From: Macrostomum lignano
Lineage: Eukaryota
Length of the DNA stretch: 64,000 bases
Assembly: GCA_002269645.1 (NCBI GenBank)
Contig: NIVC01000064.1
Coordinates: 186,001 to 250,000 of the forward strand
Direction: 5' to 3'
In this document: positions 1 through 64,000 of the stretch, piece after piece
How the letters are laid out: each line of letters begins with the position of its first letter
How positions within the stretch are numbered: the stretch's first letter is position 1
Program-made: the position numbers and the translations under genes
Notes under the pieces: generated by a model
Seen by the model: only the letters and a program-made list of their open reading frames with translations
Database searches by the model: none
Told to the model about the DNA's origin: nothing

Positions 1-919
1 AGTTTAAAATAAAGTATAGCAAGAAACAGACAGCAAAACTTATCGATTTCGCAAATCCTGATTATATATTAAACTACAAAAAACGAAAAAGTTTGTAACA
101 ATTTTTACTAAATCATTTCAGTTCATAAATAAAAAGCTTCATTAAGTTTTTTTGCATAAGCTAAAAGAGTAATGTTGATAAAACCCAAAGCTTAACAGAT
201 CAAGCTTTCCTTTAAGATAAGACCAATAAAATGCACGACTTGCTTAAGCGTGGACTGAATACGTACGCGAACACACGGATAGCTAGGTGTGTGAAAAGGA
301 GATTTTCAAAGTGTTACAGATAGATAAAATACAATGGCTAAAACACTTAGGAAATGATAAGAGCCATATACGTAGTAAATTAGCAAGCAATAAGGGAGTG
401 TGTATACGTTTTCAAGACAAGAATACGATAATAAAAGCTGACAATCAAAACCGCTGACAAGTGTCTGTCAGTCTGTTAAACACAATCAGAACAAGCAAAA
501 AATGACCGGGTGCTGATAACTACGTATATAGCTATTTAACTAAAACCAACGCTTATAATGCGCTTTGGAAAGAAACTTCTCAAGTTACAAACATTAGAAT
601 GCAAAACGTAATTATGAAAAAATGCTCGCAATAACATAATTTTAGTATTTTTAATGTTGTAAAACAGGTTAAAAGCAGCACGCATACGTATTTAGAAATT
701 GTAATATTATCGCATGTATATCATCTTTCGATTCAAAATTAACAATCAAAAAGAATATATTAAAAAGATCATAATTACTACTCGTAACTAGCAAAAAACA
801 TCAATCAATAAATCAGAAATATTTCAACAGGTAAAAAATTCAATCATTAATTTAAAAACCGATCAAGAAGCATCAAGAAATCAAGAAGAAAAAATTCACC
901 ATAACAATGTCCACGTCGC

Positions 920-3900
920 TCAATCCACGTCGCTCAGACCTTCGCTATCCGAATAGACATATTTAACAGTTGATTTAGAGCCACGACTTGGTCGATTGGC
1001 TGCCGTCGACGGGGCGGCACCTGAGGAGGCGCCGATTTCATCATCGTCAGAGGCGCCGCCGCCGGCGCCACCAACAAAGCTATCATCGCTGTCGCTGCCC
1101 CGTTCCCACGGGTTCCGTTTCGATGAGTTTTTGTTAGTAGTAGCGGTCGACTTTTTTGTTGTCGCCGATTTTGGTTTGTTGTCAGTTTTTGCTTTTTTAA
1201 CGGCCGGCTGTTTTGTTGGCTTCCTCGAGTCTGTAATTTTCTTCGATTTTGGCTTTGCTGTTGTTGCTGTTATTTTCTTTTTGACAGGCGTTGACTGACC
1301 GGCCGGTTTGAATTCAGCATCGTCGCTTAGCGAAGACAAAGAATCGTCGCTGGTATCGGAGCTGTCATCGGCAGCTTTGCGCTTCTTCGATGGCTGCTGC
1401 TTGGGCGACTTTTTAATCGTCGCCTGCTCTTTTTTAACAGCGGAAGCTGTTGGACGCTTAGAGTTGTTCGAGCCGGCGGCCGCGGAGGTGGATGGCTTGC
1501 CAACCAAGCAGGAGACATCGACGCCCGAGTCAGACAGTCTCTGCCAGAGCGGCTTAGGCCCGGCGCCACCAAATTCGCCGTCGCTATCGTCGAACTCGAA
1601 ACTATTAGCAGATGTTGATTTCTGCTGTTGCTGCTTACGCGGCGATTTCTCGATCTTATCGCCAGCAGCAGCAGTGGCGGCGGAAGCGGACTTAGCTCTA
1701 GCTAGCATCTGTTCGTCAATCTGAGGCGCTATTCTACGCGCACCTGGAGTTGGCAAGTGTTCAACACTAATCCGAGTTGATTTAGCCGCCCGAGCTTTAT
1801 TACTGGCCGCGTTAGAGGCGGCCAATTTAGCGGCGGTCAGTTTCTTAGCTAATTCTTCGGCTCGCTCAGCCTCAGCTTTATTGAGCTGGTCGATGGCAGC
1901 CTGAAGACTGTCTAAATCTTCCGACCACATTGTACGCGGCGTCTTCGCCCTTAAAGCGGTTAATTCGGCCGATTTAGCGTCTCGTTGACGCAATAATTCG
2001 TCTTTCCGCTCCCGAGTCAGAGAGAGCATCGGTAGGCTTAACAGATAGTCATAGTCGGGCCCATCGTCAGTGGCGGCGCTGGTGTCTGCTTCGTCTGCGA
2101 CGCTAAAATTGGCTAAAGAGGCCAGATTGGCTCGCCAACTGCGAACTGGATCGGAGTCGAATCCAGAACTCTGCAGCAGCTTCACGCAGGCAGCTCTGCG
2201 GGAGGGGCAAGCTGTTAAGTAAAGGTAGGCCTTGTTAATTGACAGTTAGGCTATCATAAAGACACAATAATACACACTAGAAAATGGCTAAGGAGACATC
2301 AGTAGCCTCATGGATGACTAGAAAGTGGCTAAGGAGACAATTAGCCTCACAAATGACTAGTAAGTGGCTAAGGAGATATCAGTAGCCTCATCGATTACTA
2401 GTAAGTGGCTAAGGAGACATCAGTAGCCTCATCGATTACTAGAAAGTGGCTAAGGAGACATCAGTAGCCTCATCGATTACTAGAAAGTGGCTAAGGAGAC
2501 ATCAGTAGCCTCATCGATTACTAGAAAGTGGCTAAGGAGACATCAGTAGCCTCATCGATTACTAGAAAGTGGCTAAGGAGACATCAGTAGCCTCATCGAT
2601 GACTAGGAAGTGGCTAAGGAGACATCAGTAGCCTCATCGATTACTAGAAAGTGGCTAAGGAGACATCAGTAGCCTCATCGATTACTAGAAAGTGGCTAAG
2701 GAGACATCAGTAGCCTCATCGATTACTAGAAAGTGGCTAAGGAGACATCAGTAGCCTCATCGATGACTAGGAAGTGGCTAAGGAGACATCAGCCTCATCG
2801 ATTACTAGAAAGTGGCTAAGGAGACATCAGTAGCCTCATCGATGACTAGGAAGTGGCTAAGGAGACATCAGTAGCCTCATCGATTACTAGGAAGTGGCTA
2901 AGGGATATCAGTAGCCTCATCGATTACTAGGAAGTGGCTAAGGAGACATCAGTAGCCTCATCGATTACTAGAAAGTGGCTAAGGAGACATCAGTAGCCTC
3001 ATCGATTACTAGAAAGTGGCTAAGGAGACATCAGTAGCCTCATCGATGACTAGGAAGTGGCTAAGGAGACATCAGTAGCCTCATCGATTACTAGAAAGTG
3101 GCTAAGGAGACATCAGTAGCCTCATCGATGACTAGGAAGTGGCTAAGGAGACATCAGTAGCCTCATCGATTACTAGAAAGTGGCTAAGGAGACATCAGTG
3201 GCCTTATCGATGACTAAGAAATAACTAGGATAGTGGCGTCCATGTTTTGATACTAAGCAAGAGACTGGGGATTGACGATTGCAAAAGCTTTTTATTGGTC
3301 TACTTGCTGCGCCACACTCACCGAGTCAAATCTTCAATAACAAGCCGCTTCTCAATCTTGTCAACAATGAACCGAGCCTGATTGTCCAGCTTCAAACTAT
3401 CGGCAGCCAGTTTGCCTAAGAGATAGAGCTTTCGTTTCTCATACCAGTCAAGACGAAGACTGAAAAATTCGCGCAGAATCTCTTCGACATTGTTGTACCG
3501 TTTGATGCAATCGTTCTGATCGAACAGGATCATGAAGCTAGTGGTGAGGCTGGTCTGCAACTTGAAGAATTTATGCAGGCCACTCTCTTCGGCGTCGCGC
3601 AGCTTGTCGGCAGACATTTGCACTACAAACTTGACTGTAGTGTCTGTGTGATACTCTTTGTAATCTTGTATCTTTGCCGGCTGCTTCTCCGTACCATTGA
3701 GCATCGGCTCCAATACGGACTCTTTATAAGTTTGAGTCCAAGTTTTCACTGGCAGCTCTGTGATCTCGACCGTATTGTCGTCGATGACGGCAATCTCGCC
3801 AAATATAGCGTATTTATTAGTATCTAATTCGCGTATCTTGCCGCGAAAACCGCGAAACGCTGGCAGCATAGGCTTGGGCTCGTCCCCAGCTAGCATTCGG

Positions 3901-6659
3901 CGCAGATTAGCTATGATATCGCCGACGTCAAAGTTGGGTATCTTAGTGCTCCAACCCGTGCCAATGCCGTCGGCGCCGTTCACCAGCACCATTGGCAGTA
4001 CTGGCATGTACCACTTCGGCTCAATCGTGAGATTGTCGTCCCGTTGAAATTCTAGCATCGGCTCGTCGGCCGAGTTAAACACGTGGCGAGTCAGCGGCGA
4101 CAGTGAGGTGAATATGTAGCGCGGGCTTGCCGCGTCTCTGCCGCCGTGCAGTCTGGTGCCGAATTGGCCTTGCGGTAGCAGCAGATTCAAATTATTAGAG
4201 CCGACAAAGTCCTGCGCTAAGCCAATGATTGTGCCCATTAGAGACATTTCACCGTGGTGATAAGAGGACAATTCGGCAACGGATCCGGCTAGCTGAGCTA
4301 CTTTGATCTCCTTGGTCAAATTGCGCTTGAAGCAGGTAAACATCACCTTGCGCTGGCCAGGCTTCAATCCGTCAATCATAGACGGTATGGACCGCTCGTT
4401 GTCCATATTTGAGAACAGAATGAGCTCTTTATTAACAAAGTCCGAGTACGAGATGGAGCAAGTGTCCTTTTCGTACAGGTAGGTCTCTTGCAGGCCGAGA
4501 TCAATGCGACGCCGTCGCTCGTCCATCCAAGTTGAGAGCCACTCTTTGCGCGAATCGGAGCTCTTGCCGAATGCCAGCTTAATAGCTTCATCGTCCTCTT
4601 CGCCCTAGATAAAATTGTATAGGAGAGAGCATATCTTAAAACTGATTCAAGTCAATATGATTTTAAATGATATTGGGAGAATAATGGGAGACTATGTTGG
4701 AATAAAAAATGACAATGAAACACTAACCTTGTAGACGAACTTGATTCTATGCCGAACCATATCGTTAAAGTAGTCCTTGGCCTCGGCAGAGGAGGAAGTG
4801 CCCAGACCTTTGTAGTACTTAACTCGCCAGGTGTGCCAGTTAGGAGTTGAGTTGCGCCACTCTTCGAACTCTGGCAGGGAGAAGAAAGCCAACTCCTGCT
4901 TATTCTTGAACACCTTTACAATTGGAGTAATAAACTCTTCAATGAAGTTCTGACGCAACAGCTCCGGCCATTTATAGTGCAAGAAGTTGATTATTAATCC
5001 TTTGATATGCGATCCATCCTGATCTTGATCAGCCATGATCATCACTTTGCCGTAGCGAAGCGTCTTCAAATCCTCCTGTGTATTGTACTTCTTGCTGTAC
5101 TGCAGGCCAAGAATCTTTACTAGATTGTTGATCTCCGAGTTCTCCATCATCTGTTGAAAGGAAGCTTCGCGAGCGTTGAGCAGTTTGCCTCTAAGCGGAA
5201 ACACGCCGTAGCGATCTCGACCGACAACGCCAAGTCCGGCAACCGCCAGACTTTTGGCCGAGTCGCCCTCAGTAAGAATGAGGACACACTCCAGCGATTG
5301 CTTGGTCCCGGCTAGATTAGCGTCGTCCAGTTTGGCAATGCCTTTTAGCTTGCTGTGCTTAGCCTTGTGACACTGCTTGTCAAGGTTCTGCATAGTTTTA
5401 AACTTGACCCAATTCATTACGGCTTCAATAACGCCACATTTCCCTACCTTGGCGATAAACTTTTGGCCTAAATCGCACTTTGAGCCAAACATTGATTGCT
5501 GAAGCGTCATGTACTCTTTAGTTTGCGAGTCAAAAGTTGGGTTCTCCACTAGGCAACGGCAGAACAACCATAAATGATTCTTCAAATTGGACGGTTTAAT
5601 CTGAACACCACCCTTGCCTTGCTTTTTTTTAACCACTTCGATTAGCTGCTTGACAATTTGATCGGCCAAGTAGTCGACGTGCCTGCCACCCTTGGTGGTG
5701 GCAATTGAGTTTACGAAACTGATCTGCTTGAAACCGTCGGTGCTCAGTGTGACGGCCACCTCCCAACGATCGTTGATCTGCTCGTGGACGGCTTTCAAAG
5801 GATTACCAGCGTCGTCAGTTTTATCCTTGAGATACAAATCGACGTAGTCTTTAAAAGTTTTCACACCTAGCCTTTTGCCGTTCAAATAGACTTTAATACC
5901 TGGACAAGAAGCTGCAACATCGTAAGCGCGACGAGTGAACAGATCGACCATGTCTTTCGTCAGCTTCTGCATTTTGAATTTTTTCAAGTCAGGCTTGAAA
6001 GTTATGCAGGTAAAGTCTTCTGGGGCAGCATCGGACAGGCGAACATCGAGTGCCTTGGACATGTTTGAATTCCAGGTCTGCTTGAACTTCTTTCTATACT
6101 GCTTACAGGATGTCTCCAGCGTGAACTCGGTGCTGAATACATTGCACAGCTTAGCACCGTAGCCGTTTCTACCACCTGTAACTTTCTTCTCGTCATCATT
6201 AAAATTGCTAGACGTAAGCAAGTGACCAAAAATTAACGTTGGCACAAGCATTTTCTCTTCCTTGTGCTCCACAACGGGTATGCCCTTGCCATTGTTCCAG
6301 ATCTTCATGACATTCTCTTCTGGTTGGATGTCGATTTTGATGCAAGACATGCTCGGATCGCGTTGTTTATTGTCTGCTGCATTCACCAAAATTTCGTCGA
6401 ATATCTTGTACAGTCCGGGTACAAACGTTATTTCGCGTTGAACCATCGCTTCTGATTCGGAATCGAATACCCACATAGACTGGGTAACCGGTTCAACGGA
6501 TCCAATGTAGGTGTCCGGTCGAAGCAATATGTGCTCCAACTGGGTCTTCTTTTGATAGGTCTTTTCAATTGACGATCCTTTGCCAGCCTTGGCGGAACTC
6601 TTGTTCAGATCCGGCAACGGAACAAGATGCGTAGACGCAAAGGCTTCCAAGTCCGCCAT
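920..6659 (-). CDS. TOP2: DNA topoisomerase II, about 1496 aa; exons 4728-6659, 3322-4604, 920-2195
   Basis: GHKL ATPase motifs (EILVNAADN, GGRNGYGAK), TOPRIM (LTEGDSA, PLRGK, DQDQDGSHIKG), active-site ASPRYIF and a K/S/D-rich tail. Introns 4605-4727 and 2196-3321 are GT-AG and join in frame (IKFVYK|GEEDDEAIKLAF; IEDLTR|AACVKLLQSSGFDSDPV). Confidence 0.97.
2277..3225. repeat. 41-bp minisatellite, about 23 copies, in TOP2 intron 2
   Basis: Unit CTAGAAAGTGGCTAAGGAGACATCAGTAGCCTCATCGATTA; period 41 read directly. Confidence 0.97.
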
Positions 6660-6858
6660 GATCGGACCTGCGCGTCTTTGCTACTTTTTTGTTCAAGTGC
6701 GCTGCGTTAGATTAGTGACTCAGCCGTGTCTCTTAAGGCGCAGACTGAAACGTTTAAAATGCAAAAATTGCTTAATAAATTTAATCGCACTAAATTAATA
6801 TACATATATATAAATAGGCTTTAGTAATTATGCGCATCAATCCACTACTAATTAAAAT

Positions 6859-7176
6859 CAGGGGTCCTCAAACGTTTTAACTCAATGGTCAGATAGAGAA
6901 CTTAGAGCATGACTGCGGACCTGAGGAGGGGAGAGAGGAGACGGAATAGAGAATGGAGATGGGAGATAGGAGAGGCGAGGGAATAAAAGAGAAGGGAGTT
7001 GAGAGAGAGATAAAATATGAGAGGACAGGTGAGCAAGCGGAGTGGAGAGGAGAGAAGAGATTAGAGAAGAGCGCTGAGAAAGGACACAAATTTTAAGCGG
7101 GCCGGATTGCTATTGTGAAGTTGTAAAGGACCCGAAGGCCGGATAGAGGCTTCGGGGGCAGAATTTGCCGACGCTG
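6859..7176. mobile_element. hAT-like MITE with GA-rich interior
   Basis: Ends CAGGGGTCCTCAAAC ... AATTTGCCGACGCTG resemble hAT/Charlie terminal inverted repeats; the 3' half recurs at 11875-12036. Confidence 0.55.
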
Positions 7177-7978
7177 ACTTAAAATTTTCATCTGCACCTA
7201 CATGCACGGCTAAGAAAAGCTTTAAACAAAAATAAGTTTAAAAAGCCATAAAATGCAAAATAACACTATATTTCAAAAGTTGTTAATACACGATTATTTG
7301 ACACGCATTGGTAACTAAACAGTTCGGATTATTTAAATTAAAGCTAACCTTGATTATATTGACTAAACATGAAAAAAATCAGAAAGTGGATCATCAAATG
7401 GACTCAAAACGCTTCGCGAGTAGAGAAACTACAACTTATTTAAAAAATTCTAAACATAATATCAGAAGCCGAGCCGCGTCAAGCAACTAGATTTTTAGCA
7501 ACCAGGGAAAGGAAGGTTAAACGCTTTTCAATCTACCAATAGCTGTTACAAATAGCTGTTAAATTTGCATTATTGCATTATTATGTTTGCTTCAAAAAAT
7601 CAAGCCTACACAGTGGTTTATCAATGGGGCAAACTAAAATAAAAACTAAAATAGATGCCAATATTTAAGAATCAATACGCACCGGAATTATTTATATGCG
7701 ATGGTGCAACCTATTTTGAAACAATTTAAGTAATAATGAAGATATATGATTTATTGATCAAGGAAAATTCTTATATTAACTAGAACTACATAGTGCCCGA
7801 TGGAGAATTCGCATCTTCTGTACGCAAAAGTTTCAAAATGTTTTATTTCATGTTTTAACAATTTACGCTTAAGTGCACCAGTATGTTAATCACTCCCGTC
7901 TTAATATTTTAATTTTTTTATCATTTAGACAAAATTCTTTGCTGTTTAAAACTTTTTTTAAAAAATCTAGGTAAGTTT

Positions 7979-9244
7979 TCACTTCGGACAGGTAGTGGCG
8001 GCTGGTAAAACTTTGCCAGTGCAGGCGCCGAAACCGATTCGGTGACCGTCGCCCTCGCACCAGCCGGTCATGACGACTTCGTCGCCGTCTTGCAGAAATC
8101 GCCTAGTAACGTCGCCGCCTAGACTGACCGGTTTACTGCCCTTCCAAGACAGCTCCAGCATCGATCCGTAGCTATCTTCGGTTGGACCGGAAATAGTACC
8201 AGAAGCGAGCAGATCGCCTGGGCGGATGTTGCATCCGGTCACGGTGTGATGAGCTAGCTGCTGTTTCATTGTCCAGTACATGTGCTTAAAGTTTGACCGG
8301 GAAACAACTGAAGCCTGAGCGGCGCCATCGGGTTTGATGCCAACCTCCAGATTGATGTCAAAGGTATAGGGATCGGAGTGAGCCAGGTAGGGCATGGGCG
8401 CGGGATCCTGGGTGCAATTGGGCTTGACAAATGGCGTTAATGCATCCATGGTTACCACCCAGGGACTGATTGTTGTGCCAAAATTTTTAGCCAGAAAAGG
8501 CCCAAGAGGAACGTATTCCCATTTCTGAATGTCGCGAGCCGACCAATCGTTCATCAGCACCATGCCAAATATGTGTTCATCAGCTTTGTCTATGCTAATT
8601 GGTTCGCCCATTGCATTGCCGGGACCAGTGAAGAATGCCATCTCCAACTCAAAGTCCAGCAATTTGCACGGGCCAAACACAGGCGGTTGGCCCTCAACTG
8701 GACAGGTCTGTCCAACTGGACGACGAACCGGCGTGCCGGACACGACAACGGAACTGGCCCGGCCGTGATAACCAACTGGCAGCCATTTCCAATTAGGCAT
8801 CAGGGCGTTGTCTTTGCCGCGAAACATTGTGCCAACATTGGTGGCGTGCTCGATTGACGAATAAAAATCCGTGTAGTCGCCAATAGTTGCCGGCAGGTGC
8901 ATTTGGGCACGCGATTGCGGAACAAACGCGCTCTGCATCAGGTGAGAATTGCCCTGCAGGGTCAGATTATCGGCGCTTAACAAGTTCTGTAGAGTAGCGC
9001 GAGCTTCGCGCCAAGCCGACCGACCTAGCGCCATCAGATCGTTGAGCACGGCGGACTCAAACACAGCCTGATGGGGCTTCAAGCAGGGACCATCGAAAAA
9101 CTGCTTCACAAGCGACAGGTCGAGAATCTGGTCGCCAATAGCAACGCCAATCCGATGACGGGGATCGTCCTCAGTGGAGAATATGCCGTAGGGCAGATTT
9201 TGCAAAGGGAAATGCGACTCCGGCATGACAGGAATGAACGACAT
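7979..9244 (-). CDS. FAH: Fumarylacetoacetase, 421 aa, intronless
   Basis: Motifs [74 protein letters not shown]. Confidence 0.97.
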
Positions 9245-11258
9245 GGCGCTGAGTGTAATGTAGACTGCTAAGCATGCATTATAAAAAGAAGTTATAATTA
9301 GTGATTAAATACACTTTTGGAATACTATTATTGTTACAACTAAAAATCTTAATATCTTTATAAGAAATCTACCCAGCTAAAATGCAGCTCATACGATAAA
9401 AGGCCGAGACAGCTTAGAAAATACCCTGCTAGCTTGGACTACAAAACCAAAAGCCGAAAAAACAGAAAGACCAAAGAAGCCTTATTCTTAAATCAAAGAC
9501 GGCTCACTAGGAGGTTACATTTTTGTCTGCCTATATTTGATAACACAGCACATTTTAGAACGAATATTTTTTCAAAGTTCTACATTTAACAGGTGATTGC
9601 TTTATTTCGAAACCTTGAATATATAGGAACGGGAAAAAACTCCTTCACGACAAAAACTTTGTTTCTGTGAAAAGTGCATCAAGATATTATTTACACACAC
9701 ATCTACTTCGATATAATTACGCAAAATTAGCTATTAATACACCGAAAAGCAGGGTGGAGTACACTAAGACGCATCATTACAAAGTCAATAGTGTTATTCT
9801 AAAAATATTTAACTAAAACGGTCGCATCGCACAGGTGTACAAAAATATTATTACTGTAATTACAAGCTGAAAAGCTGCGCAAAAAAGCTTTCAAACAGAA
9901 AGCAAAAATGAAACAATTTAGTATTACTAATAGTAATAGTGTACATTTCCGCTTTGCCGGCACACAACTCGCTACTTGCAGATGCGACTTTTCAAATAAC
10001 ATCGAAAGATATAATTCGAGCCTAATAATTCTGAAAAAATGCATCAGTAGCCTAGCGCATTTTAGCTGCATATTACTGTTACTAATTTTATGCTAAGGCC
10101 TTGAAATGGAAACACATTTAGAAATTAGTTTTGTTAGAGACTTAATTTCGTTTTATTGTTCAACAAGTTAACTTGGATTACAGGGTTACAATTAGACATC
10201 ATAGTGCTTTTACTAATGGGATTTGCTATGTTGCTATGGTAGCCAGTTTAAAAGATTACCCAGCTAATTAAATGCCGTCATTTAAAGTTTTTACTTTATC
10301 GGCGATTTTTTCATATTATAGTATTTTTGCAGTTTGTGAAAATTTAATTTTTTTGTTAAATTTCGAAAATTTCGTCAATATAATATCGGAAAGAATAACA
10401 AATAAAGCACGACAATCATCATCGTCCTTAAAAGAACTGATAGTGCAGCGAGGTCAGGTCCGCAGTCCTAGACGAAGGTATGTATTTTATAACACTTTAA
10501 TGCACTGCTTAGCGTTAACTGACGACACAGACAGAAAAACTAAGGCTATTCGAAGGGACACAAGCAGCTGACAAAAAAGCGTTATATAAAAAGGGCATAC
10601 ATATAGAGTCGGTTTGCGGTGCTCTTATCAAGTGCGTGACAATTTAGAAAGCCAACTTTAATTGCGTTTTAGAAGCAGAAACAGAAAAAACAATGAAGCA
10701 GTTTATTGTATTGAGTACATGGAGTAGCGCTGGTAGTGAAGCGCTGTTGAATACGCGGTTAACAAAAAATACAGGTTGATCGTTTATTATTTATTAATGC
10801 AAATCAGAAATTTTATATACTTATAAGCTTTACATTAATTTAATAAATAAATGTTTTGAAATGAAAAAGCGGTAGTGACTAAAAATAGTTACCAATGTAC
10901 AATACTATCGTTTCAATTATTATAGTGTTGTATATTGGTACTGTATATTCATAAATATTGTAGTGAAAAATAGAAACACATTTTTTCTTTGAATCAAACA
11001 CTATTATTGTCGGCTTATTGTTAGGAAAAAAAACAACTGAAAGAGAGAATCATCATTGCCACAAACAAGCTTAATAGCTTTTACTCAACAAAGACGCAAC
11101 TGATATTAAGGATGTTAAATAGGAACCACAGTAAATAAAACTCTCGTATCATAAATCGATTCATTTTTATTTGTAGTTCATTTTTTGGTACCAAGTGGAT
11201 GGTAAAAGTATTATAAAAGTTGTACTCAAACGACGCTGAAAGCTACTAGAAGTCCTTC

Positions 11259-19258
<8,000 letters not shown>

Positions 19259-20670
19259 CCCAACAATGTTAGTAACCACACGTGTAACGACTGAATGATG
19301 GCTGGATCCAAAGTGCTAAATTGAGATTGCATAATGATCTAGTGTCCAGTGTCTTGCAGTTTAAAATGAATAGCATTCGAATAAGATTTAAAAAGTTTCT
19401 AAGTCGTTTAAAAATTTTAAGACTTAATATTATATTTTATAGTACATTGTGACAGTAAAATTCTGTAACAAAACTTAATTTGTTTACAAGTGCTTACACG
19501 ACAATCGTAAAAAATATTCTTTGATAGTAAAGCCGAAAGTATTTACTTTTCACCGATCTCTTGCTGCATGTTGATATAAGTTCATATACAGCATGTTAAT
19601 ACAAGTAGATTTGCAGATAATTCTTCGCGGCACGTTGCAACAGGTCAATTATGTTGTCATTTTTTCGAATCGTTTGCAAAGAGGAATATTTTCATTGCTT
19701 TTTATAGCATTTACCTCGCAACCTGACAACCTGATTAGCTGAATTCCTCTGAATTCCGCACCCCGTGATGACTCAATCATGCGTCTCCCCGTACCCGACC
19801 TATGATCCTCCCGCGCACCAACCCCCGATCCTTTCTTTTGTTCGAAATTATAATTCATATGTATGCGTGTGACAGTTTGTATATGACCCCTATCTATAGC
19901 TCCCCAAGATTTTTTCTGTACCTGCCTGTTACGTAATGTCCATTGATCCTAATTATTTTTTTCTCTGCGCCCCACCCTTATTTCTCGTCCAATCGCAGCG
20001 CGGCTGCAATGGTTGTATCGAGGTCAAGGACAATTGTCACGGCCTTTAATATCGCGCATTATGCGTGCTCTCACGTGTGAAGCAATCGCGTGACACATGA
20101 TAATAGGGCTATAACTAAATAATTAAGATCCTGTTTTGAGCCCTGAGCACATCCGTACATGTACGTCTCTACCGACCTTTGCTTTACCTCCCTTCAACGG
20201 GTTTCGTCTGGACTGATCGTCCGTGACTGCAGCCGCCGCCGTGACCATCGACAGACCACCGCGCCAAACAGCCCCTGCGCCTGTCGACCGCGCGTCTGTA
20301 ACATCTTTTTCTCTGTTGAGCTGCCCTTGGGTATCGTCAGCCCACCTGTCTCCCCGACTCTCCCCCTCCATTGAATTCACCGTCTCCTTAATATATGTGT
20401 CTTTGGTATGGAAAGATATCAAGAAGCGGTTGCATGGCTTGGCATTATGGCATAGAAAAATTAAAAGCTGAGGGGGGATCAGAGAGTGGAAGATCATAGG
20501 CAGTGGCGCAACCAGGGGGGGGGGGCGGGGGGCGGTCGCCTTCTCCCTTAGGCGGAGACAAATTATCAAATTATCAAAATTATCAAATATAAACAACCCG
20601 GGCTGACTGCATGTCTACACATGTAAATAAAGGGATCTTGGTCGCATGGCGCTTGGTCGCTTGGTCGCAA

Positions 20671-21758
20671 TTCATGGGTGCCTTCGTCGCCGCGCTCGGA
20701 GACCAGCGCGAGGCGGAGTATTTCGACATCAGCACCACCTTAGAGCCGCTGCGGAGCAGACGGTCCCGCTGATGCGGCCAGCGCAGAAATTTCGCTGCCT
20801 GTCTGGCAGAGCGACCCAACCATCAGGCAGGCGCGGCTCAACATCGAGCGACTCCGCAGAAACCGGCGGCCCACAGGCGACGCTGAAGACGCGTTTGAGC
20901 GCCTTCTAGACGAGCGGCAGCAGGCCGCTGTCGACGACGCCGTCAGGTTCAGCACTGCAGCCGGCCCCGACGTGAAGAGCCGCGCAGTGTGGACGGCCGT
21001 CAGGACTCTGACGGGGCGCAAAAAGCGCGTGGCGCTGAACCTGACTGGCGACACCCCGGAGGAGCGCAGGAATGAATTGCGCGACTTCTTCGTCGGCATC
21101 GTGAACGCGCCCGCGTCGCCGCTGCCTTCCAGTTTTGCGCTCCCACTGGACACGCCGCTCCCACCTGACGTGCCGCGGCGCAGATGGGCAGACGACCAAG
21201 CTCGCACGCTGCCTACGTTCACCTACCTCGGCGGTCTGGTGCCCCACGTGGAAGAGGACCTCCGGCGGCGCAGAGGACTTGCCTGGGCGGCCTTTCGTTC
21301 GATCCGAGCCGTCCTCCAGTCTGAAGCGCTGCCCGACCGCCAGAGGGCTCGGCTGTGGCAGGCGGTGGTCGAAACCGTTCTGCTTTACAACGCCGAGACG
21401 TGGATGCTGACGGCTACGCTAGAGCGGCAGCTGGACTCGGCGCACTCACGGCTGCTCCGCGTGGCCTTTCGAGCTGACGAGAGCGTCGGGACTGAGGCCC
21501 TATACGATCGGACCAAGCTGCAGCGCCCGTCCACCATCCTGCGCCGGCGGCGACTTCAACTGGCGGGCCACGTGATCCGGGCCGAGGGCTACTGCCCCCA
21601 ACCTGTTCAGGACGTCCTGCTGTGCGACGCTGGGCCGCCCGACACTGCCAACGGAGCGGACTTTGTTCGCTCCCAGGCTCTGCGGCGCCCCATCTGACGC
21701 GCCCTGCTCTAACTGTGACCTTTTGCTTGCAGGGCCGCGTATTTTGTTGTTGTTGTTG
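20671..21758 (+). mobile_element. RTE-clade LINE derivative, 5'-truncated and lacking the RT core
   Basis: ORF 20972-21697 has thumb/C-terminal motifs (FTYLGG, AWAAF, VETVLLYNAETW, RRRRLQLAGHVIR) but no YADD; (TTG)n tail; 10-bp TSD TTGGTCGCAA at 20661-20670 and 21759-21768. Confidence 0.85.
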
Positions 21759-22300
21759 TTGGTCGCAACGTCGTCAACTACCGCACCATCCAGGAGGTGG
21801 AAAAAGTCTAGGGGCACGAGCTGATGGCTGTACTTCAGCGCCAGAGCACAGGTGCGCTTTCACACAGCCCGGGTTACGTCACAAGTTTGTACATGTACGT
21901 TTCTTATTTTACCATTGCCATTATTCCCGATCTCGATCAGTTTACAGGTATATTTACATGTACTGTAGTGCAAAAAGCCAATTCCGCATAATTTACCTTT
22001 GGCATTTTCACAAAGTTTTAAACTGGAAAATACGTGTTGATAGATAATGAAAGCATAAATTCAACACAATCATGATACAGGCCTATAGATACGTGTAAAT
22101 TCTTTTAGAAAATTTTCCTTATAATTAAAAAAATCTTTCACGCACGAGTCAGAACTAGCTGCTGAGACGTAACGCATCAAATCCATCGGTTGTACTTTCA
22201 CAAAGTACATGTGCATGCACATATCAATTATTCAGTCGCAAATTCACTGTTATGTAGAGCAACAGGCGCCAGCTCTCTCGAGTCCCTTCATCCCAGATTC

Positions 22301-25300
22301 CTAGGCGCTAGTGTCTTCGTTGTCAGAGTTGCAGATGCTGCCAATAGTTCTGTTGGCGTCAACGATAGCAATATCGCCTCCGGATTGTCTAACAAAGATC
22401 TTGGCATTCTTGTTGATGCTGCACTTGCCCAGGTAGCGGACTTGAATTAATTTGCCCTTCAGATGCGAGTTGCATAGATCGCCCGCTTCCTATTAGAAGG
22501 CATATGTTCGCAGATTATTTGCTTTGAAAAATTTTGTTAGAATGCATAAATGACCTGTTACATGGGGCACTCGTCCTGAAGTTAAATAATTTGCTTTAAA
22601 TTTGAGAAAAATTCCTGTCTAAATGTGAGTACATGCATTTGCCCTGAGCGCAGGGCGCTTAGCCAGCACTTTTCAGAGAGACAATTAACGGCGCCAGCAC
22701 CAGGGGCTTTAGCACCAGGGGCTTTAGCACCAGGGCCTTTAGTACCAGTGGCTTTAGCACCAATGGCTTTAGCACCAGGGGCTTTAGCACTAGGGGCTTT
22801 AGCACCAATGGCTTTAGCACCAGGGGTCTTAGCACCAGGGGTCTTAGCACCAGGGGCTTTAGCACCAGGGGCTTTAGCACCAGGGGCTTTAGCAACAGGA
22901 GCGCCAGCACCAGTGGCTTTAGCACCAGGGGCTTTAGCACCAGGGGCTTTAGCACCAGGGGCTTTAGCACCAGGGGCTTTAGCACCAGGGGCTTTAGCAC
23001 CAGGGGCTTTAGCACCAGGGGCTTTAGCACCAGGGGCTTTAGCACCAGGGGCTTTAGCACCAGGGGCTTTAGCACCAGGGGCTTTAGCACCAGGGGCTTT
23101 AGCACCAGGGGCTTTAGCACCAGGGGCTTTAGCACCAGGGGCTTTAGCACCAGGGGCTTTAGCACCAGGGGCTTTAGCACCAGGGGCTTTAGCACCAGGG
23201 GCTTTAGCACCAGGGGCTTTAGCACCAGGGGCTTTAGCACCAGGGGCTTTAGCACCAGGGGCTTTAGCACCAGGGGCTTTAGCACCAGGGGCTTTAGCAC
23301 CAGGGGCTTTAGCACCAGGGGCTTTAGCACCAGGGGCTTTAGCACCAGGGGCTTTAGCACCAGGGGCTTTAGCACCAGGGGCTTTAGCACCAGGGGCTTT
23401 AGCACCAGGGGCTTTAGCACCAGGGGCTTTAGCACCAGGGGCTTTAGCACCAGGGGCTTTAGCACCAGGGGCTTTAGCACCAGGGGCTTTAGCACCAGGG
23501 GCTTTAGCACCAGGGGCTTTAGCACCAGGGGCGCCAGCACCAGGGGCGCCAGCACCAGGGGCGCCAGCACCAGGGGCGCCAGCACCAGGGGCGCCAGCAC
23601 CAGGGGCGCCAGCACCAGGGGCGCCAGCACCAGGGGCGCCAGCACCAGGGGCGCCAGCACCAGGGGCGCCAGCACCAGGGGCGCCAGCACCAGGGGCGCC
23701 AGCACCAGGGGCGCCAGCACCAGGGGCGCCAGCACCAGGGGCGCCAGCACCAGGGGCGCCAGCACCAGGGGCGCCAGCACCAGGGGCGCCAGCACCAGGG
23801 GCGCCAGCACCAGGGGCGCCAGCACCAGGGGCGCCAGCACCAGGGGCGCCAGCACCAGGGGCGCCAGCACCAGGGGCGCCAGCACCAGGGGCGCCAGCAC
23901 CAGGGGCGCCAGCACCAGGGGCGCCAGCACCAGGGGCGCCAGCACCAGGGGCGCCAGCACCAGGGGCGCCAGCACCAGGGGCGCCAGCACCAGGGGCGCC
24001 AAAGCTTGCTACAAGCTTGCTGCTGGACTTTTCCTAGCTAGTGATTGGTGGAGCGATGGGCACTATTTGCTTCCCAGTTCCCAATTACGCCGCTCTTGCC
24101 TGAATTGTAGCAACTGTCTAAAAATAGATAGACGTGGCCCACTACCCGCTTAACCCCCGGAAATGTTGATTCCCCGGAAATTAAACAGCACTCACCTCTT
24201 CACCGCAGTGATGCAAGTAGGAATTATTCATAAATCGAACTTCGTTGTCGCCAGAAATGCGGATGTACACACCGTCGGGCTTGGCGACGAGCACCTCGGC
24301 CAGGTATGCGTGGCCCAGTTTAAAGCGTACATTTTTTGCATTCTTGATCCGTCGTCTCTCTCTGAGCTGATGAATGACCCACCTGCTCAACAGCTGCAAG
24401 AATCCAAGGACAATGCCGATGCCCAGTAGGACAAATAGGCCGCACAGGTACTCGAATCCCAGAGGCACCTTGTTCTCAATGTCCGTCTGTCCGGAGTAGC
24501 AGCGATTCAAATCGAAATACTTCGAGCGCAGCTGAGCAAAATCGACGTCTTTGCGCGTTTTTAACTGATTAGTCAACTCCGCTTCGAACCGGAACCCTTT
24601 TCGATAGAACCAAGTCAGAAAGTGGCTGTTGGCGATGTTGCCCATGACGGTCAACTTGCAGTCTTTATTCTTTACGTAGCTCAACGTATCGGCGCTGGCA
24701 ATCAGAATGAAAGTTGGATCGGCCAGCACCTTAGCAACGGCTTCTTCGGTGCTGTTCAGGTACATCTCGTCAGGCCACTCTCGCACGGCCCTGGCGTGCA
24801 CCTTTGGCCAGTAGGTCTGCACTTCGGTGTCCACTAGCGAGTCTCTGATGTAGCCCCACTTGTAGCCCTTGCTATCGGCCAGGTCGCCTACAGAGGCGAA
24901 GAAAACGTGCCCCTCTGGCTTGATAAGAAAGGCTACCAGGTTGCTCAGGTAGGTTGTCATGTACAGCAGAGTGGAAAACCAGAGTAGCAGGGTGAAGAGT
25001 CGGCTGGACAGCTTCTTCGGCTCGGTCTCCACCTTGGACATAAGAAACGAGGACAGGACTAGGAAGAAGGATTCGTACGGCGAGTACATTCGCTGGTTCT
25101 CCGTGTTCGGGCTGATCTTGTCGCATGCGTACAGAGTGGCCGAGAGCAGTACAATTGCGATTACTATGCTCACCCAGACGTAGAACGAGAACGGATGAAA
25201 CACGTGCAGAAAGTCGGTGGAATGAACCACCTTTCTTCTGAGCATCTGAATGCCCTCCTGAACCATGTCAACCGAGAGATCGACGTGATCGACTCGATCG

Positions 25301-28300
25301 AACGTTGGCGACAGAAAATTCAGGCTAACATCGGCGGACTAAAACGAGAGATACATGTACGTTGAACAATTTTGAAAAGATTTTTAGGCTGCAAAAATGT
25401 TTCTTAAACAGGTTCGTGTAAAATTATAACACCTTACCCCGTTTTTAACCATTTCGAACACTTCGTTCTGGCTTTTGACAGGTATCAATTTGTACTCGAA
25501 GCCCAGATGAAGCCGCATCGCCTCCACAATCTCAATGCAGAGTCCTCGAGCAGTTTTTGTAGCGCTGTTGTAGCTGTAGAAGTACGGCTCGGTCTGGATA
25601 GTTTTCGACGATGGATTCCAGGGTTAGGAGCTACATAAAAAGGTCCTAGATCCCAGATCCTGGATCCCAGATCCTAGATCCCAGATCCTAGATCCCAGAT
25701 CCTAGATCCCAGATCCTAGATCCCAGATCCTAGATCCCAGATCCTAGATCCCAGATCCTAGATCCCAGATCCTAGATCCCAGATCCTAGATCCCAGATCC
25801 TAGATCCCAGATCCTAGATCCCAGATCCTAGATCCCAGATCCTAGATCCCAGATCCTAGATCCCAGATCCTAGATCCCAGATCCTAGATCCCAGATCCTA
25901 GATCCCAGATCCTAGATCCCAGATCCTAGATCCCAGATCCTAGATCCCAGATCCTAGATCCCAGATCCTAGATCCTAGATCCCAGATCCTAGATCCCAGA
26001 TCCTAGATCCCAGATCCTAGATCCCAGATCCTAGATCCCAGATCCTAGATCCCAGATCCTAGATCCCAGATCCTAGATCCCAGATCCTAGATCCCAGATC
26101 CTAGATCCCAGATCCTAGATCCCAGATCCTAGATCCCAGATCCTAGATCCCAGATCCTAGATCCCAGATCCTAGATCCCAGATCCTAGATCCCAGATCCT
26201 AGATCCCAGATCCTAGATCCCAGATCCTAGATCCCAGATCCTAGATCCCAGATCCTAGATCCCAGATCCTAGATCCCAGATCCTAGATCCCAGATCCTAG
26301 ATCCCAGATCCTAGATCCCAGATCCTAGATCCCAGATCCTAGATCCCAGATCCTAGATCCCAGATCCTAGATCCCAGATCCTAGATCCCAGATCCTAGAT
26401 CCCAGATCCTAGATCCCAGATCCTAGATCCCAGATCCTAGATCCCAGATCCTAGATCCCAGATCCTAGATCCCAGATCCTAGATCCCAGATCCTAGATCC
26501 CAGATCCTAGATCCCAGATCCTAGATCCCAGATCCTAGATCCCAGATCCTAGATCCCAGATCCTAGATCCCAGGTTCCACTGTGGTTTTCAGGTTACCTC
26601 GTAAGCTGCAAAGACTATTAGGCTTCGCGATATTGCACCAGCTCCATTGTACTCTGGTCTGTATGGCGACAAACTGGTTCCATCGTTGATCCACTTTCCA
26701 GTCAAGCTAAAAATGTCGCTTTCTGGTTTGCTTCGGTTGCTGCGGAACACGTCAATTTGCACTTTTGAGCGCACGTGAGTGGACTCGTTGTACGTGAAGG
26801 GGCCAGTCAGAGGGAACACGATACTCGTCTCCTGTCAAATTAAAGTAAGTTTGAGGTTCAGCGTCATTAGGCTCTGATCTTATTTGGCCGGTTCCGGTTT
26901 GTCCGGTTCCAGTTTGTCCGGTTCCAGTTTGTCCGGTTCCGGTTTGTCCGGTTCCGGTTTGTCCGGTTCCGGTTTGTCCGGTTCCGGTTTGTCCGGTTCC
27001 GGTTTGTCCGGTTCCGGCTTGTCCAGTTTCCAGAGAATGTTAGTCGATTTCTAGTCATAAAAATATGGCGCCCTTTGAAGACAGAATTAGAAACTTTGGC
27101 CTGACTTGATCTTCAGGAGGTCTACTATATTTGACTGGCTGTAATTTGCCACAAATTGACTCCCCTGAACCCTAACCCTAAACCCTACTCTAACAATAAA
27201 CCAAACCAAACGCCAAACCCTAATCTAAACCTCAACTTTAACCCTAACCTAAAGCGCCGGCAGTTAATTTTTGGCAGTCAAATGTCACCGACAGTCAAAT
27301 GTCACTGACAGTCAAATGTCACAGACATTCAAATGTCACCGACAGTCAAATGTCACCGACAGTCAAATGGCACCGACAGTCAAATGTCACCGACAGTCAA
27401 ATGTCACCGACAGTCAAATGTCACCGACAGTCAAATGTCACCGACAGTCAAATAGCACCGACAGTCAAATGGCACTGACAGTCAAATGTCACCGACAGTC
27501 AAATGTCACCGACATTCAAATGGCACCGACAGTCAAATTTCACCAATCAGCATAAGCTGCCCTTACCGTGGCAATCGTCTCTGTCAAAGTGGCACTGGTG
27601 GCCAATCGGCTCCATCTGCTGAACGACTTCAAAAAATGATTCATGCAGTCCAACACAAACGGCTGCAGCATTTCGCTTTGCGAACATTTGTTGTGATCGG
27701 ATAGGCGGAACGCGTAAAACTCGACTTCGCTTCGATAGAATTTGGTAAGATAGCGCTCGCTGTCGAACTATGATGGGACATGGAATGGTGAATAATGGCA
27801 TCATGCAGGAATGTATTCAGGGCATTGGTTGTTAAATTAAGCAAGGCCTAGGTGTCACATCCTGCTGGGGGGGGGGCGTGGCCTAGAAGTCTAGCGCGGC
27901 CGATCTGAGGTGCCAGCGGCCCAAGTTTGCTGGGATAAACTGGAATCTCGGCTTGGCTCTGCTCGTGCAATTACCGGCCTTGAGGGCCAACCCCCCAAGG
28001 CACAGTGAAGTGTACATGCCAAACGATAAATAAAGTTAGTGCCGCTGTACACTCCCGTGTGAGTGTGCGCCTGTGCGTATGACTGCGTACGTATCCGCGC
28101 GCTTGTGTGCCTGCTCAGGGGAGTCGGCGGAATGGGCAGTAATGCCTCTCGCCGGTCGTGTGACAATGTCGCTCAAAGACCAACTCACTAACCGAATGTT
28201 GCTTTAACTCCAGGTCTTAAACGAATCCTTGCTCTAATTACAATAAGGTTAAATAGGTCATTAGTGCACCCGATGCTGCTGACCCAACTCAGTTTATCAA

Positions 28301-31300
28301 ACAAGTTATTCTTTTATCCCGGTAAAACGCCGAACAACCAGAAGGTACTCACCAGACTGGGAAGGAAAAAGTACTGTGACGATACGAAAATCCCCACTCT
28401 TGAAGCCTGAAAAAAAATTTCAGATCAGTTAATCAAAACGGACATAAAAATGCTAAGTATTGTCATACTGGCATCGGATTAGCTATCCTCAAACCTGAGT
28501 GAGAGCTCTCTCCATAAGCGGCAGATTGGGCTCGTCAAACAGCATAATCCAGCCCATACCGGATGACAGAGTGTTCGGGTTGTAACGGGCAAATAAATTG
28601 TAGATTTGCTCATCCGAACTATTCGCCCGGATGGTGTGAACGCTGAATACTCGTCTGTCAAAGTTCACCAGGAACTGGCTGCTGGCTGCGGGGAACACAG
28701 TGGGTGCTCTGATCTGACACAATCACAATAAACTGGTTAGCAAACAGCACCAGGGCCTTTAGTACCAGTGGCTTTAGCACCAATGGCTTTAGCACCAGGG
28801 GCTTTAGCACTAGGGGCTTTAGCACCAATGGCTTTAGCACCAGGGGCTTTAGCACTAGGGGCTTTAGCACCAATGGCTTTAGCACCAGGGGCTTTAGCAC
28901 CAGGGGCTTTAGCACCAGGGGCTTTAGCAACAGGAGCGCCAGCACCAGTGGCTTTAGCACCAGGGGCTTTAGCACCAGGGGCTTTAGCAACAGGAGCGCC
29001 AGCACCAGTGGCTTTAGCACCAGGGGCTTTAGCACCAGGGGCTTTAGCACCAGGGGCTTTAGCACCAGGGGCGCCAGCACCAGGGGCGCCAGCACCAGGG
29101 GCGCCAGCACCAGGGGCGCCAGCACCAGGGGCGCCAGCACCAGGGGCGCCAGCACCAGGGGCGCCAGCACCAGGGGCGCCAGCACCAGGGGCGCCAGCAC
29201 CAGGGGCGCCAGCACCAGGGGCTTTAGCACCAGGGGCTTTAGCACCAGGGGCGCCAGCACCAGGGGCGCCAGCACCAGGGGCGCCAGCACCAGGGGCTTT
29301 AGCACCAGGGGCGCCAGCACCAGGGGCTTTAGCACCAGGGGCGCCAGCACCAGGGGCTTTAGCACCAGGGGCGCCAGCACCAGGGGCTTTAGCACCAGGG
29401 GCGCCAGCACCAGGGGCGCCAGCACCAGGGGCGCCAGCACCAGGGGCGCCAGCACCAGGGGCGCCAGCACCAGGGGCGCCAGCACCAGGGGCGCCAGCAC
29501 CAGGGGCGCCAGCACCAGGGGCGCCAAAGCTTGCTACAAGCTTGCTGCTGGACTTTTCCTAGCTAGTGATTGGTGGAGCGATGGGCACTATTTGCTTCCC
29601 AGTTCCCAATTACGCTGCTCTTGCCTGAATTGTAGCAACTGTCTAAAAATAGATAGACGTGGCCCACTACCCGCTTAACCCCCGGAAATGTTGATTCCCC
29701 GGAAATTAAACAGCTCTCACCTCTTCACCGCAGTGATGCAAGTAGGAATTATTCATAAATCGAACTTCGTTGTCGCCAGAAATGCGGATGTACACACCGT
29801 CGGGCTTGGCGACGAGCACCTCGGCCAGGTATGCGTGGCCCAGTTTAAAGCGTACATTTTTTGCATTCTTGATCCGTCGTCTCTCTCTGAGCTGATGAAT
29901 GACCCACCTGCTCAACAGCTGCAAGAATCCAAGGACAATGCCGATGCCCAGTAGGACAAATAGGCCGCACAGGTACTCGAATCCCAGAGGCACCTTGTTC
30001 TCAATGTCCGTCTGTCCGGAGTAGCAGCGATTCAAATCGAAATACTTCGAGCGCAGCTGAGCAAATTCGACGTCTTTGCGCGTTTTTAACTGATTAGTCA
30101 ACTCCGCTTCGAATCGGAACCCTTTTCGATAGAACCAAGTCAGAAAGTGGCTGTTGGCTATGTTGCCCATCACGGTCAACTTGCAGTCTTTATTCTTTAC
30201 GTAGCTTAACGTATCGGCGCTGGCAATCAGAATGAAATTTGGATCGGCCAGCACCTTAGCAACGGCTTCTTCGGTGCTGTTCAGGTACATCTCGTCAGGC
30301 CACTCTCGCACGGCCCTGGCGTGCACTTTTGGCCAGTAGGTCTGCACTTCGGTGTCCACTAGCGAGTCTCTGATGTAGCCCCACTTGTAGCCCTTGCTAT
30401 CGGCCAGGTCGCCTACAGAGGCGAAGAAAACGTGCCCCTCTGGCTTGATAAGAAAGGCTACCAGGTTGCTCAGGTAGGTTGTCATGTACAGCAGAGTGGA
30501 AAACCAGAGTAGCAGGGTGAAGAGTCGGCTGGACAGCTTCTTCGGCTCGGTCTCCACCTTGGACATGAGAAACGAGGACAGGACTAGAAAGAAGGATTCG
30601 TACGGCGAGTACATTCGCTGGTTCTCCGTGTTCGGGCTGATCTTGTCGCATGCGTACAGAGTGGCCGATAGCAGTACAATTGCGATTACTATGCTCACCC
30701 AGACGTAGAACGAGAACGGATGAAACACGTGCAGAAAGTCGGTGGAATGAACCACCTTTCTTCTGAGCATCTGAATGCCCTCCTGAACCATGTCAACCGA
30801 GAGATCGACGTGATCGACTCGATCGAACGTTGGCGACAGAAAATTCAGGCTAACATCGGCGGACTAAAACGAGAGATACATGTACGTTGAACAATTTTGA
30901 AAAGATTTTTAGGCTGCAAAAATGTTTCTTAAACAGGTTCGTGTAAAATTATAACACCTTACCCCGTTTTTAACCATTTCGAACACTTCGTTCTGGCTTT
31001 TGACAGGTATCAATTTGTACTCGAAGCCCAGATGAAGCCGCATCGCCTCCACAATCTCAATGCAGAGTCCTCGAGCAGTTTTTGTAGCGCTGTTGTAGCT
31101 GTAGAAGTACGGCTCGGTCTGGATAGTTTTCGACGATGGATTCCAGGGTTAGGAGCTACATAAAAAGGTCCTAGATCCCAGATCCTGGATCCCAGATCCT
31201 AGATCCCAGATCCTAGATCCCAGATCCTAGATCCCAGATCCTAGATCCCAGATCCTAGATCCCAGATCCTGGATCCCAGATCCTAGATCCCAGATCCTAG

Positions 31301-34300
31301 ATCCCAGATCCTAGATCCCAGATCCCAGATCCTAGATCCCAGATCCTAGATCCCAGATCCTAGATCCCAGATCCTAGATCCCAGATCCTAGATCCCAGAT
31401 CCTAGATCCCAGATCCTAGATCCCAGATCCTAGATCCCAGATCCTAGATCCCAGATCCTAGATCCCAGATCCTGGATCCCAGATCCTAGATCCCAGATCC
31501 TAGATCCCAGATCCCAGATCCTAGATCCCAGATCCTAGATCCCAGATCCTAGATCCCAGATCCTAGATCCCAGATCCTAGATCCCAGATCCTAGATCCCA
31601 GATCCTAGATCCCAGATCCTAGATCCCAGATCCTAGATCCCAGATCCTAGATCCCAGATCCTAGATCCCAGATCCTAGATCCCAGATCCTAGATCCCAGA
31701 TCCTAGATCCCAGATCCTAGATCCCAGATCCTAGATCCCAGATCCTAGATCCCAGATCCTAGATCCCAGATCCTAGATCCCAGATCCTAGATCCCAGATC
31801 CTAGATCCCAGATCCTAGATCCCAGATCCTAGATCCCAGATCCTAGATCCCAGATCCTAGATCCCAGATCCTAGATCCCAGATCCTAGATCCCAGATCCT
31901 AGATCCCAGATCCTAGATCCCAGATCCTAGATCCCAGATCCTAGATCCCAGATCCTAGATCCCAGATCCTAGATCCCAGATCCTAGATCCCAGATCCTAG
32001 ATCCCAGATCCTAGATCCCAGATCCTAGATCCCAGATCCTAGATCCCAGATCCTAGATCCCAGATCCTAGATCCCAGATCCTAGATCCCAGATCCTAGAT
32101 CCCAGATCCTAGATCCCAGATCCTAGATCCCAGATCCTAGATCCCAGATCCTAGATCCCAGATCCTAGATCCCAGATCCTAGATCCCAGATCCTAGATCC
32201 CAGATCCTAGATCCCAGATCCTAGATCCCAGATCCTAGATCCCAGATCCTAGATCCCAGATCCTAGATCCCAGATCCTAGATCCCAGATCCTAGATCCCA
32301 GATCCTAGATCCCAGATCCTAGATCCCAGATCCTAGATCCCAGATCCTAGATCCCAGATCCTAGATCCCAGATCCTAGATCCCAGATCCTAGATCCCAGA
32401 TCCTAGATCCCAGATCCTAGATCCCAGATCCTAGATCCCAGATCCTAGATCCCAGATCCTAGATCCCAGATCCTAGATCCCAGATCCTAGATCCCAGATC
32501 CTAGATCCCAGATCCTAGATCCCAGATCCTAGATCCCAGATCCTAGATCCCAGATCCTAGATCCCAGATCCTAGATCCCAGATCCTAGATCCCAGATCCT
32601 AGATCCCAGATCCTAGATCCCAGATCCTAGATCCCAGATCCTAGATCCCAGATCCTAGATCCCAGATCCTAGATCCCAGATCCTAGATCCCAGATCCTAG
32701 ATCCCAGATCCTAGATCCCAGATCCTAGATCCCAGATCCTAGATCCCAGATCCTAGATCCCAGATCCTAGATCCCAGATCCTAGATCCCAGATCCTAGAT
32801 CCCAGATCCTAGATCCCAGATCCTAGATCCCAGATCCTAGATCCCAGATCCTAGATCCCAGATCCTAGATCCCAGATCCTAGATCCCAGATCCTAGATCC
32901 CAGATCCTAGATCCCAGATCCTAGATCCCAGATCCTAGATCCCAGATCCTAGATCCCAGATCCTAGATCCCAGATCCTAGATCCCAGATCCTAGATCCCA
33001 GATCCTAGATCCCAGATCCTAGATCCCAGATCCTAGATCCCAGATCCTAGATCCCAGATCCTAGATCCCAGATCCTAGATCCCAGATCCTAGATCCCAGA
33101 TCCTAGATCCCAGATCCTAGATCCCAGATCCTAGATCCCAGATCCTAGATCCCAGATCCTAGATCCCAGATCCTAGATCCCAGATCCTAGATCCCAGATC
33201 CTAGATCCCAGATCCTAGATCCCAGATCCTAGATCCCAGATCCTAGATCCCAGATCCTAGATCCCAGATCCTAGATCCCAGATCCTAGATCCCAGATCCT
33301 AGATCCCAGATCCTAGATCCCAGATCCTAGATCCCAGATCCTAGATCCCAGATCCTAGATCCCAGATCCTAGATCCCAGATCCTAGATCCCAGATCCTAG
33401 ATCCCAGATCCTAGATCCCAGATCCTAGATCCCAGATCCTAGATCCCAGATCCTAGATCCCAGATCCTAGATCCCAGATCCTAGATCCCAGATCCTAGAT
33501 CCCAGATCCTAGATCCCAGATCCTAGATCCCAGATCCTAGATCCCAGATCCTAGATCCCAGATCCTAGATCCCAGATCCTAGATCCCAGATCCTAGATCC
33601 CAGATCCTAGATCCCAGATCCTAGATCCCAGATCCTAGATCCCAGATCCTAGATCCCAGATCCTAGATCCCAGATCCTAGATCCCAGATCCTAGATCCCA
33701 GATCCTAGATCCCAGATCCTAGATCCCAGATCCTAGATCCCAGATCCTAGATCCCAGATCCTAGATCCCAGATCCTAGATCCCAGATCCTAGATCCCAGA
33801 TCCTAGATCCCAGATCCTAGATCCCAGATCCTAGATCCCAGATCCTCCTAGATCCCAGATCCTAGATCCCAGATCCTAGATCCCAGATCCTAGATCCCAG
33901 ATCCTAGATCCCAGATCCTAGATCCCAGATCCTAGATCCCAGATCCTAGATCCCAGATCCTAGATCCCAGGTTCCACTGTGGTTTTCAGGTTACCTCGTA
34001 AGCTGCAAAGACTATTAGGCTTCGCGATATTGCACCAGCTCCATTGTACTCTGGTCTGTATGGCGACAAACTGGTTCCATCGTTGATCCACTTTCCAGTC
34101 AAGCTAAAAATGTCGCTTTCTGGTTTGCTTCGGTTGCTGCGGAACACGTCAATTTGCACTTTTGAGCGCACGTGAGTGGACTCGTTGTACGTGAAGGGGC
34201 CAGTCAGAGGGAACACGATACTCGTCTCCTGTCAAATTAAAGTAAGTTTGAGGTTCAGCGTCATTAGGCTCTGATCTTATTTGGCCGGTTCCGGTTTGTC

Positions 34301-37300
34301 CGGTTCCAGTTTGTCCGGTTCCGGTTTGTCCGGTTCCGGTTTGTCCGGTTCCGGTTTGTCCGGTTCCGGTTTGTCCGGTTCCGGTTTGTCCGGTTCCGGT
34401 TTGTCCGGTTCCGGCTTGTCCAGTTTCCAGAGAATGTTAGTCGATTTCTAGTCATAAAAATATGGCGTCCTTTGAAGACAGAATTAGAAACTTTGGCCTG
34501 ACTTGATCTTCAGGAGGTCTACTATATTTGACTGGCTGTAATTTGCCACAAATTGACTCCCCTGAACCCTAACCCTAAACCCTACTCTAACAATAAACCA
34601 AACCAAACGCCAAACCCTAATCTAAACCTCAACTTTAACCCTAACCTAAAGCGCCGGCAGTTAATTTTTGGCAGTCAAATGTCACCGACAGTCAAATGTC
34701 ACTGACAGTCAAATGTCACAGACATTCAAATGTCACCGACAGTCAAATGTCACCGACAGTCAAATGGCACCGACAGTCAAATGTCACCGACAGTCAAATG
34801 GCACCGACAGTCAAATGTCACCGACAGTCAAATGACACCGACAGTCAAATGTCACCGACAGTCAAATGTCACCCACAGTCAAATGGCACCGACAGTCAAA
34901 TGTCACCAATCTGCATAAGCTGCCCTTACCGTGGCAATCGTCTCTGTCAAAGTGGCACTGGTGGCCGATCGGCTCCATCTGCTGAACGACTTCAAAAAAT
35001 GATTCATGCAGTCCAACAGAAACGGCTGCAGCATTTCGCTTTGCGAATACTTGTTGTGATCGGATAGGCGGAACGCGTAAAACTCGACTTCGCTTCGATA
35101 GAATTTGGTAAGATAGCGCTCGCTGTCGAACTATGATGGGACATGGAATGGTGAATAATGGCATCATGCAGGAATGTATTCAGGGCATTGGTTGTTAAAT
35201 TAAGCAAGGCCTAGGTGTCACATCCTGCTGGGGGGGGGGGCGTGGCCTAGAAGTCTAGCGCGGCCGATCTGAGGTGCCAGCGGCCCAAGTTTGCTGGGAT
35301 AAACTGGAATCTCGGCTTGGCTCTGCTCGTGCAATTACCGGCCTTGAGGGCCAACCCCCCAAGACACAGTGAAGTGTACATGCCTAACGATAAATAAAGT
35401 TAGTGCCGCTGTACACTCCCGTGTGAGTGTGTGCCTGTGCGTATGACTGCGTACGTATCCGCGCGCTTGTGTGCCTGCTCAGGGGAGTCGGCGGAATGGG
35501 CAGTAATGCCTCTCGCCGGTCGTGTGACAATGTCGCTCAAAGACCAACTCACTAACCGAATGTTGCTTTAACTCCAGGTCTTAAACGAATCCTTGCTCTA
35601 ATTACAATAAGGTTAAATAGGTCATTAGTGCACCCGATGCTGCTGACCCAACTCAGTTTATCAAACAAGTTATTCTTTTATCCCGGTAAAACGCCGAACA
35701 ACCAGAAGGTACTCACCAGACTGGGAAGGAAAAAGTACTGTGACGATACGAAAATCCCCACTCTTGAAGCCTGAAAAAAAATTTCAGATCAGTTAATCAA
35801 AACGGACATAAAAATGCTAAGTATTGTCATACTGGCATCGGATTAGCTATCCTCAAACCTGAGTGAGAGCTCTCTCCATAAGCGGCAGATTGGGCTCGTC
35901 AAACAGCATAATCCAGCCCATACCGGATGACAGAGTGTTCGGGTTGTAACGGGCAAATAAATTGTAGATTTGCTCATCCGAACTATTCGCCCGGATGGTG
36001 TGAACGCTGAATACTCGTCTGTCAAAGTTCACCAGGAACTGGCTGCTGGCTGCGGGGAACAAAGTGGGTGCTCTGATCTGTTTATTACGCATGGAGGAAA
36101 AGAACAACTTAGGAGTGCTACTTAAGGAGCGGGATATTTTTGTTTTAAGTCTCACTGTAAAGATAACAAGAACTACTGTGTTAGTTGTACCATTGACCTT
36201 CTGTCACAGACAATCACAATAGACTGTCGTTTTTTCGGGAAACTTCATGAATCAAGAATAGAATAGTCTATGGTTTTAAGTGGGAGGGGGCTGCAAGAAG
36301 TTCAATGATCGAATTCTATAATTAGTATCGTCTATGACGATCTAAATGGCAATTTGGACAAATCAAAACGGGACGCAAGCCAGACATTCAAGCCAGGCTG
36401 CTTGAGAATACACGACCATAGAATGTGGAATGTACAATCGAAATGAGTAAAAGCCATTCAAAACGGGAAATCTCCAAAAGTCAGTGGAAACACGACTTCT
36501 AGTGTCTATGGCAGAAAACTCCCATCAATTCCTCCACAAGCCAGTAGGAGAGATGGAAGAATCTTCACTTTTTTTGCTTTGCTTTTGCTTCAGCGCGTGT
36601 CTATGGCAAATACCTCTCACCCCTACGGGGCTCTATGGAAGTGTGTAAGCCTTCCTTGTAACTGAAGGCTGTAATTAAATCAGATTAGCACTTCATCTTT
36701 ATTCCTTCCTCCCGATCCATTGTTTTTCATTGATTCTGCGCTTTTGTCTATGGCCCAAACTTTATTATACAACAGGACAACGCCAAAACCTACAATCAGC
36801 TGATTAAAGGTAAAAAACAATGGCAAAAGTTGCTTTGAAAGTGGCTTTTACCTGGAGTACCATCGGACACGGCCACCAGAGAAGTTCTCTTGTAAACCAA
36901 AGAAACCGAGTAGAGAGCTTCGCTTAGGTGATAATTGTCTATTTGAATCTCAAATATATTTGGCGTGCCTGGCGGAAAGCTGAACACATTTTTCTTAATA
37001 ATAAAGTAAGGAATTTCCATTGAGTAGGAGGCGATAGCCAGGCTGATGTAGTAATCAGATAGCACAGCTGCCGCACCGACCATGGTGAGGTTCTGTTGAA
37101 CTGTGCGGATTGGAAGATCAGGTTAAAATCAATAAAATTCTATGCACATGCTAACATCATTGTTTACGTTCCGTCTCTCCTAGTCGCTGTCACTCTCTAC
37201 TGTCACTCCCTGATAATCCCCGACTGTCACTCCATGATAATCCCCGACTGTCACTCCATGATAATCCCCGACTGTCACTCCATGATAATCCCCGACTGTC

Positions 37301-38340
37301 ACTCCATGATAATCCCCGACTGTCACTCCATGATAACCCCAGACTGTCACTCCATGATAATCCCCGACTGTCACTCCCTGATAATCCCCGACTGTCACTC
37401 CATGATAATCCCCGACTGTCACTCCCTGATAATCCCCGACTGTCACTCCATGATAATCCCCGACTGTCCCTCCATGACAATCCCCGACTGTCACTCCATG
37501 ATAATCCCCGACTGTCACTCCATGATAATCCCCGACTGTCACTCCATGATAACCCCAGACTGTCACTCCATGATAATCCCCGACTGTCACTCCATGATAA
37601 TCCCCGACTGTCATTCCATGATAATCCCCGACTGTCACTCCCTGATAATCCCCGACTGTCACTCCATGATAATCCCCGACTGTCACTCCATGACAATCCC
37701 TGACTGTCACTCCATGACAATCCACGACTGTCACTCCATTATATCCGCAACTGTCACTTCAATACACTGTATATCTGCAATTATCACTCGGCCATTATTT
37801 CCAAAATTATCACTCCATTACATCCCAAATTGTCACTCCATTGTATCATAAATTGTCACTCCATTATATCCGCCAATTGTCACTCCATTACATCCCGAAT
37901 TGTCACTCCATTACATCCCAAATTGTCACTCCATTACATCCCCAATTGTCACTCCATTTCATCTCCAATTGTCACTCCAATATATACCAAATTGTCACTC
38001 CATTATTTCCCCCAATTTTCAATTCATTTCATCCCCAATTGTCACTCATTTATATCCCCCGACTGTCACTCGATGTCAATCGCCAGTGCCACCCCATGTT
38101 TCTCTCTTTCACCTCGTTGCGCATTTAATTTAAGCCAGCTTTCACAAAAGCGATATCACATTCAACATGCAGACTCACCAGTTTCTGCGTGGGAGGCATC
38201 TTCAAACAGGCCTCTGATTGGCAGATAAGTGAAGTTAAGCGATATGCCAGTAGTCAAGACATAGGGAAAAAGTGTCCTATAAAGGTTTCGCTGAGTTTCC
38301 AGAGATTTCACGGCGGAGAAGACATCGTAATCTTCAATAG
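22301..38340 (-). CDS. Divergent ionotropic glutamate receptor-like gene. Exons: 38179-38340, 36852-37100, 36191-36267 (contains a TGA; alternative is extending the next exon to 36154), block B [35859-36077, 35717-35770, 34930-35130, 33995-34228, 30963-31118, 29721-30863], block A [28495-28713, 28353-28406, 27567-27767, 26598-26831, 25438-25593, 24196-25338], terminal exon 22301-22489. First (signal) exon not found.
   Basis: ATD-like exons, LBD S1 (EPYF..GLCIEIV; SADVSLNFLSPTFDRVDHVDLS), M1-M4 with M3 TTYLSNLVAF, and S2 cysteines. All listed junctions are GT-AG and phase-compatible. Confidence 0.85.
22690..24001. repeat. 15-bp satellite (GGGGCTTTAGCACCA, then GGGGCGCCAGCACCA), about 87 units, in the last iGluR intron
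   Basis: Period 15; sharp switch of variant at about 23531; lies between donor 24195 and acceptor 22490. Confidence 0.97.
25644..26573. repeat. 14-bp satellite (CCAGATCCTAGATC), about 66 units, intronic, copy A
   Basis: Period 14, a dimer of the 7-mers CCAGATC and CTAGATC. Confidence 0.97.
26887..27027. repeat. 15-bp array (GGTTCCGGTTTGTCC)n; second copy at about 34284-34424
   Basis: Direct reading. Confidence 0.9.
27167..27545. repeat. Degenerate CCCTAA-rich tract followed by a 17-bp minisatellite (GTCACCGACAGTCAAAT); second copy at about 34560-34910
   Basis: Direct reading; period 17. Confidence 0.85.
28746..29526. repeat. 15-bp satellite, copy B, about 52 units with interleaved variants
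   Basis: Same two unit variants as 22690-24001, in a different order. Confidence 0.97.
31169..33970. repeat. 14-bp satellite (CCAGATCCTAGATC), about 200 units, intronic, copy B
   Basis: Period 14, nearly homogeneous. Confidence 0.97.
37195..38090. repeat. 24-bp minisatellite (ATAATCCCCGACTGTCACTCCATG), about 22 units to about 37740, then a degenerate extension; iGluR intron
   Basis: Direct reading. Confidence 0.93.
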
Positions 38341-38471
38341 CTGAAAATTTAACAAATCAGAGTGGTTCACCATGCTTTATGGTTCTGAACAACATTGGCA
38401 ATGGATGAAAACAACAATGAGTTATAAATCTATACAAGGGGCAAAATGAATCAAGAATTAATTGATAATCT

Positions 38472-39012
38472 ATATCCAACATCATGGATAAATGCAGTTA
38501 GAATTTGGATTGCTAATCTATCCAACATCATGGATAAATGCAGTTAGAATTTGGATTGCTAATCTATCCAACATCACAGATAAATGCAATTAGAATTTGG
38601 ATTGCTAATCTATCCAACATCATGGATTAATGAAATTAGAATTTGGATTGCTAATCTATCCAACATCATGGATAAATGCAATTAGAATTTGGATTGCTAA
38701 TCTATTCAACATCACGGATAAATGCAATTAGAATTTGGATTGCTAATCTATCCAACAACATGGATAAATGCAATTAGAATTTGGATTGCTAATCTATCCA
38801 ACATCATGGATAAATGCAGTTAGAATTTGGATTGCTAATCTATCCAACATCATGGATTAATGAAATTAGAATTTGGATTGCTAATCTATCCAACATCATG
38901 GATTAATGAAATTAGAATTTGGATTGCTAATCTATCCAACAACATGGATAAATGCAATTAGAATTTGGATTGCTAATCTATCCAACATCATGGATAAATG
39001 CAGTTAGAATTT
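38472..39012. repeat. 46-bp minisatellite, about 12 units
   Basis: Unit CTATCCAACATCATGGATAAATGCAGTTAGAATTTGGATTGCTAAT. Confidence 0.95.
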
Positions 39013-39022
39013 ATCCATTAGA

Positions 39023-39085
39023 GTTAAGTGTCTTGCTCAAGGACACAAATTGTTCCAAGTGAGTCAAAAATCGAACCCCCGACCT
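39023..39085 (+). mobile_element. MIR/L2-like SINE or LINE 3' fragment
   Basis: GTTAAGTGTCTTGCTCAAGGACAC...ATCGAACCCC resembles the conserved MIR/L2-type tail motif. Confidence 0.45.
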
Positions 39086-39419
39086 TCAAGTCGTCATTCA
39101 AGTCGACTGTCAGCTGTCAAGGCAGCAGCCAAATTCGTAGGTACCGCCAGCACTAGAAGCGCAAAAGCTATAGGGGGTCATGTCCCCCATCGCCCCCCAC
39201 CCCTTGCCCAGGCCCATGCTTCGAATCGCTCACTCGAAAATAAAAAGAGACAATGGAAAAGGCACCAAAAGAAGCGATTTCCGTTCGATGTGGAAGCGCT
39301 AACAAATTGTATTTACCTAGCAAAGGCATTTATAACAAAAATACGAATTATACATGTATATGGAATTAAAAACTATTGGACACACATATCAACTATCTAC
39401 ACATTGTCAAAATTTACAA

Positions 39420-41608
39420 GTAGACACAACAATCACCTGTAAGACACAACCATCAATTCTTAGACACAATCATAACCTGTCAGCATCACCTGTTAGACAC
39501 AATCATCACCTGTCAGCATCACCTGTTAGACACAATCATCACCTGTCAGCATCACCTGTTAGACACAATCATCACCTGTCAGCATCACCTGTTAGACACA
39601 ATCATCACCTGTCAGCATCACCTGTTAGACACAATCATCACCTGTCAGACACAGTCATCACCTGTTAGACACAATCATCACCTGTTAGACACAAGCATCA
39701 CCTGTTAGACAAAATCATCACCTGTTAGACACAGTCATCACCTGTTAGACACAACCATCACCTGTTAGACACAAGCATCACCTGTTAGACAAAATCATCA
39801 CCTGTTAGACACAGTCATCACCTGTTAGACACAACCATCACCTGTTAGACACAAGCATCACCTGTTAGACAAAATCATCACCTGTTAGACACAGTCATCA
39901 CCTGTTAGACACAACCATCACCTGTTAGACACAGTCATCACCTGTTAGACAAAATCATCACCTGTTAGACAAAATCATCACCTGTTAGACAAAATCATCA
40001 CCTGTTAGACACAGTCATCACCTGTTAGACACAATCATCACCTGTTAGACACAAGCATCACCTGTTAGACAAAATCATCACCTGTTAGACACAGTCATCA
40101 CCTGTTAGACACAACCATCACCTGTTAGACACAAGCATCACCTGTTAGACAAAATCATCACCTGTTAGACACAATCATCACCTGTTAGACACAACCATCA
40201 CCTGTTAGACACAAGCATCACCTGTTAGACACAATCATCACCTGTTAGACATAATCATCACATGTTAGACACAATCTCACCTGTCAGACACAATCATCAC
40301 CTGTTAGACATAATCATCACCTGTTAGACATAATCATCACCTGTTAGACATAATCATCACCTGTTAGACACAAGCATCACCTGTTAGACACAAGCATCAC
40401 CTGTTAGACACAATCATCACCTGTTAGACATAATCATCACCTGTTAGACATAATCATCACCTGTTAGACACAATCTCACCTGTTAGACACAAGAATCACC
40501 TGTTAGACACAGTCATCACCTGTCAGACACAATTATCACCTGTCAGACACAGTCATCACCTGTCAGACACAGTCATCACCTGTTAGACACAGTCATCACC
40601 TGTTAGACACAGTCATCACCTGTTAGATACAGTCATCACCTGTTAGACACAGTCATCACCTGTTAGATACAGTCATCACCTGTTAGACACAATCATCACC
40701 TGTTAGACACAGTCATCACCTGTTAGACACAATCATCACCTGTTAGACACAGTCATCACCTGTTAGACACAACCATCACCTGTTAGACATAATCATCACC
40801 TGTCAGACACAGTCATCACCTGTTGGACGCAGTCATCACCTGTTAGACACAGTCATCACCTGTTAGATACAGTCATCACCTGTTAGACACAGTCATCACC
40901 TGTTAGATACAGTCATCACCTGTTAGACACAATCATCACCTGTTAGACACAGTCATCACCTGTTAGATACAGTCATCACCTGTTAGACACAGTCATCACC
41001 TGTTAGATACAGTCATCACCTGTTAGACACAATCATCACCTGTTAGACACAGTCATCACCTGTTAGACACAACCATCACCTGTTAGACATAATCATCACC
41101 TGTTAGACACAATCATCACCTGTTAGACACAATCATCACCTGTTAGACACAATCATCACCTGTTAGACATAATCATCACCTGTTAGACATAATCATCACC
41201 TGTTAGACATAATCATCACCTGTTAGACATAATCATCACCTGTTAGACACAATCATCACCTGTTAGACACAATCATCACCTGTTAGACATAATCATCACC
41301 TGTTAGACATAATCATCACCTGTTAGACACAATCATCACCTGTTAGACACAATCATCACCTGTTAGACACAATCATCACCTGTTAGACACAATCATCACC
41401 TGTTAGACACAATCATCACCTGTTAGACATAATCATCACCTGATAGACATAATCATCACCTGTTAGACACAATCCTCACCTGTTAGACATAATCATCACC
41501 TGTTAGACATAATCATCACCTGTTAGACATAATCATCACCTGTTAGACACAGTCATCACCTGTTAGACACAGTCATCACCTGTTGGACGCAGTCATCACC
41601 TGTCAGAC
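39420..41608. repeat. 20-bp minisatellite (CATCACCTGTTAGACACAAT), about 105 units
   Basis: Direct reading; starts with a short 33-bp (20+13) variant stretch. Confidence 0.97.
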
Positions 41609-41620
41609 AACCTAGTCAGT

Positions 41621-44600
41621 CTATAATCCGGCGTAATTTCTTAGAAATTGACGCAGAAACCTCAGCGGTCTCCAGTAGCAGTCTCTGTTTCCGCCAGCGG
41701 CAGCAGGTCTGGGCGATCGCCAACCAGAATCCAAAGTTGCTTTGAGCAACAGAAAACTTTTGTCATCTCTACACCGCAACAGATGGATTGGCCAGCTCCA
41801 GCTGTTGCCCTCTTCTAGGGGAAGAGCTGGCCAAGCATCAAGCCACGCAGAAGGAGTCTTCGCTGAAAAGGTTCCCTCCTCTAGTGGGATCACGACGAAA
41901 GGTTCCTGTATAGGAAGGAGATTAAATGGCGGTTGATACATATGGATATTATTGTGTCCAACAGGTGATGACTGTGGCTAACAGGTGATGACTGTGTCTA
42001 ACAGGTGATGACTGTGTCTAACAGGTGATGATTATGTCTAACAGGTGATGATTGTGTCTAACAGGTGATGCTTGTGTCTAACAGGTGATGCTTGTGTCTA
42101 ACAGGTGATGACTGTGTCTAACATGTGATGCTTGTGTCTGAAAGGTGATGACTGTGTCTAACAGGTGATGCTTGTGTCTAACAGGTGATGACTGTGTCTA
42201 ACAGGTGATGCTTGTGTCTGACAGGTGATGATTGTGTCTAACAGGTGATGCTTGTGTCGCGCTCTCACCGCACAGTCGGGCCTATAGAAGGCCAGTTCGC
42301 TGCCCTCGCCATCACTGAGCCGCCCTCTAACGCACAACGCCCTGTCGCCGTGACACCGAAGCCACGCCTGCTCCCACCAGTGAATCCGAGGAAGAAATGG
42401 CGAATTATAGATTCGAACTTGCGTTGTCTGCTCTGAGTCATTTTGAAACGTTTACCATCGTTCTCTGTTGTCATGGTAACCAAATAGTCGCTTTCTTGTC
42501 CAAGCCACGACAAACAGTGAAAACCGCAAACCGGTCCTTCAATGCAAATCCGCCGGGCTAGGCAAAGACGAGAATTCGACTCCCTGTCTCCATGGCAACC
42601 GCAGTTGACGTTAATTAGCGAGACGAATCCGTTAGAATAGGCGCTCTGCACCGTCAGGACTGCCAACTGACGAGAGATCGGGAGCTTCACAGCGCTAAAA
42701 AGAAAGCTCGTGCCGGAATCGAACTTCATGGAAACGAACGGAATCTTTGCAGATGCTCTCTGTTCAATAGGCAAAGTTAAAAGCAGCAGACGGCTTTCTG
42801 TAGTTAGCAGCAGAAGCAAAGGTCGGCCAGAGCAGCTCGGGCAGGAGCGATAAGACAGCGCATCAAGTACTCTTTCTTTGTTGCGCAGCTGAAATACTCC
42901 AATCGGAGCAAGCTTGGCGCAACAATTCAAGCGAATCGGTACGACAGCGTAACTGGCTTCGGACTCTGTCCAGCCCGGAAGCACGAGGTAATCTGCCGAG
43001 CCGCGAGCCGGATCAGCCGACATCAAAGCGTCAAAGTTGCAGACTTGAAAGCAGAGCCGAATGATGTGCAGTTGAGCTGTGTCAAGCAGCCGGATTTCGA
43101 CCGTTGCTGCTGCTGCTGTGCTGTCTTGGGTGCCGGAGTCTGCGGATGCGGTCACACTCTGTAACAGTGTGCGGAACAGTGAACGGTACTTAAACCTGAG
43201 TGACCAACTTTAGAGTGACCACTTTAAAATGATACCGAAACCGGAGTGACCAATTTAAAATGATACCGAAACCGGAGTGACCAATTTAAAATGATACTGA
43301 AACCGGAGTGACCAAATTAAAATAATACTGAAACCTTGGAGTGACCAAATTAAAATGATACTAAAACCTTGGAGTGACCAACTTAATATGATACTGAAAC
43401 CGGAGTGACCAACTTAATACGATACTGAAACCGTAGTGACCACTTTAAAATGATACCGAAACCGGAGTGACCAATTTAAAATGATACCGAAACCGGAGTG
43501 ACCAATTTAAAATGATACTGAAACCGGAGTGACCAAATTAAAATAATACTGAAACCTTGGAGTGACCAAATTAAAATGATACTAAAACCTTGGAGTGACC
43601 AACTTAATATGATACTGAAACCGGAGTGACCAACTTAAAATGATACTGAAACCGGAGTGACCAACTTAAAATGATACTGAAACCTTGGAGTGACCAACTT
43701 AATATGATACTGAAACCGGAGTGACCAATTTAAAATGATACTGAAACCGGAGTGACCAATATAAAATGATACTGAAACCGGAGTGACCAACTTAAAATGA
43801 TACTAAAACCTTGGAGTGACCAACTTAATATGATACTGAAACCGGAGTGACCAACTTAATACGATACTGAAACCGTAGTGACCACTTTAAAATGATACCG
43901 AAACCGGAGTGACCAATTTAAAATGATACCGAAACCGGAGTGACCAATTTAAAATGATACTGAAACCGGAGTGACCAAATTAAAATAATACTGAAACCTT
44001 GGAGTGACCAAATTAAAATGATACTAAAACCTTGGAGTGACCAACTTAATATGATACTGAAACCGGAGTGACCAACTTAAAATGATACTGAAACCGGAGT
44101 GACCAACTTAATACGATACTGAAACCGTAGTGACCAATTTAAAATGATACTGAAACCTTGGAGTGACCAATTTAAAATGATACTGAAACCTTGGAGTGAC
44201 CAACTTAAAATGATACTGAAACCTTGGAGTGACCAACTTAATATGATACTGAAACCGGAGTGACCAATTTAAAATGATACTGAAACCGGAGTGACCAACT
44301 TAATACGATACTGAAACCGAGACCGATTTAAAATGATACTGAAACCTTGGAGTGACCAACTTAAAATGATACTGAAACCGGAGTGACCAACTTAAAATAA
44401 TACTGAAACCGAGACCAATTAAAAATGATACTGAAACCTTGGAGTGACCAACTTAAAATGATACTGAAACCGGAGTGACCAACTTAAAATGATACTGAAA
44501 CCGGAGTGACCAACTTAAAATGATACCGAAACCGGAGTGACCAATATAAAATGATACTGAAACCGGAGTGACCAATATAAAATGATACTGAAACCGGAGT

Positions 44601-45186
44601 GACCAATATAAAATGATACTGAAACCGGAGTGACCAATATAAAATGATACTGAAACCGGAGTGACCAATATAAAATGATACTGAAACCGTAGTGACCAAT
44701 ATAAAATGATACTGAAACCGGAGTGACCAATTTAAAATGATACTGAAACCAGATTGATTGAATACATTCATAATGCTGAAGCTACAATGATCAAAATTTT
44801 AACCCTATCCCGGATGCCAGTCTCACTGCTCGCAACAGCTGCAGACTGCATGAGCTGCAATCTTTTTCCCTGACATCGGCAGCCGCCACCTCCCGCAGCT
44901 CCTGGCAAGCCGCTCCGCTGCAGGCCAGCAGTTGCCAGGCGCGCCGACCTGCGGCAGCGCCGTGAAGTGCATCATTGTCAGCCGATGGGTTCAGCAGCCT
45001 ACGAGCCAGCATCCGCCACGGCCCGGCTTCATCAATTCTATCGCGCCAGCTACGGCACACGAGCCGACATGTGGCGAGGCTGGACAAGTCAGTACAGAGC
45101 AAGATTTTTGCTTGCAAGCTGATTGGCAAATCGCTGCCAAACGGATCGAAATCGCGTGGACAGATTTTGTGTAGGTTTTCGCCTGC
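41621..45186 (-). CDS. F-box protein, about 503 aa, with a beta-rich C-terminal region; exons 44827-45186, 42456-43158, 42269-42432, 41621-41905; no initiating ATG found
   Basis: F-box-like DPFGSDLPISLQAKILLCTDLSSLATCRLVCRSW. Phase-0 joins LLRA|SVTASA and FYRPDCA|EPFVVIP. Needs a 23-nt intron or a 1-bp indel at 42433-42455. Confidence 0.7.
41962..42256. repeat. Same 20-bp minisatellite in inverted orientation, about 15 units, in F-box intron 3
   Basis: Reads AACAGGTGATGACTGTGTCT, the reverse complement of the 39420-41608 unit. Confidence 0.95.
43197..44750. repeat. 31/33-bp minisatellite, about 50 units, with a 221-bp higher-order period; F-box intron 1
   Basis: Unit GAGTGACCAATTTAAAATGATACTGAAACCG; the variant ACCACTTT recurs at 43218, 43439 and 43881. 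Confidence 0.95.
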
Positions 45187-46167
45187 CTGAAATTGTCATC
45201 AGTTTTCATCTTGTAGTTCCCCTTTTAAGGTGAATGAAAAGTTGAAATTAAAGCAACGTAACTGAAAGTGCAAAGTTGTTATTAACTAGTTTGAATCATA
45301 TTTATAAAAACAAATATTATGGACTGGTATTTTAACCAATATATTAACAAATGATAAATTAACAAACTCAACGATATATAAATGTACAAGTAGTGTACAG
45401 ATGTATAGTTATTGTAGTGCTAGAAAATTCCTTCAATATCTTACTTTTAAACTAAAGCACATTATTCTTACTAAATATTTTTAATAAGTAATCTACTGAG
45501 TCTCCATACTATACAACCGGGCAAAATCAATTTAAAGGGAATAAAGAAAAGCAGAACTAAAAATGTAGAGCTTTAGAGTTTAGTTTATCTGCTATTTTTT
45601 TATTTCTACAAAACAAAGTGAGTGTTTGAAAAATTAATTTGCCATAAAATACAACTAGCAGTGTATTTAAAAACACAGAAATACTTAGCAAGTGTTAAAA
45701 ACAAATTTTATAAATTAAAGCAAGTTTTGTTTATAATTATTTTTTTTAGATTTCTTTCTTTCTAAACAAACTAAACTTATTTAGACTTATTACACTAAAA
45801 CGATAAATCGATAAGAATTCTGGACCAGATTTTTTTATTTTTTTGTTACAAAACACATACGCAAGGTCGAAAGGATTCTTTTGGACCTAAAACCAAAATT
45901 CTGGCTAATTGTCATGTGACATGCGTCAGTCAGACTTTTAAGGCAAGCACAAAAAGTTCCCGTGTCTTTGATGTTAAAATTTAGCGTTGACGCCACTAAA
46001 CAACATTAACAAAACTGGTTGACTTCATTCAATAATTTTTATAGTATCGCTGTTTAGCCTTTTAAGTTGGCTATTTTTTATCTCTTCAAACTCTGTTGTT
46101 GCCTATCACGTACGGTACTCCCGTGACCATATCATGTAAAAATATTAACATATACTAAAGATACAAT

Positions 46168-47481
46168 CATACGTCATGCGGCTGGCTCTGCGCGACGAAG
46201 ACGGCTATGAAGTGGTGCCTCATTGTAGCTCCCGCTTTCCCTGTGTCAAGCTGACCTGCCTCGCCTACGCCGATGACTTAACGCTGACCTGCTGCAGCTC
46301 CGAAGCTGCGCAGAGGGTGGTGAGCCGGCTGGCTGACGAGGGGAAGCGCGTGGGGCTCCCACATCAACTACGGCAAGACAGAGGTGCTGCATGTTGGCAT
46401 TGCCAACTCTCCACCGCTGAGGCAAGACAGAGGTGCTGCATGTTGGCATTGCCAACTCTCCACCGCTGAGGCAAGACAGAGGTGCTGCATGTTGGCATAT
46501 TGCCAACTCTCCACCGCTGAGGCAAGACAGAGGTGCTGCATGTTGGCATTGCCAACTCTCCACCGCTGAGGCAAGACAGAGGTGCTGCATGTTGGCATAT
46601 TGCCAACTCTCCACCGCTGAGGCAAGACAGAGGTGCTGCATGTTGGCATTGCCAACTCCCCACCGCTGAGGCAAGACAGAGGTGCTGCATGTTGGCATTG
46701 CCAACTCTCCACCGCTGAGGCAAGACAGAGGTGCTGCATGTTGGCATTGCCAACTCTCCACCGCTGAGGCAAGACAGAGGTGCTGCATGTTGGCATTGCC
46801 AACTCCCCACCGCTGAGGCAAGACAGAGGTGCTGCATGTTGGCATTGCCAACTCTCCATCGCTGCTTCTGCCGGACAGCAACACCATCGCCCCGTGCAAC
46901 CAGTTCAAGTATCCGGGCGTCCTGCTTACTGACCCGCATGCCATTGCCAACAACAACCGCAAGCAGCTGGCGTGGCGGGCCTCGACTCTCACCTTCTCCG
47001 CTCCATCTTCAACTGCCGGCTCGCCCTACGGGCGAGAGTAGAGACTGACCTACGGGCTGGAAGCCGTCCCTATGACTGCCACTCGTGAGGCGGGCTTAGA
47101 GGCCTGCCATCGTTACCTCCTGCGCAATGCCCTGGGCATCCGGTTCCCCGAGCGCGTGAGCAACGCCGAGCAGGAAACCCGGACCCGCGTGCCGCCCCTG
47201 GGGTCGCACTTTGCAGAGGCGATGCCAGATGTTGATCGGCCACTGCCATGCTGGCCCACACACGGGGCACCGGCCCCCGCTCGCCGACCTGCTGCTCAGC
47301 CCGCCTTGTGGCAGACTCCGCCGGGGCCAGGCGCGCTGCACCACCCTGACTGAAACTGTTCTCTCTGACTTGTAGTCTCTGGGCCTTACCCCTCAGTCTG
47401 CAGCTAGGCTGGACTCAGCTGTTTTCCACCAGCCAGTGCTTCACTGACCTGCGCCAGCGTCTGTTTAATAATACTCGTAAT
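46168..47481 (+). mobile_element. 5'-truncated, frameshifted RTE-clade LINE
   Basis: LTCLAYADDL, GL..IN..KT and FKYPG (FKYLG-like) RT/thumb motifs; TAA-rich tail; 9-bp TSD AGATACAAT at 46159-46167 and 47482-47490. Confidence 0.85.
46372..46865. repeat. 49/51-bp minisatellite, 10 units, inside the LINE RT region
   Basis: Unit GGCAAGACAGAGGTGCTGCATGTTGGCATTGCCAACTCTCCACCGCTGA. Confidence 0.95.
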
Positions 47482-47587
47482 AGATACAATACCGTGCATA
47501 TTATTAGGTTATACTAACTAACAATAAGGGCGATTTGCAGGAGTGATTCTAAATTTGTAACAGCAGAACAACTGTTGCGCAGGTGTA

Positions 47588-47615
47588 CGAGGGGCGGTTC
47601 AAAGTAATGAGAATT
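47588..47615 (+). mobile_element. Mariner-like terminal inverted repeat remnant
   Basis: TA|CGAGGGGCGGTTCAAAGTAATGAG resembles mariner TIRs; no partner end identified. Confidence 0.4.
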
Positions 47616-47926
47616 TATTATAAAAATTCGGCCCGAACCATGCACATATCTATGGCTAATGTATGTAGTACACATCGAGCACGTGAGCAAAATTAGGTCC
47701 GCTTTTTAAGACAATAGTGCAAGTAAGAATTGAGCTGGAGAAAAAGAGCAACAAAGCGATTTCAATGTCTGTGGCTAAAATATGAATGGCTTGGCTAATA
47801 CAGCCTCTACTAAATAAAAAGATTATTTACTCTTTAACAGCTAAATCCACAGCTACACAATATTAAGCTAAACAAAACCTTCCTCGATCATCTTCATCCT
47901 TGCCTGCAACGCCATCGGCAGCGGAA

Positions 47927-50815
47927 ATGTCGCACTTTGACGCCACCATGTACAACTGGCACTACGGCGTGCTGCCCAAGACTGCCAAGCTCGCCTTCAC
48001 CCCCGCCCAGACCTGCATTCTCAAGGACTATTTAGTAGTCCTGGACAGCAACATGGAGAATCTGTTTATCTTCAACCGGACCAACATGCAGCTGGAATCG
48101 CAGATTGGCACCGGAATCTGCGATCTGACAGTCTCCATCTTTCCGGTGTCTGAGGTGAGTCGCTTTGCCGCTGTGTGTTTTGTGCATTTGGCATGCCTGC
48201 TTATTTTGGGATTCACACTGCACTGCACAGCTGACCCGATACCAGTCAGGGACATTGCGCACTGCTACCCAGCTGACCCGATACCAGTCAGGGACATTGT
48301 GCACTGCTACCCAGCTGACCCGATAACAGTCAGGGACATTGTGCACTGCTACCCAGCTGACCCGATACCAGTCAGGGACATTGTGCACTGCTACCCAGCT
48401 GACCCGAAACCAGTCAGGGACATTGTGCACTGCTACCCAGCTGACCCGATAACAGTCAGGGACATTGTGCACTGCTACCCAGCTGACCCGATAACAGTCA
48501 GGGACATTGTGCACTGCTACCCAGCTGACCCGATAACAGCCACCGTTCCCGCAGAACGAGTCCAACCTGATGGTGCTGGTCAGCGGCAGTCTGGTGCAGC
48601 TGCTCAACATGGCCAACATTCACATGGAGAGCGTGAACAACGTGTTCGAGTACAGCTTCGTGGAGATCAAGTGCCGCGATGGCAGCATCGCCAGCCTGTG
48701 GACGGACCGCTGCGCCTCCAGCTACCTGGTGCTGTGGCTCAGCTGCAAGGACAATCCGCTCATCTACGAGCTCTTCGATGACAGCAGCCCGAAGATCGTG
48801 TTCGACAGGCTCGAGTGGGTCACGGCTGACCGCCTCCTGCTGGTTCGAGCTGGCAGCGTCCCCATCTGCTTCAGCGTCTTCAGCCTGGCCGCCAGGAGCT
48901 TCCTGAACCACGTGGTGATGAACATCGGCTGTGGACCGCAGAACTTTGCCGTCTCCAGCAACAACAAGAGGCTGGTGCTGTGCCAGGATGGCAACTTCAT
49001 CGTGTACGACACGGGCAACCTGAAGCGGCTGCTGTGCTGCAAATGCGACTTGGCTGAGGACTCGATGGACTTTATTGGGCTCTTCCAGGTGAGTGTGGCT
49101 GGATTGAGCTCTTCCAGGTGAGAGTGGGGCTGGACTGGGCTCTTCCAGGTGAGTGTGGGGCTGGATTGGGCTCTTCCAGGTGAGTGTGGGGCTGGATTGG
49201 GCTCTTCCAGGTGAGTGTGGGGCTGGATTGGGCTCTTCCAGGGGAGTGTGGGGCTCGATTGGGCTCTTCCAGGTGAGTGTGGGGCTGGATTGGGCTCTTC
49301 CAGGTGAGTGTGGGGCTGGATTGGGCTCTTCCAGGTGAGAGTGGGGCTGGACTGGGCTCTTCCAGGTGAGAGTGGGGCTGGACTGGGCTCTTCCAGGTGA
49401 GAGTGGGGCTGGACTGGGCTCTTCCAGGTGAGAGTGGGGCTGGACTGGGCTCTTCCAGGGGAGAGTGGGGCTGGACTGGGCTCTTCCAGGTGAAGCTAAT
49501 CTGAGTTGAGATTAACCCAGGCATAGTGAGCTCAGACATGAATCTCACAGCAGAAGTCCCGTAACTCGTCACAAATGCAACTCGCCCTCTGCCCGACTGC
49601 AGAACAACTTCATGACAGTGGGTCAGCTGACGGGCCACAAAGTGGTTCGCTACTACATCAACGAGGAGTACTGCTCGGTGGACCGAGTCAACGAGGGCAA
49701 AGTGAGCTTCGAGAGCTACGACCGGTTCAAGTCGGTGCAGCCGATCGGAGACGAGCTTCTGGTGGTCCGCTGCACCAGCAGAGATCAGCGCAGCGTGGTT
49801 CTCGGCCTCATCAACCACTTTGACGGCAACGTGTTCCAGTTTCTCAAGCTGCGACTCGGCGACATGCTCAGCCTCACGCAAAGCTGCCTGGTCACCTTTT
49901 CCAAGAAGTCGGCGGCTGATCGGCACTTCGAGCTCGCGCTGTTCGACTTCACCGCGCCAGCCGCCCCAGACGACCTGTGGCCGCGCCTCAAGCAGAAGCT
50001 GGCGGAGATTCGCAAGCACAAGAAGTCTCTGCAGGACTACTCAATCTCAAAGCAGAGGCACGTGCAGCAGCTGATGCGGGCCAAGATGCTCGAGCTCAAC
50101 AGGAGCCACTTGAATGAGCTCAAGCGAATCGCCAAGAATCCCGTGTACATGTCTAAGGCTGCCGCTCAGGACGAGTCCGTGGTGACTGTGAGTTAGCTGA
50201 GAACTGCAGTTCTATTGAGTAATATCTAACAGGGGCGTCGCTGAAGAGTGGGTCGAGTCCCTAATAGAAAAATTCACGAAGAGCAAGCTGTATAATGCGT
50301 GCTTGAAACAAGAAAGAAATGCAAGACAAAGTTCACTAACACCTGTATCTTTTACTGTTGAAGATATTTAGGATAGTCAAACATTTCGAGGCCAAAAAAC
50401 TGTACGTGCACTCCATAAAATCTTTTGCGACGCCTTTGTCATATCATTCAATGCAAGTTGTCAACTTCTGGTTTAACCTTCGCTTCTCCTCATATAGAGC
50501 AGGCTAGTCTCCCACTCGCTTTCTGAGCAGTGCCCCGATGAGGAGGACCAGCTTTATCACCAGCAGCAAAAGCATCAGCATCAGCAAAAGCAACAACAAC
50601 AGCAGCAGAAGCAGCAGCTGCACGCTATCTGGGAGAACTACTATCAGCGGTGCGGAGGACTAAGAGACGGCGACTCAACCGGAGTTGCGACGGCGGCTGC
50701 TCAGCAGCAGGAGGCTCACAACAGCGAGAGCATCGTCATCAAGAGCAAGCTCAAGCAGCAGGTGAGCAGCGGATCGTCAGGCAGCACGCCGTTGCGTAAG
50801 CAGAGAAAACAGTGA
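47927..50815 (+). CDS. Uncharacterised 554-aa protein: beta-strand-rich (propeller-like) body, coiled coil, polyQ tail; exons 47927-48154, 48555-49088, 49603-50187, 50498-50815
   Basis: Four phase-0 GT-AG junctions give an open frame with GC-rich codon usage; no family recognised. Confidence 0.75.
48228..48540. repeat. 42-bp minisatellite, about 7 units, intron 1 of the plus-strand gene
   Basis: Unit CTGACCCGATAACAGTCAGGGACATTGTGCACTGCTACCCAG. Confidence 0.95.
49074..49493. repeat. 31-bp minisatellite, 14 units, each containing the exon-2/intron-2 junction
   Basis: Unit GGGCTCTTCCAG|GTGAGTGTGGGGCTGGATT. Confidence 0.95.
50230..50438. mobile_element. MITE-like element in intron 3 of the plus-strand gene
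   Basis: Inverted ends CAGGGGCGTCGC ... GCGACGCCTTTG; no clear TSD. Confidence 0.45.
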
Positions 50816-51592
50816 AGCGCGTGGATGAACTCAACATGGATACCGGATTATTTTGGAAGACAAAGGACACAAGTGCGGATTCTACTCAAACCTTTTCTAA
50901 TTAGATAATCCGTACCTTTACTACCTAATAACGATAGTCTAACCAACCGTGTTATAAAGGTGTTAACCTCCTGTTTTACAGTGCAAAGTTTGCTTGTAAA
51001 AAACCGACACCCGGCGATATAAAAAAGTGCGAGTCTTCAGTTATAGAAATATTTTTTCTTAACTAAAAATAATAAAGCGATAGTGGTTTCGCCGAACTCT
51101 GTGAAACCCAAAATAAAAAAGGCTATACGAATGCCGGCATACTTTGTAGACAATTTATTTGGCCTTTATCTTGAGTTTTTTATTACATATAGCAACTCAA
51201 GGAAGATTAAAATAAGAGTCGAGGAAGAAAGACTTGCCAGTTCGATTCGGAGTAACGGATCTTGGCCTCATTTCACCACCCTGAGCCTTGGTTTTCAAGC
51301 TTTCTCAAGATATCGATTTTTTAACCGAATTTGTCGATTGCACAGAGAATATACTGTGCTCGAGATAGAGCATACTGAGGGAGCCTTAGCAACCAGTTGA
51401 TTTCTAAGAAAATTGACTGTACCGATTTTATCTCAAGCAGAATCGGCTACAGATTCGGTATTGCCTAACACAAGAGAAAGCTCACGGAGCTTCAGACTCA
51501 TTCCGAGTTACTGACCGCATTGGAGATTACAGGACTCAAGCACCGTCATATGCCACAGTTACACGCTGCTACACAAGGACAATTTAAGTAGA

Positions 51593-52073
51593 AGGACGCA
51601 ACACTCGAAATCTATGGTAAATGTTTTGAAGGCAACTTTTCGCCGAAAAATACACTACAGAGATGAGAGGTTTTAATTTCTTTCAGAACAAAATTTGTTA
51701 TTGCTTTTGATAGGAGGCAGATCCAGGTGTTAATCTTTTGATATGTTGTGCCTTTCTTATTTCTCTATCGATATTCATAAAGCTTTTCGTCCAGAAATGG
51801 TTTTAAAGGCAGGTTTCACCGGAAAAATACACTACGGAGATAGGAAATTTCACGATTTTCAACACTAAAACAGTGATTGGGTCTCTTAACAGTGTTAGAG
51901 AAAGTCCTAATCACACTATTTTGTGCCTCACATGCTGCTCTAACGACGCATTAATCGATTCTTCATGTTAAATTGGTCTGTCATTATTTTAAACGTTTTT
52001 TTCAAGTGACAGACAAATTAACAGGAAAAATTGCCTTCAAAACATTAACCATAGATTTCGAGTGTAGCGTCCT
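51593..52073. mobile_element. MITE with about 50-bp terminal inverted repeats
   Basis: AGGACGCAACACTCGAAATCTATGGTAAATGTTTTGAAGGCAA versus TTGCCTTCAAAACATTAACCATAGATTTCGAGTGTAGCGTCCT. Confidence 0.75.
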
Positions 52074-53818
52074 ATATCTATGTTACCTGAGTAGTCCTTG
52101 GCTGGTACATTGAGTTCCAGGGCCACACGATTCAACCGAGGAGCCTACTTTGAAGGATTTTAATAAAGAACTTTAACTAGTCGAAATGCAAAACTTCTGA
52201 AGCATCCCACCTGTATCTATCTGCCTTTTGAAACTCCTTTTAAGACTTGTTGTCTACTTGTTTTGGACTTGCTTGATCTATCTAGTCTAGAGACTGTAAA
52301 ACATCTATCCTATAAGAGAAAATTAAAATCACGGAACACAAAATTCGATGTTTTATTTGCGCTGATTTGAGTTCACTTTTGTGCAACAGTTTATATATTA
52401 TTGATTGGATGAAATCAAACCCAGGTTAAACACACTGCCCAATGACGCTGACAACAGAAGAGATCTGGGAAGCAGCAACACAGAAAAGCAAAAAAACAGC
52501 TGATGCCTAAAAAAGGAAGTAGACAATATTAATATAGTCAGTTGAAATAAAGTAATATAGCCAAGCATCGAGTAGGTAAACTAGACAAGCGACTCGCTTC
52601 TGCATACTACTCATAGCAGCATTGATCGCATGATGGGTGTAAAAAAGCCAATTTTTTCCGCAACAAAGACAGCCAGACTAAGAATAGGGACTATGTTTTA
52701 AATAAAAAGAGAAGCCGCCCAAACACCTTTAGTAGAACAGAAAAAAACTGGATAAACACAAGTTTAGTTAGTTGTGCGCAATGCGAGTGCACGAGTTTTA
52801 TTTTTTAAATCTATTAATATGCATTGTGCCGTGCTCAAATTAAACAGATTCAGGAGGGATCCAATCAATATACGTGATTAACAACAATGTCAATACAAAG
52901 TCTTTTGTATTATTATAATTATCTTACAAATTAATAATAAAAACATAAAACAACAGAATTAAAAACCAGATATATATATGCGAGCATAATTGTGAGAATA
53001 TCCGGATTAGAAGAGCAACAATGCGATTAGATATCATAATAAGCAAAATGGGCCACAGCGAGAACAGATTAACTAGCTCATACTAATCAGGGGAAGATAA
53101 GAAGTCACATCAAACTAAAAAATTCCAATATTCGAATATCAATAAGCTGTAACAATAGTAACAATTGTTGAAAAGCGAACAAACTACATAGACGCAGAAA
53201 AGCAAAAACTCACAGATTGAATCTATTCTTCTATTCAATGATTTTTAGGTATGAATTCATAATCCTGCTGACAGACACGCAAGGTTCTTATTGCACAAGA
53301 AGCGTTAGTTTTAGTCAAAATCACAGATACTAGAATAACTAGTTGGGCCACTTAGTAAAACAGCTTTCTACTTTCAGTTCAGTAGCAAAGAAGAATACTA
53401 TAGCTATTTTATAAGATAAAGGCAGCTGAAACGACTGATAAGTTTAGAAGCCCAAAGCTTGCAGGCGTAAACAACTTGCTAATTGATTCAGCAATAATGT
53501 ACATTGGCCAGTCCACTGAAATGTACATTGCAGCTTTAGGCTGGAATTCCGAGGAATGCAATAAAAATTGGGGCAAGGTAGAGGGGGTAGAGTGGAAAGG
53601 CGCGGTTGAACGGTTTAAGCGCGGGGGTAAGAGCCAATAAATGAGCCTTGGCTTTAAATAAAAAATACACTAAAAAGCTTCGGTTTAACTTACTACTGAA
53701 CTGAAAGTAGCTTACACGCAAATGTGATGAGTGGTCCATCTAGTTATTCTTGTATATGTGGTTGGAATAAATTTATAATGAGACGGACTTAGAATTAATT
53801 ATTAATATTATCTCATAG

Positions 53819-53952
53819 GTCGGGTAACAGCAGCAGAACAAGCAGGCGACGCCCTGGCTCAAGCAGAAGCGAAACAGTTGCTTGGTCAATTACACACGAA
53901 AGATTTTATAACCGAAAATGTTTCACGATCCAAACTTGAGCCGGGCCACTAG
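53819..53952 (+). other. Candidate orphan terminal exon (RVTAAEQAGDALAQAEAKQLLGQLHTKDFITENVSRSKLEPGH*)
   Basis: Follows TCTCATAG; GC-richer than its flanks and open to a stop; upstream partner exon not identified. Confidence 0.25.
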
Positions 53953-55064
53953 GAGCAGAAGCGCACAGCCGTATGTTTTAATAATAAAAAAGCAAGATAG
54001 ATATTTAGGCAAGCAAACATAACAGCAGTTGTGTGTGGTTGTCTGTAATTAAGTAATAATTATCGATTTATAAATATACGTTAACTAGAAGCTCTATATG
54101 AGTAATGCGATTGTGCCAGCAACATGACTTGTTATTTATTAATATATTACTAAAGTGAGAGATTCGATAGACTTTTTTATATAAAATTGCCACAGAACAA
54201 CACAAGATAGTTGAATTATTAGGGAACTATTACAAAGCATTCTCAGCATACTACTAACAAACAACAGAATAAGTAGGCCAGTTTCGAATTTTTTATCACT
54301 TTAGGCCAGAAAGTGTGTTTCGCGTTATTTTGTGGCAGGCAAAACAAAACACCAATGTTTACTACATAGTTAACATAAACCAGTAACCTAATATATAAAG
54401 TTTAGTAAGCCTAACAGTATGCTGTAGTTGTTTATGATAGAATTTAAGTAGACACAGATAAACAGTTAAATTAGAAAGACAAAAAACACAAAATCTCAGG
54501 GGAGATGCTCTATCCTTATAGATGTATAGAAAGGAAAGTCAAAGTAAAAATAGTTAAACACTTCAGTAATATTATATATTGATTAGTAAAATGATCTTAG
54601 AAATGTGATATATACGTACTATAAATATTTATAAACTCAGAAAGCTTTACTGCGTATATAAATAAGCAGGTGAATGCAAACAATATTATTTATAGGTAAG
54701 ACCATTTCTTTCGGCTGTCTTTTAACAAACAAAAGGACGTGGTGTTCTAACTAAAAATGATGGTTATGCCCATATATAAATTAATATTATGTGTAAACTA
54801 TTAAAGAAAACTATTATTTGGGTGCTGGGAACTACCTGAATGCAAGTAGCAACCAACACTAGCTGAATGAATGCGGGTAGCAACCAACACTAGCTAAATG
54901 AATGTGGGTAGCAACCAAATATATATTATTTATTATCAGCATAACACATTAACAGAAAAAACATCTAAGATACTAAGACAGCTCTTTTGCAGATGAATAA
55001 ATCAAAAATGTAAGATGTGATGTGTGTTAACTTAGTCTCAGCTAGCAGAGCCTAGGCCCTACAA

Positions 55065-58000
55065 TTAGACCATAGGAGAGGCCCCAGCAGGACGCGGCTG
55101 TCCACCGCCGCCGATAATTTTCTTGGGAATCTTCGCCCCGCCGCCGCCAAGTCTGCCGCCAGGATTGGCGTTCTTGTTCTTGATGACCATCTCCTTGATG
55201 CGGTCAACCTCAGCCTGGTAGCGCTTCCTATCTCGCATAGCGCTCTCCTTGGCCTCTTTAAGCGCCGATTCCAAATCCTTGACGCGCTGAGCTGTGGCTT
55301 TCAATCGTTTCTCCATTTTGGGCACCTCGCAGCGCAGATCGGCATTGTCCCTAACTAGCTGCTTGTGCACGTTAGTTAGCGAGTCCAGATTCTTCTCCAA
55401 GAATAGAATCTTCTGCTTCTGGGCCAGGGAGCCGGACGGTTCCTCGTCTTTCTCGTCTAGATCGCCGCTCTTCTTGATGCGCTGCTGCAGATCTTGGACA
55501 AACAGTTTGCGCAGCTGGTGCAGAGTGCGCAACTCTTTGAGCACAGTGTCCTCAAGGCCCTGCAGGTCCTGCCTAGCCTGTTCGTGCCGCTCCGCCTTGC
55601 GCTCGAGCACACTGATTCTAGCCGTCAAATCTTCGGCTCGCTTCTCAGCCTCCGCTTTGCTCTCGGAGATTTGCGTATTCAAATAATTCAAATGAGTATT
55701 CTCTTCTTTGAGCTCTTCGAGTTTACGCTGCCGCTCGTGCAGATCGTCTCGCAGTTTGTGAATCTCATCTGTTAGCTGGGAGCTCTGCGATTTCACAATA
55801 GTCTCCAGCATTTTGTCCATCTTAGTTTTCAGCTCTTCCGAATTGGCGGCCGAGACTCCGCGCTCTTCAAGCATCTGGGCGAGCATTTGGTCTTTGGTGC
55901 GCAGCTCGGACAGTTCGGCATTGACCCGGTCCAGCTGCGCCTCCTGCTGGTTGCGCTCCTGCTCAATCTCGCCAATCCTAGCCGTGAGAGTCTCAACTCG
56001 AGTCTCCGCCTCTTTCAGCTTCAATTTGGCATCGCCGAGCTCCGCCTCGGCCTTCTTAACCCGGCCGCTATCGCTGGTCCGCTCGCCCTGTAGGTGATCG
56101 ACATGCGAGCGAAGGCTAACAGCCTCCGACTTCATCTTGGAGATGTTCAACCGGAGCACGGTGAATTCTTCTTCGATTTTGTCGGCGCCGCAAAACGACG
56201 GCGAGACGATGCCAAGAGAGTCGGCCAGTTCGGCGAGCTCCTTCAGCAGGGAGTTCATCATCTCTACCTGCTTCTTCTTGCTAGTGGACACAGTGTCGCG
56301 CAGTTCCTGCAGTTGGCCCTCTTTGACGCTGTCGGCGGCGCGTTGGCGCTGCAGCTCCTCCTGCAGAGTCTCATTCTCTTGCACCTGTTGTGGCATCATT
56401 TTTGTAGGGAGGACAAAACGGATTAGCTTGGGAGTTGAACAGTGAACACGAATGGGGATAAAAGACGCTTTTAAGGTAGCTTCCTATAAATTTTCAAAAT
56501 CTGTCTCACAAGGTACAGTATTGGCGCGCTTGTATGTACTCAGGAGTCAGTGGGATGGGCAGAACTGCCTCAGCGCCTGTCGAAATAGAACTATAGAACT
56601 ACATGGCGCAATCCTACACTCATAGGGCTTCAATAGGCTATCTGCTATTGCTATCTGGGGGATGCTTGCTATCTGCAGGATGCTTGCTGTCTGGGGGATG
56701 CTTGCTGTCTGGGGGATGCTTGCTATCTGCAGGATGCTTGCTGTCTGGGGGATGCTTGCTGTCTGGGGGATGCTTGTTATCTGCAGGATGCTTGCTATCT
56801 GGGGGATGCTTGCTATCTGGGGGATGCTTGCTATCTGGGGGATGCTTGTTATCTGCAGGATGCTTGCTATCTGCAGGATGCTTGCTATCTGGGGGATGCT
56901 TGCTATCTGGGGGATGCTTGCTGTCTGGGGGATGCTTGCTATCTGGGGGATGCTTGCTATCTGGGGGATGCTTGCTATCTGGGGGATGCTTGCTATCTGG
57001 GGAATGCTTGCTATCTGGGGGATGCTTGCTATCTGGGGGATGCTTGCTGTCTGGGGGGATGCTTGCTATCTGGGGGATGCTTGCTATCTGGGGAATGCTT
57101 GCTATCTGGGGGATGCTTGCTGTCTGGGGGGATGCTTGCTATCTGGGGAATGCTTGCTATCTGGGGGATGCTTGCTATCTGGGGGATGCTTGTTGTCCGG
57201 GGATGCTTGCTATCTGGGGGATGCTTGCTGTCTGGGGGATGCTTGCTATCTGGGGAATGCTTGCTATCTGGGGAATGCTTGCTATCTGGGGGATGCTTGC
57301 TATCTGGGGAATGCTTGCTATCTGGGGGATGCTTGCTGTCTGGGGGATGCTTGCTATCTGGGGAATGCTTGCTATCTGGGGAATGCTTGCTATCTGGGGG
57401 ATGCTTATTTTATTATAGAAACAATAATAAAATAAAAAACGGTACATTCCTACCTTCTCAGAAAGTTCATTATTCTTTTGATCGTAGCTCATAGCCAGCT
57501 CTTCCAGAGCCTGCAGAACCTCTTTCACTTCGGCTTTAGAAGCCTCATTCTCGCCTTGGATTCGAGTCAAATCGTTGAACATTGAGTCGTTCTCAGCTTT
57601 GAACTTCTTGCTCATCTCGTCCTGCTGTTTGAGCTGATTCTCCAGTTTGCTAATCGCCTGTTGCAGCTTATTAATCTCTTCGTCTTTCAGATCCAACTCG
57701 GCGTAGAGCTCTTCCACCTTGTTCGGATCGTCGCTGGCGCTGGTGCGGGAGGGGAGGCTGGCGGGCTGCAGGATAGGGGCCGCGCTCGAGCCGCCCGCGG
57801 CTGCTGGCGTTCCAACAGCTGAGTCGGGAGCTTCGAAATCGGCGTCTGTGACCTGCGGAGGAATTCAATTAATTTAGTTAGTGCGGCCAATAGACAGTGG
57901 GTGTGAAAATAGAGACACTAGAGGTGGGAAGAGACATTAGAGTGAAAACAGAGACAGTGGAGTGAGAATAAAGGCAGTGGGTGAGAAGAGAGACAGTATG

Positions 58001-61000
58001 GTGAGAATAGACAATAAAGTATAAATAAAGACATTGGAGTTAGAAGAGAAAGGTGAGAATAGAAACAATGGGGTGAGAATAAAGGCAGTGGGTGAGAATA
58101 GAGACAGTGGAGTGAGAATAGAGACAAAGCGGTGAGAGTGGAGACAGTAGGTAAGAATAGATAGTGGAGCGAGAATAGAGACAGTATGTAAGAATAGAGA
58201 TAGTGGGTAACAATAGAGATAGTGGAGTGAGGATAGAGACAAAGGTGTGAGAATAGAGACAAAGGGGTGAGAATGGAGACAGTAGGTAAGAATAGAGATA
58301 GTGGAGTGAGAATAGAGACAAAGGTGTGAGAAAAGAGATAGTGGGGTGAGAGCCAGGGGGGATGTGAGAATACAATAAAACATATAAACATGAGAGAGCA
58401 GACAAAAACAAGAATAGACAAATGAGTAAGGACTCACCTGCTCATCAGCTTCCACGCGTTCGCCCTGCCTCCATCTAACCAGCTCGGCGCGCAATGAGGC
58501 CACAATGCCCAACAGTTTCTCATTCTTAGCCTTCTCAATCTCGTAGCGTCTCTGCCACTCTTCGGCTGTGAGTTGAATCTGCTGTGCAACAGAATTCTTA
58601 ATAGTCTTAGCCCGAACGCCAAACATTAGTGTGGATTTAGTCTCGGCAGCATTATAAGAGGCCGGAGAACAGCAGATTAGCATAGTAGTCTTGGCATTGC
58701 CGCCAAGAGACTCTTGCAATATGCGAGTGAGCTTGGAGTCGCGATAGGGCACGTAGGCGTTATTCTCAACTAGAGCGTTGATCACATTGCCCAGAGTGGA
58801 TAGCGACTTGTTGATCATCTTGGCTTCGTCTAGGGTGACACCTTCGGCGCCGGTTTTGGACACCTTCTCGGAGCCGGCCAGATCAACTAGGTGAAGCTTG
58901 CCAAATAGGGTCTGCTGGTCCTCGGTGTTGGTTCGCTTGATTTTAATCATGAATACGCGATGGCTGCGCGAACTGACGGCGTTCATGTCTGCCAGCGGAT
59001 TGAAATATGAGCAATAATTAACACTAATTAGATGGCTACAGACGGAATCTATCTTCACAATCCCCTAATCGTCACAATCCCCTAATCGTCATATCAATCA
59101 CCTAATCTTTATATCAATCCCCTAATCTTCTTATCAATCCCCTAATCTTCATATTAATCCCCTAATCTTCATCACAATCCCCTAATCTTCAAAATCCCCT
59201 AATCTTCATCACAATCCAAGAATCTTCACAAATCCCTTAATCTTTACAATCTTTTAATCTTCATCACAATCCAATAGTCTTCACAATCCCCTAATCTTCT
59301 TCACAATCCAATAGTCTTCACAATCCCCTTAATCTTCATCAAAATCCAATAATCTTCACATATCCCTTTTAATTTTCTTCACAATCCCTTAATCTTTACA
59401 ATCATTTAATCTTCATCACAATTCAATAATCTTCACAAACCCTTAATTTTCACAATCTTCTAATCTTCATATCAATCAATCCCCTAATCTTTATCACAAT
59501 CCAATAATCTTCACAATCCCGTAATCTTCACAATCCTGTTTTCTTCACAATCCCCTTATTTTCACAATCTTAAAATCTTCAGAATCGCCTTATATTAGTT
59601 GTTAATATAATATATTATTATTACTAATATTACTCAATATAAGTAAGAAACTGTATCTAGCTGACATGAAACAACATACTTGTAGCCGTGACGTGGCAGT
59701 TCTGGCGACCCTTTTGAATCGTTTGGAAAATCTCGTCTGGATTCCACACTTGTACCTCTGTGACGCCCTGGAATGAGCAATGACAGTGAGTAGTACAGGC
59801 GTTGTTTGATAATACACTGGCCCTAAGGGAATTGCTGATTTTATAAAAGGGTGGTGGCTCAGCAACTGAGGATCTGGGAGGCTGGCCCAGCAACTGGGGA
59901 TCTGGTAGGCTGGCCCAGCAACTGGGGATTCGGGAGGGCAGCTCACCTTGATGTAGGGCACTCGCTTCTCAGTTTCATGGATAGGCAGGTTGGTATTGGA
60001 GCTATTAAGTAAGTCCTGGATCTTCTCCATGTACAGCTCCACGTAGGACACTTCAATTTCGAATTCGAATCTCGAGTCCAAGCCGTAGATGTAGCCGAAA
60101 ATGTCTTGAATAATTCGCGGTATAATGCCCTGATTGACAGGGTCGTCAAGGTCGCCCTCCATTGAGTGGGTCTTGCCAGAGGATGTTTGGCCATAAGCAA
60201 AGATTGTCCCATTGTAGCCATTCATAACATCGTCAACAATTGGCTTGGCAACAAAATCGTAGACATCAGCCTGGCTGTCATGGGGGCCGAATACGCGATC
60301 GAAGGTGTAGTTCTTGCCCTACAGAAAGAAAAGGGGTAAATTCTAAGGGAGTTTTACACAAACAAAATAATGTTCAGTTGAATTTTTTATAAATATATTA
60401 ATCTTTCAAAGCATTTTGGAAATATTTGAAACATGAACACTAACTAATTGATAACATGAAGCATATCCTACCACTAAAATTATTCACAATAAAAATGTAC
60501 TTGAAATTTTCAAAATGCTTTTTGACCTATATGACTAATTCCTTACATTGCTAGCATCAATTTATTAATGCAGAATTTATTAGATTTTCTACATGTCTTT
60601 TTTTACTTTCACTCTCTACTTTTATGGACTTAGATGTTTGAAACATGCCCCCCCCCTGTCTAATAACATGCATATTGGTATTACTACCAAATTAAAACAA
60701 AAAGTATCTACCTAAAATGAAGAAAAAGAAAAGAAAAACAAACATGGCACAATTTTAAAACACAAGAAATGCTTTATGGCAAAGCAATGACTTGCTAAAA
60801 GGTTTAATAATATTTAATGCTATAGGAAGGAAGTATAAAAAAGATTGACATAAAAACTTTATTTCATCAAGCTATTTTCATTAAAGGAAAATCATTTTTT
60901 GCATAATTTACAATTTTATTTTTTCAATTTAATTCAATTGTTTTTTCTTAGAAATGTAACAATGGTTTCCTTCTGTTTATAATAATAGAAGAACAGGTTC

Positions 61001-63938
61001 TTAGGCAAAGTTTTCAGGCAATGTTGTCAGCTCCTGGTCTGGATGTTTTTACCCTTTGATAGATGTTCTGTCTTCTAATGCAATTCCTAAGATTTTAAGT
61101 CTAGAGGTCTTATTCTGATTGTATTACTTTTTTCTATTAGGATTCATTTTTTGGTATATCCATATACTAAAAATGGTCTGTTGGTATCCATCTATCTATC
61201 TAGGTAGATATGTGACTTTTCCTAGAAATGGATATTTTGAAAGCTCTGCCATTTTGTTAAACTGTACAAATATTAGAAATATTTTGTATATTTTGCATAT
61301 TATTGTTTTGTTTTAAATAGTAACCATTGTCCTCTCTATAGGCGACTTTGCAGCAGTTTAACAGTAGATGGCAATTAGCAAAATCAAGGCTTGTAAACAT
61401 GGTTTATAAGAGAGGAAAAATGAGAGAATAGAAGAGATGATAGAGATGAGAGCAGAGATAAAAGGAGAAATGAGAAATGAGAGAACAGAATGAGATAGAA
61501 GAGAAGAAACAGAAAAGTGGAGACAAGAGTGGGAAGAAAAGATAAGAATAGAGAAGGAAAAGACAAGAGAGAAGAGAAAGCAAAAGAGAAGATAGAAGTT
61601 TCAAAGGATCCAAAGGATACAAAGAGAAACAGAGGCAGAGAACAGAGTTTGCCAATACACATTTTAAACAGACATTGCCTCATTCTATCAATGAGATCAA
61701 TGCTTGCCTCAAATCTTAGTTATATGAATTTATTTCATTTTATGTTTATCCTTATCTTAACCATCAAAAAGTTTTTTAAATGACTTCAGATATTAGAATA
61801 TAAGCAAAAAGTTCTAGGGATTGGAATCATACAAGTTTAAAATTTATAGGCTTCAATAGCTTGTTTGATATTAATAGAAGAATACTTATAGCAAATATAC
61901 TTCTATCAAACAAGCTTTGTATAAAGAAAATTAACACCAGAAAGCAAATCTATATATAAATGTTGCACTATTTGCTTGTCTATCTGTCTGCCCATCTATT
62001 GTTGATTTTTTTGAGAACCATCTAGCCATTTTTTTCAAATTTTAAAAACTTACTTATTTTTCAAGGATCATGCATAACTTTTTGATGAAAAATTCCAATG
62101 AGAAGTGTGTCAAATATTTGAAAAAAGATTTTTTATGCTATCAATGGTGCTCTATTTCTTAATTTATTTGCTCAGTTTAACCATTTAGGTCTAACCTTGG
62201 ACAATTTATCATGTAGAATGTACAATAAAGTTAAGGAGACATTTTATGACGCTTTACATAGCAGGCTCACAATTTGTAGGATTGTTTAAATTTTATTATT
62301 GTTTACCAACCAGTCTAATATAGACAATTGATAAAAGAATGGGTGCATAGGAGAGAGGGAGTTAAAAAGATAGCCTGAAATTTATCAAGCCCCTAAACTG
62401 CTCTGATCTTGATTGTCTTGTTTTATGAATACAACACTAGGTGGTATAATTTCAAATGGGGATAATAACAAATGGGCCCAATAAATTTAGAATTATTTGG
62501 CAAATTGGTATATAAAATTTATACCAATTGTCAATGGGTCAAAAAAATTACACCAATTGTTATAGAGTCAAATATTTTAAAAACAAAATTTTCATTGTTT
62601 GAATTTTTTATTTGAATGCCTATTATCAGGGGCTTGATGTTATAGTATGCTTATATACTTAGTAATATTGAAAAGTCGCCATCATAGAAGATTCTATCTA
62701 TGGTTGCCGCTTTTGAGAGTGCAAGTGAAAGTGAGAGTGAAGTGAGAGTGAAGAGTGAAGTGACACAAATTGCTACACCGTGGCAGGCTTAAGTTGAGGA
62801 ATAAAGTGGGGCCTACAATGTGCTAGGGTTTTGTTGAATAGATTAAAGCCATCTAATTAGTTTTCTTGTATCTTTTATTTCAGAATAGGCCCTAGTCCAA
62901 GATAAAATTGCTCAATGGCGTATAAAGTAGCAATTTTTCAATGTTGCTAAGTATATATAAAATTTTAAACAATGAAAAATAGATTTGGATTTGGAAGTTG
63001 GTTAAATATTCAAAAAAAAAGTTTTTTATGCTATCAATGTTTTGAATTTTAATGCCCCGATGGGGGCTTAATAGAGTATTTTATTCTATATTTATATGTA
63101 AATAGCATTTTAGTTATGTGTTGGAGGCTTGACAAAAGCCACACTCCAGATCATGTAGTATATGCCAAAAAATTCGGGCGTGCATTGGCCTTGCACGCCA
63201 AAATTAGGCGTGCATAGTTGGCGTGCATCACTCCTGAGAAAATAGTATGCGTGCACACCTGGCATGCACTTTATAGAATCACGAGTAAAAGTTATTGTAA
63301 AGTAGAAAAAGATGAAAAAAGTTCATTTTCAAGCACAAATTTTAAGCTTTCCAGGTTTTTCCAGCTCGTAAAAGACTATTTAAACAAATCTTTGCATGTA
63401 TAAACTTTCCGCTATTAATAGTATCGCCAAAAAAGCTTTAAAAGCAACAAAATTATCCAATATTAAAGGTCTATTACGCAATTTAAAAAAGGTCTTTTAT
63501 TGTCACAACGTAAAAAAGGTCATAAAATAATTATTGTTGCAACACCGGCATATTTTTGAGAACGGGCATGCACTAAATTTTTTTCGGTGTGCATTTGTAA
63601 TTATTCAATTTTTGTTCAGGCGTGCACCCAGCATGATCCGGACTATGGGACAAAAGTAGGACTTGAAATCAAACAAATGGGCCAAATATGTATTTTTATA
63701 TAACACCAACAATAACACAATTTTACACTATAGATGAAGTAAATCATAGTATCCTCAAAACACGCATAGCCCAAGGCTACAACTTATTTCATTTTTTAAA
63801 TTAAAGACATACCTGAATGCTGATTGATGTTTCATTGACAAGTGATAAGCAAAACTGACTTTGGAGTGCCAATTCATTGCTTAAAAGTGGACGAATACGG
63901 CAAACAACCTTAATATTTTCCGCTTTTGCTTCTACCAT
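55065..63938 (-). CDS. Khc: Kinesin-1 heavy chain, about 951 aa; exons 63813-63938, 59947-60318, 59680-59767, 58438-58988, 57454-57852, 55065-56384
   Basis: [11 protein letters not shown]-loop GQTSSGKT, switch I NAVSSRSH, switch II DLAGSEK, neck [12 protein letters not shown] and the kinesin-1 tail coil [40 protein letters not shown]. All junctions are phase-compatible. Confidence 0.95.
56640..57407. repeat. 18-bp minisatellite (CTGGGGGATGCTTGCTAT), about 42 units, Khc intron 5
   Basis: Direct reading. Confidence 0.96.
57895..58400. repeat. Degenerate GA-rich repeat of about 20 bp (GAGAATAGAGACAGTGG..), Khc intron 4
   Basis: Direct reading. Confidence 0.8.
59055..59590. repeat. Degenerate repeat of about 17-20 bp (CACAATCCCCTAATCTT), Khc intron 3
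   Basis: Direct reading. Confidence 0.8.
63144..63645. mobile_element. MITE-like element in Khc intron 1
   Basis: Inverted ends ACTCCAGATCATG ... CATGATCCGGACT with internal GGCGTGCA subrepeats. Confidence 0.5.
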
Positions 63939-64000
63939 GATTAGAACAACAGAAATGCAATATTACGTTAATTAATAAAAGAACCTAACTTGCGAAGGAA

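What the first reader, a model, noticed from the sequence alone, without database searches (positions are those of the whole stretch)
22301..24324. iGluR-like channel with an S1/OB-fold-like domain in its cytoplasmic tail, completed by a hidden exon
Seen: the apparent ORF end (..CGEE-VSAV*) contains a strong donor GAG|GTGAGT at 24195. Across the 15-bp satellite, an acceptor (TTCTAAC branch-like site, TTCTAATAG| at 22490) opens an in-phase 62-codon exon. The joined tail after M4 reads FKLGHAYLAEVLVAKPDGVYIRISGDNEVRFMNNSYLHHCGEE|EAGDLCNSHLKGKLIQVRYLGKCSINKNAKIFVRQ. This fits the G-x2-Y-x3-V-x6-G-x-[FY]-[IV]-x-I-x-G ... S-x-L ... G-x3-4-V-x2-L spacing of S1 domains (ribosomal protein S1/PNPase type), including the last two strands supplied by the hidden exon. 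Established: iGluR C-tails are normally unstructured. I know of no iGluR-S1 fusion, but I could not search for one. Inference: a ligand-gated channel that may bind RNA or use an OB fold as a cytoplasmic interaction module.
Basis: partly seen in the sequence, partly recalled or inferred. Interest (0 to 1): 0.82.

Follow-up and report, generated by a model that had tools for sequence, protein, structure and literature searches.

The report
Glutamate-receptor channel with S1-domain tail
A glutamate-receptor-type ion channel gene of the flatworm Macrostomum lignano carries, directly after its last membrane helix, a folded S1/OB domain derived from the RNA-degrading enzyme PNPase; the "hidden" last exon is real and already in GenBank, but the domain has not been annotated there.

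Summary
The sequence observation holds exactly: donor GAG|GTGAGT (last exon base 24196), acceptor TAATAG| (exon 22489-22304, stop 22303-22301), phase 0, 62 codons.

The window is Macrostomum lignano contig NIVC01000064.1. The exon is not hidden. It is the last CDS exon of GenBank model BOX15_Mlig005955g1 (PAA92080.1), whose annotation was built from RNA-seq. That model joins the exon to the donor of a 98%-identical tandem copy (29721), not to 24196.

A paralogue with 38% identity (Mlig009170) has the same tail, split by a phase-0 intron at the homologous position.

A profile of the two tails matches the S1 domain of human mitochondrial PNPase (PNPT1) at E = 4e-7. The paralogue's tail is 42% identical to it. 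Both halves contribute to the score: 13.6 bits from the large exon and 17.7 bits from the terminal exon.

AlphaFold gives b1-b2-b3-helix-b4-b5 at moderate confidence, and the top Foldseek hits are S1 domains.

Pfam S1 does not detect the window's own tail and is below threshold for the paralogue, which may explain why the domain is unannotated.

So the S1/OB reading is supported, and the source is narrowed to PNPase. RNA binding is untested. This is a new variant of a known family, of moderate to high interest.

The parts
22301..22489 (-). Terminal coding exon: 62 codons at 22489-22304, then stop TAG at 22303-22301. It encodes the helix, b4 and b5 of the S1-like domain, plus a C-terminal extension of about 27 aa predicted to be disordered.
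   Evidence: exact match to the last exon of PAA92080.1; homologous to the paralogue's last exon; H56-63, E67-75 and E83-87 all lie after the junction at residue 53; 17.7 bits against PNPT1 S1.
22490..24195 (-). Phase-0 intron between copy A's donor GT at 24195 and the acceptor AG at 22490. It holds a 15-bp satellite at 22696-23997 and a TTCTAAC branch-like site at 22542-22536.
   Evidence: The paralogue has an intron at the homologous position and phase, also filled with a repeat.
24196..24324 (-). N-terminal half of the S1-like domain (FKLGHAYLAEVLVAKPDGVYIRISGDNEVRFMNNSYLHHCGEE; strands b1-b3). It is encoded in the same exon as M4.
   Evidence: 13.6 bits against PNPT1 S1.
24325..24375 (-). 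Basic juxtamembrane linker IHQLRERRRIKNAKNVR, between M4 and the S1-like domain.
   Evidence: Its positive charge fits a cytoplasmic location.
24376..24450 (-). M4 transmembrane helix (YLCGLFVLLGIGIVLGFLQLLSRWV).
   Evidence: Aligned to M4 of GluK1; coordinates.
24196..25338 (-). Large exon of tandem copy A. It encodes the end of ligand-binding lobe S1, M1 (25191-25123), the pore loop (25071-25033), M3 (24999-24925), lobe S2, M4, the linker and the first half of the S1-like domain.
25438..28685 (-). The other five exons of copy A: 28685-28495, 28406-28353, 27767-27567, 26831-26598 and 25593-25438. All are intact with GT-AG borders. Each intron is filled with its own satellite.
29721..36049 (-). 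Tandem copy B of the same six exons: 36049-35859, 35770-35717, 35130-34930, 34228-33995, 31118-30963 and 30863-29721. This is the copy used in the GenBank CDS. Its donor at 29721 is joined to 22489 across a 7231-nt intron that contains all of copy A.
   Evidence: exact mapping of PAA92080.1; 14 nt differences from copy A.
36852..38335 (-). Unique 5' exons of the annotated model, 38335-38179 and 37100-36852. They encode part of the amino-terminal domain. The model is 5'-partial: it has no start codon or signal peptide.

Best explanation
The locus is the Macrostomum lignano gene BOX15_Mlig005955g1. It encodes a divergent, kainate-like ionotropic glutamate receptor subunit.

The cytoplasmic tail is not disordered. 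After M4 and a 17-residue basic linker comes a complete S1-type OB-fold domain that descends from the C-terminal S1 domain of polynucleotide phosphorylase (PNPT1). A phase-0 intron splits the domain. Strands b1-b3 are encoded in the same exon as M4. The helix, b4 and b5 are encoded by the terminal exon 22489-22304.

The fusion predates the split from a paralogue family with 38% identity (Mlig009170/Mlig000643), which has the same tail and the same intron.

Shown here: the gene structure, homology to a solved S1 domain, the predicted fold, and conservation between paralogues.

Inferred mechanism: a tetrameric receptor would hang four basic S1 modules (pI about 9-10) just under the membrane. These would act as a binding platform for single-stranded RNA, ribonucleoprotein or another polyanionic partner. 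They would take the place of the linear-motif tails that other iGluRs use for anchoring and trafficking. I put the structural and evolutionary part at about 0.85. I put RNA as the actual ligand at about 0.35.
For: Identity of the gene:
- Window 12301-48335 is 100% identical to NIVC01000064.1.
- PAA92080.1 maps exactly onto nine GT-AG exons that end at 22489-22304.
- The GenBank annotation of this assembly was built from RNA-seq by StringTie, TACO and TBONE, not ab initio (PMC5730564).

iGluR body:
- Lig_chan E = 3e-19 and 1.2e-18 for the full model.
- GluK1-3 are the best solved matches; alignments end at M4.

S1 tail:
- The two-tail profile hits PNPT1 S1 (9kjt_A residues 627-704) at E = 3.8e-7.
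- The paralogue's tail alone hits it at E = 2.5e-7, with 42% identity.
- The paralogue's tail gives sub-threshold Pfam hits: S1 at E = 0.0015 and S1_2 at E = 0.014.
- The two tails are 33% identical (E = 3e-11), close to the 38% for the whole proteins.
- The intron position and phase are conserved.
- Both halves score against PNPT1 S1: 13.6 and 17.7 bits separately, 37.0 bits for the whole tail.
- AlphaFold2 predicts the OB topology and Foldseek's top hits are S1 domains.
- The domain cores are basic, pI 8.9 and 9.9.
- All eight models of the paralogue family, from two assemblies, end with the same tail.
Against: - The window's own tail gives no Pfam S1 hit and no PDB hit on its own. Its link to S1 runs through the paralogue.
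- Its pairwise match to PNPT1 is weak: 21% identity, E = 0.001.
- The structure model has moderate confidence and rests on a two-sequence alignment. Foldseek E-values are all at or above 0.03.
- A profile of the terminal exon alone does not retrieve PNPT1 from the PDB.
- No relatives of the tail were found outside M. lignano, so deep conservation is unproven.
- From memory of E. coli PNPase S1 (not tested here), most canonical RNA-contact residues (two Phe, His, Asp, Arg) are replaced. Only an aromatic (Tyr/Trp) on b2 and a basic residue on b5 remain.
- I saw no reads, expression pattern or protein data.
Confidence: 0.75

Rival explanations
1. The domain has an S1 fold but has lost nucleic-acid binding. 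It serves instead as a protein-protein or protein-lipid interaction module, for example for clustering, trafficking or assembly of the receptor.
For: The fold and homology evidence is the same as for the main explanation. The window's tail is very divergent from PNPT1 (21% identity). By my recollection, most canonical S1 RNA-contact residues are substituted. The window's tail has gained 4 Cys and 5 His that the paralogue lacks, which suggests a changed surface.
Against: The cores remain basic (pI 8.9-9.9). An aromatic is kept at the b2 position (GVYI in the window's tail, GVWV in the paralogue). No partner is known.
Confidence: 0.35
2. The reader's specific junction 24196->22489 is not used. 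Copy A would then be a silent recent duplicate or an assembly artefact, and only copy B (29721->22489) makes the S1-tailed protein.
For: The GenBank CDS carries the copy-B variants (ADPNFIL, KDVEFAQ) and joins 29721 to 22489. Copy A has no 5' exons of its own. The assembly is known to be highly redundant.
Against: All six copy-A exons and their splice sites are intact. Differences from copy B are 9 synonymous and 5 non-synonymous. 24196 is the donor nearest to the terminal exon. The last ~350 nt of the two donor exons are identical, so short reads cannot assign the junction. Either choice gives the same tail.
Confidence: 0.35
3. The tail is a decaying relic of an accidental exon capture and has no function.
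For: No homologues were found outside the species. The window's tail is weakly S1-like.
Against: The tail is conserved between paralogues almost as well as the channel itself (33% against 38%). The reading frame, intron position and phase are kept in both families and in all recent copies.
Confidence: 0.1
4. The tail is not an OB/S1 domain at all. It would be disordered, or SH3- or Tudor-like, and the motif spacing would be coincidental.
For: Pfam S1 misses the window's tail. Single-sequence AlphaFold2 was uninformative (pLDDT 32.5).
Against: The profile hit to a solved S1 domain is significant (E = 3.8e-7). The predicted topology is b1-b2-b3-helix-b4-b5. Foldseek's best matches are S1 domains, with no SH3 or Tudor folds among them.
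Confidence: 0.05

Closest known systems
Kainate-type ionotropic glutamate receptors (GluK1-GluK3) and the wider AMPA/kainate/delta group
   Same: The layout is the same: amino-terminal domain, two-lobed ligand-binding domain, M1, pore loop, M3 and M4. Lig_chan, Lig_chan-Glu_bd and SBP_bac_3 are all detected. GluK1-3 are the best solved matches at E ~1e-22. The ligand-binding Arg is conserved, and the M3 motif reads TYLSNLVAFL where GluK1 has SYTANLAAFL.
   Different: Known iGluR tails are short or disordered and work through linear motifs; this one is a folded S1/OB domain. By alignment, the acidic residue that holds the ligand's amino group (Glu of LLMESTSIEYV) is Ser/Ala here, so the agonist may not be glutamate. 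Overall the protein is very divergent.
S1 domain of polynucleotide phosphorylase (human PNPT1, PDB 9kjt/9njb; E. coli PNPase S1, 1sro)
   Same: This is sequence homology, not just a shared fold. The profile E-value is 3.8e-7. The paralogue's tail is 42% identical over 69 aa, including IQV[KQR]Y[FL]G[KR]D. The predicted OB topology matches, and 1sro is among the Foldseek hits.
   Different: There are no RNase PH or KH domains. The domain is tethered to a membrane channel rather than to an exoribonuclease ring. Pfam S1 is below threshold. RNA binding is untested.
Channels that captured an enzyme-derived cytoplasmic domain, such as TRPM2 with its NUDT9-homology domain (analogy from general knowledge, not tested here)
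   Same: A folded domain from a soluble, mitochondria-associated enzyme family is fused to the cytoplasmic C-terminus of a tetrameric cation channel, where it could act as an intracellular ligand or partner sensor.
   Different: The channel family and the captured domain are both different. Nothing here shows that the S1 module affects gating.

Membership tests
Ionotropic glutamate receptor (iGluR) superfamily | Ligand-gated ion channel transmembrane module (Pfam PF00060) scoring above the gathering score | tested here: met
   69.7 bits against a cut-off of 30.8, E = 3e-19. The full model scores 67.7 bits.
Ionotropic glutamate receptor (iGluR) superfamily | Bilobed periplasmic-binding-protein-type ligand-binding domain interrupted by the channel | tested here: met
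   SBP_bac_3 scores 30.8 bits against a cut-off of 26.4 and spans residues 368-689, on both sides of M1-M3. Lig_chan-Glu_bd scores 28.5 bits, just under its cut-off of 30, in P0001 and 60.8 bits in the paralogue.
Ionotropic glutamate receptor (iGluR) superfamily | M1, pore loop, M3 and M4 colinear with solved receptors, which places the C-terminus in the cytoplasm | tested here: met
   A single alignment covers residues 292-735 of P0001 and 371-842 of GluK1 (7lvt_A), ending at M4. That the tail is cytoplasmic follows from established iGluR topology.
Ionotropic glutamate receptor (iGluR) superfamily | The amino-acid-binding triad (Arg, Thr/Ser, Asp/Glu) that marks glutamate- or glycine-gated members | tested here: inconclusive
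   Arg is kept (LSPTFDR against LTITYVR). The acidic residue aligns to Ser/Ala (LIASADTLSYV against LLMESTSIEYV). This rests on one pairwise alignment at low identity.
S1 RNA-binding domain (OB fold; Pfam PF00575) | A Pfam S1 score above the gathering score (22 bits) | tested here: not met
   The window's tail gives no hit even at E <= 10. The paralogue's tail scores 19.3 bits, E = 0.0015, plus S1_2 at E = 0.014. This is a detection criterion, not a structural feature.
S1 RNA-binding domain (OB fold; Pfam PF00575) | Significant sequence homology to a domain solved as S1 | tested here: met
   The two-tail profile matches the PNPT1 S1 domain at E = 3.8e-7. The paralogue alone matches at E = 2.5e-7, and the tails match each other at E = 3e-11. 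The window's tail alone reaches only pairwise E = 0.001.
S1 RNA-binding domain (OB fold; Pfam PF00575) | A five-stranded antiparallel beta-barrel with a helix between b3 and b4 | tested here: met
   AlphaFold2 gives E16-25, E28-33, E39-43, H56-63, E67-75 and E83-87, with core pLDDT about 77-83, mean 61.6 and pTM 0.55. Foldseek's top hits are S1 domains with probability 0.99-1.0, but E-values are 0.03 or higher. Confidence is moderate, because the alignment has only two sequences.
S1 RNA-binding domain (OB fold; Pfam PF00575) | Binding of single-stranded RNA | not testable with these tools
   The only indication is a basic pI of 8.9-9.9.
Polynucleotide phosphorylase (PNPase/PNPT1) | Two RNase PH domains and a KH domain N-terminal to the S1 domain | tested here: not met
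   Pfam finds only iGluR domains upstream of the tail. The protein is not a PNPase; only its S1 domain is PNPase-derived.

The most novel reading that the evidence does not exclude
A ligand-gated ion channel that directly binds RNA. The four PNPase-derived S1 domains under the pore would tether specific mRNAs or ribonucleoproteins to the receptor, coupling synaptic or chemosensory activation to local RNA localisation, translation or decay. Alternatively, they would let cytosolic RNA or oligonucleotides modulate gating. This would be a previously unknown kind of channel-RNA coupling that arose by exon capture in macrostomid flatworms.
Probability: 0.2. Interest if true: 0.85.

Novelty: new variant of a known kind. 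Interest (0 to 1): 0.58.

Why it matters
iGluR cytoplasmic tails are regarded as disordered regions that work through short motifs. A folded domain of a nucleic-acid-binding type, fused right after M4 and kept in two old paralogue families, would be a new way of wiring a ligand-gated channel to the cell interior.

It is also a clean example of domain capture. The donor (the PNPase S1 domain) can be identified, and the captured domain still carries a conserved internal intron.

The proteins are in GenBank and UniProt as hypothetical or generic iGluR-domain proteins with no S1 annotation, because Pfam S1 falls just below threshold. Four full-text literature searches found no description of such a fusion.

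M. lignano has transgenesis (PMC5730564), and I recall RNAi is also available. That would let tagging, CLIP and tail deletion test the idea directly.

Tried and rejected
- **Pfam on the joined tail and on the joined large exon plus tail:** no S1 hit at E <= 10.
- **PDB sequence search with the window's tail alone:** nothing relevant.
- **Word-indexed homology searches:** with the tail alone, no hit. With the two-tail alignment, no hit.
- **Exhaustive phmmer of the tail against 1.84 billion representatives:** only the gene's own models, plus spurious WD40 and other repeat-protein matches.
- **Metagenome scan with the tail alignment:** none of the 151 pattern matches was confirmed.
- **Single-sequence AlphaFold2:** pLDDT 32.5, unusable.
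- **Profile of the terminal exon alone against the PDB:** only insignificant kinase hits. The half-by-half scoring replaced this test.
- **ORF length as evidence for the exon:** rejected. Of 328 downstream AG sites, 132 open 40 or more codons in phase.
- **A second copy of the terminal exon behind copy B:** none. The exon is unique in the window. Behind copy B's satellite comes the first exon of copy A.
- **Chimeric gene model as an explanation:** rejected. Strands b1-b3 of the S1 domain lie in the same uninterrupted exon as M4, in both copies and in the paralogue.
- **Pfam on the reverse-transcriptase-looking ORF 20972-21697:** no hit.
- **Literature:** four searches; three looked for an iGluR-S1 or iGluR-OB fusion, none found.
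Full report
**Observation.** On the minus strand, the large exon ends ...CAC TGC GGT GAA GAG|GTGAGT, with the last exon base at 24196. Unspliced, it reads on to ...CGEEVSAV*. A 15-bp satellite of 86.8 copies occupies 22696-23997. TTCTAAC sits at 22542-22536. The acceptor CCTTCTAATAG| ends at 22490. The exon 22489-22304 encodes 62 codons and is followed by TAG. Donor and acceptor are both phase 0.

The open frame alone is weak evidence. Of 328 AG sites in the 6 kb downstream of the donor, 132 open at least 40 codons in phase.

**What the locus is.** A search with the joined protein returned PAA92080.1, [quoted passage not shown], at about 100% identity over the whole query, terminal exon included. 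Window 12301-48335 is 100% identical to contig NIVC01000064.1 of assembly GCA_002269645.1.

The deposited protein maps exactly onto nine GT-AG exons:
- 38335-38179
- 37100-36852
- 36049-35859
- 35770-35717
- 35130-34930
- 34228-33995
- 31118-30963
- 30863-29721
- 22489-22304

So the "hidden" exon is the annotated last exon. The GenBank annotation of this assembly came from a genome-guided RNA-seq transcriptome (StringTie, TACO, the de novo assembly and TBONE), not from ab initio prediction (PMC5730564). A precise in-frame GT-AG junction in that model therefore implies transcript support. I did not see reads myself.

**Tandem duplication.** The six exons from 36049 to 29721 (copy B) are repeated at 28685 to 24196 (copy A). 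The coding sequence differs at 14 of 1979 nt (9 synonymous, 5 non-synonymous). All splice sites are intact, and intron identity is about 98%. One breakpoint lies inside the 15-bp satellite. The terminal exon exists only once, behind copy A.

The last ~350 nt of the two donor exons are identical, so short reads cannot separate the two junctions, and the encoded tail is the same.

The block is 1979 nt long (remainder 2 on division by 3), so only one block per mRNA keeps the frame. Splicing 29721->28685 would give ...CGEE-PAASSW*.

**The channel.** Pfam finds Lig_chan (E = 3e-19), SBP_bac_3 and Lig_chan-Glu_bd. The best solved relatives are kainate receptors GluK1-3 at E ~1e-22. One alignment runs from the end of the amino-terminal domain to M4 and stops there. 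The 118 residues after M4 have no counterpart in any solved iGluR. Under established iGluR topology they are cytoplasmic, and the basic linker IHQLRERRRIKNAKNVR fits that location.

**The tail.** On its own, the window's tail gives nothing in four tests:
- Pfam
- the PDB sequence search
- the word-indexed protein search
- the exhaustive search of 1.84 billion representatives, which returned only the gene's own models plus spurious repeat proteins

The decisive lead was a paralogue, BOX15_Mlig009170g3 (PAA47537.1; 881 aa, 38% identical). It has the same kind of tail, and the two tails align at 33% identity, E = 3e-11. All eight models of that paralogue family, from two independent assemblies, end with this tail.

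In the paralogue's gene, the tail is split by a phase-0 intron (AAA|GTGAGT ... TTTCAG|ATC) exactly 13 residues before the conserved [KL]IQV motif, as in the window. That intron is also filled with a simple repeat. The two terminal exons are homologous at the same offset (E = 1e-4). The fusion and its intron therefore predate the divergence of the two gene families.

**Identity of the domain.**
- The paralogue's tail gives sub-threshold but specific Pfam hits: S1 at 19.3 bits against a cut-off of 22 (E = 0.0015), and S1_2 at E = 0.014.
- A profile of the two tails hits only one kind of solved protein significantly: the S1 domain of human mitochondrial PNPase (PNPT1; 9kjt_A residues 627-704) at E = 3.8e-7. 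The alignment runs from LEFG... to ...IQVKYFGRDPADGRMRL.
- The paralogue's tail alone gives E = 2.5e-7 and 42% identity over 69 residues by BLASTP. The window's tail gives 21% identity, E = 0.001.
- Scoring the halves separately against the PNPT1 S1 segment gives 13.6 bits for the half encoded by the large exon, 17.7 bits for the half encoded by the terminal exon, and 37.0 bits for the whole. The terminal exon therefore contributes at least as much as the first half, although alone it is too short to retrieve PNPT1 from the PDB.

**Fold.** Single-sequence AlphaFold2 was useless (pLDDT 32.5). With the two-tail alignment, the model reached pLDDT 61.6 and pTM 0.55, with 77-83 in the first three strands. 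The topology is b1 (16-25), b2 (28-33), b3 (39-43), helix (56-63), b4 (67-75), b5 (83-87). The exon junction falls after residue 53. The last ~25 residues are predicted to be disordered.

Foldseek E-values against the PDB are weak (0.03 or higher), but the hit list is dominated by S1 domains: human FLJ11067 S1, GSP13, RNase II, ribosomal bS1, YabR, eIF2alpha, DHX8 S1, Rrp4/Csl4-type proteins and E. coli PNPase S1 (1sro). No SH3 or Tudor folds appear among the leading hits.

**How it probably works.** Shown here: an iGluR subunit with a PNPase-derived S1/OB domain fused 17 residues after M4, retained in two old paralogue families. Inferred: a tetramer would present four basic S1 modules (core pI 8.9 and 9.9) at the inner face of the membrane. 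These would bind RNA, ribonucleoprotein or another polyanionic partner, or else a protein partner.

From memory of the E. coli PNPase S1 work (a lead, not a test), most canonical RNA-contact residues are replaced. An aromatic on b2 (Tyr/Trp) and a basic residue on b5 remain. I therefore give RNA binding about 0.35, a non-RNA interaction role about 0.35, and a functionless relic about 0.1.

**Comparison and novelty.** The protein is a member of the iGluR superfamily, with kainate receptors as the nearest solved relatives, though its ligand-binding acidic residue may be lost. Its tail is a divergent S1 domain homologous to the PNPase S1 domain. It is not a PNPase, since it has no RNase PH or KH domains.

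The proteins are deposited only as hypothetical or generic iGluR-domain proteins, and the precomputed Pfam lists carry no S1. Three targeted full-text searches found no report of an iGluR-S1 or iGluR-OB fusion.

**Verdict.** The exon itself is already annotated. The S1 architecture is a new variant of a known kind. Interest is about 0.58.

Noticed in passing
window 24196-28685 (copy A) and 29721-36049 (copy B), minus strand: A six-exon block of the gene is tandemly duplicated. Exons are 99.3% identical and introns about 98%. One breakpoint lies inside the 15-bp satellite. The block length (1979 nt, remainder 2 on division by 3) means only one block per mRNA keeps the frame; splicing 29721->28685 would give ...CGEE-PAASSW*. 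This could be a real recent duplication, mutually exclusive exon blocks, or an assembly artefact of a redundant genome.
   Followed up: partly
window 22696-23997, 25644-26573, 26883-27028, 27275-27544 and their copy-B counterparts 28791-29526, 31169-33970, 34280-34425, 34672-34907; also L001 14562-14952: Most introns in the duplicated block of this gene carry their own short-period satellite (14, 15 or 17 bp). Array lengths differ greatly between the two copies, for example 930 against 2802 bp. The paralogue's tail intron is likewise filled with a GTTA-type repeat.
   Followed up: no
window ~27150-27260 and ~34545-34650, minus strand: A degenerate telomere-like tract (TTAGGG / GGGTTTAGGG variants) lies inside an intron of both copies.
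   Followed up: no
window 24196-24210 and 22450-22489 (tail residues HHCGEE|EAGDLCNSH): The window's tail has 4 Cys and 5 His that the paralogue lacks. They include an HHC-x8-C-x2-H arrangement that spans the exon junction, in the loop and helix between b3 and b4. This may be a metal-binding site acquired after the paralogues split.
   Followed up: no
window ~24690-24720 (LIASADTLSYV), minus strand: By alignment to GluK1, the acidic residue that binds the agonist's amino group (Glu in LLMESTSIEYV) is Ser/Ala in this gene but Asp in the paralogue (YIDSATTINY). The ligand-binding Arg is kept. This subunit may not be gated by glutamate.
   Followed up: partly
P0004 = UniProt A0A1I8FCD9 (older M. 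lignano assembly): This is a frameshift-riddled model of the same locus that includes part of the terminal exon. UniProt names it 'OB_NTP_bind domain-containing protein', yet a Pfam scan at E <= 10 finds nothing in it. The origin of the name is unexplained.
   Followed up: partly
window 20972-21697 (+): A 241-aa ORF just downstream of the gene looks like the C-terminal part of a retrotransposon reverse transcriptase (..LYNAETWMLT..RLLRVAF..). It gave no Pfam hit at E <= 0.01.
   Followed up: partly
window 38335 and upstream, minus strand: The annotated model is 5'-partial. It starts at EDYDVF, just after a possible acceptor (ttttcag|ctatt), and has no start codon or signal peptide. The paralogue has about 40 more N-terminal residues, including a signal peptide. 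The true first exon was not located; large satellites lie upstream at 38473-39012 and 39422-41609.
   Followed up: no

Follow-up and report, generated by a model that had tools for sequence, protein, structure and literature searches.

A probable young tandem duplication of six exons in a divergent ionotropic glutamate receptor gene of the flatworm Macrostomum lignano

Flip and flop of the AMPA receptors are tandem mutually exclusive exons, and the exon duplications of DMD and the partial tandem duplication of KMT2A are intragenic multi-exon tandem structural variants. Tandem exon duplication is an accepted source of mutually exclusive exons (Kondrashov and Koonin, 2001, as cited in PMC6071210; PMC9013439; PMC9741552). 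For the FGFR2 exons IIIb and IIIc a filter of the NMD type has been described (Jones et al., 2001, as cited in PMC6071210). Here we compare with these systems a locus of M. lignano at which six exons of an ion-channel gene occur twice. From its sequence we lean towards a genuine, evolutionarily young intragenic tandem duplication of ~6 kb, whose product would be set by default splicing without an evolved choice device.

The window analysed is a stretch of 64,000 nucleotides from the M. lignano assembly Mlig_3_7 (NIVC01000064.1:186001-250000). It contains the gene BOX15_Mlig005955g1 (Mlig005955.g1; GenBank protein PAA92080.1), whose GenBank range corresponds to window positions 38335-22301; the GenBank sequence of NIVC01000064.1 used for comparison matches window 12301-48335 exactly. 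The exon chain that we reconstructed (Table 1) equals PAA92080.1 residue for residue. A start-codon or signal-peptide exon was searched for upstream of U1, and none was found. Gene annotation of Mlig_3_7 is transcript-guided (PMC5730564), and GenBank lists for this gene an mRNA and CDS that contain block B only, and no double-block transcript. A full-length paralog, P0003, backs both the U2/exon 1 junction, where its DGTL/SSSHF aligns with DGTP/ASSQF, and exon 1b, which an earlier note on this DNA had overlooked. That note had started the first duplicated exon at 36077/28713; according to annotation and paralog the true start lies 28 nt further in, at 36049/28685. Its exons E0 and E3 have no counterpart in P0003. 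We rejected E0 (end at 36191), as well as a proposed 54-nt exon (34556-34503 / 27159-27106), since each is missing both from the chain that gives PAA92080.1 and from the paralog.

The encoded protein is a divergent receptor. Pfam Lig_chan matches it with E = 1e-18, and SBP_bac_3 and Lig_chan-Glu_bd match as well. The channel domain (M1, pore loop, M3, M4) scores 67.7-70.3 bits against PF00060 (cut-off 30.8). The bilobed S1/S2 domain, interrupted by the channel, scores 30.8 bits against SBP_bac_3 (cut-off 26.4; residues 368-689), and the Lig_chan-Glu_bd score of 28.5 bits is slightly below the cut-off of 30. M1-M4 align to GluK1, and the closest solved structures are GluK1/GluK2 (~1e-22), but identity to kainate receptors is only ~24%. 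The presence of both the channel and the bilobed ligand-binding domain points to membership of the ionotropic glutamate receptor (iGluR) superfamily. The M3 gate motif SYTANLAAF is degenerate (TTYLSNLVAF aligned to SSYTANLAAF). The ligand arginine of S1 is retained (TFDR aligned to TYVR), but the ligand glutamate of S2 is not conserved in the alignment (LIAS vs LMES), which does not fit a glutamate-gated receptor of the AMPA/kainate type.

Table 1. Features of the receptor locus, in window positions.
Feature	Position	Strand	Basis
U1, upstream; first annotated coding exon, partial	38179..38335	-	chain reproduces PAA92080.1
U2, upstream, amino-terminal domain (ATD), single copy; donor CCAG/gtaaaa, phase 1	36852..37100	-	
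Copy B, transcriptionally upstream; from 15-nt array to ~180 nt before its exon 1	28746..~36229		self-blastn, array unit order, remnant match at 36227-36208
B exon 1, 191 nt; phase-1 acceptor ccccgcag/CC	35859..36049	-	annotated chain + paralog
B exon 1b, 54 nt, ASRVGIFVSSQYFFLPSL	35717..35770	-	annotated chain + paralog
B exon 2, 201 nt, ATD; variable residues Y, L, S	34930..35130	-	
B exon 4, 234 nt; ATD end + S1 start	33995..34228	-	
14-nt minisatellite, copy B, ~201 units	31169..33970		
B exon 5, 156 nt; ligand-binding S1	30963..31118	-	
B exon 6, 1143 nt; S1 end, M1-M3, S2, M4, 60-aa tail; donor GAG/gtgaga, phase 0	29721..30863	-	
15-nt minisatellite, copy B, ~52 units	28746..29526		
Duplication junction, unique 29 nt	28717..28745		
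Copy A, transcriptionally downstream	22726..28716 (22726-28745 including junction)		self-blastn, array unit order
A exon 1, homologous acceptor ccccgcag/CC	28495..28685	-	
A exon 1b, 54 nt	28353..28406	-	
A exon 2; variable residues C, V, L	27567..27767	-	
A exon 4	26598..26831	-	
14-nt minisatellite, copy A, ~67 units	25644..26573		
A exon 5	25438..25593	-	
A exon 6, 1143 nt; donor GAG/gtgagt	24196..25338	-	
15-nt minisatellite, copy A, ~87 units	22696..23997		
Terminal exon, single; 62 codons + stop; phase-0 acceptor	22301..22489	-	

Copies A and B are direct tandem repeats within this minus-strand gene. The earlier note had recognized that the six exons lie twice, preceded by one set of 5' exons and followed by one terminal exon, and alignment confirmed this together with the orientation and intactness that it had claimed: in both copies all exon acceptors are AG, all donors are GT, stops are absent and the frames are intact. 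Self-blastn paired 23221-26573 with 28746-32105 and 25641-28716 with 33028-36080, each at ~98% identity including the arrays. Apart from satellites, the window holds no other long repeat, and no other iGluR paralog was found there. The duplicated DNA reaches ~22726 on the left and ~36229 on the right, beyond the limits of 24196-36077 proposed before. When the arrays are left aside, the copies differ by only 32 substitutions and 5 indels; the alignment has a gap of 1865 nt at the 14-nt minisatellite. Exon 6 contains exactly 10 substitutions, eight synonymous plus T/N and D/E, in line with the previous hand count. The C/Y, V/L and L/S replacements reported for the ATD also hold, but the first V/L (28698/36062) is intronic, which leaves three ATD and two S2 residues, five in all, that differ between A and B. 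Unique introns have diverged by 0.58% (8/1390), less than synonymous sites. The differences are clustered (p = 0.006-0.016), with 1.7-3.6% divergence in the most diverged patches, and the exonic difference nearest to the exon-6 donor is 345 nt away from it.

Both breakpoints lie in introns. One (22726) lies two units (30 nt) within the distal edge of A's 15-nt array in the last intron, and the rare variant units at the start of B's 15-nt array are those that A's array shows from unit 3 on. The other lies ~180 nt before the first duplicated exon. The junction is complex. It consists of a 20-nt remnant (28717-28736) of the U2/exon 1 intron, which matches 36227-36208 at 17/20 positions (the only such match in the window), and a 9-nt insert (28737-28745). 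Relative to copy B, 123 nt (36200-36078) are deleted at the junction, and the deletion is flanked by the microhomology ACAGA; GC3 of this 123-nt stretch is 0.39, whereas exons have 0.56-0.69. The minus strand of the junction holds CTAAC (28740-28736) and an upstream AG (28715-28714), and the 28 nt that adjoin A exon 1 do not occur in A's own flank. An untidy join of this kind would be expected after template-switching or end-joining repair. Later, the lengths of the intronic minisatellites would have shifted and gene conversion may have homogenised parts of A and B, as the clustered differences suggest.

The consequences for the mRNA depend on intron phase. The block had been described as 2007 nt (669 codons) with phase 0 at both ends, but the PAA92080.1 chain gives 1979 nt in A and in B. 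The block is not symmetric, because its entry intron has phase 1 and its exit intron phase 0. Of the three forms that were thought to be in frame, A-only and B-only mRNAs indeed have an open ORF, each for an intact 857-aa protein. The form that contains both blocks (B+A) does not keep the frame when spliced through the homologous acceptor at 28685, as judged from the annotated chain and the paralog: PAASSW is followed by a stop at 28667-28665 (codon 802), which precedes six more exon junctions. B+A through the upstream AG (28713) is open and gives 1526 aa, but joining U2 to 28713 or 36077 breaks the frame in either copy. The joins predicted for B+A are GAAGAG/ATCAGAGC for the in-frame double receptor and GAAGAG/CCAGCAGCC for the alternative junction, and a double-block mRNA would measure 4.2 kb. 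Single-block mRNA (B as annotated, or A) would thus produce the normal receptor, and double-block mRNA with the homologous acceptor would be an NMD target or encode a receptor that lacks the last 62 residues. The output would then be decided by default splice-site competition and removal of the out-of-frame product. Since B+A splicing breaks the frame with exon boundaries supported by annotation and paralog, we regard the locus as an ordinary structural variant and at most as a candidate for a new splicing cassette.

Alternatively, two near-identical haplovariants (subgenomes S, L1 or L2 of a hidden polyploid) could have been concatenated by the assembler, perhaps via the shared minisatellite. 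This reading, already raised in the earlier note, is a fair rival but an unlikely one. The assembly does carry expanded or collapsed haplovariants, of which expanded ones are a common error (PMC10733133), and 180 Mb of it are duplicated blocks at ≥95% identity (PMC5730564). A and B differ chiefly in minisatellite length (67 vs 201 units), as alleles often do, and their most diverged patches resemble homeologs in divergence. No second annotated gene copy at ≥90% identity was found in the protein collection searched, and other subgenome copies may have collapsed into this contig. However, false duplications are expected to show no novel junction sequence or to lie near a gap or shared repeat, and here simple stacking would not yield the unique 29 nt, with their insert and mutated intron remnant, or the 123-nt deletion. 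The sequence has no Ns, and no 15-nt array precedes B exon 1 from which an assembly graph could loop back. Two different assemblers also agree on the order, B before A, and on a copy-specific variant: P0001 of the ML2 proteome reads through E5-E6, next E2 with the A-specific AAVCVGLH, and lastly E5-E6 again, followed by the terminal exon. Both ML2 and Mlig_3_7 derive from one set of PacBio reads (PMC5730564), so this is agreement of two assemblers on one DNA sample. Average homeolog divergence is 2.2%, and heterozygosity within subgenomes is ~0 in the inbred DV1 line (PMC10733133); the intron divergence between A and B fits neither (Poisson P ~1e-6 for homeologs). Homeologs differ mostly by large indels (PMC10733133), but TE-sized indels are absent between A and B. 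We therefore favour a young, real duplication over stacked haplovariants because of the complex junction, the order in ML2 and the low intron divergence.

It is likewise improbable that the six exons function as a nascent mutually exclusive cassette, with A or B isoforms five residues apart and double inclusion lost by frameshift. The layout agrees with such a cassette: the tandem units are homologous and of equal length, swapping them keeps the frame, every splice site is intact in both blocks, both single-block ORFs are open, tandem duplication is the accepted origin and the mRNA annotated by the transcript-guided pipeline is a single-block one. The premature stop after double inclusion through the homologous acceptor would resemble the filter of FGFR2 IIIb/IIIc; frameshift with NMD, which is hypothetical here, is the only known way of enforcing exclusivity that suits this locus. 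The formal dN/dS check suggested earlier gave a low value of 0.16 (p = 0.0009), which could reflect selection on both blocks but does not by itself demonstrate that both are used. A low dN/dS is equally expected from inheritance of functional haplovariants or import by gene conversion, and the clustering of the differences and a synonymous divergence above that of introns point in this direction. Neither an A-only mRNA nor switching has transcript support, the GenBank CDS being B-only. This B-only annotation may be a mapping choice, as short RNA-seq reads over the flanking junctions cannot be assigned to A or B, given the distance of the nearest exonic difference. Any single-block form must also skip six good exons across an intron of 7.2-8.2 kb. 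A search for docking/selector pairing of either copy with the single-copy flanks or the junction yielded no perfect complementarity of ≥11 nt and one 10-mer only, which is chance level, and the sole hit of a reverse-strand blastn was a 14-nt palindrome that lies outside the gene body. There were no U12-type sites among the donors, which are all of the GT[AGT]A type and leave RTATCCTT unmatched. Together with the 1035-nt intron between the blocks, these donor types speak against steric hindrance or U2/U12 incompatibility as enforcer. Each of the five amino acid changes is either conservative or of no established relevance. That a cassette is being born here, with unequal phases and NMD alone yielding A-or-B mRNAs and selection already acting on both isoforms, seems slightly less probable still. 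If true, the cassette unit would be a whole module of half the ATD, the ligand-binding domain and the channel, without evolved RNA structure.

Lastly, we think it very improbable that B exon 6 is spliced to the AG created by the junction (28713) to give a chain with two modules of ligand-binding domain and channel. The ORF would be open across both blocks, and in the junction a CTAAC that resembles the branch-site consensus is accompanied by a T-rich tract and, 23 nt downstream, by CAG. The first AG past a branch point is usually selected, so copy A might be spliced at this upstream AG. But this sole in-frame route for B+A is unsupported by annotation or paralog, the homologous AG in copy B is not an annotated acceptor, a stronger pyrimidine tract (13/18 vs 10/17) marks the native acceptor, which lies 28 nt downstream, and the second module, which would start on the cytoplasmic side after M4, should have inverted topology if iGluR topology applies.

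The locus thus resembles several known systems in part. With false duplications in polyploid or heterozygous assemblies (PMC10733133) it shares adjacent near-identical copies, unequal satellite lengths and an error-prone assembly, but it differs in its rearranged unique junction, the lack of a gap, the order found by two assemblers and the ill-fitting divergence. Like mutually exclusive exons, it has equal-length homologous tandem exons in one gene with conserved splice sites and a frame-keeping swap, and it belongs to an ion-channel gene, a class rich in such exons. In contrast to classic cases, its unit comprises six exons and ~2 kb of coding sequence instead of one exon, a divergence of 0.6-0.7% makes it very young, alternation between the units is hypothetical and no competing RNA structures were found. 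As in FGFR2 IIIb/IIIc, double inclusion would shift the frame to a premature stop and only single-unit mRNAs would be stable; here, however, the frameshift is passive, resulting from unequal intron phases at the breakpoints, and use of an alternative AG located 28 nt upstream would keep the frame. The DMD and KMT2A duplications likewise have intronic breakpoints, whole exons arranged head to tail, and microhomology with a small insertion at the junction, and in them too the phases of the flanking introns decide the outcome. Unlike these, the duplication described here is a germline feature of a polyploid laboratory line of a flatworm.

A direct tandem repeat was found by self-blastn of the window (23221-26573 against 28746-32105 and 25641-28716 against 33028-36080, each about 98% identical), and together with a comparison of the exons it bears out the direct tandem duplication proposed in the earlier note. 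It is the sole long direct repeat in the 64 kb besides satellites, and no further ionotropic glutamate receptor (iGluR) paralog was found in this window. The two units, copy A (22726-28745) and copy B (28746-~36229), each hold an intact block of six exons; since the gene lies on the minus strand, copy B, at the higher coordinates, is transcribed first. The identity of about 98% is mostly contributed by minisatellites. Once the arrays are discounted, 32 substitutions and five indels separate the copies, and one of these indels is a 1865-nt length difference of the 14-nt array. The lengths of the intronic minisatellites were greatly altered after the duplication, and further arrays with 17-, 24-, 46- and 20/40-nt units are present in the introns of the gene.

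Features of the duplicated receptor gene (window positions)
Feature	Position	Strand	Remarks
U1, single-copy 5' exon	38335-38179	minus	in chain reproducing PAA92080.1
U2, single-copy 5' exon (amino-terminal domain, ATD)	37100-36852	minus	phase-1 donor; in chain reproducing PAA92080.1
Six exons of block B	36049-35859, 35770-35717, 35130-34930, 34228-33995, 31118-30963, 30863-29721	minus	in chain reproducing PAA92080.1
Terminal exon	22489-22301	minus	in chain reproducing PAA92080.1
14-nt minisatellite, copy A	25644-26573		intronic; 67 units
14-nt minisatellite, copy B	31169-33970		intronic; 201 units
15-nt minisatellite, copy A	22696-23997		intronic; 87 units; internal gain/loss
15-nt minisatellite, copy B	28746-29526		intronic; 52 units; internal gain/loss

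An exhaustive profile-free search identified an 857-aa protein with 99% identity to a single block joined to the terminal exon. This is GenBank PAA92080.1 (‘hypothetical protein BOX15_Mlig005955g1, partial’) of Mlig_3_7 (GCA_002269645.1), contig NIVC01000064.1. The GenBank locus sequence equals 12301-48335 of the window at every base, which makes the window positions 186001-250000 of this contig, and the annotated gene, whose model uses a single block, spans 38335-22301. A word-index protein search with exon 6 gave as its sole match P0001, a garbled prediction from the ML2 proteome. The chain of U1, U2, block B and terminal exon reproduces every residue of PAA92080.1, and the Mlig_3_7 annotation is transcript-guided, using StringTie/TACO on RNA-seq and a BLAT-mapped de novo transcriptome (PMC5730564).

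The six exons of the earlier note could be rebuilt with AG/GT sites in both copies (219+201+54+234+156+1143 = 2007 nt). Its count for the 1143-nt exon was exact (ten substitutions: eight synonymous, T/N and D/E), and the replacements C/Y, V/L and L/S recur in the copy alignment, all three in the ATD exon. Its exon chain was nevertheless dropped on the evidence of PAA92080.1, of a paralog, and of its exon E0 (ending at 36191), which cannot be joined in frame to the phase-1 donor of U2. The supported model has no E0, begins the first duplicated exon 28 nt further in, and contains a different 54-nt exon (ASRVGIFVSSQYFFLPSL) in place of one with a purine-rich acceptor. In the full-length M. lignano paralog P0003 (39% identical), ‘DGTL|SSSHF’ aligns with ‘DGTP|ASSQF’ with nothing between, and ‘DIFVLPSL’ aligns with the newly recognised 54-nt exon; no counterpart of E0 or of the discarded small exon was found in this alignment. 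P0003 agrees independently with the annotated exon chain. The possibility that 123 nt missing from copy A represent 41 codons of a longer B exon was rejected on GC3 (0.39 vs 0.56-0.69) and on the annotation. At exon 2 and its surroundings (27543-27816 and 34906-35179, minus strand) two frames are open over 75-89 codons, and P0001 jumps among three frames there, a sign of many indel errors in the older ML2 assembly.

The encoded protein is a clear, divergent member of the iGluR superfamily. It matches Pfam Lig_chan (~1e-18) as well as SBP_bac_3 and Lig_chan-Glu_bd; kainate receptors are the best solved relatives at only ~1e-22, and the nearest relatives outside Macrostomum show about 23-25% identity. 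In the ligand-binding halves, the S1 arginine is kept (TFDR) but the S2 glutamate is not, with LIAS aligned to LMES of GluK1 (24196-25338 and 29721-30863), and channel segment M3 reads TTYLSNLVAF in place of SYTANLAAF. The S2 glutamate of glutamate-gated receptors contacts the amino group of the ligand, and the ligand of this receptor may be other than glutamate. The cytoplasmic tail (24196-24380 plus 22301-22489, minus strand; GHAYLAEVLVAKPDGVYIRISGDNEVRF...KGKLIQVRYLGKCSINKNAKIFVR) resembles an S1/OB-fold motif divided by the last intron. Pfam S1 was below threshold in the tail of P0003 (E 0.0019, 18.9 bits vs a cut-off of 22) and had no match in the tail of this receptor, and a single-sequence AlphaFold model was unusable (mean pLDDT 32). 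It would be uncommon for an iGluR tail to carry an OB-like domain.

Upstream of U1 (38336-44000, minus strand) no convincing start codon or signal-peptide exon was found, only repeats; the region is full of 46-nt and 20/40-nt arrays. The GenBank CDS is marked partial and P0003 has a start/signal-peptide exon; the receptor gene may be 5'-incomplete or mis-annotated. Further upstream, an open frame at 44794-45195 (minus strand) encodes an F-box (Pfam F-box, 1.1e-8) and indicates a neighbouring gene; Pfam searches of the neighbouring open frames gave nothing else. Just downstream of the terminal exon lies a GC-rich open frame of 317 codons (20744-21694, plus strand) that by eye looks like a retroelement fragment and has no Pfam match.

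The junction between the copies carries a scar. On the minus strand, the sequence before the first exon of copy A reads ...GGTGCTG TTTGCTAA CCAGTTTATTGTGATTGTGT CAG|ATCAGAGC..., in which the 28-29 nt between the 15-nt array of B and the common CAG are absent from A's own array flank. Twenty of these nucleotides match 36227-36208, a site some 150 nt ahead of the first exon of B, at 17 positions. This match is the only one in the window on either strand, with ~0.004 expected by chance in a rough calculation. Copy A therefore retains a mutated remnant of the intron between U2 and exon 1. It is without 123 nt (36200-36078) that are flanked in B by the repeat ACAGA, and has a 9-nt insert. B's array starts with the run of rare variant units (AGCACCAGGGCCTTT AGTACCAGTGGCTTT AGCACCAATGGCTTT ...) that A's array shows from its third unit on, and the left breakpoint therefore falls near 22726, 30 nt into the array.

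With the supported exon chain, the copies show nine synonymous and five replacement differences (dS 0.021, dN 0.0033, ratio 0.16; Fisher p = 0.0009). Two observations caution against reading this low ratio as a sign that both blocks are in use. Firstly, the 22 differences that fall in unique sequence lie in clusters (index of dispersion p = 0.006; spacing CV p = 0.016), and a stretch of about 1.5 kb surrounding the 14-nt array (26800-25271) is free of them. Secondly, synonymous divergence (2.1%) exceeds divergence of unique introns (p = 0.0096). Gene conversion in patches between A and B, perhaps begun in the arrays, would fit this pattern, as would import of exon variants from homeologous copies, or an unequal exchange of two haplovariants that gave rise to the duplication. 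The cause might also be technical, since the assembly was polished by Pilon with Illumina and RNA-seq reads, but at least one variant (C/S-frame, exon 2) is also present in ML2. In each of these cases functional genes would have passed on the low dN/dS, which would then not reflect selection on the duplicate.

We consider a real, young tandem duplication that breaks the frame when splicing links the two copies through the native acceptor to be the probable explanation of the locus. That the assembler stacked two haplovariants is improbable: stacking would not invent a scar with insert, mutated remnant and deletion, the region upstream of B's first exon has no 15-nt array through which a graph could have looped, and the sequence contains no Ns. 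Moreover, the frame-hopping P0001 runs through exons 5 and 6, then exon 2 with the A-specific AAVCVGLH, exons 5 and 6 and the terminal exon, so that ML2 shares the B-then-A order and one or more of the variants. However, ML2 and Mlig_3_7 share PacBio reads, and the agreement is between assemblers, not samples (PMC5730564). In unique intron sequence 8 of 1390 sites differ (0.58%). The inbred DV1 line has about zero heterozygosity within a subgenome, and M. lignano homeologs differ by 2.2% genome-wide and 1.1% in CDS, mostly through large indels (PMC10733133). Homeologs would be expected to show 30.6 intron differences where eight were observed (Poisson P ~1e-6), and the copies are neither alleles nor typical homeologs.

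By the PAA92080.1 chain, the duplicated block is 1979 nt long and is entered by a phase-1 intron and left by a phase-0 intron, where the earlier note had 2007 nt and phase 0 at both ends. The annotated form with block B only is open (857 aa), and so is the form with A only (857 aa), which differs by Y245C, L255V, S272L, N623T and E680D. Joining B to A via the homologous acceptor at 28685 shifts the frame (GAAGAG|CCAGCAGCC) and gives ...HHCGEE-PAASSW-stop, with the stop at 28667-28665. The product has 801 residues without the 62-residue terminal exon, and six exon junctions lie downstream of the stop, as is usual for NMD targets. B+A stays open (1526 aa; GAAGAG|ATCAGAGC) only via the AG at 28715-28714, an alternative created by the junction and used in the earlier model; from U2 this AG is out of frame in either copy. 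Because of the stop reached via 28685, the claim that B only, A only and B+A would all be in frame is unsupported, and that interpretation holds only in part. The duplication and the substitution counts behind it stand, and the block length and phases do not; hand-built exon models can err on the decisive phase. An in-frame double receptor made through the junction AG is very unlikely: a CTAAC at 28740-28736 in the junction, 23 nt upstream of the AG, speaks for it, but, given the topology of iGluRs, its second module would end up on the wrong membrane side.

If exons were recognised by default, all twelve would enter the mRNA; this B+A message, being out of frame, would be degraded or yield a tail-less receptor. 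A single-block mRNA would require skipping of six exons, across 7.2 kb (B only) or 8.2 kb (A only). Exon 1 has no A/B differences and the difference nearest to the exon-6 donor is 345 nt away; short reads are therefore unable to assign the flanking junctions to A or B, and the B-only gene model may be a mapping choice. Where a duplication splits a stem-loop, complementarity between flank and unit is predicted (PMC6071210). In a search for docking/selector pairing of the single-copy flanks or the junction with the copies, perfect complementarity never reached 11 nt, and the single 10-mer is at chance level. None of the gene's donors is U12-like, and the inter-block intron of 1035 nt leaves no steric block. 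Of the known exclusivity devices considered here, only a frameshift/NMD filter, which is passive, fits.

If the duplication is real, it gives a clean and datable case of tandem duplication inside a gene, with both breakpoints in introns. Whether the double form can be read would then depend on the phases of the two interrupted introns and not on the exons themselves, and one AG newly made by a repair scar can change that outcome. The locus might offer a natural test of whether an incompatible frame plus NMD suffices to start mutually exclusive use of a duplicated block. In practice, a second complete block lies concealed in a 7.2-kb ‘intron’ of the BOX15_Mlig005955g1 model, for which expression, RNAi and CRISPR work on this receptor must allow.

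The locus is a multi-exon tandem duplication, and the model of the annotated gene passes over one block without any sign of it. On present evidence it falls outside the mutually exclusive class, which is defined by its transcript pattern; the RNA-structure mechanism is absent. Among the closest concepts are tandem exon duplication as a source of mutually exclusive exons, the NMD-enforced exclusivity of FGFR2 and false duplications in polyploid assemblies; a further one is the ordinary structural variant in which several exons are duplicated in tandem within a gene, and this locus is a new example of it.
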